Virus record (IMG/VR): IMGVR_UViG_3300020732_000013
Span: 1-62,896 of that record
Strand: one strand, 5' to 3'
DNA length: 62,896 nucleotides
Source of the DNA: a virus
Lineage: Duplodnaviria > Caudoviricetes
Shown here: positions 1 through 62,896 of the stretch, piece after piece
How positions within the stretch are numbered: position 1 is the stretch's first letter
Layout: each line of letters begins with the position of its first letter
Notes under the pieces: model-generated
Told to the model about the DNA's origin: nothing
Database searches by the model: none
Seen by the model: the letters and a program-made list of their open reading frames with translations, nothing else
Made by a program: the position numbers and the translations under genes

Positions 1-1
1 T

Positions 2-3000
2 ATCGGTACCACCCCCGCCACATTCTTTGCACAGCATGAAGTCAATAACCTTGAATCTCAGGCTCGGGCGCAAGAAGCCGACATCGCTGCGGGTAAGAAG
101 CCGCGCGAAACATCGACAGGCAAATCGCTCGTTGCCTCTGCGGGTCAAACCGCATTTGACGTGTTTGGTGGCAAACTCTTTACGTCAATTCCCGGCGTTA
201 ACAAGATGATGGGCAAAATGCCCATTCTGCGTGATCTTGTTGGCGAGAGTGCTGAACCGCTTGAAGGTGAGACGGCTGAACAAGCGGCAGCGCGCGCTTC
301 TAAAGAAGCACAAGATAAAATCATTCAGGCTTCTCAAGACGGCAAACTCACATATAAAAATGGTATAGCCAAAGGCGTCGCTAAAGGCGTGGGCTTTGCC
401 GTGCCTCAGTCGCTTGCCAGTACGATCTTGGATCGTTGGCAGTCGGGTGAATCGAACGACGTCTTTAATGACCCCGATGCTGCTCACGCATGGAGAGACT
501 CTCTTCTGCAAGGTGCTGTCTTAGGCATGACGCTTGGCGTCGGCGAAGGCGCGTTCCATACCCGTGCGGAACGTAAACAGGCTGCGGATCTTATTGGGCA
601 GCGCAAGGCTGAAGAAAAAGCCGCTGCTGAAGCGGCGGCTGATGCGGAGAAGAAAATAACGGAGACTCCCAAGACTGCGGATCCGTTACTCGGTCAGGCG
701 CGCGATGTCATTATGGCTACAGGCGACGCTACTCGTGCCGACCATATTGCTGCTCTTATGGCGCAGGTTAAGGACGAGGACGGTAATCCTATCCCGCACT
801 CAAAAGCGACGTCATTGTTTAATGCGTTGACAAAGAAGTCTGCGGGAGACATGCAAGTCAAATTCTCTAAGCCCGATCCGCAAACGGGCGTACTCTCCAT
901 TAAGAACAAACTTACGGGAGAAGAGGAAGCACCAACGGCTGCACCGCACACGACCGAAGATCTTCTGGCTGAACCCGCAGCCGTTGCGGAAACTCATGTC
1001 GATGATCCTACGAGTCACAAAGGCACAGTGGATCCGGACAACACTCTTGCTCAAGAAGACGCAGAAGGAAAAAACGCAGATGACGTCGGCGCATTGGCTC
1101 CGGGCGAGGCAACTACGCCTCCGCACCAAACTGTCCAAGACGAAGGAGCAGTCCGTGGAAAAACCGATACTGAAGTTTCGGGTTCCGAAGGAGGAGACAC
1201 TGGAGATAACACAGGAGGGACTGGAGGAGGCGCTAAGTTGCCTACACTTTCAGATCCCGCCGACGAGCAGCGAATTGGACGCGTTGACAGTGAGGGAGTG
1301 GATAATACTAAGCCAAGTACTCCAACAACTGATGAAGGAACGGCAGGTGAGCAGCCTCCAGTAGCGTCTGAACCCCCGCCTATCATTCCTCCAATTGAGA
1401 CGCCGCCCGTTGCCGACCCGCCGCCTAAACCTGCGGAAGTCACGCCTGTCCACGATAAAGGTCAGATTGAGTCTGATCTTAGAGCAATGGCTGACGCTAA
1501 TGGGAACATTAAGGGATCCGATGCTGCGGAGTATGTTCGCACGCACTCTCCGAATGCGTTTCACCGATACATTGCCGGACTTGTCGGTAAGATGGTTGGG
1601 CACTTTGAACGTGCCGGATTCAAAATCAACGTTCGTTTTGAAGACCCAAATAACCCCCATACCTCCAGTTCAAGTATAAAGTCCGGGTCTAGTGGCGTTA
1701 CAAGTTCGGATTTACGCGATAGCGGAACTGACGCTAATACAATCACTATTCTTCTTTCTGGTAACAATCTTCGTACGGCTAAACGCCCTGCCAGATTTAG
1801 GGACGGCACGCCTACAACTATCGAAGCATATCCGGAACAAGCCAAAAACCCTGACACCATTGCCGGACATGACACGATTCTGCATGAATTGATCCACGCG
1901 GTAACGACTCATGCGATTGAGTACGGCGCGTACTACGCTCAGAACAACGCGGATATACCGGCATCACGTCGGTCCAAGTCATATCTAGTTGATGCCTATA
2001 ACGACTTGGCTGCGCTCCATAAACATGTTGTGGATCGCATTAATAAGATTCCTGACAACAAATTATCACCTGTTGAAAAGCGGCTTAAAAACTTTAGCAA
2101 CATGATGGATAACCCGCACGAGTTGCTTGCGTGGGGATTGTCGGACCCGGAGGCTGCGGAATGGCTATCGACTGTACCGTACAAGTCTGGCGGCAAACTC
2201 ACCAACGCGTGGCGCGCTATCGTCGATACAGTGGCGAAAATCCTTGGCGTTGATCCTGCTAAAAAGAACGCACTGAACGAATTGCTGCGAGTCAGCGAGA
2301 AGTACATTGGTAAAGACTCAACCAAGCAAGTGCTTGCGTTGCGTAAGAAGTATTCTAAAGAACCGACCTATCTAACGGACGTTACTTTTGCGCAAAGCAA
2401 AGTAGGGGCCGGTGAACGGCATTCAGATCATTTGTTTGATCAGACTGCGCTTGGGGAAGCCGCTAATCAAACAAGCGGCAGCAGAGAAAAACTCATCAAT
2501 ATGCCTATTGATGATTTTCTTAGCATGGCGCGCAGTTTCAGTGATAACGCAAACGGCAAACCTTCAGAAGGAAAGTTACGTTCAATTAGGAATGCTCTTA
2601 GCGAAACGGGAAAACTTCCAACCGGCGTGGGCGGTCGTATTCCATTTCTAAAATTTCGTAACACCGAACATGGTTGGGCCGAGGTCACAGGACACGAAGG
2701 GCGGCACCGTGCCCTTGCTCTTAAGGAGCAGGGCTACACTCACATGCCTGTTGTGCTGGAAAGCGATAGCGGTCACACGATCCGTTGGGGAAAACAAGAT
2801 AACCCCGATCACATGGATTACGTCCAAAACTGGCCGCACACTTTGTTTGGTGAACGCGATAGCGCAGATTCAACTGGGCATGGGAATAATCGAATCGACT
2901 TCCCAGTTACGCGAGAAGCCGCAACTGAGGAGCGTAGAGTGCGCGCGCAGCGTAAGACTGCGCCCAAAGCCCCAACGACTCCGGAAGAGTGGGAGCGTCT

Positions 3001-6000
3001 TCGCGCCGAAGAACTAGAGGCCAAGTCCCTTAAGGGTAAGGTCAAACAGAGTATCATGGACCTGTGGAAAGGTGCCAAGAGCGGTGCGTACGACAAATTG
3101 GTCACGCTGTTCCAGAATGAATGGCGTCCGCTTAAGTTGCTTGAACATATGCGGGATCTTGCTAACTCCAACGTCATTGGCGGGGACAAGGCAACCAACA
3201 TCTACACCAATCTGATTGGCGCAATGGATCGTGCATCAAGCCTGATGGCAATGCACTTGAATCCGTTGTTCCAAGAAGTGCGGAATCAGATTCGTTCTTT
3301 CGCTAAGAATAATGATCTGTCATGGAACGAAGCGTTGGCCCGCCTTGACGGAATGCGTGTCTCGCTACACGAGCCTGAGCGCCGTCGTACGGTCTTTGTC
3401 CGCGAAGCACCATTGAAGACTGCACCACGGGCATATCAAGACGCCAACGGCAATACCGTCATGATGTCTCCGGCGGATCGTCGACAGCGCATCCTCGACA
3501 AAATCGCTGATGCCAATGTCTCGGCTGCGGACAAAGAGAAACTGGAACAAGCCCTGCACAAGATGGTCTTTGAGAAAGATGCTAAGGGCAACTTTGTCAA
3601 TCTGGATGAGAATGGTCATAGCCCAACGAAAGGCAAGGGGCCGAAGTCCATCGACGAGAATTCACCGGAGTACAACGTTGTCGGTGGATACAACTCGGAC
3701 TTCATCAAGCAACTCCGCCAAGGGTACGATGACGCTACCGCCAATGGTGCGAATCCAGAAATCAACCGCATCTTTGATCTGTTAAAAGAGATCGAAGCGA
3801 AGGGGCGTGAGTTCGACCGTGCTGCCAATTACTGGACGAACTACACGGACGGTATCGTTGCCGCCTACGGGTGGAAAAACTACGTGCCGTTCAAAGGTCT
3901 TGGTGGGCAGGAAGCGAAGTTCGAATTGAACGGCAAATACAAGGGTGTCAGTGGCGAACACGCTGACGCGCCGAACGCGTTCGAAGCCCGTGAATCTGAG
4001 GCCGACAACAGTCTTCTCCAAACGATGGTCGACGCCTCCCGTGCCGCAGGGCGCGCAGGACGTAAGGATGTCACCAAGATTCTGAAGAACCTCATCAACG
4101 CCAAAGATGGCATGGGGATCAACGGCAAGTTGGTGAAGACTCTGACCGCGCAAGAGCGCTACGAAAACAAAGTCGACATGAGTGAGTACAAGAAGAGGGG
4201 CAACTTCTTCCACTACATGCCGAACGGCGACATCGAAGTGTACTCACTGACCAAAGATCCTGAGATTCTTGACGCGATTCGCCGACCGTTCGAAGAGGCT
4301 GGCCCAGTGCAGCGCGTCTTAAACGGGCTTACGGGCTTCATGGGTAAACAGCACACCCGGTATAACCTCGCGTTCGCTCCCATGAACTATGTGAAGCATA
4401 CGTTATCTAACGCCTATAACTTGGCGGGACATGCTGGGTTAGGTACGGCGGTAGACTATCTTGGGGCGACCGTTGGTAACACGGGGAACATGCTCAAGGC
4501 GGCGACGTTCGCCAAGCACCTTGTCTCCGGCGACGCTGATGCCATCGACAAGATGCGGAACAGTTCCGACCCGTTCATCCGCAACATGGTCGAGTACATG
4601 GAAGAGGGCGGACGCACGACATACGGTCAGACGTACTCCATCACCTCCAAGATGGACGACATTAAGAAGACTGTTGGACGAGGCAACGTTCTGCACAACG
4701 CGCAGCAGATCGCGCATTACTTCGATGCCTACCAAGACATGTTTGACCTCACGAGTCGTACCTCTGCGTACGGCGTGATCAAACAGAAACTGATGCAAGA
4801 AGGCATGACGGAACCGCAAGCGCGAGAACTCGCAGCGGCACAGGCCAAGGAACTGACCAACTATCGCTTGATCGGTAAGTACGGTCGCTCGGCGGGGGGA
4901 CTGTTCATGTTCTTCCGTCCTGCGGCATCGTCGGCGGTTGCTGCCATCGATACGCTGCGCCCTGCGTTCCAGTCCGTGGAGTCTGTCCTCGCCAAGTATC
5001 CTGAGAGCGTTCTTAAGGATCCGGCGAAGAAACAGGCGATCATCGACAACCACGTCAAGTTGCAGCAGAACACTAAGCGCTTGGCAGTCTCATTGGTGGG
5101 TGCCGGAGCCGCGCTCTACACGATGGCATTCTTGGCATCGGGCAACGACGAGCAGGGGCGTAACCGCGTCGCGTCGGATGATAAGGCGCGGTGGACTCGC
5201 TATATGCGTCTGCCGATTTTGGGTGATGCAGCGAACGGGTTCTTCCAGTTGCCGTGGGGCTTCGGCCTTGGTGGTCTGGGCGCGCTTGGTGCGCAACTTG
5301 CGGCCTTGTCGTACGGACATCAAAAACCCAGCGAAGCGGCGGGCAACATTATTAACATTGCCGCAGAATCTTTCTTGCCGATCACCCCGTCGCACATCAA
5401 TCCGACCGACAATTTGTTCGCGTTCATGCTCGACACGGTCACGCCTAGCGGCTTGCGTCCGTGGGTAGAGTACGCCATGAACCGCGACGATATGGGCAAT
5501 GAAATCTTTAACGCACGGCAAGGCAAGTACAGCGATGTGTTTACCGGCGGTGACCACATCCCGCAAGGCTATAAAGACATTGCTCGTATGCTCTATCGGT
5601 TGACGGACTACAAGTTAGAAGTTAGCCCGAACACCTTGTACTTCTTCGCGACGCACTACTTCGACGCCATTGGGCGCATTGCCAACATGGGTTATGACCT
5701 GAAGTTGATGGCGGATGGGAACAAGCACTTCGACTACAAACACGACCTCCCGCTTACGGATAGTTTCGTGGGTACGTACTCCAACGTGGACGCTCGGCAG
5801 TGGCAAGAGATCCAGAAACAATTGGATGAGAAGTCCCGAACGTTAAACACGTTGAAGAAGACGGACTCGGATGCTTACGTGAAATATATGATGGAGCATC
5901 CAACGGAGCAGTTCTTAGTCAACAATTATCATCATATGGCGAATGCTCAGTTAAAAGAGTTAGCGGCACGACGTTTGTCCATTCAATTGGCACCGGATGA

Positions 6001-6112
6001 ACAGATACCGCCATTGCAGCGCGAAGAGATCGTTAAGGAGATCCGTTTACATGAGAACGCGATCAAATCCAATCTCATCGCGCGATACCATGAAATGGGT
6101 ATCGATCCTTAA
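2..6112 (+). CDS. C-terminal ~2,036 aa of a giant virion/ejected polyvalent protein (zincin metallopeptidase, ParB/Srx-like and LPD38-like domains); 5'-truncated
   Basis: Frame is open from base 2 (IGTTPATFF...), so the track's start at 161 is not the true start. TILHELIH (1883-1897) plus downstream NPHELLAW; GHEGRHRALAL ParB-like motif (~2690-2720); C-terminal LPWGFG/ESFLP/LRPWVEYAMNRD resembles LPD38. Last gene of the ejection cluster. Confidence 0.75.
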   Translation: MGTTPATFFAQHEVNNLESQARAQEADIAAGKKPRETSTGKSLVASAGQTAFDVFGGKLFTSIPGVNKMMGKMPILRDLVGESAEPLEGETAEQAAARASKEAQDKIIQASQDGKLTYKNGIAKGVAKGVGFAVPQSLASTILDRWQSGESNDVFNDPDAAHAWRDSLLQGAVLGMTLGVGEGAFHTRAERKQAADLIGQRKAEEKAAAEAAADAEKKITETPKTADPLLGQARDVIMATGDATRADHIAALMAQVKDEDGNPIPHSKATSLFNALTKKSAGDMQVKFSKPDPQTGVLSIKNKLTGEEEAPTAAPHTTEDLLAEPAAVAETHVDDPTSHKGTVDPDNTLAQEDAEGKNADDVGALAPGEATTPPHQTVQDEGAVRGKTDTEVSGSEGGDTGDNTGGTGGGAKLPTLSDPADEQRIGRVDSEGVDNTKPSTPTTDEGTAGEQPPVASEPPPIIPPIETPPVADPPPKPAEVTPVHDKGQIESDLRAMADANGNIKGSDAAEYVRTHSPNAFHRYIAGLVGKMVGHFERAGFKINVRFEDPNNPHTSSSSIKSGSSGVTSSDLRDSGTDANTITILLSGNNLRTAKRPARFRDGTPTTIEAYPEQAKNPDTIAGHDTILHELIHAVTTHAIEYGAYYAQNNADIPASRRSKSYLVDAYNDLAALHKHVVDRINKIPDNKLSPVEKRLKNFSNMMDNPHELLAWGLSDPEAAEWLSTVPYKSGGKLTNAWRAIVDTVAKILGVDPAKKNALNELLRVSEKYIGKDSTKQVLALRKKYSKEPTYLTDVTFAQSKVGAGERHSDHLFDQTALGEAANQTSGSREKLINMPIDDFLSMARSFSDNANGKPSEGKLRSIRNALSETGKLPTGVGGRIPFLKFRNTEHGWAEVTGHEGRHRALALKEQGYTHMPVVLESDSGHTIRWGKQDNPDHMDYVQNWPHTLFGERDSADSTGHGNNRIDFPVTREAATEERRVRAQRKTAPKAPTTPEEWERLRAEELEAKSLKGKVKQSIMDLWKGAKSGAYDKLVTLFQNEWRPLKLLEHMRDLANSNVIGGDKATNIYTNLIGAMDRASSLMAMHLNPLFQEVRNQIRSFAKNNDLSWNEALARLDGMRVSLHEPERRRTVFVREAPLKTAPRAYQDANGNTVMMSPADRRQRILDKIADANVSAADKEKLEQALHKMVFEKDAKGNFVNLDENGHSPTKGKGPKSIDENSPEYNVVGGYNSDFIKQLRQGYDDATANGANPEINRIFDLLKEIEAKGREFDRAANYWTNYTDGIVAAYGWKNYVPFKGLGGQEAKFELNGKYKGVSGEHADAPNAFEARESEADNSLLQTMVDASRAAGRAGRKDVTKILKNLINAKDGMGINGKLVKTLTAQERYENKVDMSEYKKRGNFFHYMPNGDIEVYSLTKDPEILDAIRRPFEEAGPVQRVLNGLTGFMGKQHTRYNLAFAPMNYVKHTLSNAYNLAGHAGLGTAVDYLGATVGNTGNMLKAATFAKHLVSGDADAIDKMRNSSDPFIRNMVEYMEEGGRTTYGQTYSITSKMDDIKKTVGRGNVLHNAQQIAHYFDAYQDMFDLTSRTSAYGVIKQKLMQEGMTEPQARELAAAQAKELTNYRLIGKYGRSAGGLFMFFRPAASSAVAAIDTLRPAFQSVESVLAKYPESVLKDPAKKQAIIDNHVKLQQNTKRLAVSLVGAGAALYTMAFLASGNDEQGRNRVASDDKARWTRYMRLPILGDAANGFFQLPWGFGLGGLGALGAQLAALSYGHQKPSEAAGNIINIAAESFLPITPSHINPTDNLFAFMLDTVTPSGLRPWVEYAMNRDDMGNEIFNARQGKYSDVFTGGDHIPQGYKDIARMLYRLTDYKLEVSPNTLYFFATHYFDAIGRIANMGYDLKLMADGNKHFDYKHDLPLTDSFVGTYSNVDARQWQEIQKQLDEKSRTLNTLKKTDSDAYVKYMMEHPTEQFLVNNYHHMANAQLKELAARRLSIQLAPDEQIPPLQREEIVKEIRLHENAIKSNLIARYHEMGIDP

Positions 6113-6315
6113 CGGATACGCCATACCCGTACTCCAAGGTAGCCGTCTTTCGTAGTGGTGAGGGCTTTAACCTTCACCCCGGCTACCTTGGAGCGTGTGT
6201 CAATGACGTAGATCATTTGAGCGGGTTGAAGCGTTGGTATAAAAAAACTCTCACCCACGTCCAACGCTTCAAACGGCAGGAGCCAATTTGGCTCTTGAAA
6301 CTCATTCAGTTCCAT
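6109..6315 (-). CDS. Small conserved phage protein, possibly DNA-binding
   Basis: PFEALDVGESFFIP...VRVWRI pattern; overlaps the primase stop; its stop overlaps that of the convergent giant gene. Confidence 0.65.
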   Translation of the reverse strand: MELNEFQEPNWLLPFEALDVGESFFIPTLQPAQMIYVIDTRSKVAGVKVKALTTTKDGYLGVRVWRIR

Positions 6316-9130
6316 CGGACTTCTGCAAATCGCTCAAGAGCGCCGGGGCGAACTCTATGCAGTTTACCGCCGGGGAAGACCCAGTTCCTGACTTCCACCC
6401 CGTACCCAAGCGCATCTTCTTGATCCCCCGGCACATGCCATCCTTCTCCATCGCGGTGAAGAACTCGTCCTCGCTGACTTGCTTGCTCGACAAGAACTTC
6501 TTGAACGCCGACGATAGATAGAATATTCCTTTATCAGTCTCAATACGACCTATCAACTCGTTCCTCGGTTCTTGCACGACGCGCTGCTCTTCCGTATTGA
6601 TGATGAGGAACTTATCGATGTTCCGCAGGTAGTACTCGCCGATCAATGGCGGGTAGTCGAACGTCTCCAACTTCACAACCTTATCCCGAATGCGAATCAT
6701 CTCAAGGATGACGCCGTTGAAAATTCGATCCAGATCAAACTCAAAGATCTTAGCCTCGTTCGCTAACTCACCTGCCGCCAGACACGCGGTGAGGATGTCG
6801 CCGTAGAATCGATACGCAATGCTCTTGGAGAAACTCTTAGAGAATTTGTCCATGTAGTAGTCCAACAACTTCTGGATCTTTTTGTCGCCTACCTTAAAGA
6901 CCTGCTTGATGAACTCAGGCCCTGCCCATCCGTAGTTCGCCATCAAGATGCCCATGTCTCGACGCCCGACCTCACTGTCTTCCCACAGTTTGGGGCGTGG
7001 CAGATTGAGTTGAATCAGACGCGCCATCTCTCCGGTTGGCTTGTCTTTGAGTTCAAGCAGGATCTCGTGATAGTCACGGTTGCCTGTCAGGATGGATAGG
7101 GTCGCTGCCGGGAGTTGCAACTCACGCTCCGCATCAATGGAGTGCTGTAAACGGATCTTGCCGCTGCCCTGTGAGATCTGATGAATCATATACGACAGCG
7201 CTTTGGAGTCGATGTTGCCGGTCTCGTCGAGTCCCAATGGCATGTTCTTCAAAGACAGATAGCGCTGCATCAGGCCCATCTGTGTCGATCCCGTGCCTTC
7301 CACGATGCTCTGCCGCTTAGGATGGCCCCAGATACCCAACGCTGCGTAGAGCGTCGCGGACTTGCCGTGGCCTGTTCCGGCGCTGACCAGACCAATGGTG
7401 CCACCCGGACTCGCGGTATAGCGCATCAAAGACGCACCCAATCCTGCTAACGGACCGGCGAAAGCGTGAATTTCAAATCCCGGTTCGTTGAAGACTTTAA
7501 TACCTGACTGCCATTCCTCGTAACTGCCTTCACGACGAAACAGTTTTGAGATGCCGTGAATGGCTACAGAGGTTGCCGCAGCGCGCTCTGATCCGTCGGG
7601 GCGAATCTCAATGTTGCCCACAATGAATGCGTCGCACTTCTCGGACCAACCCATTTGCATACGCATGATTTCCGCCGCCTCTTTCTCTTGCAGGTAGATC
7701 GTCCACTTCTTCAAATATGCCAACACCAACTTGGCATGACCGGGGTTCTCTATGATCTCTCCGGCAATACCCATCACGCGGGTCAACTCTGCCAGCGACG
7801 CAATGTGCTTCATCGGCAATGGGAATTCTAACGGTTCGTCTCTCGGCTTCAGTTGCCGCATCACGAGCATTTCACCGTCCGGCCCACCCACCACGCGCTT
7901 GATTGGGAACATGTCATGGTGCAAGACGCAGGTCGTCGACTCTATGGAATTACCGTCATCGTCTTCTTCACTTGAGGTGTAATAGATGCCTCCGTTCTTG
8001 CCTCGGCTAAACGGGAAGAGTGATTTCGGAAAGAGAGGAATTGCTTTGGGATCCTCTTCGATCCAAACTGCGTCCGTTTCAGTGGCTTCTTCTGCATACG
8101 GGGCTACCTGAACCTTTGCGCCTATTTCGATGGGCGACGTGATTTTGAGTTTGCAGTCCTTGCAGTACTGCGGATAGTTAGAGCGGAACCAATTGCAGGT
8201 TCGCGGCCCTTTCCATTCTGCTGATGCCTTGGCTTCCGTTGCTTCCCAGTTGTACTGCGGATGGTCTTCAGAAAGCGCGTGGATGGCTATGTCACGGTCT
8301 TCGCACTTATTCGCGATAGACAGTCCGGCAGTCCACAGGTCATATCCCAAAGTCTTGGCGTTGAGAAGCATGTTGCGAATCTGTCCACACCCATGCCCTT
8401 CCGCAGTCTTTTCTACAATCAGTTCAAAACTAGACGCGCGGTTCTTGAAAATCGCGGTATCGTCATCTAGACCTTTCTCTACTGATGCTAGGACATGATT
8501 AATTTCGGGGGTGGTTTGATCAACTTCGACTTCGCCTAGAAGATTCTTAAAGTTGTCAAAGTCAAACTGATAAAAGTGACACGACTCGACCGCAGTAAGA
8601 ACGTGTGGCGTGTGTTTGTAATTAAAGGTGTTGGGGCAACGCATTACGCGCGCTGCGTCGGCAGTCACCGTCTTGTCGATCAACAGCCCGTTGTCTACGC
8701 AGAACGCTTTGAACTTCTCCGCGTATACCTTCCACTCAGCCGTCGGTACGTCTTCAGTAAAAGGCCACCACACCTGAATACCAGTGCCTGAATTAACCAC
8801 GTATGGCGGCGGTATCTCGGTCTTGTCAAGGAAGTCACGCAGACCGGTGCGCGCGGATTCTTGTGTCGGGTATTTGTTTTCTTCCGGACCTACGTCCAGA
8901 TCCACAAAGAACGCGCGAGACCATTGCGCGTTGTCTGCTTTGCGGCTGTAGTCTTTGAATGTGTTAGCGGCTATGTAGATGCTATAAGAATCGTCTTTGA
9001 ACGTTTGGATTTCATGGAGTACGCCGTCGAGTGTCTCTGCGAACCGATTGAACGCCCTGCCGTTCCTGATCCCGGTTACACAATAGACACCCTGCGACGG
9101 TAGGATTTTCTCGTAGAATTGTTTTTCCAT
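6302..9130 (-). CDS. Primase-helicase: AEP/RepB'-like primase, PriCT-like Cys region, DUF927 and P-loop helicase
   Basis: FFVDLDVG, NSGTGIQVWW and DAARVMRCPNTFNYK primase motifs; Walker A GTGHGKS; Walker B LGLDE. Start placed at ATG 9130 (MEKQFY) because the track's upstream extension runs through a terminator hairpin. Confidence 0.85.
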   Translation of the reverse strand: MEKQFYEKILPSQGVYCVTGIRNGRAFNRFAETLDGVLHEIQTFKDDSYSIYIAANTFKDYSRKADNAQWSRAFFVDLDVGPEENKYPTQESARTGLRDFLDKTEIPPPYVVNSGTGIQVWWPFTEDVPTAEWKVYAEKFKAFCVDNGLLIDKTVTADAARVMRCPNTFNYKHTPHVLTAVESCHFYQFDFDNFKNLLGEVEVDQTTPEINHVLASVEKGLDDDTAIFKNRASSFELIVEKTAEGHGCGQIRNMLLNAKTLGYDLWTAGLSIANKCEDRDIAIHALSEDHPQYNWEATEAKASAEWKGPRTCNWFRSNYPQYCKDCKLKITSPIEIGAKVQVAPYAEEATETDAVWIEEDPKAIPLFPKSLFPFSRGKNGGIYYTSSEEDDDGNSIESTTCVLHHDMFPIKRVVGGPDGEMLVMRQLKPRDEPLEFPLPMKHIASLAELTRVMGIAGEIIENPGHAKLVLAYLKKWTIYLQEKEAAEIMRMQMGWSEKCDAFIVGNIEIRPDGSERAAATSVAIHGISKLFRREGSYEEWQSGIKVFNEPGFEIHAFAGPLAGLGASLMRYTASPGGTIGLVSAGTGHGKSATLYAALGIWGHPKRQSIVEGTGSTQMGLMQRYLSLKNMPLGLDETGNIDSKALSYMIHQISQGSGKIRLQHSIDAERELQLPAATLSILTGNRDYHEILLELKDKPTGEMARLIQLNLPRPKLWEDSEVGRRDMGILMANYGWAGPEFIKQVFKVGDKKIQKLLDYYMDKFSKSFSKSIAYRFYGDILTACLAAGELANEAKIFEFDLDRIFNGVILEMIRIRDKVVKLETFDYPPLIGEYYLRNIDKFLIINTEEQRVVQEPRNELIGRIETDKGIFYLSSAFKKFLSSKQVSEDEFFTAMEKDGMCRGIKKMRLGTGWKSGTGSSPAVNCIEFAPALLSDLQKSDGTE

Positions 9131-9147
9131 AATACCGTTTCGCAGAG

Positions 9148-9184
9148 AAAAAAAGGGCGGGGGTCGCGCATCCGACACCCCGCC
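9148..9184 (-). terminator. Intrinsic terminator between the HTH gene and the primase gene
   Basis: Minus strand reads GGCGGGGTGTCG-GATGCG-CGACCCCCGCC, then C and T7. Confidence 0.75.
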
Positions 9185-9199
9185 AACTTCAATCAAATA

Positions 9200-9511
9200 T
9201 TAAATTTTTACGCCAAGCATCTCTTCAATATAAGCCTTCGCATCAGGCATGTTGCGCGCCGGAAGCCGCCCCATGCTCATGTCTTCTTGTACGATCTTCA
9301 TGAAGGCCTCGACGATTCGACGCTTCTTCTCCCGAACACCCTGACCGCGAAACCAACTATAGACTGTGGTTGGCGTTGTCTCCAACGCCACTGCCACATA
9401 GGTAGCAGGTAGATTTGTCTTGACGCAGAGTCGTGCCAACTCTACGCCAAGACTATCTACGGTCTGCTTGTTGAGTTCTAATAAGAACTTTTCGCTGTAA
9501 GAGCGTGGCAT
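9200..9511 (-). CDS. XRE-like helix-turn-helix protein
   Basis: ATYVAVALETTPTTVYSWFRG HTH pattern. Confidence 0.7.
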   Translation of the reverse strand: MPRSYSEKFLLELNKQTVDSLGVELARLCVKTNLPATYVAVALETTPTTVYSWFRGQGVREKKRRIVEAFMKIVQEDMSMGRLPARNMPDAKAYIEEMLGVKI

Positions 9512-9515
9512 AAAC

Positions 9516-10394
9516 TTACTTCTTCTTGCCCCACTTCTTCAAGACATCCGACATGTCCGACTCAGCAGGAGCCTCAGTCGCCTTCGGTGTATCACGCGCC
9601 ACAGGCTCAGAAATGACAACGTCTTCTTCGCGCTGCGGTGCAGCAGCAAACGGCATCGGCTCCATGCCTTCACCTTTGCCTTTGTCCTGCTGAAACACCG
9701 TCATCTTCACAGCGTGGGTCGCAGCAGCGCTCAAGCCCTGATCGCGGATGGTCTCCAGATGCTCAGTCGGCACCGCAGCGGCAGCGGAGAAGAGCAACTT
9801 CGGAACAGGCGAGTTCGTATCGAACTGCATGCGAGTGATGACTCGACCTGCGCTAACATTATTATTAGCCAACATCTGCACGTAGGACTTGAACGGATAC
9901 TTGCCGTTCTCTTCCTTACCGAACACAGACGTCGCCGGAAGAACCAACTGCATGACATCGCCATCCGGATCGTTAGGCAACACCACAGCGGTGCGCCACG
10001 ACAGACGGCAAGCGGTGCCCTGACCCGTGTAGCCCGAACCTTTCACGCTGAACTGGCACTGATCACACGCAGACGCTTGCGGCGTCTTGCACTCAGGATC
10101 CGGCACCTTGCTATTGTTCGACCAACACGTCGGCGATACCTTCGCGCCTTCCTGATAGCCCTGCGTGTACAACGTACGCGCGGGGTTGTGCGCCATCTTT
10201 ACAAAGATGATGTTCATGTGGCGGTCTTCGATAGCAGCGACCTGCTTACCGCCCGACATCTTGCGGAACACGCCGCCCTTGATAGAGATGCGCTTATTGA
10301 AGTTGCTGTTACCCACAACGGCGCGGGTGTCATCGTCAAGCCCCGTCACAACAACGGCCTGACTCTGGATCGCTTTGATTACATCGTAACTCAT
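9516..10394 (-). CDS. Conserved replication protein, putative ssDNA-binding protein
   Basis: RISIKGGVF, PTCWS, CDQC and GTACR motifs; flexible acidic tail ending in WGKKK; lies in the replication module. Confidence 0.55.
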   Translation of the reverse strand: MSYDVIKAIQSQAVVVTGLDDDTRAVVGNSNFNKRISIKGGVFRKMSGGKQVAAIEDRHMNIIFVKMAHNPARTLYTQGYQEGAKVSPTCWSNNSKVPDPECKTPQASACDQCQFSVKGSGYTGQGTACRLSWRTAVVLPNDPDGDVMQLVLPATSVFGKEENGKYPFKSYVQMLANNNVSAGRVITRMQFDTNSPVPKLLFSAAAAVPTEHLETIRDQGLSAAATHAVKMTVFQQDKGKGEGMEPMPFAAAPQREEDVVISEPVARDTPKATEAPAESDMSDVLKKWGKKK

Positions 10395-10396
10395 GA

Positions 10397-10813
10397 TTAC
10401 TCCTGAATGGATTCTTTAGAGGACTTGCGAATGCTGACAGCAAACTCGCGCATCACATTTACACCGGGGGGAAGACCATCGCCATTATGCTCAGACAAGA
10501 ACTGTTTAAAATTACTCTGGTGGATGCGCTTCTCAAAGAGGTCAACGGCTTGATGCTCAAGCACGAACGCCTTAAAGCCATCCCAATCATTGCAGATGTA
10601 ACGTTCATTCAGTTTGCGGATCACAGTACCGAACTTGGTGTTCAGACTGTTGACCTTAACTTTATTGCAGACCTCAAGCAACGCTGCTTCGATCTGCGCC
10701 ATATCGGATTTGAGGGAGACCATTGCAGCCTCGTGTGCCTTTTCTAAACGATCACGCTCAGTGCGTATCGTCAGATAGACTTCTACTAACTCTTCTACGT
10801 TCACGTCGCTCAT
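10397..10813 (-). CDS. Conserved phage protein (N-terminal coiled coil, C-terminal LPPGV)
   Basis: Tightly coupled between the helicase and the SSB-like gene. Confidence 0.6.
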   Translation of the reverse strand: MSDVNVEELVEVYLTIRTERDRLEKAHEAAMVSLKSDMAQIEAALLEVCNKVKVNSLNTKFGTVIRKLNERYICNDWDGFKAFVLEHQAVDLFEKRIHQSNFKQFLSEHNGDGLPPGVNVMREFAVSIRKSSKESIQE

Positions 10814-12381
10814 ACTTCATTCAACTCCTGTTTATACAGATCAACTAAACTCAGATGTGAATCAACTTTACCTTGCAGCATCTTGTACACACGCCGCTCA
10901 GTCTCCGTACTCTCAAGATGCACAACGGTCATCTTGTTCTTCTGCCCCACACGATCAATACGCGCTACACACTGCATATACGTTTCTACACTCATCACAG
11001 GCGACCAGAATATAACTGTGTCTGCCGCCGTCAACGTAACGCCGTGAGATGCTGACTGCGGTTGAATCACCAACACTTTCGGATCCGGATGGGACTGAAA
11101 GTTCTTGATGATGTCCGCACGATTCTTCGCCGTTACATCGCCCTTGATCACATCATTCGTATAGCCTTCGGCATGCAAGAACTCAGTGATGGGATGGATA
11201 GTATGAAGGTAGGGAACGAATACTACAACCTTGTTTGTGGTCTCTTCTAACACTTCTTTCAATGCATTGAGACGCGGCTTGATGTCGAAATCAATCACAT
11301 TGTGATTGTTCGTATAGACCGCACCACCACTGATCTGTAGCAGTTTGCTCATGCCCGCCGCTGCATTCACAGCGCTGATCTGTTCACCGGCTGCTTCAAT
11401 CAAGAACTGTTTCTTTAATAGACGATAGTAGTGAGCCACCTGTGGCGTGACTGGAACTTCTCTTGTCTGATAGGTCACTGACGGGAGATCCAAGCACTCG
11501 GCCTTAGTGAAACGTATCGCAGGTTGCAACGCAGCAAACACAGTCTTTTGCGCAGTCGGCTTCGGGTTCCACTTAAACTTAGTCACCGGATACATCACAC
11601 GATCACGCCACGCGGTTACGTACTTCGGCACACGCCACGGCGAGATCAAACGCGCCAAGCCGAATGCATCGACAGGAGATTGGGATGCCGGAGTACCCGT
11701 CATCATCCACAAGCGTGTCGATGGCAGCACTAACTTAGACAGCGTCTTCCATCGCTTTGTCGTAGAAGTTTTATAAGCGTTGGCTTCATCAATGATGATC
11801 AGATCGAACTGTGCGTTATACACTTCCTGCGCCACGGTATTGAGACCATCGTAGTTGATGATCACGAACTCGTACGGCCCGTTGATCACCTTCAGACGTT
11901 TGTCTTTATCTCCGTAGGCCACTGTGCAACTACGATGCATCGCGGTCTTGAACACATCATCGCGCCAAGCGCTGTACATGATAGACAATGGACAGACGAT
12001 CAGAACGCGCTTTACGCGCTTCATGTTCATCAGATAGTCCGCAGCCCATATCGCTGCTGATGTCTTGCCTGTACCTGCCTCGTTGAAGCAGAACGCGCGT
12101 CCACGCAGGCTCAAGAATGACGCAGTGGTCTTCTGGTGTTCGAACGGCGTATAGATCCCGGGCCACGCATAGTCACGCAGCATCGGCGACGGGATCTGAG
12201 GCAGTGCAGAATTAGGCTGCTCTGCATCGATCAATGCGGCAAGGGTCTCGGCCTCGCTCTGTTCCCAGTTCACCAGAACTGATGTCTGATGCTTATGACT
12301 CTTCTCTATGTTCTTGATAACTGCTTCGGTCAGACTGTACGGCAACTGTAACTGTAGGGCTACTTCATCGATGACTTGCAT
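10810..12381 (-). CDS. SNF2-family helicase
   Basis: NEAGTGKT, IIIDEA, MTGTP, HGVTLTAA and QCVARIDRVGQ SF2 motifs. Confidence 0.92.
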   Translation of the reverse strand: MQVIDEVALQLQLPYSLTEAVIKNIEKSHKHQTSVLVNWEQSEAETLAALIDAEQPNSALPQIPSPMLRDYAWPGIYTPFEHQKTTASFLSLRGRAFCFNEAGTGKTSAAIWAADYLMNMKRVKRVLIVCPLSIMYSAWRDDVFKTAMHRSCTVAYGDKDKRLKVINGPYEFVIINYDGLNTVAQEVYNAQFDLIIIDEANAYKTSTTKRWKTLSKLVLPSTRLWMMTGTPASQSPVDAFGLARLISPWRVPKYVTAWRDRVMYPVTKFKWNPKPTAQKTVFAALQPAIRFTKAECLDLPSVTYQTREVPVTPQVAHYYRLLKKQFLIEAAGEQISAVNAAAGMSKLLQISGGAVYTNNHNVIDFDIKPRLNALKEVLEETTNKVVVFVPYLHTIHPITEFLHAEGYTNDVIKGDVTAKNRADIIKNFQSHPDPKVLVIQPQSASHGVTLTAADTVIFWSPVMSVETYMQCVARIDRVGQKNKMTVVHLESTETERRVYKMLQGKVDSHLSLVDLYKQELNEV

Positions 12382-12387
12382 AAACTC

Positions 12388-12648
12388 TCACTTCATTGAA
12401 CTGTCGCTGTTCCGTTTGAATGAACGGTTCTTGTGCGGCGACTCTAAACGAACGCCGTCTTTATTGGAACCGCCTTTGCTCAACGCTTTGACGTGAGCAA
12501 CGTCTTTACCTTTACGGCTAATGCCTTTCTTATCTATCGCATTGCGCGCACGTTGGCGCTCCATGCGATCCTCGTGTTCGCCTCGTGCAAGTTGCATCTG
12601 ATACTCGTGCTTGTACGGGCGTTTCTTGTTGACGTAAGTACCCATCAT
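12388..12648 (-). CDS. HNH-like endonuclease
   Basis: DVAHVKALSKGGSN...HKNRS. Confidence 0.7.
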   Translation of the reverse strand: MMGTYVNKKRPYKHEYQMQLARGEHEDRMERQRARNAIDKKGISRKGKDVAHVKALSKGGSNKDGVRLESPHKNRSFKRNSDSSMK

Positions 12649-13292
12649 CGCTCCTTATGAAATTCACAGGCGGTGACCGGACACCATCCACACAATGGCG
12701 TGGGGTTCACGGGCCACCAATTGGTTTGAACGCTGTGTTCAAGACGCTTCAATTCCGGTTCGAACGCGCCCCACAACGGCTGACCTCGGGTGTACTCTTC
12801 CTTTATGAAACTATTATATGCAACGAACAACAGACCGGCGTGGACTCGCTGAACATCTTTAAAGTGCGCGAACGTCATCAACGCCATCAGTTTGAGTTGC
12901 TTCGTGTCGGGATACTTGTTGCTCCCGGTCTTGTAGTCGACGATGTAGGCAGTGTCTTCATCGATGACCATGAAGTCGACGATGCCACGTACCCAATAGT
13001 CGGGCGAATCAAACTCACAAGCGAGTTTGTCTGCACTGAGCGCCATTTTGTATTCGAGGTATCGTTCACCGGGAATCTCCAATAAGGCGTCGATCAGCGG
13101 CTTGAATTTCTGATAGAACTTTGGCAACTCGGTGCCATCGCGCGCGTAATCTTCCAACGCTTTGTGAACGTCGGTTCCATACTGCATCTGCTGTGAAACT
13201 TTTACCTCGTAGTTCTTGAGATTCTTCACCTCGTTGAACTGACGTGGACAGTTCCCATACTGCTTCAAGCCGCTGAATGACCACTTAATCAT
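12645..13292 (-). CDS. PD-(D/E)XK (Cas4/RecB-like) exonuclease
   Basis: WSFSGL..YGNCPR, GTDVH, RGIVD..IVDYKTG, QLKLMA and C-terminal CGWCPVTAC; start ATG 13292 overlaps the upstream stop (TAATG). Confidence 0.88.
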   Translation of the reverse strand: MIKWSFSGLKQYGNCPRQFNEVKNLKNYEVKVSQQMQYGTDVHKALEDYARDGTELPKFYQKFKPLIDALLEIPGERYLEYKMALSADKLACEFDSPDYWVRGIVDFMVIDEDTAYIVDYKTGSNKYPDTKQLKLMALMTFAHFKDVQRVHAGLLFVAYNSFIKEEYTRGQPLWGAFEPELKRLEHSVQTNWWPVNPTPLCGWCPVTACEFHKER

Positions 13293-13525
13293 TATTCCTC
13301 TTCTTTCGGCTTGCCCAGTTTGATGAACACCGGAGTGTTTCTTCCGGCCCATGCCCCGGTGACGTTGAAGTCCATCCACTCAACGGCCTCGTCATGAGAC
13401 ATCTTATCGCGCTGCGTTAGGATGCTAACGCACTTGTCCCAATCGTAAACCGCCAACTGTGTGTTGAACTGATAGCCCACACCAATCAGCGCGTCTTCAA
13501 AGCCGTTCGCGTACAGCGCTTCCAT
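13292..13525 (-). CDS. Conserved hypothetical phage protein
   Basis: GFEDALIG..AVYD..EAVEWMDFNVTGAW; coupled to both neighbours. Confidence 0.7.
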   Translation of the reverse strand: MEALYANGFEDALIGVGYQFNTQLAVYDWDKCVSILTQRDKMSHDEAVEWMDFNVTGAWAGRNTPVFIKLGKPKEEE

Positions 13526-15390
13526 TAACAGTCTCCGTAAGATTTACCCCACTTCGCCTCGCAAGCAATGGGTAAACCCTCTGCCCAATCCGGCGGCGTC
13601 GACATGCACAAGATGACATATTCTAGCGCGGACTCCAACTGATCATCGGGAACTACTGCGACGGCGGCGTCATGTACGGTCAGGGCGATTGTGTACCGCT
13701 CGGCGATCTTCAGCATCTGTTCGCCTACGATAATTCTAGCCAGACCCTGCACGACGTTCTCGACGACGCCGCCGCCCCAAATATTCACAGGCCCACGGCG
13801 AGAGTCATAGATCATCTTCTCCTCGTGCATTCGCAGTCGCGGGTAACGGATGTACAGGCCGTTGGGTAATTGAATGCCAATGCCTCCATCCACCCAGACA
13901 GGCGAGACGCCATCGGACGTCTTAACGCCTAACCGGAATGTCCCGTTCTTATGCATGAGAGTGCGCAACGCATTCTCCGCATCGCGCCACAAGTCCGTAA
14001 TGTATGAGTTGTCTTCTCGATACATGCTCACGATGTCTTTGCACTTCTCGACTGTCAGTTCCGCGCCGCCCAGTTTCAGCGTGTGCTGTAACTTGATCGC
14101 GCCCGTGCCATAGCCCAGACCCAAGATGCAGGTCTTGCCAACGAAACGTTCCACAGGATCTGCTTTCGTTATCTGTCGCCTAAAAATCTTTGTAGCGAAT
14201 TCGCAATAGACGTCCTGCTTCTCGCGGAACTTCTTTACCAGATCCTTTTGCCCCGACAACCATGCAAGCACACGCGCTTCAATCTGCGAGGAGTCACAGT
14301 TGATGATCGTGTGCCCGGGCGGGGCAATGATCGCGTTCTTCAGAGTTTTCTTGGCTTTATCACGGCTCGGAAGATTTTGAAAATTGACGCTATCAAGGCC
14401 ACTCCAACGCCCAGTATGAGCGCCGTAATAACGCAGAGGGACAGGAAGATACCCGCGATTGCGGCCCCCAATCCCAATAAAACGTCCAATACGACTCTCC
14501 TCCAGTGTTGACTTAGTTCCAAGACGAACTCCGCATAACTGCTGAATAACTGGATTGTCATGCTCTTGAAGGTCAATGAATCCTTGGTCGGTTTTTGCGA
14601 GTGCATACGTGTTCTTGCCTGTAGTAGGGCTGACTTTAGTAGGAGGCTCAACGCCAAACGACCGCAGTACATCAGCGAACTGCTTGTTACTCGCCAGTTT
14701 CTGACGGACGATTTCGGTGTCCTCAGTATCTAGAATTATCTTAAGCGTGTTCAGCAGGTCTTGCTTTTGTTCGCGGACTTGCTCAAGTCTTTCGACAAGG
14801 AGCGCATCGTCGACTTGGAGTGTCGGCTCGGTGTACATACGTACTGTGAGGTCGATGAGTTTGTATTCAGAATCAGGGAAGGCTTGTGAAAGACACCCGA
14901 ACAATCGGTGAGTGAGATCAACATCATTCCGGCAATACAGACCATACCGCTCAAGAGAAACTTGATCGAAATCCACACGACGTTTGCCAAGAGCATTAAT
15001 AACTTCATCGCCTTTTTCCCCTATGCCGTAACGCAATGCCAGTGCTTTGAGGCTTCCACCCGCCTCGACACCATGGATCGCGCGCGCCATCGACAACGTA
15101 TCGAACCAGAACCCCGGCTTGATGCCGTAGCGCCACGACAGGATCGCGCCGTCGAATAGAGTGTTATGGCAGAGGATGGCGCAGTCAGACGCAACCACTT
15201 GCAGTTCTTCCATCTCGTCGTTGAACTCTTCCGTCCCTGCTACAAGCCATTTCGTATGGTTGTCATCCCACTTGATACCCACGCCGATCACTTCAAAGCG
15301 TGGGTCGTTGACGTACTCTTCCGTGGTCATCTTCGACAGGCTGTAGTCCTTGTCGTAGTACGTTTCAAAGTCAATGGTGATGATGCTCAT
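13525..15390 (-). CDS. polA: Family A DNA polymerase with 3'-5' exonuclease
   Basis: Exo IDFET and HNTLFD; motif A DSSQIEARV; motif B RFVGKTCILGLGYG; motif C TVHDA. ATG 15390 follows an AAGGAG RBS. Confidence 0.93.
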   Translation of the reverse strand: MSIITIDFETYYDKDYSLSKMTTEEYVNDPRFEVIGVGIKWDDNHTKWLVAGTEEFNDEMEELQVVASDCAILCHNTLFDGAILSWRYGIKPGFWFDTLSMARAIHGVEAGGSLKALALRYGIGEKGDEVINALGKRRVDFDQVSLERYGLYCRNDVDLTHRLFGCLSQAFPDSEYKLIDLTVRMYTEPTLQVDDALLVERLEQVREQKQDLLNTLKIILDTEDTEIVRQKLASNKQFADVLRSFGVEPPTKVSPTTGKNTYALAKTDQGFIDLQEHDNPVIQQLCGVRLGTKSTLEESRIGRFIGIGGRNRGYLPVPLRYYGAHTGRWSGLDSVNFQNLPSRDKAKKTLKNAIIAPPGHTIINCDSSQIEARVLAWLSGQKDLVKKFREKQDVYCEFATKIFRRQITKADPVERFVGKTCILGLGYGTGAIKLQHTLKLGGAELTVEKCKDIVSMYREDNSYITDLWRDAENALRTLMHKNGTFRLGVKTSDGVSPVWVDGGIGIQLPNGLYIRYPRLRMHEEKMIYDSRRGPVNIWGGGVVENVVQGLARIIVGEQMLKIAERYTIALTVHDAAVAVVPDDQLESALEYVILCMSTPPDWAEGLPIACEAKWGKSYGDC

Positions 15391-15512
15391 GGCTTCTTCT
15401 CCTTGGCTAAACAATCTGCGCACTTGAACCGCTGCGGGTGGTTATAGCCACCCAACAGCGGCTTACTCTGCTTGCAGGTCTTGCACGTCCGCATGATCCA
15501 ATTCTTATTCAT
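15387..15512 (-). CDS. 41-aa zinc-finger protein (not in the ORF track)
   Basis: MNKNWIMRTCKTCKQSKPLLGGYNHPQRFKCADCLAKEKKP has two CxxC pairs; ATGA overlaps with both neighbours. Confidence 0.6.
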   Translation of the reverse strand: MNKNWIMRTCKTCKQSKPLLGGYNHPQRFKCADCLAKEKKP

Positions 15513-15694
15513 ACTGTTGGCGCTAGGTCAGCCAACTTTTCCACATCCGCTTCAGTTGGGTGTTGAAAGCCGCTAATACGGCTGTAATGCTCAATGAGGT
15601 AGTCAAGATCGTTGTGTACTTTGATTGCAGCATCTTCTTCGTCATCTGCGAACACGTAGACCCGCGCGGTCACGCAATACCGTTTCTCGTCCAT
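15509..15694 (-). CDS. Hypothetical protein
   Basis: GGAGG RBS; V.ADDEEDA motif common in small phage proteins. Confidence 0.6.
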   Translation of the reverse strand: MDEKRYCVTARVYVFADDEEDAAIKVHNDLDYLIEHYSRISGFQHPTEADVEKLADLAPTV

Positions 15695-15787
15695 CTCACG
15701 TCCTCCATTTCATACCGCAATCGTTCGCCATCCGTATAGACAAGAGCGTGATCAGTAGTTTAATGAACTGCTCATCCGTGGTTGTCG

Positions 15788-16087
15788 TCATGACTGTTTC
15801 CTCATTAGATTCTTGATCACATCTTCCAAGCCGATCACCTTGTCGCGTTCCTGTTGCAACGTGCGCAGCAATCGATCGCGCTCAATTCTAAAGCGTTCGA
15901 TGTCACGATGCGCAACGGCTAACGCTTCACGCAGCCGCATGAGATCGCCCATCGCGCGTATCTCTTGCTTGAGTTCTTCCACCCAGACAGGCGGAGGCAG
16001 TACAGGCGCGGTCATCTCCCGCTCCAAGTCCTGTATCTGCCCCTGCTTCGATCCCTTACCGCTTAGGGTAAACATCGTCATCTCCAT
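15788..16087 (-). CDS. Hypothetical coiled-coil protein (true start possibly 16015)
   Basis: Heptad-like C-terminal half; co-oriented within the operon. Confidence 0.5.
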   Translation of the reverse strand: MEMTMFTLSGKGSKQGQIQDLEREMTAPVLPPPVWVEELKQEIRAMGDLMRLREALAVAHRDIERFRIERDRLLRTLQQERDKVIGLEDVIKNLMRKQS

Positions 16088-16181
16088 ACGTTATGTACAT
16101 GAACGCCACAAGCAATGCTGCGTAGCCCCAATGACCTGTCACCAATAGACAGGTCAATAAGATGACGAATGCCGCGCCCAT
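16056..16181 (-). CDS. 41-aa membrane peptide (not in the ORF track)
   Basis: MGAAFVILLTCLLVTGHWGYAALLVAFMYITYGDDDVYPKR; TAATG coupling to the upstream gene. Confidence 0.5.
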   Translation of the reverse strand: MGAAFVILLTCLLVTGHWGYAALLVAFMYITYGDDDVYPKR

Positions 16182-16399
16182 TAGAGGATCAAACTCGTTT
16201 GCTCTGGCTCATTCGCCGTGTCAGGCTGCGACGGCGCTTCGATGGTCGGGATCTCCTGCCAACGCGCGTTGCCCGTCTGCTGAAAGCCCTGCGGACTGTT
16301 GTAGCCTTCGACCCACAATTGGCAAAGCAGAGCGTTGCCGTTGTGCTGTTTGATCCACGCGATCTGTGCAGTGGGTTGCCACTGCGTGAAATTACTCAT
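16181..16399 (-). CDS. Hypothetical protein
   Basis: LCQLW...WQEIP pattern; coupled to neighbours. Confidence 0.55.
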   Translation of the reverse strand: MSNFTQWQPTAQIAWIKQHNGNALLCQLWVEGYNSPQGFQQTGNARWQEIPTIEAPSQPDTANEPEQTSLIL

Positions 16400-16905
16400 G
16401 AATTAAACCCCGCGAGTGCTGCGCGTAGCGCTTCGATCTTCTTGTTATCCAGTTCAATCTTAGACAACGCAGTGTCGAGTTCAGCGAGGCAGTCGAGTGC
16501 CTCTTGGACTTTCGCTCTCGCCATCTGGATTGGAGACATGGGCTTGATATCTTCGACTGTAGTTACGACGGACTTCACTGTTTCTTCCTCAACTATGGTA
16601 AATGGATATTCTGATTGACCGGAATCGTCGCCATCGGACTCTGCGTCCAACTGTTCCAACGCCTCCTTCAGTCGATTCTTGGGCTTTACTTCAGGGTCAA
16701 ATGACACGCCAATCTTTTTAAGATTGGAGACTGCGTTACGGTATGCATGTGGATCGCCGCAGCGACGCAGGTGAACCATTCCTTTACCGTCTTTGGCATA
16801 CACGGTAGCAGTGCTGTTGTCTCTGTTGGGTGACCAACGAAACCCCTGATCTCCCGCAATGCGCAGGAGATCATTGATGTTACCTTGTAGACTCATTTTA
16901 CCCAT
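16396..16905 (-). CDS. Hypothetical protein with a HicA-like N-terminal domain and coiled-coil C-terminus
   Basis: LLRIAGDQGF...DPHAYRNAVSNLKKIG resembles phage HicA-fold proteins. Confidence 0.45.
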   Translation of the reverse strand: MGKMSLQGNINDLLRIAGDQGFRWSPNRDNSTATVYAKDGKGMVHLRRCGDPHAYRNAVSNLKKIGVSFDPEVKPKNRLKEALEQLDAESDGDDSGQSEYPFTIVEEETVKSVVTTVEDIKPMSPIQMARAKVQEALDCLAELDTALSKIELDNKKIEALRAALAGFNS

Positions 16906-17401
16906 AGCGGCTGATCTCCCGGGCGAGATACCACTGCGCTTTCTTCAGATCTTCAAGACCGTTCTTACCAACGTGACGCAGTACGTACTTGATCACGTTG
17001 CCCAAACGATAGTTGAGATCAAACGCTTCGATGACATCCACCGCTTCGATGCCGTTACGCTTGTAATGATCCGGGTTGATCGGATCAGAGATGACAAAGT
17101 ACGGTGGCTCAACCGGAAACGGTTCTGCCTGAGCAAGTAGTTCAGAGATATTAGTCTTCTCGGCGTACAGCGGCTCCTGCAAGGCGTGCATCATTGCCGA
17201 CTTCGTTACTTCTAAATGCTTCGTCATCGTGTCGAGATACTTATCCCCAACCTTCTTGTCAGACTCTTCGCGCATCTTGCGGTGGATCTGATAGACCAAT
17301 GCTTTGGTGCAGCCTACCTTCTTCACGATGGTGTCTGCCGTAAGATCTTTCTTGAGCAGTTCACGCACTTGTACTGACTTGTTCAACTTCTTCTTCACCA
17401 C
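16898..17401 (-). CDS. DUF3310 (SaV-like) domain protein with an N-terminal HTH-like region
   Basis: DPINPDHYKRNGIEAVDVIEAF..GNVIKYVLR..KNGLEDLKKAQWYL. Confidence 0.85.
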   Translation of the reverse strand: MVKKKLNKSVQVRELLKKDLTADTIVKKVGCTKALVYQIHRKMREESDKKVGDKYLDTMTKHLEVTKSAMMHALQEPLYAEKTNISELLAQAEPFPVEPPYFVISDPINPDHYKRNGIEAVDVIEAFDLNYRLGNVIKYVLRHVGKNGLEDLKKAQWYLAREISRYG

Positions 17402-17688
17402 TTTTCCAACTCCTTGCGTAGGTTGTCTACGTTTGTTTCATCGATCACGAATGAACGCCCACCTGCTTTACGAATCTCACTCATGTGATGCAGTTGCAAA
17501 GCCGTGGGCTTGTTCCCGTTTGCCTTCACTTCTATACCAAAGAATGCGCCCTGAAAACAAACCAAAAAATCGGGGACGCCTGAGTTGCCAAAACCAGTGC
17601 CTAACGGCATGGCGTAGTACGCTCCCATGTCCATTAGAATCTTTTTAACCTTTGCCTTCACCTTTGATTCCGGTGTAGTGCTTCCCAT
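17395..17688 (-). CDS. VRR-NUC nuclease (Holliday-junction-resolvase-like)
   Basis: TPESKVK, GVPDFL, GIEVKA and PTALQ. Confidence 0.9.
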   Translation of the reverse strand: MGSTTPESKVKAKVKKILMDMGAYYAMPLGTGFGNSGVPDFLVCFQGAFFGIEVKANGNKPTALQLHHMSEIRKAGGRSFVIDETNVDNLRKELEKW

Positions 17689-18103
17689 TACTCTCTCCTC
17701 GCATCTCGTCTATTAACCAACCGGGAAGAACTACGGTATAGATATGCTCGCTGACACGCCACCCTATTTCATCGTAGGACTCTGGGTAATGATGATTCCT
17801 ATACACATGCTCGTTCGCAATGAAATGATCCCCCGCATTATTCATCGCTGAATGTTGCGGCACAGTAAAGATCAGGGCCAGTTTCCGCTTAATCTGTTTG
17901 GGGAGTGTCGTAGGAGTGTAGAGCCGCTTGTGCCCTATACCGACGTACGCAATCACATGTCCAGATACTCCATTATCGTCCGTATAGATCCAAAGAGGTA
18001 CACGCCACAGATCACTCATGCCCACCCAATTCATATTGAGTGGGGCGAGAGTGTCCAAAAACTTTTCCAGTTTCATAGAGATTACTTGTCGAACATGAAC
18101 CAT
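17645..18103 (-). CDS. Hypothetical protein (true start possibly 18076)
   Basis: Co-oriented ORF within the operon. Confidence 0.55.
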   Translation of the reverse strand: MVHVRQVISMKLEKFLDTLAPLNMNWVGMSDLWRVPLWIYTDDNGVSGHVIAYVGIGHKRLYTPTTLPKQIKRKLALIFTVPQHSAMNNAGDHFIANEHVYRNHHYPESYDEIGWRVSEHIYTVVLPGWLIDEMRGESNGKHYTGIKGEGKG

Positions 18104-19101
18104 TGGTGCGTATCAGAGTAATCGCCTTGTCGCCATGCCACAGTGCCCGTCTCCGGGTAGAGCGTCAATTCACCAACGTTCGGTATGAAACCGTCCGCAT
18201 CGCGCGGCACCTGATGCTCGCGACTCAACTTGAGCATGGTTAACGTACCCTTGACACGTCGGCCCGTTGCATTGGCGATCCAGTTATCTAACTCATCAAT
18301 GGTGTTGAAGCACTGAAACGGAAACGTGATGCCTGAATTCTGGTGAATGTAATTCGTCTGATTCTTACGTATCGCATCGATGTGTTCCGACAAGTCGATT
18401 CCACCAAAGTACCACCGCTCGCTATGACCTATCTTGGAATGCAGGATGAGGTACTTATCTCCGGCAAGATAATTCTCAACGGTCTTGACGTACTCATTGA
18501 ACTTGGCATCGCGCGTCTCGTAGAAGTTCATCAACGCTTCGATGTCTCGCAGCGGCTCCTTGGGCACCGCAATGCGTTGCGCTCCGCCCACAGCCATCCG
18601 CACGGCCCACTGCTGCGCAACGTAATCCAGTTCGAACGTACTCGCAGTCTCAGTCGGCTTGAATTTCTCGGTCATCTTGCTCGCCAACCGCCACATGCCA
18701 ACCCGGATGAATGAGTCAACGTCCTTGATCGAATCCTTGATCCTCTGTGAGCCAGAGTTATCACTACCCAGACGACGCAAGACGTATCGAAGGTTCTTGC
18801 TTTCGATCACATCGTTGAAGTGCCCACGGGGCCAGATAAGCGGCTCGACAGGAGTCTGGATCTTGACCGAATCATTCTGCACGGCGACGCGCAACGCACA
18901 CGCGCCGGACGCCGCGCTGAAATAAGCGTAGTGCTTACGATAGGGATTCATCCCTGCCACATCGACGGCGCTGCACGTCAGCCCCGCCGTGAACTCGTAG
19001 CCCTTGAGGGCTACGATCATGGGCCACACAGGAGACCTTTTGACCTCCTGCATCTGCTCTTCAGTGAACATGCGAGGATAGAAATACTTGGACAGACTCA
19101 T
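18082..19101 (-). CDS. Hypothetical protein
   Basis: 339-aa ORF with an AAGGAG RBS directly after the vWA gene. Confidence 0.7.
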   Translation of the reverse strand: MSLSKYFYPRMFTEEQMQEVKRSPVWPMIVALKGYEFTAGLTCSAVDVAGMNPYRKHYAYFSAASGACALRVAVQNDSVKIQTPVEPLIWPRGHFNDVIESKNLRYVLRRLGSDNSGSQRIKDSIKDVDSFIRVGMWRLASKMTEKFKPTETASTFELDYVAQQWAVRMAVGGAQRIAVPKEPLRDIEALMNFYETRDAKFNEYVKTVENYLAGDKYLILHSKIGHSERWYFGGIDLSEHIDAIRKNQTNYIHQNSGITFPFQCFNTIDELDNWIANATGRRVKGTLTMLKLSREHQVPRDADGFIPNVGELTLYPETGTVAWRQGDYSDTHQWFMFDK

Positions 19102-19111
19102 GGCTTACTCC

Positions 19112-20413
19112 TTACTTGAACTTGACTGACTTGCCGACAGGCGGCTTAAAAGAATCATTACCCTTGACAACCCAAAGGGCCGGTATGCGGGCATCCCATT
19201 TCACGTCCGGTTCGACGTACCCATCGGTGAACACGACCATGCAATCGGCGGTCATGCGCTGCGCAGTCAGGTAGTCGCTGACGCAGCCCACGCGCGTACC
19301 GCCGCCGCCCTGCGGCTTGAGGACATCGGCGAGGTTGCTATAGTTGTCGTACAGCACCTGCTCACCGTGCACGTCGGTGTCCCACCACAACACGACCACC
19401 TCCTCCGGACGCACCTGCTCACAAATCAATGCCAGTGATCCGCACACCCGGGAGATGTCATCCTGACGTATCGACCCCGACGTATCGATGGCGACGATCA
19501 GACGACCGATGCGCTCAGAGATTGTCGATGGCCTATACAAATCATCGGCGAGACGGCGAACGTTAAACCGACGGAACGAATACTCATCGCGCCCAGACAT
19601 CGATTGCGTAACGAACTCCTGCATGACGTCGCGATAGTCTTCCTCCGGCTCCAACAGTTCCTTGATCGCGCGCGGCACATCAACGCCCATCGCACCTGCG
19701 ATCAGCGCGGACTGCTGAATGGCCTGATCGATCTTGGCCTCCTGCTCCTTGATGTCATCGCCCTTGGCACCGCTGACCTTGCTCCAGTCGTGCTTGTCGC
19801 GCGGTGTGGTGTCGTACTGCTTGCCACCGATCTCGACCGACGATGACGGCTCCGACTGCCCCGGCTTAGGTTGCCCCGCGCCTTGGTTCTGGCCCTGACC
19901 CTTCTTGCCCGGGGCCGGATTGCCCTGCTGTTTGCCGTCCTTGTCCTGCCCCGTCTTCAAGAAGTTATATACCTGACGCACAGACCAATTGCGGAACTGC
20001 GGGTCGAGCAGCGGGTTCGGCCCCCACTTCACGAACGACGGATCCTGCATCCGAATCTGTTCGATCCAATCGTTGACCACATAGTCCGCCGCAGCGTTGG
20101 TCAACTGCGGGTCTTCCTTCCACAGGTCACGGTGACGTGGCAGGTGCTTGAGTACGACATGGAACGTCTCGTGAAGTACGACCTCGACGATCTGCTCAAT
20201 GCTCAGGCTGTTCAGGTACTCCATCGCGTAATACTTGTTTACGCCATCGGTGTACGCCGTGGGGCATCCCGACTCAGCCGCAGTCACAACCTTCGACTCG
20301 CCCAACATCAACACACCTGCGTACAGGTACGTCAACTTGTGCTTCATGATGCGCAAGTGCGCGCGCTTGAGATTGGTCTCGGCTTGCTTCATCAGATCAA
20401 CGGCGGCGGTCAT
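19112..20413 (-). CDS. DUF2201-type HExxH metallopeptidase fused to a vWA domain
   Basis: PTAYTDG, LHETFHV and NAAADYVVN; MIDAS motif IDTSGS, GGGGT and FTDGY. Confidence 0.9.
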   Translation of the reverse strand: MTAAVDLMKQAETNLKRAHLRIMKHKLTYLYAGVLMLGESKVVTAAESGCPTAYTDGVNKYYAMEYLNSLSIEQIVEVVLHETFHVVLKHLPRHRDLWKEDPQLTNAAADYVVNDWIEQIRMQDPSFVKWGPNPLLDPQFRNWSVRQVYNFLKTGQDKDGKQQGNPAPGKKGQGQNQGAGQPKPGQSEPSSSVEIGGKQYDTTPRDKHDWSKVSGAKGDDIKEQEAKIDQAIQQSALIAGAMGVDVPRAIKELLEPEEDYRDVMQEFVTQSMSGRDEYSFRRFNVRRLADDLYRPSTISERIGRLIVAIDTSGSIRQDDISRVCGSLALICEQVRPEEVVVLWWDTDVHGEQVLYDNYSNLADVLKPQGGGGTRVGCVSDYLTAQRMTADCMVVFTDGYVEPDVKWDARIPALWVVKGNDSFKPPVGKSVKFK

Positions 20414-20592
20414 AGCACCAACTCCTTCTGTTCGACTTTGATCTTGAACCCCAGAGCCTGAATGGTCTTGAGATCCATACGCTTCAGCGTCTTGGTTCCA
20501 GTCAACTGGGTGAAACGGAAAGCGGTCTCGTTGACGGGGTAGAAATGTTCTACCCCATACACACTCCGCGACTCGATGATTACTGTGTCCAT
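20410..20592 (-). CDS. Small conserved phage protein
   Basis: VYG..YPVNE.A..F..L.GTKTL pattern; coupled to both neighbours. Confidence 0.6.
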   Translation of the reverse strand: MDTVIIESRSVYGVEHFYPVNETAFRFTQLTGTKTLKRMDLKTIQALGFKIKVEQKELVL

Positions 20593-21668
20593 TACATCAA
20601 CACCTCGTAGTTGTCCTCAGACCACTTGGCGATCTGCGCATTGCGCATCGCCATGCGAGCGGTGCGTGGCGACTGCACAAGCATCGTGAAGAACACACCC
20701 TGAATCTCAATCGACTGGATGCGATTGGCCCACTGCATGAAGCCCGACAACTCGTCCTGCGTCTCCAACATGTCGACCGCATTGAACAGGGTCATCAGCA
20801 ACGCACCTGCGTTGTCCGGCACCGCGACGGTCGGATCCTTGAGGATCTTCTCGACCGGGATGATGTCCTTCTCCATCTGGATGAACGTCGACATCATCTG
20901 ACCCGCAGCGTCACCCAACAGGCCGTGCAGACCGTCCGTGACCAGATCGTCCCCAAGGAACGCGCGATCCCGAATGACCTCGTCAGCCAACGCGAGCGAG
21001 CGAGGCGACACGAACTGCGTCTGACCTGCACGGCGCGGGTTGAAGATGTACGGGTTATCGTCCTGACCCTCGTCGAGGTACGACGCCATCATGCGAGTGT
21101 TCATCGCCACGCAAGAGCGCGTGATGACGCTGATGCCGTTCTCACCTGCCCACAGGTTCCACTCCTTGGCGGTGCACTTGCGCATCTTGAGCCGCATCAA
21201 GCGGTTGGCAGAGTGCGCTTCGATGGTGTCGTTCACACCGTCCGACGCATGGTTGGACGTCGCGAACACGATGCTCCCGGGCGGCAGCGCCACGTCGCCA
21301 ATGATTCTCTCAAGCGTCAAGCGAGTGAACATCTTCTTGAGCAAGCGGTCAGTCTTCAGATACTCGTCGAGCATCAGGACGATGGCCTTGCCCGATCCCA
21401 ACTTGAGCCGCGCGCTGATGTACGTGACCAGTGCCTTCTCGTCATGGACGGGGATGTCCATCGCGAGCGCGCCCTCAAGGATCGTGGGGCAGTCGAGGTA
21501 TACGTACTCGTACGCATCGCCCATCTGCTTCTCAAGCGCCTTGAGGATGCTCGACTTGCCTGTCCCCGGCTCGCCTTCGATGAGGACGGTGACGCGCTTG
21601 CCGATGCGCTGAATCATCTTGATGCAACCCGCCATCGACGTGAAACGGGTGAACTTAACGGTACTCAT
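20592..21668 (-). CDS. MoxR-like AAA+ ATPase
   Basis: GEPGTGKS, LMLDE, FATSN, ANR arginine finger and SPRS; adjacent to a vWA gene. Confidence 0.88.
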   Translation of the reverse strand: MSTVKFTRFTSMAGCIKMIQRIGKRVTVLIEGEPGTGKSSILKALEKQMGDAYEYVYLDCPTILEGALAMDIPVHDEKALVTYISARLKLGSGKAIVLMLDEYLKTDRLLKKMFTRLTLERIIGDVALPPGSIVFATSNHASDGVNDTIEAHSANRLMRLKMRKCTAKEWNLWAGENGISVITRSCVAMNTRMMASYLDEGQDDNPYIFNPRRAGQTQFVSPRSLALADEVIRDRAFLGDDLVTDGLHGLLGDAAGQMMSTFIQMEKDIIPVEKILKDPTVAVPDNAGALLMTLFNAVDMLETQDELSGFMQWANRIQSIEIQGVFFTMLVQSPRTARMAMRNAQIAKWSEDNYEVLM

Positions 21669-21707
21669 TTGAACTTCTCCTAACTGATATGAACTGACTG
21701 GGTACTC

Positions 21708-22619
21708 TTACACACGGAACTTCGACAGGATGTCGGACACCTCCTCGTGCACCTGCGCGCGCAACGTGACCGACTCCTTCAGGGCCGGGACGCTCATGTC
21801 ACGTAGAACATTCTCAAGCGACGTGCGAGTGTCGATCAGGTTGGACGGCAGTGCATCCGCCATCGCCCCAATCGTGTCGCACATCTCCAACGCCTTGGTG
21901 ATCGTGTCCTCGTACAACTTCCGCTTGGTCACCTTGACCTCGCCGTTGTCACCCACGGTGGTCACGACCTCGCAGCAGTGGGCTATGGACTTCATCACCT
22001 CCGCAAGCCCTGCGCTCATGTCCTCGACGATGTTGTCGAGCATCTGGCGGGTGCGCTTCTGGTAGTGGGCGCGCTCGTCCTCGACCGCTTCCATCGCAAT
22101 GCGAGTGCGGAAGTCATCCAACGGCACGTCCATCACGGTCATCTCCGCGCTGAACGCGCGACGCGCGCGCAACTCCGCCACGGTCGGGTAATCGTTCGCG
22201 TTGTACAGATCGCCCTGCGCAGTCACGGCCTTGTTCGCGACAAGGAACGGATACGCATCGTAGAACTCCTCCTCCAACTTGGCAGTGCGCTCCGCATGCA
22301 CCGCCCAATCCTTGCGAACGCGCAGCATCCGATTGATCGGCACCAACTTGAGCGAGCCGCACCACTCGTACGACACGACGTTCAGCCAGTTGTAGATCGT
22401 CTGGCGGTTGTTGATCAGCGCGCGGTGTTCGGCACACCCTGCGAGCAACTTCTTGACCGTCGCAACGGCGTCGCGGTCAGCGTTGTTCTCAGCAGCCACC
22501 TTGTCGCTCAGGCGCTTGTCGGTGCGGGTGCCCGTCCAGACGCTGATGTCGACGGCAATGAGCCGCGCGGATGAGGCAAGCGACGTCACATGCTTGCTCG
22601 GTTCGATGGTAATCGTCAT
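21708..22619 (-). CDS. DUF3150-like helical protein
   Basis: ISVWTG, KKLL and YNANDYPT..EL..F motifs; such genes commonly precede phage MoxR/vWA pairs. Confidence 0.6.
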   Translation of the reverse strand: MTITIEPSKHVTSLASSARLIAVDISVWTGTRTDKRLSDKVAAENNADRDAVATVKKLLAGCAEHRALINNRQTIYNWLNVVSYEWCGSLKLVPINRMLRVRKDWAVHAERTAKLEEEFYDAYPFLVANKAVTAQGDLYNANDYPTVAELRARRAFSAEMTVMDVPLDDFRTRIAMEAVEDERAHYQKRTRQMLDNIVEDMSAGLAEVMKSIAHCCEVVTTVGDNGEVKVTKRKLYEDTITKALEMCDTIGAMADALPSNLIDTRTSLENVLRDMSVPALKESVTLRAQVHEEVSDILSKFRV

Positions 22620-22642
22620 TACAAATACTCCTAAATGACTGT

Positions 22643-22664
22643 CTGCGTTAGGGTGCTAACGCAC
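22643..22664. promoter_or_regulatory. Palindrome copy 1 (CTGCGTTAG-GGTG-CTAACGCAC)
   Basis: One of four copies; lies in the leader between promoter and RBS. Confidence 0.75.
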
Positions 22665-22711
22665 CGTTAAAAACTTCAATTCACTTGGGACGCACGTCGC
22701 CCACGTCAGAT

Positions 22712-22740
22712 AGTATAACCTTTCTTGATGTATTAGTCAA
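22712..22740 (-). promoter_or_regulatory. Sigma70-like promoter
   Basis: TTGACT-N17-TATACT on the minus strand. Confidence 0.8.
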
Positions 22741-22826
22741 CCCATGCCCGGAACCCCGCGCGCGACAAAAACCAGTGCCTACCCTTTTCGGCGCGCGCGT
22801 GTAGAAGTTGGCCCGTCGAGTGCGGC

Positions 22827-22955
22827 TCATTGCCGCACCCGCTTCATAAGAAATTCAAAGGCCGCTACGTACGCCACGATCACCGCCACGCCCACGACAA
22901 ACAGCATGGCTCCGATGATGATCAGGTCAGCCAACGCAATGAATATTTCGCTCAT
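22827..22955 (-). CDS. 42-aa single-TM membrane peptide (not in the ORF track)
   Basis: MSEIFIALADLIIIGAMLFVVGVAVIVAYVAAFEFLMKRVRQ; GGAGG RBS. Confidence 0.6.
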   Translation of the reverse strand: MSEIFIALADLIIIGAMLFVVGVAVIVAYVAAFEFLMKRVRQ

Positions 22956-22957
22956 GA

Positions 22958-23197
22958 TCAACCCTCCAATGTGCGACCCGGGCGGGTCAGTTGCTTCAGC
23001 ATCGTCCGGTCCGTGACCGGGACATAGTTACTCTTATGCATGGGCACGATGGTGTGCTTGACCGCGCGCGCAGCGCGCTCGCGCTCTGCCATGTGTGCCA
23101 TGTAGTCCTCGCAGCACATGCACTCCCCGCAGCCGCAGGTTCGCCCCACGGCGATACGCTCCGCCAGTCGGGCCTGTTCGCGCGCAAGATTGATCAT
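22958..23197 (-). CDS. Small Cys-cluster early protein
   Basis: TCGCGECMCCE; AAGGAG RBS. Confidence 0.65.
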   Translation of the reverse strand: MINLAREQARLAERIAVGRTCGCGECMCCEDYMAHMAERERAARAVKHTIVPMHKSNYVPVTDRTMLKQLTRPGRTLEG

Positions 23198-23457
23198 TTG
23201 AGATTCTCCTTGCTCACGTACATGGTCATGAACTTGAACGGTATGTCGCGAGTCTTCACTTTGTTCGTTCCTGCGATCTCGTCAAAGATTGACGGCGGTT
23301 GCGGCTCGTCTCCGCACGGGGCATTGATGTGGGCCTGATCGCGCTCCCATCGGTTCACCTGCGCCATGTCGCGGAAGTGTTCGAGCGCGCGTTCCAGTTG
23401 ATCAATGCGGTGTTGCATCTCGCACATGGCGAGGTCACGGTCTTTGCTGTAGGTCAT
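23194..23457 (-). CDS. Hypothetical early protein
   Basis: AAGGAG RBS; ATGA overlap with the next gene. Confidence 0.65.
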   Translation of the reverse strand: MTYSKDRDLAMCEMQHRIDQLERALEHFRDMAQVNRWERDQAHINAPCGDEPQPPSIFDEIAGTNKVKTRDIPFKFMTMYVSKENLK

Positions 23458-23469
23458 TTAAGATTCTCC

Positions 23470-24225
23470 TTACGCTGCAAGTTTTTTGATGTTGGACATC
23501 ACGGCAGTGCCGCCGTGGGCTTGAATGACAATCGAACCGTGGCGGTTCGTGGCCGTGCCATTGCATGCGGTGCATGCATCGCAGGTCATTTTCTTCCCGG
23601 CCTCTTCCGATGCGGGACAGATGGCCTCGCCTTTGATGCGCGCAACATGAGAGGGCAGGGCGACACGGAACGTGCGCCACCCATGACTCTGCGCAAGTGC
23701 GGCCTCTTCGATGTTGTCCACGGATGCCATGCAGATGCTGCGCAGGGCCGCGACGTCTGGAAACTGTTTCCATTGATGGGTGTAGCCCGTGTGGCCTACG
23801 GCATCCGCTAGCAGGTCATGCCATACCGTCAGAGGGACAGCCGCAGGATCCCCGTAGGTGCCGATGCGCACGAGACGGGCACGACCGATAGCGCGACGTT
23901 CAAAATTCGTCAGTGCATCAGGGTAACCGCCACGCATAAGAGTCTTGTAAACGACGAGAGGCCCTTGCCCCACATTCACGTAGCAGGTGCGGCCCTTGCC
24001 TGTGCCATCGCCCCGGTGTTTGCAATCCCCGCAGATGGATGCGTCATTGCCCGTCTTGATGGCATCCGTGGGTGTGATGTCCGCGCGCAAGATATGCGTC
24101 TGGATCATGTTGCCCGTCTTACGATTCTTGGATGTGATCTTGAGGCCGACTGCCACGACCACGATGGGTGAACCGTCGAGCATCGACGGGCCGCGATAGA
24201 TGACACGACCGTTGGAACTATTCAT
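23470..24225 (-). CDS. Cys-rich conserved phage protein (Gp88-like, non-canonical radical-SAM-like)
   Basis: NRKTGNM, CGDC-x12-CYV, VRIGTYGDP, GYTHQW, MASVD and C-terminal CPAS..CDACTAC. Confidence 0.6.
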   Translation of the reverse strand: MNSSNGRVIYRGPSMLDGSPIVVVAVGLKITSKNRKTGNMIQTHILRADITPTDAIKTGNDASICGDCKHRGDGTGKGRTCYVNVGQGPLVVYKTLMRGGYPDALTNFERRAIGRARLVRIGTYGDPAAVPLTVWHDLLADAVGHTGYTHQWKQFPDVAALRSICMASVDNIEEAALAQSHGWRTFRVALPSHVARIKGEAICPASEEAGKKMTCDACTACNGTATNRHGSIVIQAHGGTAVMSNIKKLAA

Positions 24226-24247
24226 AACTGACTCCTTACTGACTGGA

Positions 24248-24269
24248 GTGCGTTAGCACCCTAACGCAC
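24248..24269. promoter_or_regulatory. Palindrome copy 2 (GTGCGTTAG-CACC-CTAACGCAC)
   Basis: Perfect 9-bp arms; lies in the leader. Confidence 0.75.
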
Positions 24270-24315
24270 CTGAAAATTTTCAAACGACTGTGGGCGCACC
24301 TTGCCCACATCAACC

Positions 24316-24343
24316 ATTATACTCTTAAATGACCCTTAGTCAA
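24316..24343 (-). promoter_or_regulatory. Sigma70-like promoter
   Basis: TTGACT-N16-TATAAT on the minus strand. Confidence 0.8.
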
Positions 24344-24357
24344 TAGCGGGAAAGTTT

Positions 24358-24740
24358 TGTTCCCGGCTTGTTCCCGTTGTTCCCGAAAATGAACTTATGG
24401 AATGGAACAGAAATGGGCATGTTTTTGATGGGGCGAGAACAGGTAAGTTCTTGATGTGTATATATTATTTATTAGAAAGTTATAATATATATAGGGGTTT
24501 GTTCCCGTTGTTCCAGCATATTGAAAAATGAACACGGAAGGATTGCCGATTTTTCCTCAAAATGAGTTAGAAAATTTCTAAATTACGCTTGCTGTCCATT
24601 CGCGCGCGAATCGTCTTTTGGCTTCATTTTCGAAAAATGCGGGAACACGGGAACAAACCGTGTTTTTTCCAACGATTACAATGTCTTGGGTGTTCCTTTT
24701 AAAAAGAACAAAAGGAACAAAAAACGCCCTTGCGGGAACA
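24358..24740. repeat. Iteron array (CGGGAACA/TGTTCCCG x7) with AT-rich tract; candidate replication origin
   Basis: TGTTCCCG at 24358, 24369, 24378 and 24500; CGGGAACA at 24640, 24648 and 24733; further GAACA variants; AT-rich run ~24459-24493. Confidence 0.65.
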
Positions 24741-24746
24741 AAACAG

Positions 24747-24768
24747 GTGCGTTAGGCACCTAACGCAC
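24747..24768. promoter_or_regulatory. Palindrome copy 3 (GTGCGTTAG-GCAC-CTAACGCAC)
   Basis: Perfect 9-bp arms adjacent to the last iteron. Confidence 0.75.
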
Positions 24769-24840
24769 TTCATTTATGGAGTTCCTAAACCATGCGGCTC
24801 ACGCGCGCGACGCGCACGCCACGCGCGCACAAGTCACTGG

Positions 24841-24922
24841 TATTTTTTCTGGCGTAGCCAGAAAAAATATGATAGGCTGCTCCGCAGCCTATCACCGAAT
24901 CGGACCGGCGGCGCGCCGCCGG
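24841..24922. repeat. Three consecutive perfect inverted repeats
   Basis: 13-bp stem with GTA loop (24841-24869); 11-bp stem with TCC loop (24870-24894); 18-bp GC palindrome (24905-24922). Confidence 0.85.
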
Positions 24923-24942
24923 ATCGGACCCGGAGCGCGGAC

Positions 24943-24978
24943 AAAAAAAAAGCCGGAGCGCCTTGCAGCGCTCCGGCT
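24943..24978 (-). terminator. Intrinsic terminator ending the first early transcript
   Basis: AGCCGGAGCGC-TGCAAG-GCGCTCCGGCT followed by T8. Confidence 0.85.
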
Positions 24979-24995
24979 CAGTGATCGCAGCGCGA

Positions 24996-25277
24996 TCAGT
25001 CGCGGTAATACGGACTATAGATTACATCGTGGTCCGCATGCGCGTTGGCGTCCTCCTCTTCCCATGCTAGGCGCATTGCGTCGCGGATCGCGGCAGCATT
25101 CCGCACCGCTTCACGCTCTGCCCTATCAAGCGCGACGTCACCGCCGATCCCGAACCCGAGCGCGCCGATACCAAAGAAGACCATAAGCAACGCATCATGC
25201 GCATGCATGAGCGCGCCGACAATCATTAGAAGAAGACCGCAAGCGGCGGTCACACCAAAGAAGATACGATTGGACAT
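24996..25277 (-). CDS. Small two-TM membrane protein
   Basis: Two hydrophobic segments; AAGGA RBS; followed by a terminator. Confidence 0.65.
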   Translation of the reverse strand: MSNRIFFGVTAACGLLLMIVGALMHAHDALLMVFFGIGALGFGIGGDVALDRAEREAVRNAAAIRDAMRLAWEEEDANAHADHDVIYSPYYRD

Positions 25278-25339
25278 GATGTAGATTCCTTTACGTGATG
25301 TAGTAGAGCGGAGCGCCTCGCGGCGCTCCGCCGTTCGCC

Positions 25340-26200
25340 TTAGGCTTTCGCCTTGATACCCGTTGCGGCTCGCGCCGCGATCAGGTGATCTGCGACCGCT
25401 TGCGCAAGCGGAGCCTTGATCACCCTTGCCTTGACCGACGTATCAATCTGATCAATCACGTTATCGATCAGCGCCGCGAGCGCCGTGATGTTCAACGGCT
25501 TCGCCTTTGCGCGGGTCGCGGACTTATCCGCCTTTTCCTTTTCTGCCTGTACCCGCTCCGCTTCATCTGCGCTGTACAGCGCATCAACTTGCGCGCCCTT
25601 GCGCTGCGCGCGCCCGGCATCGAAGAACGATGAATACATTACGCGAACGCGACCATCGATCCGCTTGCGGAAAGCCGTCATGGCCTCCCACAGCGCCTTA
25701 TCTTTCGTCTTCAAGTGCGCGATTGAAGTATGGGGAACGCATGCGGCAGTCGCCGATACCGTGACGTCGGCAGGTCGCGGATCATCCTTTGCCATGACCA
25801 GAAGCGCATCCTTTTCACCGCGACGGTAGCGGAGCGTCGGCTCAGTCGCGATGTACTGGTCGCGGATACCCGCACAGATTGCGTCGCGCGTCTCCGCCTT
25901 AACAAGCGCCGGGTCATTCGTGAAGTCAACGCCACCTAATTTTGCATAGGCGATAAACAAGGCACGTTCGACGCCTTGCGCGTGCATGCGCGATGCCGCG
26001 ATAGCACCGAAGTCCTGCCATCCCTTGCAATCGCGGAGTTGATCCGCAATCGTGTCGAGAATCGCCTCATTCGACTTTAGTAGATGCGCCGTGCGCTCTG
26101 CGCGAGTCGACACTACCGAAACATCCGCCGGAGCGGTCTCAATGACCGCCGGAGCGGTCTCAATGACCGCCGGAGCGGTCGCCTTTTCAGACTTAGACAT
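25340..26200 (-). CDS. Ala-rich hypothetical early protein, first gene of the minus arm
   Basis: GAGGA RBS before ATG 26200 (MSKSEKA); promoter upstream. Confidence 0.7.
   Translation of the reverse strand: MSKSEKATAPAVIETAPAVIETAPADVSVVSTRAERTAHLLKSNEAILDTIADQLRDCKGWQDFGAIAASRMHAQGVERALFIAYAKLGGVDFTNDPALVKAETRDAICAGIRDQYIATEPTLRYRRGEKDALLVMAKDDPRPADVTVSATAACVPHTSIAHLKTKDKALWEAMTAFRKRIDGRVRVMYSSFFDAGRAQRKGAQVDALYSADEAERVQAEKEKADKSATRAKAKPLNITALAALIDNVIDQIDTSVKARVIKAPLAQAVADHLIAARAATGIKAKA
26125..26180. repeat. 21-bp tandem repeat (~2.7 copies) encoding TAPAVIE
   Basis: CCGCCGGAGCGGTCTCAATGA at 26125 and 26146, partial copy at 26167. Confidence 0.9.
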
Positions 26201-26260
26201 TACTGATTCCTCACTCATTCGCGGTAAGCGCCGCGCCGCTTCCCCTACTGGGGAGCCGCT

Positions 26261-26288
26261 AGATTACCACCGTCACCTAGGATTGCAA
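26261..26288 (-). promoter_or_regulatory. Sigma70-like promoter with extended -10
   Basis: TTGCAA-N16-TAATCT, with TGG immediately before the -10. Confidence 0.55.
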
Positions 26289-26322
26289 TAGGTGATGCAA
26301 TCTTTTTTCGAAGATTTTTTTA

Positions 26323-26344
26323 GTGCGTTAGCAGGCTAACGCGC
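26323..26344. promoter_or_regulatory. Palindrome copy 4 (GTGCGTTAG-CAGG-CTAACGCGC)
   Basis: One mismatch; lies just upstream of the first early promoter. Confidence 0.7.
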
Positions 26345-26556
26345 CTGTTTTTTGTCGCAATCGCGGCGCAATCGCGACCGATTCTAAGGCGCTCTGCGCG
26401 GCGCGCCGCGCCGCCTATGTCATGGCATGGGCAAAAATAAAAACCGCTCATTCGGCTTCTCGCGCGGTCGATCCGCCGGACCCACCGGACCCACACCCCC
26501 CGATTTTTGCGTTGGAGTCCCGTAGCCGAGCCGCCGCTTGAATTCACACAAACAAC

Positions 26557-26607
26557 GCCCTCTTTTTTCAAACTTCGTGGATGAGGCCCTCTTTTTTCAA
26601 ACTTCGT
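26557..26607. repeat. 22-bp direct repeat GCCCTCTTTTTTCAAACTTCGT x2
   Basis: Copies at 26557-26578 and 26586-26607. Confidence 0.9.
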
Positions 26608-26704
26608 CCGTTTACCCCCCTCGTACTCTCATTTTTGTGACCCGTTTCACGTTTATTTTGGGGCCATTACCCATCATCTAGGACTCTATTAGGAAACACC
26701 CCCC

Positions 26705-26733
26705 TTGATGGAACCTTAAGGTTCCCGTATAAG
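26705..26733 (+). promoter_or_regulatory. Candidate late-arm promoter with a palindromic spacer
   Basis: TTGATG-N17-TATAAG; GGAACCTTAAGGTTCC palindrome at 26710-26725. Confidence 0.55.
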
Positions 26734-26756
26734 TCCCATATATCTTGGGGAGACCC

Positions 26757-27377
26757 ATGCACATGTTGATTGACTGCGAACCGACCATTGAGTCAGACAT
26801 CCCATTACCGAAGCGAGCAGCGGATGCCATGCCCGAGTTGAGTCCCGAAGAGGAACTCAACATGCGGGCGCGAACGATTAAACTCCTAGCCGATCTCAAC
26901 GGGTCAGCGCTCTCTCCGGATGCCACTCATATAAAAGAGGCGGAGTCTTTGGCCCGTCAGATGATGACGGACCCGTCCGCTCGGCCCCAGTACGCCAAGT
27001 ACCCGAACGAGACGATGGCTTATTTGGCGGGGATGATCGCCCAAACCAACTGCATGCTGGTCAACGAACTGTCTGACCTGAAACTCTACGTGGTCAACAA
27101 GTTGGTCTATGAGGTAGAACACGCACAGACGACGAAAGATCGTTTGACCGCCCTCAGAAGTTTGGGTGAGATCGACGGTGTCGACGCCTTTAAGAAGCGT
27201 TCAGAGACCACCGTGCTGGTAAAGCCCTTGGAAGAGGTCGAGAAAGAACTCCTCAGCGTACTCGACAACATCGAGTACACAGTTTTGGACTCCAACGAGA
27301 ATGCAAATGCTGTCGATGAGGTCGACGAAGAAGTTGTAGACGACGATGGCATAGAAGACAGCCCAGATGAAGCCTAA
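26757..27377 (+). CDS. terS: Putative terminase small subunit
   Basis: Immediately precedes and overlaps terL; RLTALRSLGEIDGVDAF helix; GGGGAG RBS before ATG 26757. Confidence 0.65.
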   Translation: MHMLIDCEPTIESDIPLPKRAADAMPELSPEEELNMRARTIKLLADLNGSALSPDATHIKEAESLARQMMTDPSARPQYAKYPNETMAYLAGMIAQTNCMLVNELSDLKLYVVNKLVYEVEHAQTTKDRLTALRSLGEIDGVDAFKKRSETTVLVKPLEEVEKELLSVLDNIEYTVLDSNENANAVDEVDEEVVDDDGIEDSPDEA

Positions 27378-28905
27378 CGCTTCGGCAATATTGGCCCCGG
27401 GCTTGTCAGCATCGGACATCGCGAGGCTCCGTGCGGCCCTTCCGACCATGCCGGAGGCACAAAAGCGCAAAACGGCAGAGTTGTTGGTCAAGTATTACAA
27501 AGAAAAAGTCAAAAAAGTCGGAAAAGACGATTTTTTATCTTTTATCAAGCACGTTTACCCCGGTTACAAAGTCGGTCCGCACCATTATCGGCTTGCCAAG
27601 ATCTTTGAAGACGTTGCCGCAGGGCAGAAAAAACGTGTGATCGTTAATATTGCCCCCCGTCATGGCAAGTCGGAGATGATTTCCTACCTTGCACCGGCAT
27701 GGTTCTTGGGGAAATACCCCCAGAAAAAGGTCATCATGGCCTCTCACACTGCCGATTTGGCGGTCAATTTCGGTCGTCGGGTGCGAAATCTGGTCGGTTC
27801 CGACCTCTATAAAGACATTTTTCCGCAGGTGGAACTGCAAGCCGACAGTAAGTCGGCCTCGCGATGGGGGACGAACTTCAATGGAGAGTATTTCGCTATC
27901 GGTGTGGGCGGCGCTCTCGCTGGTCGGGGTGCTGATCTATTCATTATTGACGATCCGCACTCTGAACAGGATGCAAAACAAGGGTTGCCCCATGTGTTTG
28001 AACCGGCGTGGGAGTGGTTCCAGTCGGGTCCAATCCAACGTCTGATGCCCGGAGGCGCGATCATCGTCGTCATGACGCGGTGGTCGAAGGCGGATCTCAC
28101 GGGGCAGATCATTGACCACATGGTCAAGAACGAGGACTCGGCGGAGTGGGAGGTGGTCGAGTTCCCCGCCATCCTGAACGATCAGCCGCTCTGGCCCGAG
28201 TTCTGGCCCTTGGAGGAGTTGCTCGCCAAGAAGGCCGACATGGACGTGCGGTACTGGCAAGCCCAGTACATGCAGCAGCCGACGTCCGAAGAGGGCGCGT
28301 TACTTAAAAGAGAGTGGTGGCAGATCTGGGAGGCGGAGTCCCCGCCCCAGTGCGAGTTCATCATCATGAGCCTCGACGCGGCCCAAGAGGCTAATAACCG
28401 AGCCGACTACAACGCGTTAACGGTCTGGGGCGTGTTCTTCAACGAAGAAACCAAGTCACGTAACATTATTCTACTCAATGCCATCAAGGAACGTCTAGAA
28501 TTCCCCGAGTTGAAGGCGATGGTCTTAGAGCAGTACAACGAATGGAAGCCCGACTCTTTCATCGTTGAGAAGAAGTCTAACGGAGCGGCACTCTACCAAG
28601 AGATGCGCCGGATGGGCGTTCCACTCAGCGAGTTCACCCCCGGCAAAGGGCAGGACAAGATCAGCCGAGTCAACTCGGTGACGGACTTGTTCTCCTCGGG
28701 GATGGTGTGGGCACCCGACCGTCGTTGGGCGTTTGAGGTCATTGAAGAGTGTAACGACTTCCCGGCAGGGCGCAACGATGACTTGGTTGATAGTACCTCT
28801 CTTGCTCTTATGCGTTTTCGGCAGGGTGGCTTTATACGTCTACCTTCTGATGAGCCAGAGCCGATCCAATTATTCCGATCCCGCCGACGCGGAGGATATT
28901 ACTAA
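27367..28905 (+). CDS. terL: Terminase large subunit
   Basis: NIAPRHGKS, IIDDPH, VMTRW and YMQQP; RNase-H-like SLDAA, IVEKKSNG and NDDLVDS. Confidence 0.95.
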   Translation: MKPNASAILAPGLSASDIARLRAALPTMPEAQKRKTAELLVKYYKEKVKKVGKDDFLSFIKHVYPGYKVGPHHYRLAKIFEDVAAGQKKRVIVNIAPRHGKSEMISYLAPAWFLGKYPQKKVIMASHTADLAVNFGRRVRNLVGSDLYKDIFPQVELQADSKSASRWGTNFNGEYFAIGVGGALAGRGADLFIIDDPHSEQDAKQGLPHVFEPAWEWFQSGPIQRLMPGGAIIVVMTRWSKADLTGQIIDHMVKNEDSAEWEVVEFPAILNDQPLWPEFWPLEELLAKKADMDVRYWQAQYMQQPTSEEGALLKREWWQIWEAESPPQCEFIIMSLDAAQEANNRADYNALTVWGVFFNEETKSRNIILLNAIKERLEFPELKAMVLEQYNEWKPDSFIVEKKSNGAALYQEMRRMGVPLSEFTPGKGQDKISRVNSVTDLFSSGMVWAPDRRWAFEVIEECNDFPAGRNDDLVDSTSLALMRFRQGGFIRLPSDEPEPIQLFRSRRRGGYY

Positions 28906-31638
28906 ATGAGTATCGACAAGTCCCTGTACGCCGCCCCGCAGGGGCTTGGCGCATTGGATCAAGACCCGATCAGCGTAGAGATCGTGGACCCAGAAGAAGT
29001 GCATATCAAAGGCCCCGGCTTTGAGATGCACATGGAGCATGGCAACGAAACGGAGTTCGATGTCAACCTTGCCGAGTTGATGCCCGAGAATCAACTCATG
29101 TCGCTCGCCTACGACCTGTTGGGCGATGTCGAGGACGACATGTCGAGCCGCAAGGATTGGCTCGACACCTATGTCAAAGGTCTTCAACTCTTAGGTCTCA
29201 AGTACGAAGAACGGACGGAGCCGTGGCCCGGAGCGTGTGGCGTCTACCACCCGCTTTTGATGGAGGCGGCGGTCAAGTTCCAGTCCGAGACCATCATGGA
29301 GACCTTCCCGTCGGCGGGGCCGGTGCGCACCGTGATCATCGGCAAGGAGACGCCGGACAAGAAAGACGCTGCCGCGCGTGTCGAAGCGGACATGAACTTT
29401 GAGATGACCGAGATCATGCAGGAGTACCGCCCTGAGCATGAGCGGGCGCTCCTGACGGTGGCTCTTGCGGGCAACGCCTTCAAGAAGATTTATTTCGACC
29501 CGTCAATGGGGCGGCAGGTGGCTCCCTTCATCGCGCCGGAGGACATCATCGTCCCCTACGGCGCTGCCAACATTGAGACGGCGGAGCGCATCACACACCG
29601 GATGCGGAAGACCAAAAACGAACTGCGCAAATTGCAGGTAGCAGGGTTCTACCGCGATGTAGATCTTGGGGATCCACTGCGCGTCATGGACGAAGTTGAA
29701 AAGCGTAAAGCCGAACAGCAAGGCTTCAGCGCTTCGATGGACGAGCGTTTTCAGATTCTTGAGATTCATTGCAATCTCGACCTTCCCGGTTATGAGGATG
29801 AAGATGCGGCTGGCCCCACGGGGATCAAACTTCCCTACGTGGTAACGGTCGAGAAAGGCACTTCAACAGTCCTCGCGATCCGTCGCAATTGGTTGGAGGA
29901 GGACAAACTCAAACTGCGTCGGCAGCATTTTACGCACTACGGTTACATTCCGGGTTTCGGCTTTTATTACTTTGGTCTTATTCATCTCATCGGCGGTCAT
30001 AGCAAAGCAGCGACATCACTGATCCGGCAACTCATCGACGCCGGTACGCTGTCCAACCTCCCCGGTGGCCTCAAGTCCAAGGGACTGCGGGTCAAAGGCG
30101 ATGACACTCCCATCGCTCCGGGCGAGTTTCGCGACGTGGACCTTCCCTCGGGTTCCATACGAGACAACATCCTCCCCCTTCCGTACAAGGAGCCGTCGCA
30201 GGTGCTTGCGGCGCTCATGGACAAGGTGGTTGACGATGCACGCCGGTTTGCAGGTTCGGCTGACCTGAACGTCAGCGATATGTCGGCACAAGCCCCGGTC
30301 GGTACGACCTTGGCAGTGCTTGAGCGGCAGTTGAAAGTGATGGGGGCCATTCAGGCTCGCATCCACTATACGATGAAGCAGGAGTTCAAACTTCTCGCGG
30401 CAATCATTAGAGACAACACGCCGGAGAAGTACGACTATGAACCTGAAACTGGAAGCCCTTCTGCAAAACGTTCAGATTACGATCATTGCGACGTTCTACC
30501 TGTCTCTGATCCTAATGCATCCACAATGGCGCAGCGTGTGGTGCAGTATCAAGCAGTTCTTCAACTCGCTCAAACAGCGCCTCAAATCTACAATCTGCCG
30601 TTTCTTCACCGGCAAATGATTGAGACCATCGGGGTCAAGAACGCCGCGAAGATTGTGCCCATGAAGGATGACATGCAGCCGGTCGATCCGGTGAGCGAGA
30701 ACATGTTCATCCTCGTGGGCAAGCCGGTGAAGGCGTTCATGTATCAAGACCATGATGCTCATATCCAGACGCACATGGCGGCGATGCAGGATCCGTCGAT
30801 GCAGAAGATCATCGGACAGAATCCGCAAGCGCAAGCGATCATGGCGGCGGGCGCTGCCCACTTGATGGAGCATGTGGCGTTCAAGTATCGCGCTGACCTT
30901 CAGAAACAGTTGGGCGCAGAACTGCCACCACCGCCAGACCTCGACAATGACATGGGCTATCTGCCACCACAGATTGAAGTCCAACTCTCGTCACTGGTAG
31001 CCCAAGCAGCGCAGCAGTTGCTCCAGAACAATCAGCAGCAAGCGGCACAGCAGCAAGCGCAGCAGCAGATGCAGGATCCGCTCATCCAGATGCAGCAGCA
31101 GGAACTCCAGATCAAACAGCAGGAGGTCCAGATCAAAGCGCAGATGGCACAGACCGAAGCGCAGGTTGCACAGCAGGAGATTCAACTCAAGCAGCAGCAA
31201 GCCCAACTTCAGGCGCAGTTGCAGCAAGCCGAGCAGCAGCGTAAGGCCAAGAAGGACATGTTGGACGCAGCGGGTCGCGCCGATGAGTTGAAGTTGAAGC
31301 AGTTGGAACTGCAAGTCACTCACGAGATGAGCGGGGCGAAACTGGGCGCGGACATCGCGCACAAGAAGCACACTCACATCGCACAGGTTGCTAATCAGGC
31401 TGATCAACACACGTTGAACGAATCCAAGCACGAGTTGGAGGGAGCCAAACTGGGCGCGGACTTAGCCCACAAAAAGGCTACGCACGTCGCTGACGTGGCG
31501 CACAAGTTAGACGAGCATGCCATTCGCCGCAAAGAAATTAAGAAGATGGCGGAAGGCGGCGAAGTGAAGTCGGGCAAATACGAAGAAGATCAGTCCGGTG
31601 AGGACAGTAGTGACGATGACGATGACGATAACGACTGA
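28906..31638 (+). CDS. Portal protein with a long Q-rich barrel and extended C-terminus
   Basis: Follows terL; PWPGACGVYHPLL and LIDAGTLSNLPGG; Q-rich coiled coil as in P22-like portals. Confidence 0.88.
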   Translation: MSIDKSLYAAPQGLGALDQDPISVEIVDPEEVHIKGPGFEMHMEHGNETEFDVNLAELMPENQLMSLAYDLLGDVEDDMSSRKDWLDTYVKGLQLLGLKYEERTEPWPGACGVYHPLLMEAAVKFQSETIMETFPSAGPVRTVIIGKETPDKKDAAARVEADMNFEMTEIMQEYRPEHERALLTVALAGNAFKKIYFDPSMGRQVAPFIAPEDIIVPYGAANIETAERITHRMRKTKNELRKLQVAGFYRDVDLGDPLRVMDEVEKRKAEQQGFSASMDERFQILEIHCNLDLPGYEDEDAAGPTGIKLPYVVTVEKGTSTVLAIRRNWLEEDKLKLRRQHFTHYGYIPGFGFYYFGLIHLIGGHSKAATSLIRQLIDAGTLSNLPGGLKSKGLRVKGDDTPIAPGEFRDVDLPSGSIRDNILPLPYKEPSQVLAALMDKVVDDARRFAGSADLNVSDMSAQAPVGTTLAVLERQLKVMGAIQARIHYTMKQEFKLLAAIIRDNTPEKYDYEPETGSPSAKRSDYDHCDVLPVSDPNASTMAQRVVQYQAVLQLAQTAPQIYNLPFLHRQMIETIGVKNAAKIVPMKDDMQPVDPVSENMFILVGKPVKAFMYQDHDAHIQTHMAAMQDPSMQKIIGQNPQAQAIMAAGAAHLMEHVAFKYRADLQKQLGAELPPPPDLDNDMGYLPPQIEVQLSSLVAQAAQQLLQNNQQQAAQQQAQQQMQDPLIQMQQQELQIKQQEVQIKAQMAQTEAQVAQQEIQLKQQQAQLQAQLQQAEQQRKAKKDMLDAAGRADELKLKQLELQVTHEMSGAKLGADIAHKKHTHIAQVANQADQHTLNESKHELEGAKLGADLAHKKATHVADVAHKLDEHAIRRKEIKKMAEGGEVKSGKYEEDQSGEDSSDDDDDDND

Positions 31639-31649
31639 GGAGGTCGCAA

Positions 31650-31859
31650 ATGCAGACAGATACCGCTGCGGAGTTTCTTGTCAGGAAAATCCGACAACAG
31701 CGCGAACGGATCGTGGAGAACATGACGCGAGGGATGGATTTTGAACCTTTTTATCACCGAGCCGTTGGGCAGGTGGAGGGTTTGGATTACGCCGTTGCGT
31801 TGATTAACGACACCGCAAAACGTGTCGCAAACGACGAGGAGTTGAATGACGATGAGTGA
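31650..31859 (+). CDS. Small conserved head-module protein
   Basis: GAGGAGG RBS; Y...VGQVEGL motif; sits between portal and GroES. Confidence 0.65.
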   Translation: MQTDTAAEFLVRKIRQQRERIVENMTRGMDFEPFYHRAVGQVEGLDYAVALINDTAKRVANDEELNDDE

Positions 31860-32238
31860 CATCAACGTCGATAAGACGCTCTCTGAAGCAGAGCGCAAAG
31901 CCAAGCAGTTGCCGGACCCGTCAGGGTTCAAACTGCTGTGCATGGTGCCCAAGGTTGAAGAAGAGTTTGGCGGCACGGGGATCATCAAGTCCTCGGAGTC
32001 CGTCAAAGTCGAAGAACAGACCACCATCGTCCTGTTCGTGGCGAAGGTGGGGCCGGATGCTTACAAAGATCCGACTCGGTTCCCGTCAGGGCCGTGGTGC
32101 AAGGTCGGCGACTTCGTGGTCGTTCGGGCTTACAGCGGCACCCGCATCAAGATCCACGGAACAGAGTGGAGAATCATTAACGACGACACGGTGGACGGGA
32201 CGGTCGAAGACCCCCGTGGCATCGGTCGCGCAGGATAA
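31846..32238 (+). CDS. groES: Phage co-chaperonin GroES (Cpn10)
   Basis: PSGFKLL, GGTGII, VAKVGPDAY, KVGDFV and GTRIKIHGTEWRIINDD. Confidence 0.88.
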   Translation: MTMSDINVDKTLSEAERKAKQLPDPSGFKLLCMVPKVEEEFGGTGIIKSSESVKVEEQTTIVLFVAKVGPDAYKDPTRFPSGPWCKVGDFVVVRAYSGTRIKIHGTEWRIINDDTVDGTVEDPRGIGRAG

Positions 32239-32247
32239 GGAGTAGTT

Positions 32248-33144
32248 ATGGTTGAAGATAATAATGAGTTCAAGGTCGAGATAGAGGACGACGCCCCTGT
32301 CGAAGACCGTAACAAGGCCCCTATGCCCGAAGAACTCGTCAAGGAGTTGGAGAAGGACGACCTTGAGGAGTACTCCGAAAAGGTTCAGACCCGCATCAAG
32401 CAGATGAAGAAAGTCTTCCACGACGAGCGTCGGGCCAAAGAAGCCGCTGCTCGGGAACGTGAGGAGGCTCTCCGCTTTGCTCAACAGGCTTATGAAGAAA
32501 ATAAGCAGTTGAAACAGCGACTTAGCGCGGGCGAGAAAATCTTCGCCAAAGAGACTACTAATGCAGCGACCATTGAGGTCAATGCGGCTAAGGCAGCGCT
32601 CAAGGCAGCGTACGAAACGGGTGATCCGGATCGGATTACTGAGGCTCAAGATGCACTGACGGATGCGAAACTCAAACTTCGCGATGTAGCGTCATTTAGA
32701 CCCTCTTTACCTGATGATGAAAATGGTGTACAACACCACCAACAGAATCCTGTCCCAAATCACCAACCCGTCGTGGACCCAAAAGCCAAGACGTGGAAGG
32801 ACAAAAATCCTTGGTTTGGGAAAGACGCGGAGATGACCGCCCTCGCACTGGGTCTGCATGAGAAACTGGTCCGTTCAGGAGTCGATCCGACAAGCGACGA
32901 CTACTACGAACGAGTCGATAAGACGATGAAAAAACGCTTCCCTGAATACTTCAGTGAAGACGCAGATGATATCGAGGACCCCCCTCCTCGCAAGACCAGC
33001 ACTGTTGTGGCTCCCGCTACACGGTCTTCTGCACCCCGACAGATCCGAATCACGGCCTCTCAGGCTGCAATTGCTAAACGATTAGGGATTAGTCCGGAAC
33101 AGTACGCCCGTGAAGTCTTGAAACTGGAGAACCGCAATGGCTGA
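32248..33144 (+). CDS. Capsid scaffolding protein
   Basis: Acidic coiled coil; W...NPWFG; C-terminal AIAKRLGISPEQYA. Confidence 0.75.
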   Translation: MVEDNNEFKVEIEDDAPVEDRNKAPMPEELVKELEKDDLEEYSEKVQTRIKQMKKVFHDERRAKEAAAREREEALRFAQQAYEENKQLKQRLSAGEKIFAKETTNAATIEVNAAKAALKAAYETGDPDRITEAQDALTDAKLKLRDVASFRPSLPDDENGVQHHQQNPVPNHQPVVDPKAKTWKDKNPWFGKDAEMTALALGLHEKLVRSGVDPTSDDYYERVDKTMKKRFPEYFSEDADDIEDPPPRKTSTVVAPATRSSAPRQIRITASQAAIAKRLGISPEQYAREVLKLENRNG

Positions 33145-33598
33145 AAATCGTCTGACTCGTGAAATGGAAAATCGTGAAACGACCAAGCGCAAGATGGTTT
33201 GGCGTCCGGCGTCGATCCTCCCTGAACCTAACGCTGTCCCCGGCTGGAAATTTAAGTACATTCGTACGGCAGTAATGGGTCAGAACGATCCGACCAACGT
33301 TTCCACTATGTTCCGTGAAGGTTGGGAGCCTGTGAAGGCGACTGAAGTTCCGGAGATCATGCATCAGCGAGACAACAATCCCAACAGTCGGTATCCCGAC
33401 TGCGTGGAGATTGGCGGTCTGTTGCTTTGCAAAGCCCCAGAAGAACTTGTCAATTCTCGTCGTGAACACTTCGAGGATCTGGCTCGCCGTCAACTGGAGG
33501 CCGTCGATAACAATATGTTGTCCCAGAAAGACCGTCGGTCGAACATGGACATGTTCACCGAAAAGAAATCTCAGGTCTCTTTCGGACGTGGCAAATAA
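33137..33598 (+). CDS. Conserved head-module protein
   Basis: WRPASILP, REGWEPV and IGGLLLCK; between scaffold and capsid genes. Confidence 0.7.
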   Translation: MAENRLTREMENRETTKRKMVWRPASILPEPNAVPGWKFKYIRTAVMGQNDPTNVSTMFREGWEPVKATEVPEIMHQRDNNPNSRYPDCVEIGGLLLCKAPEELVNSRREHFEDLARRQLEAVDNNMLSQKDRRSNMDMFTEKKSQVSFGRGK

Positions 33599-33614
33599 CT
33601 TTTAGGAGTCTTCA

Positions 33615-34601
33615 ATGGCTTATCCTACTGTCTCAGCACCTTACGGCTTCAAGCCCGTAAACTTGCAGGGCGGTCGGGTCTTCTCGGGTTCGACCCGTAT
33701 GATTCCGATCCCCACGGGTTATACAAATAACCTGTTCAATGGTGACCTTGTGGGTCTCAGCAACGGCTCGCTTGCCGTTACCGCCTACGGTCCCGCTTCT
33801 GGTGCGACGCCTGTGTCCGCAGCAGCGGCAGGTGCCGGTGTCGGCATTTTCGTTGGTTGTGAATACACCAACACGAGTTCGGCGGGCGCAGCCCAAGGTC
33901 CGATCTACGGTAAGAACCGTTACCAGTATTGGCAGGGCGGCACGTATGCGTCGGATGCCATCGGCTATGTGGTCGATGACCCGCTCGCGTATTTCCGCGT
34001 TGCGGTTCTTCAGCAGCCACAGGCCGGTGTGTCTAACGCTCCGGGTACGACGATTGGCTACATGTCGCAATCGTTCCTCGGTACGAACGCCTATGTCATC
34101 ACCAACAGCATCCTTGGCGGCACCAACTCGGGTAATACCGCGACGGGTGACTCGGCAATGGGTGTGACGGGTACGGCTCCGGCGGCGGGTGCGAACGCGG
34201 GTAACGGTCGCAATACCTCGACCCTTCCGTTCCGCATCATTCAGTTGGTTCCGGATACGGCGGTTACGGTCACCACGACCAACGGCAGTACGGCACTTTC
34301 GTCTGCTACGACTTCCAGTTTGACGGTTTCGTCCGCTACCGGCATTCAGCCGGGAATGCAGATCTGGTTCAGTGGCTCGGCTGTTGCGGGCGCTCGTCAG
34401 GGCGACTTCAGTACGGTTACGGGTGTCAGCGGTACGACCGTTACCTTCACCGCGCCTCGCGGTACGGGTTCGGGCAGCACCATCGACTTCAGCGGTACCA
34501 ACTTTGCGGCTGGCGGTACGGTTTACTTCATCGGTTATCCGGAAGTGATCGTTGGCTGGAACTTTGGTTATCAGTCGTACAACCTTGCCGCTGGCGTCTA
34601 A
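33615..34601 (+). CDS. Putative capsid decoration/minor head protein
   Basis: APYGFKPV, GIFVGCEY and VVDDP; directly upstream of the major capsid gene. Confidence 0.65.
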   Translation: MAYPTVSAPYGFKPVNLQGGRVFSGSTRMIPIPTGYTNNLFNGDLVGLSNGSLAVTAYGPASGATPVSAAAAGAGVGIFVGCEYTNTSSAGAAQGPIYGKNRYQYWQGGTYASDAIGYVVDDPLAYFRVAVLQQPQAGVSNAPGTTIGYMSQSFLGTNAYVITNSILGGTNSGNTATGDSAMGVTGTAPAAGANAGNGRNTSTLPFRIIQLVPDTAVTVTTTNGSTALSSATTSSLTVSSATGIQPGMQIWFSGSAVAGARQGDFSTVTGVSGTTVTFTAPRGTGSGSTIDFSGTNFAAGGTVYFIGYPEVIVGWNFGYQSYNLAAGV

Positions 34602-34614
34602 GGAGTAATTACAA

Positions 34615-35517
34615 ATGGCAATTTCACGCGCACAACTCCTTAAGGAACTGCTCCCCGGCCTGAACGCTCTGTTCGGTCTTGAGTATGCTTCCTACGGTGA
34701 GGAGCATAAGGAACTGTTTGAGGTCGAGACCTCTGAGCGTTCGTTTGAAGAAGAGACGAAACTCTCGGGCTTCAACGCGGCTCCGGTGAAGAACGAAGGT
34801 CAGGCGATTGCGTACGACAACGCGCAGGAAGCATGGACCGCTCGTTACAACCACGAGACCATCGCTCTCGGCTTCTCCATCACTGAAGAAGCGATTGAAG
34901 ATAACCTGTACGACTCGCTGTCGAAGCGTTACACCAAGGCACTCGCTCGTGCTATGGCGTACACCAAGCAGTACAAGGCGGCTTCGGTTATCAACAACGG
35001 CTTCTCCAGCCAGTACAACGGTGGCGATGGCGTCCCGCTGTTCTCGACGGCTCACCCGTTGGTTTCGGGTGCGACCAACAGCAACACGATCTCCACCTCG
35101 CCTGACCTGAACGAAACGTCGCTTGAAGCGATCACGATTCAGATCGCCGGTTGGACGGACGAGCGCGGTCTGTTGATCGCCGCGAAGCCGCGCAAGTTGG
35201 TGGTGCCGCCGAGCCAGATGTTCGTTGCCAAGCGTCTTCTCGACACGGAACTCCGTGTCGGCACGACCGATAACGACATCAACGCTCTGAAGTCGATGGG
35301 CACGATCTCGGAAGGCTTCAAGGTCAACCACTTCTTGACTGACACCCACGGCTACTACGTCCTCACCGACGTGCCGAACGGTCTGAAGATGTTTGAGCGT
35401 GTTTCGCTTCAGAACAGCATGGACGGTGACTTCGATACGGGCAACGTGCGGTACAAGAGCCGCGAACGTTACTCGTTCGGTTGGTCGGATCCGCTCGGCG
35501 TGTTCGGCGTGGCCTGA
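34615..35517 (+). CDS. Major capsid protein (Mu gpT-like family)
   Basis: MAISRAQLLKELLPGLNALFG, DGVPLFSTAHP and RERYSFGWSDP; AAGGAG RBS; followed by a terminator. Confidence 0.9.
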   Translation: MAISRAQLLKELLPGLNALFGLEYASYGEEHKELFEVETSERSFEEETKLSGFNAAPVKNEGQAIAYDNAQEAWTARYNHETIALGFSITEEAIEDNLYDSLSKRYTKALARAMAYTKQYKAASVINNGFSSQYNGGDGVPLFSTAHPLVSGATNSNTISTSPDLNETSLEAITIQIAGWTDERGLLIAAKPRKLVVPPSQMFVAKRLLDTELRVGTTDNDINALKSMGTISEGFKVNHFLTDTHGYYVLTDVPNGLKMFERVSLQNSMDGDFDTGNVRYKSRERYSFGWSDPLGVFGVA

Positions 35518-35522
35518 TGACG

Positions 35523-35547
35523 AAGGGGGGCTTCAGCCCCCCTTTTT
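35523..35547 (+). terminator. Intrinsic terminator after the capsid gene
   Basis: GGGGGGC-TTCA-GCCCCCC-TTTTT. Confidence 0.85.
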
Positions 35548-35603
35548 CTGGGATTAATGAGTTACGTAGACTGACCCAGCAGACGTTGCAGAGACTACGT
35601 AGC
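35548..35603 (+). ncRNA. Structured element downstream of the gpT-like capsid gene, probably the Mu-gpT-DE RNA motif
   Basis: Stem TACGTAG (35563-35569)/CTACGTA (35595-35601); CTGGG (35548-35552) can pair with loop CCCAG (35575-35579) as a pseudoknot; genomic position fits the described motif. Confidence 0.55.
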
Positions 35604-35639
35604 GATAGATGACCCCCTGCAAGGGGTAAGGAATGTATC

Positions 35640-36521
35640 ATGGCACTTGCTACTCATCTTGGCCCGTGGCTCGTTGGCACGGTTAAGAATCCGTCGAACA
35701 CTTCGACGACTGTTTCTTCGTCTCAGATCGGCACGTACCGCAATTGCGGCGCGACCGTTGCTGTTCAGACTTCCCCCGGTGGTCTCCTTTACACCACCAC
35801 GTCGAATACGACGCTGACCTCCCCGGGTAACGTCGTTAATGCGGTAGGCGGCACGAGCAGCACCACACTGACGTTGACCGCTACTAACGCGAATATTGTT
35901 TCCGGTATGACGGTTGTTGGCCCCGGCATTGCTGCGGGTACGACGGTCACGTCGGTTTCGGGTACGGCGGTTACGCTGTCGGCTGCGGTCTCCTCGTCCG
36001 CGACCTCTCCGGCTCCGTTCCTGTTCTATGTTGCGACTGCGGGCTATAACAACAATCCGCTCGTGATCCCGGCGGGTTCGCTGATCACCAATATGTACGT
36101 CGACGTTCTGACTGCGTTCAATGCGACCGGTACGACTTCTACGACCGGCACGATCACGATCAGCCTGTTGAACAGCACGGCTACGTACACGTTGGCGACT
36201 TTGGTCTCCACGAGCACTACGTCGGGTTCGTTCGCTGTGGGTCGTTATGCTCTTGGTGCAGCGCAGACGGGCGCTACTGGTCCTACCATCAACTTCAACA
36301 CGACTGCGATTGGTGCAATGCTCTTGACCAATATCAGTTCGGGTCAGAACACTCCGACGGACGGCATCATTCAGGTGAAGTACGGCGATGCGTCGACGGG
36401 TACATTGACCACGGCTACGACCGGTATGGCGTCTGTCACGATTGAATATGCTGTGCGTAATCCGGATGGCACGTACTTCCCGCAGTCGCCGAACCCTGCT
36501 TACACTAACGTGGTGTATTAA
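35640..36521 (+). CDS. Thr/Ser-rich virion structural protein (head-associated)
   Basis: THLGPW.VGT N-terminus; follows the capsid gene; inserted beta-module. Confidence 0.7.
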   Translation: MALATHLGPWLVGTVKNPSNTSTTVSSSQIGTYRNCGATVAVQTSPGGLLYTTTSNTTLTSPGNVVNAVGGTSSTTLTLTATNANIVSGMTVVGPGIAAGTTVTSVSGTAVTLSAAVSSSATSPAPFLFYVATAGYNNNPLVIPAGSLITNMYVDVLTAFNATGTTSTTGTITISLLNSTATYTLATLVSTSTTSGSFAVGRYALGAAQTGATGPTINFNTTAIGAMLLTNISSGQNTPTDGIIQVKYGDASTGTLTTATTGMASVTIEYAVRNPDGTYFPQSPNPAYTNVVY

Positions 36522-36546
36522 TTCTCTGATTCATTAGGAGATTGGT

Positions 36547-38865
36547 ATGCCAGCAGTAATTTACGACGCAGGTACACCGGGGTTTAACAACGGGACATCC
36601 AATGGTGGTGGCCCGTTGACTCCGAAGGGCCTGTTGAATGCGGGCTATGTGTTACAGGATCCTCGGGTCCGTGACACCAACGGTCGTCAGAAGATGTCTG
36701 TACACCAGAACATCTACGACGCCGACTTTGAATACGGCACGCAGCCCTTGCGTTGGGAGAACTTCACCTACTCGACAGCGAACACGGCGACGATTGTTCA
36801 GCAGCCGGGGCTTGGCGGCGTACAGATGCAGATCAGCACGGTGGGTGACATCACCATCCGTCAGTCGCGTCCGTATCATCGTTATCAGCCGGGAAAGTCG
36901 TTGTACATTGCGTCCAACGTCAATTTCGGTGGCCCCCAGTCGGGGCAGGTGCAACGTGTCGGCATCTTTGATGACGGCAACGGCATTTTCTTTGAACAGG
37001 GTGCGCCTTCGACGACTAATCCTTCGGGCATGTTCGTTGTTATTCGCTCTGACTCACAGTCGCCTACTGGCGGTGTGCCGGTCGACTCGCGTATCAGTTA
37101 CGAAAACTGGAACGGCGATCCGAGCATCAAGAACACTCTTAACTGGAACAACGTTCAGATGTTGTGGTTGGAGTACTCTTGGTATGGCGCGGGTTGTTTA
37201 CGTTGGGGCGTTTTGATCAACGGTGAACCGTATATTCTGCATCAATACGGCGCAGGTAACGGCACCAATCAGGCCCTAGGTACCGCCCAGATCCTTCCGT
37301 GGTCGCGTACGGGTAACCTCCCCGTTCGCTACGAGCAGCGTAATACATCTTCCAGTACGCCTACTGTGTTTAAGCACTTCGGCGTTTCCGTACTGGTCGA
37401 AGGCACGACTGACCGTCAGCGTGGCTTCACGTATTCGTACGGGTTGCCTTTGGCGAGTCCGGTAGTCACGGTTGCTGCGAATGCAGTTCGTTATCCGCTC
37501 CTGTCGTTCCGTATGCGAGCGATGGGACAGAGTTCGTATACGCAAGCCAACGGCGCTGTAACGACCAGTACGACAACTTCGTTGGTGGCTGCGGCGGGCA
37601 CGTTTGGTTCAGGTACGGTCACTCCATTGTCGATCACGGGTAACGGTACGACGGCTACTGTCACCGTACCAAACAACTCGGCTATGCCCGCTGTGGGCAG
37701 TCAGTTGACGTTCGTGTCGGCTGCTACGCCTTCGGGCTTTAGCACGGGTGGTCCGTTCACGATTACGGCGGTTGGACAGAATACGATCTCGTACCTTAAT
37801 TCAACTTCTGGTACCGCATCGGCTGTGGGTACGGTTTCGTACGTCGCGGGCCTTGCGGGTCGTATGCTGAACTATCAGCCCATCGTTGCAGGTACGGGAG
37901 GTCCGACGACGATTACGAGTATCACTCAGGCGTCTTCATCGTTCACGGGTAGTATCGCCGCCGGTTCGTCGAACTTGGTAGTGACGGGCGTTACCGGAAC
38001 GATCTACCCCGGCATGCTGTTAGGCACCATTACTGGCGGTACGTTCGTAGCCAGTACTAAAGTCGTTATTGTGTCTCAAGTCTCCGGTACTCCCGGCGGT
38101 GCGGGCACATACACGATCAGTCAGGTGAATACCGGAGGAACGGCGGCGACTGTCGCGGCAGCGTCTGGCGGTGCGGCGACGGTAGTTACTGGCGCAGCGC
38201 ATAACCTTACGACCTCTGATGTGGTCACGTTTGCTGGTCTTACGGCAGCATCTGGAACGATCAACGGTATTTACCCCGTTATTGCTGTACCGACAGGTAC
38301 ATCATTTGTGGTCAACATCGGCTACGGCAACGTTGTCGGTACGGTAACTGTGGGTACGGGCACTATTACGGCGCAGTACACGGCGCGTATCACGTCGAAC
38401 ACGTCCACGACGCTGACCATCCAAGATGTTGTGACGGGCTTGGCGCTGCCGTATGCACCGACGGCGGGTTGTAACTATACGGTTGGATTGATCGACCGTG
38501 GTCAGTTGCTTCCGCAGACGTTGGTCATCTCGTCTACGGCGACGTGCTACGTCGAGTTGATCGCCAGTACGCCAACGGCGCAGGTCGGCCTTGCGGGTGC
38601 GGTATTCCAACCAGAAGCGGGTCTTGGTTCGCAATACTCGTTTGCGGAACGTGATGCGTCTGCTACGGCGATGGGCGGCGGTGAAGTTGTATTCGCCTTC
38701 TCGTCCCCGCCGTCGGGTCTTCAGACGCTGGACTTGTCTTACTTCTTCCCCGTGTTGACGAATATCAAGGGCAACATCCCTGACATTCTGACGGTGGCAG
38801 TAACGACAACCAGTACAGCGGCTCCCGTGTCAGTGAACATCATCTGTCAGGAAGCGATGTCGTAA
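36547..38865 (+). CDS. Large virion surface protein (lectin-like core plus Thr/Gly-rich beta-modules)
   Basis: RQSR..RYQPGKS, RVGIFDDGNGIFFE and EYSWYGAG; repeated low-charge modules. Confidence 0.65.
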   Translation: MPAVIYDAGTPGFNNGTSNGGGPLTPKGLLNAGYVLQDPRVRDTNGRQKMSVHQNIYDADFEYGTQPLRWENFTYSTANTATIVQQPGLGGVQMQISTVGDITIRQSRPYHRYQPGKSLYIASNVNFGGPQSGQVQRVGIFDDGNGIFFEQGAPSTTNPSGMFVVIRSDSQSPTGGVPVDSRISYENWNGDPSIKNTLNWNNVQMLWLEYSWYGAGCLRWGVLINGEPYILHQYGAGNGTNQALGTAQILPWSRTGNLPVRYEQRNTSSSTPTVFKHFGVSVLVEGTTDRQRGFTYSYGLPLASPVVTVAANAVRYPLLSFRMRAMGQSSYTQANGAVTTSTTTSLVAAAGTFGSGTVTPLSITGNGTTATVTVPNNSAMPAVGSQLTFVSAATPSGFSTGGPFTITAVGQNTISYLNSTSGTASAVGTVSYVAGLAGRMLNYQPIVAGTGGPTTITSITQASSSFTGSIAAGSSNLVVTGVTGTIYPGMLLGTITGGTFVASTKVVIVSQVSGTPGGAGTYTISQVNTGGTAATVAAASGGAATVVTGAAHNLTTSDVVTFAGLTAASGTINGIYPVIAVPTGTSFVVNIGYGNVVGTVTVGTGTITAQYTARITSNTSTTLTIQDVVTGLALPYAPTAGCNYTVGLIDRGQLLPQTLVISSTATCYVELIASTPTAQVGLAGAVFQPEAGLGSQYSFAERDASATAMGGGEVVFAFSSPPSGLQTLDLSYFFPVLTNIKGNIPDILTVAVTTTSTAAPVSVNIICQEAMS

Positions 38866-38867
38866 TC

Positions 38868-39113
38868 ATGAGCGACCATAACGATACCCTGAAACACGGC
38901 CTCGACATTGCCTTTGCGGCAGTGGTAGGCGGAGCGTGGTTGAAACTGTTGCCAACGGTTTCAACCATTCTGGTCATCATTTGGTACCTGATCCGTATTT
39001 GGGAGTCAGATACGGTGAAGGCAATGACGGGTAGACCTATGTCCAATCAAGATTGGATTGACACGATGACCTTTCGGAAATACCGGGAGGCTCGCGATGC
39101 CGAGCGTGAGTAA
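38868..39113 (+). CDS. Small membrane protein, holin-like
   Basis: Hydrophobic segments ending in IIWYLIRIWESDTV. Confidence 0.55.
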   Translation: MSDHNDTLKHGLDIAFAAVVGGAWLKLLPTVSTILVIIWYLIRIWESDTVKAMTGRPMSNQDWIDTMTFRKYREARDAERE

Positions 39114-40041
39114 AAAGCAGCATAACTTTATGGCTGCGGTGGCGCACAACCCTGCCTTTGCTAAGAAGGCAGGGATCTCTCAGTCCGTCGGTAAGCATTT
39201 TTCCGACGCGGACAAGGGTCGGAAATTTAAAGAAGGCGGCGACGTGAAACACGCAAACGAGTTAGAAGGCAAGGCTAAGGAAACGAAGTCAATTGCCAAA
39301 GAAGAAATGAAGGCCCTGAAGCGTGGTCACGCGCCTAAGGAAATTATGGAACACGAAAAGGCGGAGCATAAGGCTATGGGCTACAAGAAAGGCGGTCATA
39401 TCGAAACCCCGAAGAAGGGTTTTGCGATGGCTGAGACCAAAGGTGGTCGCAAGCCACCGCACAGCAAGAAAGGCGAAGAAGGCGATACCAAACTGAAGGG
39501 TTTCGGTATGGGCAAGGGTCTCGGTAAGGGCCGTAAGGTCACCAAGGCGGCGACGCCGAAGGACGAGATGCCGACCAAGGGCTTTGCCATGAAGAAAGGT
39601 GGGCATGTAAAGAAAGAACATACCCAGCATATGGCGAAAGGTAAGAAGGTCATGGGTTCCCCCGCCCCTGCGATGCCGAAACTGAGCGCGAACCTTCAGG
39701 GCGCGTTGCAGGGCATGGGCGGTGGTCCCGGTGGCCCTCCGGGCGGGTCCCCGATGCCACAGCCGATGATGAAGAAAGGCGGTCACGTCAGTCATCATCA
39801 CCATCACCACTACGCCAAGGGCGGTCACATCAAGAAGGAACCGGAGTCGGGTCCGCACATGGTGCGTAAAGCCCATATGGCGTCGTCGAAGCCGAACCGG
39901 AAGGAAGATGGCATTGCGCAGCGTGGACACACCCGTGGCAAAGAAGTGAAAATGGCTCACGGCGGTCATGTTGGCTCGCATCCGTCTCGTCGCGCTGACG
40001 GTATCGCAGAGCGCGGTCACACCACTTGCAAGATTCGTTAA
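39097..40041 (+). CDS. Lys/His/Gly-rich basic protein with six xxxGG(H/D)(V/I) repeats
   Basis: MPSVSKKQHNFMAAVAHNP N-terminus; FKEGGDV, YKKGGHI, MKKGGHV x2, YAKGGHI and MAHGGHV. Confidence 0.75.
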   Translation: MPSVSKKQHNFMAAVAHNPAFAKKAGISQSVGKHFSDADKGRKFKEGGDVKHANELEGKAKETKSIAKEEMKALKRGHAPKEIMEHEKAEHKAMGYKKGGHIETPKKGFAMAETKGGRKPPHSKKGEEGDTKLKGFGMGKGLGKGRKVTKAATPKDEMPTKGFAMKKGGHVKKEHTQHMAKGKKVMGSPAPAMPKLSANLQGALQGMGGGPGGPPGGSPMPQPMMKKGGHVSHHHHHHYAKGGHIKKEPESGPHMVRKAHMASSKPNRKEDGIAQRGHTRGKEVKMAHGGHVGSHPSRRADGIAERGHTTCKIR

Positions 40042-40052
40042 GGAGTATCCAA

Positions 40053-40220
40053 ATGTCGAAGCATCACGAAAAACACCACGGTCATCACCCGAAGCACCAT
40101 GAGCCGAAGCACCACCCGGAGCATATGACTCCGCATGTGCATCATCACAAGCATGGTGGTCACGTTGAATCGCACAAGCCCCATCAGGAGCATGTGCGTC
40201 ACCACTTCCACGGGAAGTAA
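40053..40220 (+). CDS. 55-aa His-rich peptide (23 His)
   Basis: TAAGGAG RBS before ATG 40053; exactly fills the gap between neighbours. Confidence 0.75.
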   Translation: MSKHHEKHHGHHPKHHEPKHHPEHMTPHVHHHKHGGHVESHKPHQEHVRHHFHGK

Positions 40221-40571
40221 GTGATGATACCTTCACGGGGTATGGGGGCCATTAACCCTACAAAAATTCGTAGGAAGGACGCTGACGTCCCCGTGAAGGT
40301 TTATTGCGGCGGTGGAAAGATGGCGAAGGGCGGGTTGGCTTGGACTCGCAAGGAAGGCAAGAACCCGAAAGGCGGTTTGAACGCCAAGGGTCGGGCGTCC
40401 TACAACAAGGCACACGGGGCGCATCTCAAGGCTCCGCAACCGGAAGGTGGTCCTCGTCGGGATTCGTTTTGTGCGCGTATGAAAGGTATGAAGCGTAAAC
40501 TGACGAGCAAGAAGACGGCAAACGATCCGAACAGTCGGATCAACAAAAGCCTACGGGCGTGGAAGTGCTAA
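40221..40571 (+). CDS. Small basic conserved phage protein
   Basis: GGLNAKGR, LKAP, RRDSFCARM and DPNSRINKSLRAWKC. Confidence 0.75.
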   Translation: MMIPSRGMGAINPTKIRRKDADVPVKVYCGGGKMAKGGLAWTRKEGKNPKGGLNAKGRASYNKAHGAHLKAPQPEGGPRRDSFCARMKGMKRKLTSKKTANDPNSRINKSLRAWKC

Positions 40572-41303
40572 ATGACGGCTCCAGTCCTTTCCGGTACGAC
40601 CAACTTCAACCCCGTACTCAACGAGGTTGTAGAAGAAGCGTTTGAGCGTTGTGGCGCTGAGATTCGTTCGGGCTATGATTTCCGTACCGCAGCACGTAGC
40701 CTCAATCTGCTGTTCATGGACTGGGCCAACCGTGGCATCAATCTGTGGACGATGGATCTGTCGTATCAACAGGCGCTGCTCCCCGGTGTGGCGACGTATT
40801 ACCTCCCGTCCGATACGGTGGACTTGCTTGATCATGTGATCCGTACAGGATCTGACACGACGCAGCAGGACATCAACATCACACGCATTTCCAGTTCGAC
40901 CTACCTGATGATTCCGAACAAGAATGCTACGGGGCGTCCAATTCAGGTCTGGATCAATCGGTTGAGCGGTCAGACGGACGCAGCGGGTAGCACGACCACG
41001 TATCAGCCTACGATCACGGTGTGGCCTACGCCGGATACGTCCACGCAGTACACGTTCGTGGCGACGCGCCTACGTCGTATTCAGGATGCGGGCACTGGTA
41101 TTAACATTCAGGATATGTCGTTTCGGTTCTGGCCCGCGATGATGTCGGGCTTGGCCTATATGCTCTCTTTGAAGATTCCCGGCGCGATGGAGCGTACGGC
41201 GATGCTCAAAGAGATGTATGAGGAAGATTGGCAGCGAGCAGCGGATGAAGATCGCGAGAAGGCGGCAGTTCGGTTTGTTCCACGGGAAACATTCCTGAGA
41301 TAA
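40572..41303 (+). CDS. Head-tail connector/adaptor protein
   Basis: EEAFERCG, ARSLNLLFMDWANRGINLW and WPTPD. Confidence 0.7.
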   Translation: MTAPVLSGTTNFNPVLNEVVEEAFERCGAEIRSGYDFRTAARSLNLLFMDWANRGINLWTMDLSYQQALLPGVATYYLPSDTVDLLDHVIRTGSDTTQQDINITRISSSTYLMIPNKNATGRPIQVWINRLSGQTDAAGSTTTYQPTITVWPTPDTSTQYTFVATRLRRIQDAGTGINIQDMSFRFWPAMMSGLAYMLSLKIPGAMERTAMLKEMYEEDWQRAADEDREKAAVRFVPRETFLR

Positions 41304-41305
41304 CC

Positions 41306-42712
41306 ATGCCGAATCGGTTTTCATCTGGCAAATTCTCTATAGCGGAATGCGACCGCTGTGGGTTCCGTTACAAGTTGACGGACCTCAAGAATCTTGTCAT
41401 CAAGACCAAAAACGTCAGCATTAAGGTCTGTCCGTCGTGTTGGGATCCGGATCAACCGCAATTGCAGTTGGGTCTGTATCCCGTGAACGATCCGCAAGCG
41501 GTGCGCGAGCCGCGTCCTGACGTGAGTTATTACACCGCTGGGCCATTGATCGGTGGCGACGGCGGCAGTCGTGTCATTCAGTGGGGATGGAATCCGGTGG
41601 GCAATAGTAACCCCCTGCAACTCCCCGATATCACGAACGATTTGTCGGCTACAGCGAGTATCGGTACGGTAAATCCGATATCTATTTACGTCACGCCACC
41701 ATCCAATTTCTTGTTTGGTGCGGACAATGGATCTTTAGCCAATCCTATTTTGGATGCCTATGGCGTTTACATGGGCAACCCACTGGTTGGGTTTCAACTG
41801 TCTCCGGATCCTACGGTTGAGTATTACGTTCTGACTATAGATGGGGTTCCGTTTACGTTACATCCGGTCGGTACGGTGGGGTCGCAAGTGCCGGTTACGT
41901 ATTTCTTCACCAATGTGAATAATCAGTTGGGAGTTGCGCAACTTATAACAGGTTTTGTTCCCGGTATGGTGTTTCAGTCTTATGGGTACAGTTACAACAC
42001 ATTGAGTTTGGTTGCGTACAACGGTGATGGACAGCCAAGTATTACTCTGACTCTATCTGGCGCATCTGCGCAGGTGCCGGGATATGAGGCTTACGATGCA
42101 CCTACGTCTCCGACATCCGTTTGGTATACGACGGGTACACCTTATGCGCCAGATGGAATCAATTATGTTGTAGACGTTCTATTGGGATGGAGTCCTCCGT
42201 CCGATATGGGCGTAAACGGACCGGTTACGCAGTATCTCGTTAACGCTAATACGTCAACGTTGGTTACTGGAACACAAATAATTCTATACGCGCTTAATCT
42301 GACTATTCCTCAGAACGTCTCCATCTATCCGATGGATTCAGCGGGAGGAGACGGCGTTCCGTACGTTTTCAATCTAGTTCCCGAATACCAGAGTACCCTG
42401 TGTAATAGACCGTCGGCTCCACAGAATGGGTGGTACTCCGTTGGTACTCCATATCCCGATCCATATAATCCGGGGCAGCAGATAGTCGCTATCACATTGA
42501 ATTGGTCTGCCCCCGCAGTGCATCCTGAAGCGGTGATCAACTACGGCATCAACATAGCCCCTTTCGAGTCATATGGGGCCACGACAATTACTACGTCTGT
42601 TCCGTATAACGGACTGGAAGTCATTGAGTATCAGATTACCGCATTGACTGCGGCGCATACTGGTCCCGGCCCTGTGAGCGATCCACTCACTATCGTTGTA
42701 CAAATTACTTAA
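41306..42712 (+). CDS. Zn-ribbon protein with a C-terminal extension containing FN3-like domains
   Basis: CDRC...CPSCWDPDQPQ; LGWSPP..GPVTQY and LNWSAP..INY..YQITA..GP.S. Confidence 0.65.
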   Translation: MPNRFSSGKFSIAECDRCGFRYKLTDLKNLVIKTKNVSIKVCPSCWDPDQPQLQLGLYPVNDPQAVREPRPDVSYYTAGPLIGGDGGSRVIQWGWNPVGNSNPLQLPDITNDLSATASIGTVNPISIYVTPPSNFLFGADNGSLANPILDAYGVYMGNPLVGFQLSPDPTVEYYVLTIDGVPFTLHPVGTVGSQVPVTYFFTNVNNQLGVAQLITGFVPGMVFQSYGYSYNTLSLVAYNGDGQPSITLTLSGASAQVPGYEAYDAPTSPTSVWYTTGTPYAPDGINYVVDVLLGWSPPSDMGVNGPVTQYLVNANTSTLVTGTQIILYALNLTIPQNVSIYPMDSAGGDGVPYVFNLVPEYQSTLCNRPSAPQNGWYSVGTPYPDPYNPGQQIVAITLNWSAPAVHPEAVINYGINIAPFESYGATTITTSVPYNGLEVIEYQITALTAAHTGPGPVSDPLTIVVQIT

Positions 42713-42721
42713 GGTGATACC

Positions 42722-42868
42722 ATGAAAAAGCACAGTGGGCACGGCCCCAAAAATATTGAAGGCGTAACGGGTGAGGCCATGAAAAAACATGGTCGTAATC
42801 TTGCCCGTGCGATGAATCAAGCCAAAGGTAAGGGTCTGCACAAACATTCCGGCGGTCGGGGGCGGTAA
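42722..42868 (+). CDS. 48-aa basic peptide (not in the ORF track)
   Basis: MKKHSGHGPKNIEGVTGEAMKKHGRNLARAMNQAKGKGLHKHSGGRGR; AAGGTG RBS; TAATG coupling to the next gene. Confidence 0.65.
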   Translation: MKKHSGHGPKNIEGVTGEAMKKHGRNLARAMNQAKGKGLHKHSGGRGR

Positions 42869-43173
42869 TGACTAACAAATGGCAGGATTTCAAATTCTTC
42901 GGATGGGATGAAGATCCCATCGGGAAGTACAAGCAACCGGAGCCGAATCCGCGTACGGGTCGCGCCGGTCAGCAGGGATACCCTGTTGATGAGGTGGACA
43001 TGACCGGTACCAAGACCTACGGTCGTTGGATTCGTCCGCTCAATGGCGATAAGAAAGAGCGGATGGAGATTCGCGGCTGCAAAAACACGCAGCGTGGTAA
43101 GCGTTTTTACGAAGACGATCAAGATCGTAAGGCTCCGCGTACCAAGCCGCGTAAGCAGGTTGAGAACGGCTAA
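42868..43173 (+). CDS. Small basic hypothetical protein
   Basis: Coupled to both neighbours by TAATG. Confidence 0.65.
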   Translation: MTNKWQDFKFFGWDEDPIGKYKQPEPNPRTGRAGQQGYPVDEVDMTGTKTYGRWIRPLNGDKKERMEIRGCKNTQRGKRFYEDDQDRKAPRTKPRKQVENG

Positions 43174-43841
43174 TGGCTATCTCCTATACGGCGGGCACGT
43201 ACGGTACGAACAATAATCTCTGGCAGATGGTGCAGGATTACACGCAGAACACCGAACCCTCGTTCGTATTCAACATCCCGACGTTTGTCGAGGAAGCCGA
43301 GGAACGTATCTACAATACGGTCCAGATTCCGGCTTTGCGTAAGAGCGTCACGGGCAGTGTCACGACGGGGATCCCTTACCTTGGGCTTCCCGCTGATTAC
43401 CTTGCGCCGTTTGCAATGTCGGTGATTGATCCTATAACTGCCGCACAGTCCTTCATGTTGAACAAAGACGTGGAGTTCATTCGGCAGTCTTTCCCTACGC
43501 CTACGTCTATTGGACAACCGACTCATTACGCGCAGTTCGATACCGTGTCGTTTATTCTAGGTCCAACGCCAGATCAGACGTACACTGTCGAACTGCATTA
43601 CTATTACTACCCGCCCAGTATTGTGACGGCAAGTAATTCGTGGGTCGGTACTAATGCGTCCAACGTCCTTTTGTACGGTACGCTTCGCGAAGCGTACCTC
43701 TACATGAAGGGCGAACAAGACATGGTGCAGTACTACGAACAGAAGTATCAGGAAGGCATTCAGTTGCTCAAGGATCTTGCTGAAGGCAAGGGTCGCCGTG
43801 ATACGTATCGTAGTGGTCAGATTCGGATTAACCCGACATGA
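43173..43841 (+). CDS. Head-tail adaptor-like protein
   Basis: FVEEAEERI, LPADYL, GPTPD..Y.VELHYY and LLYGTLREA. Confidence 0.7.
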   Translation: MAISYTAGTYGTNNNLWQMVQDYTQNTEPSFVFNIPTFVEEAEERIYNTVQIPALRKSVTGSVTTGIPYLGLPADYLAPFAMSVIDPITAAQSFMLNKDVEFIRQSFPTPTSIGQPTHYAQFDTVSFILGPTPDQTYTVELHYYYYPPSIVTASNSWVGTNASNVLLYGTLREAYLYMKGEQDMVQYYEQKYQEGIQLLKDLAEGKGRRDTYRSGQIRINPT

Positions 43842-44053
43842 TTAATGAGATTGAAGCCGCATTGGGCAATGTGAAAGTCACCACGGTGGACAACTATTTT
43901 CACACGGCTGAAGATCTTGCTGAGATGGCGTTGAACGACATCATTACGGCAAGTGATGACGCGCTTCCTACGATCAAAGACGGCGTTAATCTGTATCGCG
44001 AAGCCATTCGGGCGCGGCTTGTCTATTACTTTGAGTTGGCGAGGAAACCCTGA
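43838..44053 (+). CDS. Small hypothetical structural-module protein
   Basis: Coupled by ATGA/TGATG overlaps. Confidence 0.6.
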   Translation: MINEIEAALGNVKVTTVDNYFHTAEDLAEMALNDIITASDDALPTIKDGVNLYREAIRARLVYYFELARKP

Positions 44054-44529
44054 TGACCGGCATCGTTCAAACTTTGACCACTTCATTCAAAGTGCAGTTG
44101 ATGTGCGCGGGGCATAACTTTGCGACAACGACTTCGCTTCCCGCTGCTTCACGGTACACCCAAGACATTTTCTTCATCGCGTTGTACTCCATCATAGGCG
44201 GTGCGTCATTGGATGCCACCACGACGGCGTATACGGCATCGGGAGAGATTTCTGGTACGGGATATACCGCTATGGGGCAGCAGTTGAATATCAGTGTGAC
44301 CCCGTCGAGTTTAGGTACACCCACTACCACCGCGTACATCAGTTTCGCGAATGTAACGTGGACGAACGCTTCGTTTAGTGCTGACGGAGCGCTGATCTAT
44401 AACACTTCTAACAGTAATGCTGCTGTGGGTGTGTTGAACTTTGGCAGCACTAAAACTGTGACTAATGGAACTTTTCAGATTCAATTCCCGACGGCGGGTA
44501 CCGGATCCTCTATCATTCAGATTGCTTAA
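44053..44529 (+). CDS. Conserved tail-associated protein
   Basis: TSFK..L..GHNF, IALY, GTGYTA.G, GALIYN and VLNFG..KT..GTF.IQFP. Confidence 0.7.
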   Translation: MTGIVQTLTTSFKVQLMCAGHNFATTTSLPAASRYTQDIFFIALYSIIGGASLDATTTAYTASGEISGTGYTAMGQQLNISVTPSSLGTPTTTAYISFANVTWTNASFSADGALIYNTSNSNAAVGVLNFGSTKTVTNGTFQIQFPTAGTGSSIIQIA

Positions 44530-44542
44530 GGAGCAATAGACC

Positions 44543-45130
44543 ATGCAAATTTACAACGTAGGCTTTCGTGCAATCGCCCCGTCTACCGGTGTGCCTTTGA
44601 TCACGCTCTTCACCAACGCGGCGGGTTCGTCCACCACGTCCACGGGCCGTTCGCTTCTGATTCTTGAAATCGACATTGAAGGCGCTGCCAACAGTTCCAA
44701 CTACACGGAATTGGGTTTGTATCGTCTGCTTGCTCCGACAGGTGCGGCGAGCAGCACCTTCACGGCGTCTACTACGTCGATTCCGCAGAACGTTGACCAG
44801 TTGACGGGTACCGGCGGCACGGCGGCTTCGTTGTCTCCGGCGGCGCAATGCACGGTGACCAACGGCGCTTTTGCTGCGGGTTCCACGTTCCCCGGTGGAT
44901 TCAGTGGTGTCAGTGCGTTCAACACCAACTCTCCCTTGCACGTTATTGGTTTGAACGTAAACGGTCAGCGTTACTTCTGGCGTGCGAACCCGAACTTGAG
45001 CAACGCGATTGTTGTTCCGGGTACGGGTGTTGTTAGCACGTCGCAGTACTCTGGCGCGATCAGCCTCGTGTCGATTGCGGCGGGTACGTCTCCGAACGTT
45101 TCGGGTCGTATCCAGTTTGCCGAACTGTAA
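44543..45130 (+). CDS. Beta-rich structural protein, candidate high-copy appendage subunit
   Basis: TAAGGAG RBS; followed by a hairpin; beta-sandwich-like sequence pattern. Confidence 0.6.
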   Translation: MQIYNVGFRAIAPSTGVPLITLFTNAAGSSTTSTGRSLLILEIDIEGAANSSNYTELGLYRLLAPTGAASSTFTASTTSIPQNVDQLTGTGGTAASLSPAAQCTVTNGAFAAGSTFPGGFSGVSAFNTNSPLHVIGLNVNGQRYFWRANPNLSNAIVVPGTGVVSTSQYSGAISLVSIAAGTSPNVSGRIQFAEL

Positions 45131-45151
45131 TCGGCGATTGTCGATCTGGTG

Positions 45152-45172
45152 GGGGCAGCATTATGCTGCCCC
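45152..45172 (+). terminator. Hairpin, possibly a weak terminator or mRNA stabiliser
   Basis: GGGGCAGCA-TTA-TGCTGCCCC followed by an interrupted T-rich tract. Confidence 0.55.
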
Positions 45173-45199
45173 TACTTCTGTTGTGTTTGGAGTTAAGCC

Positions 45200-46495
45200 A
45201 TGCTGTTACTGACTAGCACGTCGGATCTTGTCACCATCACAACCGGATCGGCTGGGACGGTACTTGTCCACACCTCATGGGTGGACAACGCATCCGGTAC
45301 GATTACGCCGGGGCGTACAGACACGCCTTCAATTACGACAGCGACTACAACCACTATTGTCGCAGCCCCTGCGGCGAGTACGCAGCGTAACGTCAAGAAG
45401 ATTTCGGTCTTCAACAGTAGCGCTACCGTATCTAACTTGATCACCATCACGCACACGGATGGTACGAACCCTATTACGCTCTTCTCCGCAACACTTGCTC
45501 CTAGCGAATCGGTGGAGATGGCAGACAGCGGCAACTTCCAATACTTCGATGCGACGGGCAAGCCGTATCAGACTACGGTATCGGGTGGTGCAGGTGCGTT
45601 CACGACCCTAACGGCTTCCAGTACCGTCACATTATCCCCCGCTAGCGCAAACGTCACGATCAGCCCTACCGGCACGGGCACGGTAACGATTAGCCCTGCG
45701 AGTACAGTGGCGATCAGTCCTACAGGCGCTTTGACGATTAACCCGACAGCAGCATCTACGCTTAATAACTTGTCTGTTGGTGCTACAACCCCGTCTACCG
45801 GTAGATTTACGTTTCTCGGCGCAGGTGTTGCGTCTTCTACGTCGTCTTACGTTACGGCAGCGGCGGGTACGGCGACTGTCGCGCCAATGGTTGTCACGGG
45901 TGGTACTAACCTGACCACAGCAGCGGCAGGTGCATTTGAGAACGATGCGATCTGTCCGTACTTCACGACCAATACGACGGATGGTCGAGCGATCATTTCG
46001 GCAATTCAGCAGTTCCGTTTAACGGCAAACGGTACAGCGATTTCTACGGTAAATAACTTTTTCGGCACTACGTCGAACATATCTTTAGTGTCTGGCGCGT
46101 ACTACGAAATTGATATCGAAATGTATTTTACGTGGACATATTCGACAGGTACCGGCATTTTGACATGGAACTTCACTAACTCCGCTGCGCCGACTTCTAT
46201 GAACATTCACGGTGAGTGGACTCCGGTGGGTGGTATCAACTCGACCACGGGTGCGTCGAATCTTTGCGTTGATATAGTGAACAGCACTTCTGCCGCGCAG
46301 ACTTTGACTACCGGCGCTATGACAACTACGAACACTCAATACGCGCGATTTAGAATTTTCTTGCATAACGGTACTGGAACTAGTTTGAAGATTCAGGTCA
46401 CACCCATAACGGGTTCTACCGTTACGCCTCTAGCGGGATCACGTTGGACTTCTCGTCGTATTCCGACGGGTAACACGGGCACGTTCGCCACGTAA
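45200..46495 (+). CDS. Thr/Ser-rich fibre-like structural protein
   Basis: Beta-rich N-domain, VTISP repeats, beta-sandwich-like C-terminus. Confidence 0.65.
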   Translation: MLLLTSTSDLVTITTGSAGTVLVHTSWVDNASGTITPGRTDTPSITTATTTTIVAAPAASTQRNVKKISVFNSSATVSNLITITHTDGTNPITLFSATLAPSESVEMADSGNFQYFDATGKPYQTTVSGGAGAFTTLTASSTVTLSPASANVTISPTGTGTVTISPASTVAISPTGALTINPTAASTLNNLSVGATTPSTGRFTFLGAGVASSTSSYVTAAAGTATVAPMVVTGGTNLTTAAAGAFENDAICPYFTTNTTDGRAIISAIQQFRLTANGTAISTVNNFFGTTSNISLVSGAYYEIDIEMYFTWTYSTGTGILTWNFTNSAAPTSMNIHGEWTPVGGINSTTGASNLCVDIVNSTSAAQTLTTGAMTTTNTQYARFRIFLHNGTGTSLKIQVTPITGSTVTPLAGSRWTSRRIPTGNTGTFAT

Positions 46496-46504
46496 GGAAC
46501 CGAC

Positions 46505-49222
46505 GTGGCAAACCCTGTCGGTATATTTGATCCGGAGTTATCGCAAACCGAATGGTTTGACGTTACAAACGTCATCCAAGGTTGGTTTGATGCGGATCTC
46601 GTGTATACCGGCGGGGTCGTTGTCCTACCCGCCGCGCTTCCGGATGATCCGTTCGATATATTCGATCAGGATCAAGCCTACGCGGCTAATGACGCAGACA
46701 CTACGGATCTGATTGTCTCTACGACATTAAATCCAACAATCCCGCAAGCACCCTACTTTATTGGCGATGATATTGTCGTTGCCGATTGGTGGGAGGACGC
46801 GGATGATCCGACGGTCATCGATGCGGAGTGGTCTGGTCCTGTAGTACCCAATGCCCCGCCTCCATTAGTCGAGGATATTTGGGATTGGGATGAACATGCA
46901 GATGAAGATTGGTATTTAGATCAAGAATTATCGTTCCTAGCATTTAAGCCCCCACCTATCGATGACTCGTGGGATTGGCATGAAGAAGTAGAAGATGATT
47001 GGAACGACGATCAGAATCCGACAAATTCTTTAGCCCCTTCGTTAACTCTCAATGATGAATGGGAGTGGTACGAAGAGATTGATGACGCTTGGGAAGCGTT
47101 CATTGATCCGAAAGAACAATGGTTACTGGACGGCCTCTATAAGGTTGAGACTTATCAACTATCCGCTACGAATACGGGCGGCTCTTTTACAGAGTATGTC
47201 GGATTCCGTTGCGTTGTCGCACAGATAACGACGTACGGTCCGGGCGGTGGCGGTGCCCTCAATAATGCGTTGTATGCGACAGGTGGCAGTGCAGGATCTA
47301 CTGTCACAGGATTCGTATTACTTTCAGGGTTAGGTACTGAGTCTTTCTCAGGTACGCTACCTCCGGGTGGCGCGGCTGCGACGCTTTACCCTAGTAACGG
47401 ACAAGACGGCGGTGCGGATACAAACACGCTGCTGACATATACCGATTCGTCCAGTGTAACGCATTCGCCCATCATGATTGGGCGATATGGGTTCGGTGGA
47501 CAGGCGGGTCCGACTGCTGCGCCTCCAACAGGGGCAGTGGCACTTCCAGCGGATGTCAATCTAACTGTTGTTGTTTCGCCCATTTACTACAACGGTGGCG
47601 CAGGACAACTGGGTGGATACAACACGGCAGTTCCTCCCGTGCCGCTGGGTGGTCGCGGCGGTTCTTCGATAGCAGAAGATTCTGCGGGTTCTCCAACTGA
47701 GAAGCCCGATCATAACTTCGCTGTACCTACGACCAATCTAGGTGACGCGGGTGGCCCCGGCGGTGGCGGCGCGGGTATTGTCGATCTAACGTCTGCGACG
47801 CTTCAAGCGGGTGTGGGCGGTGACGGCGCAGTCGTTATTGTTCTTTGGTACAACTTCCCTGCAAACCTCTTCGTCATTTACGAAGATGCGTGGAATTGGT
47901 TTGGCGATAACGATAATACCGAAGACAACTGGGAATATTACATCGACACCGAAGTTACTCTTACGAGTAACAGCGCTATTCCTAATTATCTTCTGTGTCT
48001 TGAAGACGCATGGGATTGGAACGGGGACAACGACACCGAGGACAACTGGGAATACTACATCGACACCGAAGTTACTCTTACGAGTAACAGTTATGTACCC
48101 AATAGGGCCTACATTATTGAGGATGCGTGGGACTGGAACGGAGACAACGACGATTCAGAAGATTTCTGGATGGAGGAAGAGGCTCCACCCATCCCGCCTA
48201 CAAGCCCGTATTTCATCGAAGATCCGTGGAATTGGGATGAGATCGATGAAGAAGATCTTTGGTGGATTGACGAACTTCCCGTCCCACCATTGCTCAATCT
48301 CATTGAAGATCCTTGGAACTGGGACGAGACCGACGAGGAGGACTTCTGGCAAGAGGAGCAGCAGCCTGTTGGTCCTAATGCCCCACCGTCTATAGAAGAC
48401 GTGTGGGATTGGTCGGGTGATTTGGATGATGCAGAAGACTTTTGGATGGAGGAGGAACAGCCCTCCGCCCCAGTACTCCTGCCTTATTTCATCGAAGATC
48501 CGTGGAATTGGGACGAGACGGATGAAGAAGACCTTTGGTGGGTTGATGAACCCGTTGGACCAAACTATATTTTCTTGATCGTCGAAGACGCATGGAACTG
48601 GAATGAGTCTGAGGAAGAAGACTTCTGGCAGGAAGAGCAGCAGCCTGTCGGCTTAAACGGACCTATTCTTATTGAGGATGCATGGGACTGGAACGGTGAC
48701 GGAGATGATGCGGAAGACTTCTGGATGGAGGAGTCGAACCCCACCATACCTGATTATGTCCCCGCCGCGCCTTTGGGATCCCCTGATGATTGGTATTGGG
48801 ACGAGGAAGTCGTTGAGGACGATTGGTATTGGAGCGATTCGGACCGTTCGGTTTACCCCGTTACCAAGTTCCAAGTCGATACGTTAAGCGTCAACCCTCC
48901 GGCGCAGACAACGACCGTCGCGTCTATCGGGACGGTCACCATCGCAATCGTCAGCAATATCGGAATTGTTGTCACCGGCCTTACCGCATATGCTAGAATA
49001 AGTCAAGTCAATATCTGGGGTGACATTGACGATAACCAGAATCCAAATTGGGTACCGGTTGACGAAAGTAGCCCTACGCCTCCGACGTGGACTCCTGTCA
49101 GTGAAACTTCTTCTGACCCAGTGTGGACACCGGTTAATGAGACAAGTACAACTCCTGTTACGTGGACGCCGATAGATAATTCGTCGCTCGTATCCCCCAA
49201 CTGGAAACCCGTTAAGGAATAG
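46505..49222 (+). CDS. 905-aa acidic Trp-rich repeat protein with an internal Gly-rich domain
   Basis: AAGGA RBS and GTG start; ~13 (I/V/L)EDxW(D/N)W...EDxW repeats; C-terminal WGDIDDNQNPNW and WTPV repeats. Confidence 0.75.
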   Translation: MANPVGIFDPELSQTEWFDVTNVIQGWFDADLVYTGGVVVLPAALPDDPFDIFDQDQAYAANDADTTDLIVSTTLNPTIPQAPYFIGDDIVVADWWEDADDPTVIDAEWSGPVVPNAPPPLVEDIWDWDEHADEDWYLDQELSFLAFKPPPIDDSWDWHEEVEDDWNDDQNPTNSLAPSLTLNDEWEWYEEIDDAWEAFIDPKEQWLLDGLYKVETYQLSATNTGGSFTEYVGFRCVVAQITTYGPGGGGALNNALYATGGSAGSTVTGFVLLSGLGTESFSGTLPPGGAAATLYPSNGQDGGADTNTLLTYTDSSSVTHSPIMIGRYGFGGQAGPTAAPPTGAVALPADVNLTVVVSPIYYNGGAGQLGGYNTAVPPVPLGGRGGSSIAEDSAGSPTEKPDHNFAVPTTNLGDAGGPGGGGAGIVDLTSATLQAGVGGDGAVVIVLWYNFPANLFVIYEDAWNWFGDNDNTEDNWEYYIDTEVTLTSNSAIPNYLLCLEDAWDWNGDNDTEDNWEYYIDTEVTLTSNSYVPNRAYIIEDAWDWNGDNDDSEDFWMEEEAPPIPPTSPYFIEDPWNWDEIDEEDLWWIDELPVPPLLNLIEDPWNWDETDEEDFWQEEQQPVGPNAPPSIEDVWDWSGDLDDAEDFWMEEEQPSAPVLLPYFIEDPWNWDETDEEDLWWVDEPVGPNYIFLIVEDAWNWNESEEEDFWQEEQQPVGLNGPILIEDAWDWNGDGDDAEDFWMEESNPTIPDYVPAAPLGSPDDWYWDEEVVEDDWYWSDSDRSVYPVTKFQVDTLSVNPPAQTTTVASIGTVTIAIVSNIGIVVTGLTAYARISQVNIWGDIDDNQNPNWVPVDESSPTPPTWTPVSETSSDPVWTPVNETSTTPVTWTPIDNSSLVSPNWKPVKE
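47882..48835 (+). repeat. Coding repeat array with higher-order ABC-ABC-A structure
   Basis: 35-bp exact duplicate at 47939-47973 and 48056-48090; TATTTCATCGAAGATCCGTGGAATTGGGA recurs near 48209 and 48485. Confidence 0.85.
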
Positions 49223-49224
49223 CC

Positions 49225-50694
49225 ATGTCTAGTACGTATACCTCTAACCTTGCGATCCAGTTGATGGGTACGGGCGATCAGTCCGGCGCATGGGGTGCGA
49301 CAACCAATTCCAACTTGCAGTACCTAGAAGAAGGCATTACGGGATACCTGAGTTACGCGGTCACGGCATCCAATGCGGTTACTTTGCAGTTGGGACAGGC
49401 GAGCGACCCGTCGCCCTCCGCTCGAAATATGATCGTCAATTTGACCAACGGTGGGGCTTCTACAGCCGTCACCATGACGGTTCCCGGTACGGCGTCCAAG
49501 TTGTACTTCATTTGGAACCAGACGGGGCAACAGGTCACGGTGCAAGGTTCGACGCCTACGTCAAACACTGTGGTTCTTCCTAGCGGTGCGCAGACGGTCG
49601 TGTTCTGCGACGGCGCAAACAATATCTATCCGGCGTTGGGTGCGTTGAGTCTTACGAGCCTTACCGTCTCTACGTTAACGGCGAGTACGTCGATATCCGG
49701 CGGTACGGTATCCGGTACGACAATCACAGCATCAACGCAGTTCTCCGGCCCCGGTACGGGACTGACGGGCACGGCTTCAGGTCTATCGATTGGCGGAAAC
49801 GCTGCCACGGCAACTACTGCTACGACAGCGACTTCAGCGACCACGGCGACCACGGCGACCAACGTTTCGGGCGGTACGGCGACGCTGACGGGCACGAGTA
49901 CGACCAACACGTACAACATCGGCTATCTTGAAGTCCCGCAGAACGCCAACCCGACGCTGACCACTGATACGTATGCGACTGTGGCTTCAGACAGTGGCAA
50001 ACACATTTACTACTCGGGCAGTTCGACGTTCAGTTCGACAAGCGGCGCGTCAACGGCATCTACGGTGTCTATCACGTCTGTAGCGTCTAGCGGTGGTGGT
50101 ACCCGAACGCAGTTTAACTTCACGACCCCCGGCTTCACGTTTGCTACGGGCGCGGTCGTTACGCTTACAAGTATGACTAATACAGCCTATAACGGCACGT
50201 ATACGGTCTTTAGTGCAACGTCCACTTCAGTTGTTCTTACGGTAGCGTACCAAGGATCGACGTCTGTAACAGGTACGTTGAACTACTGCCTCATAACGAT
50301 TGGCGGCACGGTGACGGGTACGCTGTATCAGTACCAAGGGCTATCGGGTACGGGGTACTCTAACGGTACGTACATTTCTGCGAGACAGAGCGGTACAGGC
50401 GGCGCGGGTACGTATCATATTTACCCGCTTCAGACGGTTACTACTACGACTGTTCTTGGTGGTCCCATCATTTCGGTGACTACCGGTATCTACAATACAG
50501 GTACGGTACTGACCATTGTTAATGACGGTAGTACAGCGGCTCCTTTGTCTATCTATTCAACCGACACGGTTTTTGGTGCGGGTACTGGTTACGTCAACAC
50601 TAGCGGTGTTCACGTACTTTCCCAATACGGTCAAGTCACCCTGCTGAAAGTCGGCTCGACTCGTTGGCAACTTAGCGGCGCGGGTGTCGTCTAA
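49225..50694 (+). CDS. Tail fibre/spike-like protein
   Basis: MSSTY..L.I.LMGTGDQSGAWG N-terminus; GNAATAT repeats; IGYLEVPQN; C-terminal WQLSGAGV. Confidence 0.7.
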   Translation: MSSTYTSNLAIQLMGTGDQSGAWGATTNSNLQYLEEGITGYLSYAVTASNAVTLQLGQASDPSPSARNMIVNLTNGGASTAVTMTVPGTASKLYFIWNQTGQQVTVQGSTPTSNTVVLPSGAQTVVFCDGANNIYPALGALSLTSLTVSTLTASTSISGGTVSGTTITASTQFSGPGTGLTGTASGLSIGGNAATATTATTATSATTATTATNVSGGTATLTGTSTTNTYNIGYLEVPQNANPTLTTDTYATVASDSGKHIYYSGSSTFSSTSGASTASTVSITSVASSGGGTRTQFNFTTPGFTFATGAVVTLTSMTNTAYNGTYTVFSATSTSVVLTVAYQGSTSVTGTLNYCLITIGGTVTGTLYQYQGLSGTGYSNGTYISARQSGTGGAGTYHIYPLQTVTTTTVLGGPIISVTTGIYNTGTVLTIVNDGSTAAPLSIYSTDTVFGAGTGYVNTSGVHVLSQYGQVTLLKVGSTRWQLSGAGVV

Positions 50695-51185
50695 TGGGCG
50701 GTGTACTCAACGTGTTGTTGACGCATGGTGGTTCCGCCAGTGGTGGCGTCACTTACAATTCCAGTTTCAGTGTCAATTCGGGGACCGCAGGTAGTACCTC
50801 TGCAACGGGGCATTCGTTTACGTACTATGGGTGGTGTCCTGATTACAATACAGGCAATTCAAACTACTTGCCTGATCCATTCGGGATGGGTTCGCTTTCA
50901 TCAGGTAGTCCTACAGGCGTTAATGGGCTTTCGGTAATCGGCGTCTATGAAGCCTCTCTGCCTGATTTGCTTACCGTGGATCGTGTCGTTGTTTTGTTTG
51001 CAGGTAACGTAACGCCAACTGTAAATAGCGTCACTATTGCCGGTACGAATAGACCATTCAATACGTTAGCCACCGTCATCAACCATACGCCTTCGGGCGA
51101 CACGGCTTGGGTGGGAACGTTGGCGACTACAGGCGTTGCAACGCTGTTCGGATCGTCGGGCGTTAAAACCGTCGTACTTACTTGA
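50694..51185 (+). CDS. Putative fibre-tip/adhesin protein
   Basis: TAATG coupling to the fibre gene; short MGGVLNVLL leader. Confidence 0.55.
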   Translation: MGGVLNVLLTHGGSASGGVTYNSSFSVNSGTAGSTSATGHSFTYYGWCPDYNTGNSNYLPDPFGMGSLSSGSPTGVNGLSVIGVYEASLPDLLTVDRVVVLFAGNVTPTVNSVTIAGTNRPFNTLATVINHTPSGDTAWVGTLATTGVATLFGSSGVKTVVLT

Positions 51186-51194
51186 GGAACTCAT

Positions 51195-51545
51195 ATGGCA
51201 ATTCTCGACTACATCAAGAACGCTCCTAAGTTCTTCGAACTCTTCAAAGAGGGTAAAGAAGTTGCGGATCCTACAACGTGGAAAAATCGCACAATTGCGA
51301 CCAATGCAATTCTTGCGCTCCTCGGCACGGCTCTGGCTCTTACCAAGGCTTTCGGTTTCAAACTGGAGTTAGACAGTGACACGCTTCAAGGTCTGGCTGC
51401 GGGTACCGTTGCTGTTGTTACTGCTATCAATGCCGTCATGCACACAATTACGTCAGCAAGGGTTGGCGTGTCATCCAACGGCGGGAGTAGTACCCCCGAA
51501 GGACCGACAGCCGACACTGGCGAATCTCCAGCAAGCGGAGTTTGA
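51195..51545 (+). CDS. Putative holin (two TM segments)
   Basis: TWKNRT followed by two hydrophobic helices; upstream of the endolysin. Confidence 0.6.
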   Translation: MAILDYIKNAPKFFELFKEGKEVADPTTWKNRTIATNAILALLGTALALTKAFGFKLELDSDTLQGLAAGTVAVVTAINAVMHTITSARVGVSSNGGSSTPEGPTADTGESPASGV

Positions 51546-51576
51546 TTTAGGTTTTACTTGTACGTTAGAGGAGTAG
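51376..51576 (+). CDS. Overprinted putative lipoprotein (o-spanin/Rz1-like candidate)
   Basis: GGAG at 51365-51368 and GTG at 51376; MTRFKVWLRVPLLLLLLSMPSC signal-like peptide; stop lies 3 nt before the next ATG. Confidence 0.45.
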   Translation: MTRFKVWLRVPLLLLLLSMPSCTQLRQQGLACHPTAGVVPPKDRQPTLANLQQAEFDLGFTCTLEE

Positions 51577-51579
51577 GAA

Positions 51580-51930
51580 ATGTCATTTTTTACGACGATT
51601 GAGAATGATCTGAGCGCGGTGAAGAAGTGGTTTGAAGGCAATCCGATTGTCCAGACCATTGAGGCGGACTTTCATGCCGCTGCCGCTGAACTGGCGAAGA
51701 TCACCGCTGCGGATCTTGAGAATGCGGTGAAGGTTGTGGGCTTGCGTATCCTGTCGGCGTACGCGACGGGCAATGCGTCGGCGGCTATCGAAGCCGGTAT
51801 CGCTGTGGCGATTACGGAGTTCAAGGCAATCGGCGCTGATATCTCGGCTAAGTCCGTGCGCACTCTGGTCACGACGATTGTGAATCAGGTTGAGGCAGCA
51901 ACGACTCCGGCTCCGGTGGTAGCGCCGTAA
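51580..51930 (+). CDS. Amphipathic Ala-rich lysis-cassette protein
   Basis: AGGAG RBS; coupled to the endolysin. Confidence 0.6.
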   Translation: MSFFTTIENDLSAVKKWFEGNPIVQTIEADFHAAAAELAKITAADLENAVKVVGLRILSAYATGNASAAIEAGIAVAITEFKAIGADISAKSVRTLVTTIVNQVEAATTPAPVVAP

Positions 51931-52373
51931 TGATGCACCGTATGAACGTCAGCCCGAACTGCGCTGCCATCACCAAGCAGTTTGAGGGTTGTCAATTGGA
52001 AGCCTACCAAGACCCCATTGGTAAGTGGACGGTTGGCTATGGTCATACTGGCCCTGACGTTTATAAGGGACTGACTATTACTCAAGACCGCGCGGATCAC
52101 CTGCTGATGTTGGATCTTCTGCTCGCGCAGAACACCGTCAACAATCTGGTTGAACCTCAGATCAACCAGAATCAGTTCGATGCGCTGTGTGATTTTGTAT
52201 TCAATTGCGGCACGGGAAACTTCCAGTCCTCGACCCTGTTGAAACTCATCAATGCAAACGATCTCGCCGACGCCGCAAAAGAATTTGTGAAGTGGGACAA
52301 AGCGGCGGGTAAACCGCTTCCCGGTTTGCTTAAACGGCGACAGGCGGAAGCCGCGCTTTTCGTTAGGGTGTAA
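51930..52373 (+). CDS. Endolysin, GH24 lysozyme
   Basis: FEG..LEAYQD..GKWTVGYGHT catalytic E-D-T; QNQFDAL.DFVFNCG; GL.KRR.AE. Confidence 0.95.
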   Translation: MMHRMNVSPNCAAITKQFEGCQLEAYQDPIGKWTVGYGHTGPDVYKGLTITQDRADHLLMLDLLLAQNTVNNLVEPQINQNQFDALCDFVFNCGTGNFQSSTLLKLINANDLADAAKEFVKWDKAAGKPLPGLLKRRQAEAALFVRV

Positions 52374-52375
52374 CC

Positions 52376-55099
52376 ATGCCTCTGATCACACTCAAGTTCG
52401 TCCCCGGCATCAATAAGGAAGTTACTAACTATTCCGCAAAAGGGGGCTGGGTTGCGTGTGATCACATTCGTTTCCGCGTGGGACATCCGGAAAAGATCGG
52501 CGGATACGTCAATTGGAGTACAGCGCTCGGATCTTCGTCTACATTCAATGGCGTAGCCCGAACGCTGTTTCCTTGGGTGACCTATGACGTGCAGACGCTC
52601 GTCGCGATGGGTACGAATCAGAAGTACTACATCATCAATACGGCGAACGGCATATTTAACGACATCACACCGATTGCCAGTACGCAAGCGGGGCTTTCCA
52701 ATCCTTTCACGACAACGACGGGAAGTTCGCTTGTTACTGTTACTGACGCGAATCATGGAGCGACTGCGGGTACGTTTGTAACGCTCGCTGGCTCTCCCAC
52801 AACAGGATCTGGTGTTAATGGACTCACGAATTTAGTCGGTTCATTTGAGATCCTGACCATCATTGACGCCAACACGTACACCATTTCAGCGTATCCGCAA
52901 GTCGCTACATCGACCGGAGGTACGTCGGGTATTACGGGAATTTCCGCTACCTATCAAATTGATGCGGGTAATGCTGTCGAAACAACGGCCCTATCCGGAT
53001 GGGGTTTTGGACCGTGGGGCGGATATGCGGATGCCTCGTTTAATGGATATATATCCGACGGTACCGGGGTCAATCCTGATAATACGCTGACGGTCGTGGG
53101 ATCCGTTACGGGTTCCATTGGTCAAGGAATGAACATCGGTGGGATCGGTGTCGCAACCGGTACCGTTATCACAGGTGGCTCGGGACCGTATCAGGTCAGT
53201 ATCACTCAGTTGACACCGGGATCCCCGACGCCAATCCCCATGACTGCGGGTACGACGGGATGGGGTATCGGCGCGCCCTCCGCGACGGGCGTTCAATTGT
53301 TACCGACCATGTGGTCTCAGACCAACACAGGACAGGATCTTGTGTTCGCGCGGTCGTACGACCAACCCTATTATTGGGTGAAAAATACATCGGCTTATTC
53401 TGCGGGCATTACGCTCGCTGCGATGTCAGGTACGCAGAATAAGATCACCAAAACGTTGACCGTCGCTGCAACAACGGGGGCAAGTTCGATCACGGTAACC
53501 GACACACTCCTGATTGATACTGGCGCGATTGTGTCCGGTCCGGGTATTGCGGCGGGAACTTACGTGATGCCGTCTTGGAATGGCAGCAATACGATTCCAT
53601 TGTCAAAAGTGACAACAGCGAACATTGCGGCTAACAGTACTCCAATCAATTTTTCGTATTCACAGTATTCGGTGCCCAATGAAGTTGGCATGGTGTTTTC
53701 TGACCCTAATGGGTTCATCATCTTTGTCGGCGCGAATCCATACAACCCGACCAACTTCAATACGATCTATGACCCCATGTTGGTGCGGTGGTCCGATCAG
53801 AACAACCCATACGATTACGTCCCCACGACGTTCAATCAGGCGGGATCGAATCATCTTCAAAGTGGTTCGTATCTGGTTACGGGCAAATCGACTCGTCAGG
53901 AAAACCTGATCTGGTCGAACTCGGCGCTGTACTCTATGCAGTACGTCGGTCCGCCGTACGTCTACAGTTTCACGCTGCTTGCTGACAACATATCGATCAT
54001 CTCGCAGAATGCGGCGATCACGGTCAACAACATTACGTACTGGATGGGCGTAGACAAGTTCTACGTCTACAACGGTCAAGTTCAGCCATTGCCCTGCACC
54101 CTGCGTAACTTCGTCTTCAAGTACCTCAATACTGCGCAATCTTCGCAAGTCGTGTGCGGTATCAACATCGCTTACAACGAAGTATGGTGGCATTACCCGT
54201 CAGCAGCGAGTCTCGTCAACGATACGTACGTTGTTTACAACTACTTGGAAAACTCGTGGTACTACGGATCGATGAATCGTTCCGCATGGCTCGGTTCTGA
54301 ATTGATCCAGTCCTACCCACAGCAGACAGTTGCTGCGGGCACTACTCCGCTTGCAGTGATCAGCGCACAGACCTCGTATCTGAGCGCAGCGATAGGTTCT
54401 ACGAATGTAACTATCCCCGTCGTTAATGGATTCAGTTATCCCTATACCGGCGTAGTTGTTATCGACAGTGAACAGATCTCGTATACAAACGCCAACGATG
54501 GACTGACGTTACTTGTGCAGTCGCGTGGCTATAACAGCACGACCCCTGCGGCACATAGTCAGTACGCTCCGGTTACGCTGTTGGGCGGCAATCAGATCGC
54601 ACAGCATGAAGTCGGACTGGATGATTACACGTCGGGATCGCAGGTTGCGATCTACGCGTATATTTTGTCTGCCGACATCGACATCAGTGATGGTAATCGT
54701 TATCTGATGATCTGGCGCATCATTCCGGATCTGACGTTTACGTTCCAGTCTCCGGCAACGACGAGCAGCGTCACGATGACCGTGAACCCCCGTGCAAACC
54801 CCGGTTCGGCATACCTGACAGGTACGCTTCAGAACAATACGTTGACCATGACGGGGGCTAATAACGGAGCCAACGATCCGTGGGGGGATTACGCGACAGG
54901 AACCAATGCACCTGTCAGTAGACTGACGCAGCCCGCCCCGCGAGGACTGTATAACTATCCAGTTGAGCAATTTACTGGACAAGTCTACACGCGCGTTCGG
55001 GGCCGTCAGTTTTCGTTCCAGTTGCAGTCTACGGGTACGAATATGACGTGGCAGATGGGCGATATGCGCATCGACTACCGTCCGGATGGAGCGCGCTAA
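52376..55099 (+). CDS. Tail nozzle/DNA-stabilisation protein (P22 gp10/T7 gp12-like) with inserted beta-modules
   Basis: IRFR.G.PEKIGG, VRWSDQ, YWMG.DKFYVYNG, NEVWWHYPS and C-terminal RVRGRQ..D.RPDG. Confidence 0.75.
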   Translation: MPLITLKFVPGINKEVTNYSAKGGWVACDHIRFRVGHPEKIGGYVNWSTALGSSSTFNGVARTLFPWVTYDVQTLVAMGTNQKYYIINTANGIFNDITPIASTQAGLSNPFTTTTGSSLVTVTDANHGATAGTFVTLAGSPTTGSGVNGLTNLVGSFEILTIIDANTYTISAYPQVATSTGGTSGITGISATYQIDAGNAVETTALSGWGFGPWGGYADASFNGYISDGTGVNPDNTLTVVGSVTGSIGQGMNIGGIGVATGTVITGGSGPYQVSITQLTPGSPTPIPMTAGTTGWGIGAPSATGVQLLPTMWSQTNTGQDLVFARSYDQPYYWVKNTSAYSAGITLAAMSGTQNKITKTLTVAATTGASSITVTDTLLIDTGAIVSGPGIAAGTYVMPSWNGSNTIPLSKVTTANIAANSTPINFSYSQYSVPNEVGMVFSDPNGFIIFVGANPYNPTNFNTIYDPMLVRWSDQNNPYDYVPTTFNQAGSNHLQSGSYLVTGKSTRQENLIWSNSALYSMQYVGPPYVYSFTLLADNISIISQNAAITVNNITYWMGVDKFYVYNGQVQPLPCTLRNFVFKYLNTAQSSQVVCGINIAYNEVWWHYPSAASLVNDTYVVYNYLENSWYYGSMNRSAWLGSELIQSYPQQTVAAGTTPLAVISAQTSYLSAAIGSTNVTIPVVNGFSYPYTGVVVIDSEQISYTNANDGLTLLVQSRGYNSTTPAAHSQYAPVTLLGGNQIAQHEVGLDDYTSGSQVAIYAYILSADIDISDGNRYLMIWRIIPDLTFTFQSPATTSSVTMTVNPRANPGSAYLTGTLQNNTLTMTGANNGANDPWGDYATGTNAPVSRLTQPAPRGLYNYPVEQFTGQVYTRVRGRQFSFQLQSTGTNMTWQMGDMRIDYRPDGAR

Positions 55100-55296
55100 T
55101 GGCAAACAGTACTCGCGCGATTATTCCGCCCAAAGCCCCCAATCTGACCAATGCGCCGACGGATTATGATGCAGCGCACCAAACTCAAATCGGGAGTCAG
55201 TTGCGTACTTACTTCCAACAGTCGGACGTGAACAATCAACAGACCACAACGACGTTGAATAGCGCCGTCACGCTCATGTGGTTGGGAGGTCTGTAA
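55099..55296 (+). CDS. Small tail-associated protein
   Basis: APNL..AP.DY..LRTYF; TAATG coupling on both sides. Confidence 0.6.
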   Translation: MANSTRAIIPPKAPNLTNAPTDYDAAHQTQIGSQLRTYFQQSDVNNQQTTTTLNSAVTLMWLGGL

Positions 55297-55634
55297 TGGC
55301 GTATCAGAATATTACCGGGACGAAACTGGCGCAGTTCTCGACCGCCACCGCCCTGACGGCAACCGTTTTCACCTGCCCTGCCAACAACCGAGCCTATGTC
55401 AAAGACATCGACGTCTGTAATACCACCGGATCTGCCATCACTGCCTCTCTCTATTTGGTTCCAAACGGAGCGACGGCGGGTACGACCAATTCTTTGTTCT
55501 ATAATGTTCCTATCCCAGCCTACAGCGTCTTCCAATGGACGGGGTCCCAGATCATCAATCCGGGTGACTTCATACAGGCTCAGGCTAGTATCTCGGGCGT
55601 AGTCTTTAACATCACCGGAGGGTTGGCGATATGA
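55296..55634 (+). CDS. Small beta-sandwich structural protein
   Basis: FTCPA, KDIDVCNT and INPGDFIQ. Confidence 0.65.
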   Translation: MAYQNITGTKLAQFSTATALTATVFTCPANNRAYVKDIDVCNTTGSAITASLYLVPNGATAGTTNSLFYNVPIPAYSVFQWTGSQIINPGDFIQAQASISGVVFNITGGLAI

Positions 55635-56452
55635 GCCTTAATTTGTATCCCCCTTCGGTGGGCAGTTCGGAATCGACCATTGCCGCGCCGTGGTACATGC
55701 AGGTGGCGCGTGGGCTTGTCCCCGGTGCGTCAGTCGTTAACGTGTATGGGTATCAAAACTCATTCCCCGGTAGCACTGCGTCTAGTGGCGCGTTTTCTAC
55801 GGTATGGGAACTTAACACTAACGCTTCCTTCACACCGTATGCGTATCCCTCATCGGCAATACAGATGCTGCTTTACAGTACAACACCGGGAACCCCTGCG
55901 TCGGATATTAATGTTTCTGTTCTAATCAATGGATTGGATGCAAGTTACAACCCGATATCTGAGACCCTTACGCTGACCAATGGCGCAACGGGCGTTACTA
56001 CGGTCAACTCGTATCTACGAATTAACAGTATTCAAACCGTTGGATCGGTTAATGCTCTCGGTACTCTATATTTGAGCAATTCGGGCAAGACTGTTACGTA
56101 TGCAGTAATTGCGTTAACTGGGGGCGTATCTAACGGCAAAAGTCAGATGATGATCTACACCGTGCCGAACGGGTACACGTTTTATCTGACGCGCTCTAAT
56201 GCGTACTCAAGCCTCAATGGCAACACGGCGGGTAACTACTCGTACTACCGTGTGTACACGCAATCCAATACAGGCGTAATTCAAACGCTTCTTCAGGCCC
56301 CATTTACAAACGAATACGGAACCCTTCGCGTTGCGCCACGCCCATACACGCAGAAGACTGATATTCAATGGCAAGTAGCAGCGGCCCCCACATCTGCTTC
56401 CGCCGTCGGCATTGGTGTCGAAGGCATCCTCATTTCTAATACGGCGGTGTAA
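55631..56452 (+). CDS. Conserved virion structural protein
   Basis: QVARGLVPG, INGLDASYN.ISET, YTVPNGYT and QKTDIQ. Confidence 0.65.
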   Translation: MSLNLYPPSVGSSESTIAAPWYMQVARGLVPGASVVNVYGYQNSFPGSTASSGAFSTVWELNTNASFTPYAYPSSAIQMLLYSTTPGTPASDINVSVLINGLDASYNPISETLTLTNGATGVTTVNSYLRINSIQTVGSVNALGTLYLSNSGKTVTYAVIALTGGVSNGKSQMMIYTVPNGYTFYLTRSNAYSSLNGNTAGNYSYYRVYTQSNTGVIQTLLQAPFTNEYGTLRVAPRPYTQKTDIQWQVAAAPTSASAVGIGVEGILISNTAV

Positions 56453-56454
56453 CC

Positions 56455-58533
56455 ATGCTTAGACCACTCGCTCATCATCCACACATAGCAGCAGCGGGTC
56501 TCTCCTCGCTCGGTCGTGGTGATGACAAAATGCTCGTCCACATGACCCCGCACGAGGTCGGTGGGCTTCGTCAATTGGCTATGGCAGCGGGTGGTGATCT
56601 ATCGATCAACCCCGCCACGGGCCTTTACGAAGCGGGGTTCTTGTCCTCGCTCTTGCCCATGATCGCGGGTGGGCTTCTGTCAATGACGGGTATTGGTGCG
56701 CCTTTGGGTGCTGCCATCGTCGGCGCAGGTGATGCAGCAATCACTGGTAGTTGGAAAAAAGGTCTCATGGCGGGTATCGGCGCGTACGGCGGTGCGAGCC
56801 TTGCCTCGGGCCTTGGTGCTGCGGGTTCTGTGGCTAATTCTTCGGCGGATGCTGTAAGCGCAGCCAATGCAGCCGCGCCTAGCGCAACACAAGGCATCAC
56901 TGACGCTGCGGGAATAACGCAGACCGCCTCCGCTGCCCCCGCCGTCGGAACTGTCTCTGCGGGTAATGGAATTGCAAGTCTTACTCCGCCTGTTTCGGCT
57001 GCTCCGCCTGTCCCTACTACGCCGTCGTTCCCGGGATTCCCCAGTCAAATGACGCAAGCGTATTCAAATTCCGTTGCGGCAGGGACACTTCCGCCTACAG
57101 GGTCGCCGTCGATTCCCTCGTCACTCGCGGCTCCGGCCCCGACTCCGCCTCCGCCTGTAACTCCCACTGCTGCTCCGACGCCTACGGGGGCACCACCTCC
57201 GGCAACGATGGATCAACTCAACGCGGCGCAGAAGGCAACGCTGAAGGCTCTGCCTGTGGATCAGCAAGGCGCGTATCTCCAGAACTTGGGGGTGCGGAAT
57301 GCTATGCAGGGTGCATCGGCCTCGGGAGTATGGAACCCAACGTTCGGTCAAGCGGCTTCGAATATGAAGGCAGGTCTTGGCACCCTGAACACCATGCAGG
57401 GATGGGGCAATCTCGGTTCGACGATGGGCACGACGGGCATGGCGGCTACGGCTCTGCCTATTGCGCAGACGCTCTCGCAGTTCAATCAATCTACGGGTGT
57501 ACCGACAAACGCTCAGACGCCGGTCGAGTATTACAACACCGTCTATGATCCTCGTACACAGACGTACTCGCGAGGCAATTGGACGACGCAGTTTGCGGGT
57601 AACGGTTACACGGGCGCGCCGGGACAAGGGCAAGTGGCTAACACCAAAGGCCCCTTGGGATCATACGTTGATCCTTACACTGGCCTGACGGCGGTCAAAG
57701 AAGGTGGGCCGATCAAGCACATGGCCTCGGGTGGACAAACGAGTAGTAACCTTCAGGACTACTACAAGAGCCTGATGAGCGGAAATACTTCTGTCTCACC
57801 GTTGCAGTCGGTCAACCCTAGTGCCAACAACGCTTTCATGGCGAATCTTGCTCAGGGAACTGCGCCTACCACTCCAATCGGTGGCGCGGGCATGCAGTTC
57901 TTGACCAATCAGCAACCGCAGTCGGCGACCAATCCTTACGGTTATACGGCTCCTCCGCCGGGAGCGACGGGAGCGACGGGAGCGACGGGAGCGACGGGTA
58001 CTGCGGCTACAAGTACTGGCACGGGGGCGACGATGCCCGCAGGGCTGCGCAGTCTTATGGGGGGGATGTTCGGGGGCAATATCGCACCCGATGCCTCTCA
58101 GATGGCGGCAATTCCTACGTATACGTGGAACCCCGCTACGCAGTCGTTTACTCAGACGAGTTCCGGTTATGCCGGACAAGGCGACGGTGGCGGCAAAGCG
58201 GCTGGCGGCGGTATTGCGTCATTGAATACTTTCTCAGGTGGTGGTACACCGGGGCTGGGTTCGTATTCGGATGGCGGTCGCGCGCTCAAGGGTCCGGGGG
58301 ATGGCATGTCCGATTCTATCCCGGCGCATATTATTGGGAATAAGCCCCAACCCGCTGCCCTCGCCGATGGGGAGTTCGTCATCCCGGCGGACGTGGTCTC
58401 TCACCTCGGCAACGGTTCGACGGATGCGGGGTCGCGCGTCCTCTATAAGATGATGGACAAGGTACGTCAGGCTCGCACGGGTAACCCGGAGCAGGGCAAG
58501 CAGATCAATCCCAACAAATTTATTCCGGCTTAG
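56455..58533 (+). CDS. Internal virion/ejection protein with a tape-measure-type GPG..SDSI..GEFV domain
   Basis: N-terminal GRGDDKMLVHMTPHE..INPATGL.E; TM-like segment; C-terminal KGPGDGMSDSIPA..LADGEFVIPADVV. Confidence 0.65.
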   Translation: MLRPLAHHPHIAAAGLSSLGRGDDKMLVHMTPHEVGGLRQLAMAAGGDLSINPATGLYEAGFLSSLLPMIAGGLLSMTGIGAPLGAAIVGAGDAAITGSWKKGLMAGIGAYGGASLASGLGAAGSVANSSADAVSAANAAAPSATQGITDAAGITQTASAAPAVGTVSAGNGIASLTPPVSAAPPVPTTPSFPGFPSQMTQAYSNSVAAGTLPPTGSPSIPSSLAAPAPTPPPPVTPTAAPTPTGAPPPATMDQLNAAQKATLKALPVDQQGAYLQNLGVRNAMQGASASGVWNPTFGQAASNMKAGLGTLNTMQGWGNLGSTMGTTGMAATALPIAQTLSQFNQSTGVPTNAQTPVEYYNTVYDPRTQTYSRGNWTTQFAGNGYTGAPGQGQVANTKGPLGSYVDPYTGLTAVKEGGPIKHMASGGQTSSNLQDYYKSLMSGNTSVSPLQSVNPSANNAFMANLAQGTAPTTPIGGAGMQFLTNQQPQSATNPYGYTAPPPGATGATGATGATGTAATSTGTGATMPAGLRSLMGGMFGGNIAPDASQMAAIPTYTWNPATQSFTQTSSGYAGQGDGGGKAAGGGIASLNTFSGGGTPGLGSYSDGGRALKGPGDGMSDSIPAHIIGNKPQPAALADGEFVIPADVVSHLGNGSTDAGSRVLYKMMDKVRQARTGNPEQGKQINPNKFIPA
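57961..57996 (+). repeat. 9-bp tandem repeat (GGAGCGACG)x4 encoding (GAT)4
   Basis: Directly visible in the sequence. Confidence 0.9.
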
Positions 58534-58542
58534 GAGAAGAAC

Positions 58543-59136
58543 ATGAGTCAAGGTGGGGTGATGCCTACGGGCATGCAGAATCAGACCGCATCATTGAAAC
58601 CCCCTACCCCGCCGACTCCCGGCATGGGTAATCAGATGGGTGGCTTTGGTGGGCAAGCAATGAGCGGGACGCCGGGGGGTTTTGGTATGCCTTCGGGTGG
58701 CTTTGGTGGTACGGCGGGTAAACCGTCGGCTCCCGGCGGTCAGACAATGCCGATGCAGGGCGGACAGTTGGGGCAGAATTTCCCAACGCAGCAAGGGCAG
58801 TTTTTGCAGAACATAGCGCAAGGTACGGCGCAGTCTGCCTTTGGCGGGAATCAGATGCAGCAGCAAGCCATCCAAGGTATACAACCGATGCAGAATCTTG
58901 GCGGCATGTTTGGCGCGATGTCTCCGTCAACCGGAACATCGCAGTCTGCCTTTGGCGGGAATCAGATGTTGCAGCCGATGCAGCAAGCCGCCTTGCAAAA
59001 TAACTTAACTCAGCGAAATCAGCCGTACCAGAATTTTGGTGTGATACCTTCCGCAGGTCTTGCCTCCCTCACTCCGCAGCAACCTCAGATGTCCGGCTTG
59101 CAGCACTACGGCCCGCAGGGTCGGGGTCATCAGTAA
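58543..59136 (+). CDS. Gln/Gly/Met-rich low-complexity protein
   Basis: AGGAG RBS; 29-bp internal duplicate at 58829-58857 and 58940-58968. Confidence 0.6.
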   Translation: MSQGGVMPTGMQNQTASLKPPTPPTPGMGNQMGGFGGQAMSGTPGGFGMPSGGFGGTAGKPSAPGGQTMPMQGGQLGQNFPTQQGQFLQNIAQGTAQSAFGGNQMQQQAIQGIQPMQNLGGMFGAMSPSTGTSQSAFGGNQMLQPMQQAALQNNLTQRNQPYQNFGVIPSAGLASLTPQQPQMSGLQHYGPQGRGHQ

Positions 59137-59564
59137 TGGTGCTGACCGTCACCTATATACCGTATGGGCAACTTAGTTACGTGTTGCCCAAGGTTATCCA
59201 CAACCTGAAAAAGTCAGAGTTGTGGACGCGGGGACGGGCGTCGGTCGATGACATAGTAAGGTTCTTGTACACACAGCATATGCAGTTGTGGGCGGTGCAC
59301 GATCCTGAAACGGAAGACGTTTGGGGCTACGTCATCACAGAGATTAAGCAGTATCCCTTGTGCAAGATGTTGGTGTTCCAATACAGCGCGGGTGATGAGG
59401 GAGTGCTTAATCTCTCTGGTGATTTGGTGTTTGAAGAGTTGGAGAAGTTCGCAAAGAGCGAAAACTGTCAGGGGATTGAATTCTTCGGACGCCCCGGTTG
59501 GCGTAATCATGCTCGTAAGCATGGTTGCACATCACAGACTGTAGTCTATGAGAAGTTCTTCTGA
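59136..59564 (+). CDS. GNAT-fold-like protein (positional analogue of T7 gp13)
   Basis: QLW, ITEIKQYP and FAK..NC.GIE.FGRPGW. Confidence 0.55.
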   Translation: MVLTVTYIPYGQLSYVLPKVIHNLKKSELWTRGRASVDDIVRFLYTQHMQLWAVHDPETEDVWGYVITEIKQYPLCKMLVFQYSAGDEGVLNLSGDLVFEELEKFAKSENCQGIEFFGRPGWRNHARKHGCTSQTVVYEKFF

Positions 59565-59932
59565 TGACAACTCACATACAATTGATTCAACTCGGCGGCT
59601 TAGAGGGACTCCTTTATGCCTTCGATAAACGTGGTGAGGGCCTCATGATGCATACGCATGAGGCTGATACCGCGCACGATATTTTGGTCATGAAAGGTAC
59701 CGTTAGAGTTTCAGGAACCGCTCCTACAGAGATACTTGTAGAAGGCGATCACTTGAATCTTCATTGGTACCTTGATCACGAAGTTTTGGCCCTTGAAGAT
59801 GACACGGTCATCTTCAATCGGTTTCTGAACGGCATACCTGCGCCGTTCCGTAACCTGCCTTTGGATCGACGTGTGGGTAGCGTGGAAGACACGCTGCATC
59901 GCTCGATCCCTTACCACACAGTTTTGAGGTGA
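59564..59932 (+). CDS. Cupin-fold protein
   Basis: MHTH....H..LVMKG and HEVLALEDDTV. Confidence 0.7.
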   Translation: MTTHIQLIQLGGLEGLLYAFDKRGEGLMMHTHEADTAHDILVMKGTVRVSGTAPTEILVEGDHLNLHWYLDHEVLALEDDTVIFNRFLNGIPAPFRNLPLDRRVGSVEDTLHRSIPYHTVLR

Positions 59933-59935
59933 CCT

Positions 59936-60862
59936 ATGTGCGGCGGCGGTAGTCAGAGTTCACAACCGGTACAGTCGACTTCCTATACCACTAATTTACC
60001 GTCTTACCTTCAGGGGCCGGTAGAGCAGTTGGCAGGGCAATCGCTTGCGTTGACTAATACAGCGACTAACCCATACCAATCTTACATTGGCAATGCGGCT
60101 GCGGGCGGTCAGGGCATTCAAGGCACGACAGTTGCCGGAATGACCCCGATGCAGATACAGGCCATGCAGAATGCGCAGCAGATGAATGTCTCGCCGCAGA
60201 CAAGTCAAGCGACGGGCATGGCGGGTATGGTGGGGTCGATGGCAACCGATCCGTCGCAGTACGGCGCGGCCCTTCAGAATTACATGTCACCTTACACGCA
60301 GAACGTTATCAATCAGCAGCAAAACGCTGCGGTTGCCGACTATGCGCGGAGTCTTCCGCAGTTGGGTGCCAATGCGGCTCGTATGGGGCAGTTGGGTAGC
60401 GACCGCGACGCCCTTGTGCAGTCTGAAGCCAACCGCAACTTGCAGTCGCAATTGCAGGGCATCACGGCATCTGGTCTACAGAACGCGTATCAGAATGCGC
60501 AGAGTACGTTGCAGGGTCAACAGCAGATGGGCCTTGGTGCAGCGCAGCAGTTGGGGACGTTGGGTCAGAACGACTACGCACAAGCGATGGGTATCTTGCA
60601 AGCGCAGAACGCGCTCGGTACTCAACAGCAGCAGTTATCGCAGAACGTTAACAACGCGCTCAATCAGAACTTCCAGAACGCGATCAATTACCCGTATGCG
60701 CAACAGGCGTTCTTGTCGGGCATCTTGCACGGCACATCCCCGGGCGCGTTGGGTTCGCAGCAGTCCAGTTCGACCTACACTCAGGCTCCTAGCATGGGGC
60801 AGCAGGTGGTCGGCGGTGCAACATCTATGGCAGGTCTCGCTGGCTTGTTTGGAGCAGCCTAA
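59936..60862 (+). CDS. Gln-rich pilot/ejection protein
   Basis: MCGGG start; YMSPY..NV and NYPY.Q; hydrophobic C-terminus. Confidence 0.65.
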   Translation: MCGGGSQSSQPVQSTSYTTNLPSYLQGPVEQLAGQSLALTNTATNPYQSYIGNAAAGGQGIQGTTVAGMTPMQIQAMQNAQQMNVSPQTSQATGMAGMVGSMATDPSQYGAALQNYMSPYTQNVINQQQNAAVADYARSLPQLGANAARMGQLGSDRDALVQSEANRNLQSQLQGITASGLQNAYQNAQSTLQGQQQMGLGAAQQLGTLGQNDYAQAMGILQAQNALGTQQQQLSQNVNNALNQNFQNAINYPYAQQAFLSGILHGTSPGALGSQQSSSTYTQAPSMGQQVVGGATSMAGLAGLFGAA

Positions 60863-62499
60863 TGAGTATTCAGGATCTCGCGCTTAATCCGACTGTGGGT
60901 CAGGCGGCTAGCAAAGCCCCGCTTAAGAATATGACCCGCGCCCAAGCGATTCAGTATTGCTTGGACAACAAACTGCCTATGGCGCTTGCCGTAGGCGTCG
61001 GCGACAACATTGCGCTTCAGAAAGAAAAGGCGCAGATGGCAGCGGCTCAACAGCCGCAGAAACCGCCCGTCATTCAGGCTATTCATCAGCAAGCGGAAAT
61101 GGCGATGCAGCAGCACGCTGCGGATCAGGCACGTCAGGGTGGTATCGCTGATCTGCCTGTTGATCCGGGTATGTACTCGTTCAACAAGCCGGGAATGAAG
61201 AAGGGTGGCATCGTAGCGTTTGATGGCGAAGATGAGTCTTACGTAAACTCTTCTAATACGCCTGATTCCGGTTCAACGTTGTCGAAACTCGGGCAGATGT
61301 TTAACCCTGTCGCTCCCGCCGCTGCGGATACGCGCCCTGCAACTCCTACCCCGACTCCGGCTGCGGTTAAACCTGCGGAACCTGTGGCGGACTTTATGAT
61401 CGCCGAAGCAAAGCGTGGCCCGTCGGACGAAGATAAGAAACTCACAACACCAAAGCCCACCACCAAGCGCGGCGCAATCACCGACGTGGCGCATGCTATT
61501 GCTCCCGATGCGGCTCCGTTGGCGTTTAATACGTCCGAATCTGCTCAGTTTACGCTCCCTAAAGACTCGCCGCCTTGGTTGGTATCGTTGTATAACGACC
61601 ATCAAAATTTGTCTCGGGATTTGGCCAAGAGAGCCGAAGCGTATGATCCGGGTAATATCAATGACTTCGTCGCCAAAATGTCCGATGTGAACAACCCGCG
61701 CAATGCCGATACAAAAGAGTTCCTTGAGAATCTTTCTACGCAATCTGCTGATGCTCTCAAACGCAAAGATCAAGCCAAGTGGATGGCGCTGATTAACTTC
61801 GGTCACGGCGTCGCTAATGCAAATCCTCACGCAGGGTTCTTAGCGGCAGTCACGTCGGGTGGGCAACAGGCCGGGGCGCAGTACACGAAAGATCTCGCTG
61901 ACGTTCGCGCTGCGCAGAATGATGTGACTAAGAACAAATACATGGCGCAGCAGCATCTTCAAGATGGTGCGATCAATGCTTATGAGAAACAAGCCGCCAA
62001 GTTTGAGATGCTGAATGACCGCAAGTATCAGGCGGATACCAAGTTCCAAGATACGATGGGTCAGGTTCTTGGCGGCCTTGCCCATGCCAAAATTATGGCG
62101 ACGCAGAAGGCATATTTTGAACCGGTTGAGTCGCAGCAGTGGCGCGCGCTCAAACAAGCGCATCCGGATTGGACGCCGGAGCAGATGATTACGGCTATGC
62201 CGAAGGGCTTTGCGGCTACGACAAGTGCCGGGGCGCGCGCTACCGCTGCGGAAGTGGCTGCGGCATCGGCAGCGCTTAAAAATATCACTGATCCCGGTAG
62301 AGATAACCGGGCGCTTCCTAATGATCCGGGGCATGCTCAATGGCAGCAAGAGGTTGATCATTGGACTTCTATCATCCAACAAGGGGGCGGTGCTAGTGCA
62401 GCACCTCCATCGCCGCAGTATCAAGAAGGACAGACGGCTACAAATCCAAGTACCGGCAAGGCAATGATTTTCCATAATGGTCAGTGGGTCGCGAAATAA
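60862..62499 (+). CDS. Ejection/internal virion protein
   Basis: MKKGGIVAF motif; helical middle; C-terminal GQTATNP.TG......NGQW. Confidence 0.6.
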   Translation: MSIQDLALNPTVGQAASKAPLKNMTRAQAIQYCLDNKLPMALAVGVGDNIALQKEKAQMAAAQQPQKPPVIQAIHQQAEMAMQQHAADQARQGGIADLPVDPGMYSFNKPGMKKGGIVAFDGEDESYVNSSNTPDSGSTLSKLGQMFNPVAPAAADTRPATPTPTPAAVKPAEPVADFMIAEAKRGPSDEDKKLTTPKPTTKRGAITDVAHAIAPDAAPLAFNTSESAQFTLPKDSPPWLVSLYNDHQNLSRDLAKRAEAYDPGNINDFVAKMSDVNNPRNADTKEFLENLSTQSADALKRKDQAKWMALINFGHGVANANPHAGFLAAVTSGGQQAGAQYTKDLADVRAAQNDVTKNKYMAQQHLQDGAINAYEKQAAKFEMLNDRKYQADTKFQDTMGQVLGGLAHAKIMATQKAYFEPVESQQWRALKQAHPDWTPEQMITAMPKGFAATTSAGARATAAEVAAASAALKNITDPGRDNRALPNDPGHAQWQQEVDHWTSIIQQGGGASAAPPSPQYQEGQTATNPSTGKAMIFHNGQWVAK

Positions 62500-62508
62500 G
62501 GAACCCTC

Positions 62509-62896
62509 ATGCCTAATGAACTTCCTGAAGGGTTTGTTTTAGACGCACCCTCGCCTAAATCTAATGCGCTTCCAGAAGGGTTCCAATTGGACCCGCCCGC
62601 AAAACCCAAACCCGTCGCAGGGTTCTGGAGTTCTTTTGGGCATGAAGCCGCAACGTCTTTGGATCTGCCTAAAGCCCTTGATTACGCCGCTACGCAAGAC
62701 AGTCCTTATTTCACGCAGGAAGAAAAAGACAAGATCCGCAGAAAGTTTCTTGCTGCGCGTGAACCGAACGAACGACAGTTAAACTGGAAAGATGTACATG
62801 GCGTAGGAGACTTTTTAACGTACGGTGCAGAAGCGGCTGGTAATTTGGCTGGCTACGTTGCCGCCCCAATGGCTATTGGCGCAATGTCGGGTCCGG
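62509..62896 (+). CDS. N-terminal 129 aa of the giant polyvalent protein (3'-truncated by the window end)
   Basis: AAGGA RBS; MPNELPEGFVLD..LPEGFQLD; frame is open to the last base. Confidence 0.75.
   Translation, partial: MPNELPEGFVLDAPSPKSNALPEGFQLDPPAKPKPVAGFWSSFGHEAATSLDLPKALDYAATQDSPYFTQEEKDKIRRKFLAAREPNERQLNWKDVHGVGDFLTYGAEAAGNLAGYVAAPMAIGAMSGP

Follow-up and report, generated by a model that had tools for sequence, protein, structure and literature searches.

What a phage builds from a protein of 905 residues that is dense in tryptophan and acidic residues and almost free of lysine and arginine is the question raised by a locus in the genome of an uncultured freshwater phage. The sequence analysed, hereafter the window, is a virus record of 62,896 nucleotides that is 99% complete, and all parts of the cassette described below lie on its plus strand. 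We propose, with a probability of roughly 45%, that the gene for this protein and a 195-aa gene upstream of it form the conserved core of a mobile two-protein cassette for a virion-surface appendage.

Genomic position of the cassette

The gene order in the window is TerL, portal, capsid, SU10-type adaptor, cassette, lysozyme and a homologue of a "stabilization protein". The major capsid gene (Phage_capsid_4, phrog_371) occupies positions 34615–35517 and the Pfam match to SU10_adaptor positions 43173–43841 (E = 5e-24); given this type of adaptor, the phage looks podovirus-like. The ejection and internal-protein genes lie after position 52376, and no tape-measure protein was matched among the window proteins scanned. 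The cassette comprises the 195-aa gene (44543–45130), a 431-aa fibre-like gene poor in Lys and Arg codons (45200–46495) and the 905-aa ORF, which starts with GTG (46505–49222). The latter lies in the tail module, with fibre-like genes on both sides, the adaptor gene before and lysis genes after it, and the products of its neighbours contain few Lys and Arg and many Ser, Thr, Gly and Ala residues. The equivalent site of the cultured relative DSL-LC04 is occupied by genes for an adaptor, fibres, lectins, a holin and an endolysin and by a homologue of the window's 158-aa gene; neither of the two core genes has a homologue there, which suggests that the cassette is an accessory insert. A tblastn search of 50,697 phage records found no cultured relative with either core gene.

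A mosaic protein built on acidic tryptophan repeats

The 905-aa protein contains 106 Asp, 74 Glu, 55 Trp and 82 Pro residues, with 7 Lys and 6 Arg (D+E 180 vs K+R 13; computed pI 4.05), in line with the original prediction that basic residues are almost absent. Its N-terminal 84 residues (46505–46756; FDPEL..WFD..GWFDADL), which fall on the folded side by composition, are followed by the single-copy motif DAEWSGPVVPNAPP and three Trp-acid repeats (46757–47134), a Gly-rich globular domain that is a candidate adhesin module (47135–47869), ten further repeats separated by Pro-rich linkers (47870–48859) and a C-terminal module that runs to the stop codon (48860–49222). A regular expression for the repeat core matched at residues 123, 153, 460, 500, 539, 572, 601, 631, 664, 694, 724 and 771, with two additional half-sites, and at the DNA level the 35-nt core forms a family of 13 copies; the predicted arrangement of about 13 Trp/Asp/Glu repeats, of which three precede and ten follow the Gly-rich domain, was thus recovered. 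The repeat block between residues 456 and 800 alone holds 102 acidic residues, 33 Trp and only 3 Lys or Arg. Within it, the B units at 48206 and 48482 are 90% identical in DNA sequence and the A units at 48114, 48390 and 48669 are 72–86% identical, with a spacing of 276–279 nt; therefore, the ABC-ABC-A super-repeat that had been proposed is real. A 117-bp tandem duplication of 2.0 copies (47918–48151) also exists as predicted, but it is not very recent, because the copies show 80% matches (TRF, score 305) and the corresponding DNA repeat family, D5, 88% identity over 69 nt. A chance origin of the repeat can be excluded, since homologues and a wider protein family share it.

A profile of the repeat retrieved 61 matches from 1.84 billion proteins. 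The family logo, built from 393 units and anchored on a fixed Asp at position 1 and Trp at position 3, has Glu (65%) or Asp (34%) at position 0, Ala (57%) or Pro (18%) at position 2 and Trp (74%) or His (25%) at position 5, with unit spacing peaking at 29–37 aa; the core tolerates Pro, and Pro, Val and Ala abound in the linkers. Judged from these alignments, the Trp-acid repeat is a family-wide unit of 29–37 aa with the core (V/I/P)-[ED]-D-[AP]-W-x-[WH], which is described here for the first time. Pfam and PHROGs hold no model for it, and the array has no sequence match at E ≤ 1 among solved chains, so that the repeats, which might have proved to be a known autonomous domain, matched none. Repeat numbers range from 2 to 29 per protein; close relatives of the window protein have 14–15 cores under a loose anchor (12–13 in the window) and differ in their Gly-rich domains. 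The element SGP[IV]QxNAP, related to DAEWSGPVVPNAPP, is present in a single copy in 25 of 72 proteins of the family. The segment with this motif and the first three repeats is the best-matching region for several distant members of the family.

The globular parts of these proteins are exchangeable. Residues 225–446 align with positions 3–224 of the 226 positions of PF21722 (Gly_rich_2; E = 4.3e-4) at 20.8 bits, under the cutoff of 24.3 bits, and we therefore call the domain PF21722-like rather than a member, although a precomputed PF21722 hit exists for the homologue P0003 and the nearest ESM Atlas clusters (scores 0.91–0.93) are viral Gly_rich_2 "minor tail proteins". Trp-acid arrays are joined to Gly-rich domains in the window, P0003 and L090, to a SPRY domain in P0017, to an ArabFuran-catal-like domain in P0007 and to other N-terminal beta domains elsewhere; the N-terminal 84 residues are kept in P0002, whereas P0003 and L086 have a Gly-rich domain in their place. 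By comparison, the C-terminal module, a beta-rich segment up to ..QVNIWG followed by five (Q/S)xPxW-x-P-[VI] repeats with a period of about 12, is kept in P0002, P0003 and L086, ends P0057 and also stands alone as proteins of 73–148 aa (P0032, P0033, P0047, P0052 and P0062). In its domain architecture, the large protein is mosaic, with globular domains that vary and a Trp-acid array, made of 29–37-aa units, that is conserved. A charge-hydropathy estimate places the repeat blocks on the disordered side of the boundary and the Gly-rich block on the folded side; AlphaFold2 (AF2) was uninformative for the full-length protein (pLDDT 25, alignment of 3 sequences). Composition and motif pattern suggest that the array is extended and non-globular.

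Extreme acidity (180 D+E vs 13 K+R, pI 4.05) might also befit a protein that mimics DNA as a polyanion, or one that is ejected to counter host defences, rather than a surface appendage. We regard this as very improbable, because the gene is located among fibre-like genes and not with those for ejection and internal proteins, relatives fuse the repeats to lectin-type or adhesin-type domains, and the chain, with its 905 aa, 55 Trp and Pro-rich linkers, is unlike the known compact DNA mimics. Mimics of the Ocr/ArdA type are small, early-expressed proteins whose surface charge imitates DNA; the 905-aa product has several domains and is encoded among the late structural genes, and does not belong to this anti-restriction class.

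Another reading takes the repeats for a self-sufficient fibrous fold, such as a trimeric beta structure that gains stiffness from divalent cations on its acidic runs, next to which the 195-aa protein would be a mere neighbour or a basal anchor. Phage fibres are commonly made of short repeats, the gene stands among fibre genes, and Val or Ile at position −1, Trp at 3 and Trp or His at 5 alternate with polar residues as in a beta-strand. Some A-type units also read D-W-N-G-D-G, which resembles the calcium-loop pattern D-x-[DN]-x-D-G. However, only some A-type units fit this EF-hand-like pattern, in the 393-unit logo no Gly is conserved at loop position 6, after the core, and the length of the acidic run varies; moreover, the array lies on the disordered side by composition and matches neither a solved chain at E ≤ 1 nor a Pfam repeat family. 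A fibrous fold of this kind is consequently a minor possibility.

A small jelly-roll protein with strong expression signals

The product of the 195-aa gene has homologues in 68 clusters, none of which is named. The family is otherwise poor in Lys and Arg, yet R143, R147 and R189 are invariant along with an aromatic Tyr-Phe-Trp cluster; the invariant positions include Q142, R143, F145, W146, R147, R189 and E194. AF2 (67 sequences) returned an all-beta model (pLDDT 77.7, pTM 0.79), according to which the product is a conserved jelly-roll of a generic fold. The best structural match is 7a02_A (VIA Z 7.8), closely followed by the Bacillus exosporium proteins ExsFA/BxpB (7r1m, 8d02 and 9h3d; Z 7.2–7.5 over 106–108 residues, rmsd 2.8–3.0, 6–8% sequence identity), and chains 7dou_4 (Z 6.7), 8qpg_TD (Z 7.0) and 8h89_J (Z 6.9) are tied with many unrelated jelly rolls; all these values are below Z 8, where the tool flags a match as possibly a mere common arrangement. 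A Foldseek search of the PDB with the model gave no match at E ≤ 1e-3. ExsFA/BxpB is of interest as a jelly-roll base on which a long filament protein docks by its terminal peptide, as stated in the title of 9h3d_E. The likeness points to a common jelly-roll arrangement rather than to demonstrated homology, and the two systems differ in that one belongs to a spore and the other to a phage, and in that the candidate docking elements are repeated 2–29 times here, as opposed to a single terminus.

The 195-aa gene had been predicted to share the expression signature of the major capsid gene, and both components of this signature are indeed present at both genes. The hexamer AAGGAG (44528–44533) precedes the ATG at 44543 by 9 nt and is identical to that before the major capsid gene; a G+C-rich, terminator-like hairpin follows the 195-aa gene at 45148–45176 (13 pairs, 8 of them G-C, −25.8 kcal/mol), and the capsid gene has its own 3′ hairpin at 35525–35541. 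The 905-aa gene combines its GTG start with a weaker AAGGAA site. Across the family, AGGAG precedes 9 of 15 jelly-roll genes vs none of 10 repeat genes (the starts of the latter were called automatically), and the hairpin 3′ of the jelly-roll gene surpasses all 20 random windows of its own locus in 12 of 20 loci. Strong predicted expression signals thus mark the small and not the large gene, an asymmetry that is conserved across loci.

The two families travel together among unrelated tailed phages

The original prediction required that the repeat protein and the jelly-roll family co-occur, and they do. Among 19 viral contigs found through the 195-aa family, 12 have an acidic-Trp protein nearby, and 6 of the other 7 end within 2.2 kb. 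Ten of the 12 carry an acidic-Trp ORF on the same strand; in one, whose record is 93% complete, it lies across the record ends, and in one a divergent member was recognized by eye. The two genes are directly adjacent in L086, L095 and L090. The linkage is not absolute: L099 extends 4.4 kb downstream of its jelly-roll gene, and its 62%-complete record has no acidic-Trp match; L049, L048, L040 and L044 (21–68% complete) have acidic-Trp-like proteins or pattern matches and no match to the 195-aa family. The genes between the two core genes are not conserved across lineages. The 431-aa fibre-like gene, which had been included in the predicted system and whose product has no Pfam or PHROG match, is present in L004/L005 and absent from L086, L090 and L095; it is therefore an optional, lineage-specific member outside the conserved core.

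The carriers have little else in common. Of 21 structural proteins of the window, phmmer detects the 195-aa family alone in 17 of 19 loci, and the carriers differ in their portal (PHROGs 1216, 2662, 12, 12082 and 146) and TerL (PHROGs 38, 9 and 3717) families. The cassette lies between TerL and portal in L081, before TerL in L094, between portal and protease in L085 and after portal in L088. On this genomic evidence, the pair is passed on jointly between tailed phages that are otherwise unrelated, at varied positions among the structural genes.

Some of these positions invite a head-bound interpretation, in which the jelly-roll would be a capsid cement or decoration protein, like lambda gpD, and the acidic-Trp protein an attached head fibre or brush. 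Consistent with it, the cassette is found next to head genes in L085 and L088, and in L049 the repeat gene precedes a 335-aa gene with weak coiled-coil matches and then the major head protein gene. Like the cement protein of KHP40 (7dou_4) and the turret of HFTV1 (8qpg_TD), the jelly-roll is a small, apparently highly expressed beta protein with capsid-like gene signals, its gene is sometimes placed between portal and capsid genes, and it shows a generic likeness to these chains and the capsid-accessory chain 8h89_J (Z 6.7–7.0). However, this fold match is weak, possibly a common arrangement only, as all structural matches are below Z 8; in the window, L086 and L096 the jelly-roll gene follows tail adaptor genes, and the window cassette precedes the lysis genes, where DSL-LC04 keeps its fibre genes. 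We know of no decoration protein linked to an acidic repeat protein. Head decoration is accordingly unlikely, if worth keeping in view.

A proposed anchor and tether

Under the reading that we prefer, that of a two-protein cassette for a surface appendage, the jelly-roll protein would be made in excess and serve as the particle-bound partner or anchor, and the 905-aa protein would be a rare, polyacidic and almost Lys/Arg-free extended tether that presents an adhesin-type domain outward, here the Gly_rich_2-like centre. Virion location and copy numbers are read from gene order and expression signals. Because the cassette of the window lies in the tail-fibre region, between adaptor and lysis genes, a tail-side fibre is the likeliest site there; a head location is possible because the cassette is among head genes in several phages (L085, L049). 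The conserved Trp-acid cores, in an extended conformation, may act as repeated contact sites, for which a conserved phage-encoded ligand such as the jelly-roll protein would be the most economical candidate.

The original prediction went further, treating the array as a ruler or docking strip in which each unit of about 31–33 aa binds one jelly-roll subunit or oligomer, so that the number of repeats would determine how long or how multivalent a composite filament is. Linkage and adjacency of the two genes, conserved signals for more jelly-roll than repeat protein, and a short, strongly kept core between variable Pro-rich linkers, as in linear docking motifs, agree with this, and the invariant R143/R147/R189 and Tyr-Phe-Trp patch might complement the E-D-x-W-D-W core. 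Repeat number does vary across genomes, as anticipated, but with no visible correlate: over nine cassettes, it is unrelated to the summed size of the intervening fibre genes, the only proxy for structure length, and L086 combines 14 loose-anchor cores with zero intervening genes. Further, the array is broken up by globular domains, as in the window, close relatives hold 14–15 cores (12–13 in the window) while their Gly-rich domains vary, and the jelly-roll motif is invariant even in L099, where no acidic-Trp gene is in view. One-to-one docking is hence doubtful. The same applies to its fullest version, a bead-on-string filament with jelly-rolls held on the array through the Arg/aromatic patch, one per repeat, a length or valency encoded by repeat number and an exchangeable adhesin tip, which we consider improbable.

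Comparison with known systems places the cassette close to familiar appendages in some traits and apart from them in others. As in modular phage tail fibres and receptor-binding proteins, the gene lies in the tail-fibre region between adaptor and lysis genes, variable globular domains are set on a constant part, the neighbours are poor in Lys/Arg and rich in Ser/Thr/Gly/Ala, and the Gly-rich domain is similar to clusters of viral "minor tail proteins". Unlike in these, the constant part consists of a Trp-repeat array that is hyper-acidic and has Pro-rich linkers, a kind of fibre repeat absent from Pfam and PHROGs, the globular domains are N-terminal or central, and a dedicated small jelly-roll gene co-travels upstream. 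Tape-measure proteins and nebulin are molecular rulers, with which the Trp-acid array shares units of about 30–35 aa and a putative match of one unit to one subunit; unlike for these rulers, no length correlate was found for it in the nine cassettes compared. Tape-measure proteins are largely alpha-helical, belong to long-tailed phages and have their genes between those for tail chaperones and distal tail proteins. The 905-aa protein does not resemble them, its array being Pro-rich, acidic and non-helical by composition and the adaptor of podovirus type. Kinesin light chain cargo motifs are an example of short linear docking motifs of tryptophan-acidic type, which lie in acidic stretches without fixed structure; they share with the repeats a short conserved Trp core, an acidic context, repetition and variable linkers, whereas the core here is [ED]-D-[AP]-W-x-[WH], the virion context is extracellular and there is no known receptor domain.

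Implications for phage host range

The host range of phages is decided by receptor-binding appendages, and those of uncultured freshwater phages are almost unknown. The two unnamed families defined here, one of acidic Trp-repeat proteins and one of small jelly-rolls, form a self-contained module that is passed between unrelated phages with swappable lectin-like or Gly-rich domains, and the cassette probably encodes a virion surface fibre of a type not yet described. Provided that the two proteins bind each other as we infer, the pair would constitute a portable anchor-plus-tether system for adhesin display on virions, help to annotate thousands of "hypothetical" metagenomic genes and offer a testable case of multivalent Trp-acid docking outside the cell. 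If, moreover, the repeats act as a one-per-subunit ruler, this would represent a new, nebulin-like assembly principle for phage fibres, carried in a horizontally mobile cassette.

Repeat protein family

The 905-aa gene (46505-49222, + strand) encodes an acidic protein poor in basic residues (D 106, E 74, W 55, P 82, K 7, R 6), and all sequence features stated in the original prediction were found present in the window. Three repeats precede the central Gly-rich block and ten follow it (units at residues 123-200 and 460-780), and C-terminal to the ten-unit array lies a beta-rich segment followed by five W-x-P-[VI] repeats. At the DNA level, the 35-nt core of the Trp-acid unit forms a 13-copy family; the proposed ABC-ABC-A super-repeat is recovered, with A and B units recurring every 276-279 nt at 72-90% identity. 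The 117-bp duplication is also real, but its copies are only 80-88% identical, although it had been called recent. The Gly-rich block resembles PF21722 (Gly_rich_2) with a score under the Pfam cutoff, it lies closest, by language model, to viral Gly_rich_2 clusters labelled 'minor tail protein', and no shorter relatives of this part (residues 205-460) were found in the search. A crude charge-hydropathy estimate places the repeat blocks in the disordered range and the Gly-rich block in the folded range. The full-length AF2 model, based on a 3-sequence alignment only, is unusable (pLDDT 25.2, pTM 0.18); a PDB sequence search gave 0 matches at E<=1, and a language-model Atlas search with the repeat part returned unnamed clusters only (scores 0.88-0.90).

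Close relatives of the protein are restricted to three clusters among 5.8 billion in a word-indexed search, the only clusters besides its own being P0002 (1142 aa, 65% identity) and P0003 (1087 aa, 43%). Both keep the repeats and the C-terminal module and differ in their Gly-rich parts, where P0002 has a large insertion; P0003 and the protein of the viral contig locus L086 carry an extra N-terminal Gly-rich domain. When compared with 1.84 billion representatives, a profile of these close proteins matched 61 proteins at E<=1e-3, mostly over positions 530-780, which correspond to the repeat array. The nine matches inspected are long and very acidic, and carry the same Trp-acid unit with differing ends. 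No Pfam or PHROG model covers this repeat, which argues against the possibility, raised in the original prediction, that it is a known autonomous domain: matches fall on non-repeat parts only (SPRY in homologue P0017, an ArabFuran-catal-like stretch in P0007), and seven of nine scanned family proteins have no Pfam or PHROG match.

A logo of 393 units, anchored on [DE]-D-x-W-x-[WH], has the core (P)-(V/I/P)-[E 65%, D 34%]-D-[A 57%, P 18%]-W-[D 55%]-[W 74%, H 25%], followed by about seven acidic residues, a second aromatic at +13 to +16, more acid and a P/V/A-rich linker; start-to-start spacing peaks at 29-37 aa. Among the 72 family sequences examined, 54 have at least three strict cores, all repeat-bearing members contain 12-29% D+E, and 70 contain 0-6% K+R, the two exceptions (9-10%) being the short fragments P0033 and P0044. 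Another motif, SGP[IV]QxNAP, is found in 25 of the 72, exactly once in each. The C-terminal module of the window protein (48860-49222), with the pattern ..VNVWG..DD.Q.PNW followed by period-12 W-x-P-[VI] repeats, also occurs free-standing in proteins of 73-148 aa (P0032, P0033, P0047, P0052, P0062) and ends P0057, a 387-aa protein of VTGV..G.VG repeats; it appears to be an independent module that has no name.

Jelly-roll family

The 195-aa gene (44543-45130, + strand) has 68 homologue clusters in the word-indexed search, all unnamed, mostly of 150-175 aa and from contigs of up to ~63 kb. The name attached to the homologue P0066 suggests a betaproteobacterium as a possible host. With 67 sequences, AF2 produced a confident all-beta model (pLDDT 77.7, pTM 0.79). 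Foldseek found no PDB match to it at E<=1e-3; weak PDB matches were small-virus capsid jelly rolls and ExsFA/BxpB, and the best BFVD matches were uncharacterised Caudovirales proteins, down to E 7e-7. In VIA-align, the spore-appendage subunit Ena1B scored best (Z 7.8), followed by capsid jelly rolls, ExsFA/BxpB and a haloviral turret protein (Z 7.0-7.5), and by phage cement and capsid-accessory chains (Z 6.7-6.9). Because all these scores lie below Z 8, the level under which a merely common arrangement is flagged, the modelled product is termed a jelly roll and nothing more specific. The family alignment has the invariant residues S37, E42, N138, G141, Q142, R143, F145, W146, R147, R189 and E194, and the loop N-G-Q-R-Y-F-W-R-x-N-P-N-L-x-N-A is nearly unchanged across 20 phages.

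Contigs from three of four freshwater runs skip 84 nt in frame within the gene (44677-44762), and one run omits 9 nt at 44570. The homologue P0064 (164 aa, 84% identity) may be this shorter form, and most family members are of 150-175 aa; in that case the window's version would carry an extra loop.

Linkage of the two families across phages

The alignment of the 195-aa family, run against 2.9 million viral contigs, yielded 19 loci (L081-L099), in which all ORFs of at least 150 aa were screened automatically for acidic-Trp proteins. Ten loci encode one on the same strand (L081, L082, L085, L086, L087, L088, L089, L090, L094 and L095). L085 has two copies, at 7780-8814 upstream and 16552-18831 downstream of the jelly-roll gene, and L087 has an upstream gene at 6839-8761 in the sequence at hand; upstream-type proteins and the homologue P0011 end in ..NAWLG(Y/F)RT..GGG(I/V)(Y/W). 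In L093, the contig ends 1.8 kb past the jelly-roll gene and a 482-aa acidic-Trp ORF (E 1.7e-7) lies at the other end of the 93%-complete record, a layout that a permuted genome would give. A truncated 427-aa ORF of L097, judged by eye to be a divergent acidic-Trp member, escaped the protein search, so the reach of that search is limited. Co-occurrence of the repeat protein with the 195-aa family, proposed as a check on the original prediction, was thus found in 12 of the 19 loci. In six of the seven others (L083, L084, L091, L092, L096 and L098), the sequence past the jelly-roll gene is no longer than 2.2 kb; L099 has no acidic-Trp match in 4.4 kb downstream or in the rest of its 62%-complete record.

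The reverse direction relied on a triple W-D-W DNA pattern, which in viral contigs gave 75 stretches; five contigs (L007, L040, L049, L048 and L075) were accepted by motif count and composition, and the other stretches were treated as chance. Two of the five contain the jelly-roll gene (L007, identical to L086, and L075, identical to L088), two lack the upstream sequence (L040 and L049), and L048, a 68%-complete provirus with a divergent repeat member, has no jelly-roll match. The same pattern gave at least 120 stretches in genome contigs, with no family member among the matches listed, which does not imply absence from cellular genomes. No related loci were found in viral contigs for the window 905-aa protein or its homologues P0004 and P0006.

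Of 21 window structural proteins, phmmer detects only the jelly-roll family in 17 of the 19 loci, and portal and terminase PHROG families differ among these phages. The position of the cassette also varies: it separates terminase and portal in L081, precedes the terminase in L094, follows the portal in L088, lies between portal and head protease in L085 and comes after the adaptors in the window and L086. From none (L086, L090, L095) to four genes separate the two core genes, and these are K/R-poor and unconserved between lineages. Linkage of the two families is therefore strong, if not absolute, and close kinship of the phages cannot account for it; the two-gene core moves as a unit among unrelated phages, within structural gene blocks. 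As a separate observation, the portal-like 1171-aa protein of L085 (1829-5341, + strand) matches, over residues 987-1144, a PHROG annotated as ADP-ribosyltransferase domain (E 4.8e-11).

Genomic neighbourhood in the window

The window record (62,896 bp, completeness rated 99%) has all its late genes on the + strand, from the terminase to a stabilization-protein homologue. The large terminase (27367-28905) and portal (28906-31638) are followed by the major capsid protein gene (34615-35517; Phage_capsid_4 and phrog_371) and by a weak (40572-41303, E 5.5e-5) and a strong (43173-43841, E 5e-24) SU10-adaptor-like gene, with a 468-aa and a 101-aa gene between the latter two. Next comes a run of K/R-poor genes (44053-51185), then small membrane-type genes, a lysozyme-like gene (51930-52373, judged from sequence alone) and a 907-aa protein homologous to 'stabilization' or 'needle head' proteins, all on the + strand. 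Strong depletion of K+R extends over the whole fibre block (3-14 per protein) and likewise over the cassettes of L081-L099 (1-5%); the capsid gene of the window, by contrast, encodes 28 in 300 aa.

The nearest cultured phage found, DSL-LC04, is of lake origin and has the same layout: between its adaptor and its stabilization protein lie a homologue of the 158-aa window gene, fibre and lectin genes, a holin and an endolysin. It lacks homologues of both the 195-aa and the 905-aa genes. In this lineage, the cassette is accordingly an accessory insert in the tail-fibre region. Across 50,697 cultured-phage records, tblastn found no match to the 905-aa protein (low-complexity filter on), the 195-aa protein or the homologue P0083; window positions 40000-52000 had no megablast match.

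Elsewhere on the + strand, a 130-aa gene that lies between portal and capsid (31846-32238) has a match (E 8e-8) to a PHROG annotated as co-chaperonin GroES. The KKGGH(I/V) motif recurs in a 314-aa Lys/His/Gly-rich protein (39097-40041), which also has six consecutive His and is overlapped by a 64-aa His-rich ORF (40026-40220). PHROG virion-protein families match the 314-aa protein over its first 46-63 residues only; it may be an internal protein that binds metal or DNA. Frames open at the record start (2-6112, >2036 aa, the 2036-aa part having no PHROG match) and end (62509-62895) may be one giant gene across the ends of a permuted genome.

Expression signals and the proposed ruler model

The 195-aa gene has AAGGAG 9 nt 5' of its ATG and a 13-pair hairpin 3' of its stop, and the capsid gene, as originally predicted, shares the hexamer and has its own hairpin; the 905-aa gene has a GTG start behind a weaker AAGGAA site. 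Across loci, the best local hairpin within 90 nt 3' of the jelly-roll gene (-17.4 to -34.2 kcal/mol) is stronger than the control median in 19 of 20 and outdoes each of 20 random windows from its own locus in 12. AGGAG precedes the ATG of nine of 15 jelly-roll genes inspected and none of ten acidic-Trp genes, four of which have GTG starts, as called automatically. One gene of the cassette is geared to high and the other to low output, and the simplest reading of these ribosome sites and hairpins is that the jelly-roll protein would be made in large excess over the repeat protein.

This asymmetry and the motif architecture are compatible with the ruler proposed in the original prediction, in which each repeat would dock one subunit of a virion filament and repeat number would set its length, an idea that resembles nebulin and tape measures. 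No correlate of repeat number was found. The phage is present in 24 freshwater DNA sequencing runs, with no RNA run among those listed. Contigs of four runs contain no convincing variants in repeat number: one contig has a 243-nt skip (48372-48616) with only 20 letters on its shorter side, and a 12-letter loose end at 47899, seen in four of four runs, fits assembly branching at the duplication. A complex prediction combining the 195-aa family alignment with repeat-protein residues 85-200, run without controls, scored 0.00 and counts neither way; co-variation of jelly-roll sequence with repeat-core variants is not assessable because the NGQRYFWR loop is almost invariant.

Interpretation

In the low-output protein, the Trp-acid array is constant, and the globular domains joined to it are exchangeable and of kinds that serve in binding. 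Conservation of the core across phages with presumably different hosts points to a ligand that does not vary, encoded by the phage or universal, as cations would be. We infer that the foremost candidate for this ligand is the co-travelling jelly roll, with its invariant Arg/aromatic loop in a protein otherwise poor in K/R. Self-assembly of the repeats into a cation-stiffened fibre shaft is a live alternative, as is a location of the cassette on the head surface.

In its proposed function the cassette resembles modular tail fibres, and its anchoring logic parallels the Bacillus exosporium jelly-roll anchor receiving filament termini (PDB entry title); the motif style of the repeat is that of tryptophan-acidic docking motifs. 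It is a member of none of these, nor of the nebulin and tape-measure rulers. The repeat has no Pfam or PHROG model, the Gly-rich block scores below cutoff, the jelly roll has no match above background and neither gene has a detectable homologue in the 50,697 cultured-phage records. A full-text literature search found no description of such an acidic-Trp repeat or cassette. The finding is real and more general than the original prediction could see. Both proteins would be virion surface components working together, the jelly roll as an abundant anchor or partner and the repeat protein as a long polyanionic tether displaying adhesin domains; we rate the cassette as a candidate virion appendage or fibre, composed of two protein families not described before.
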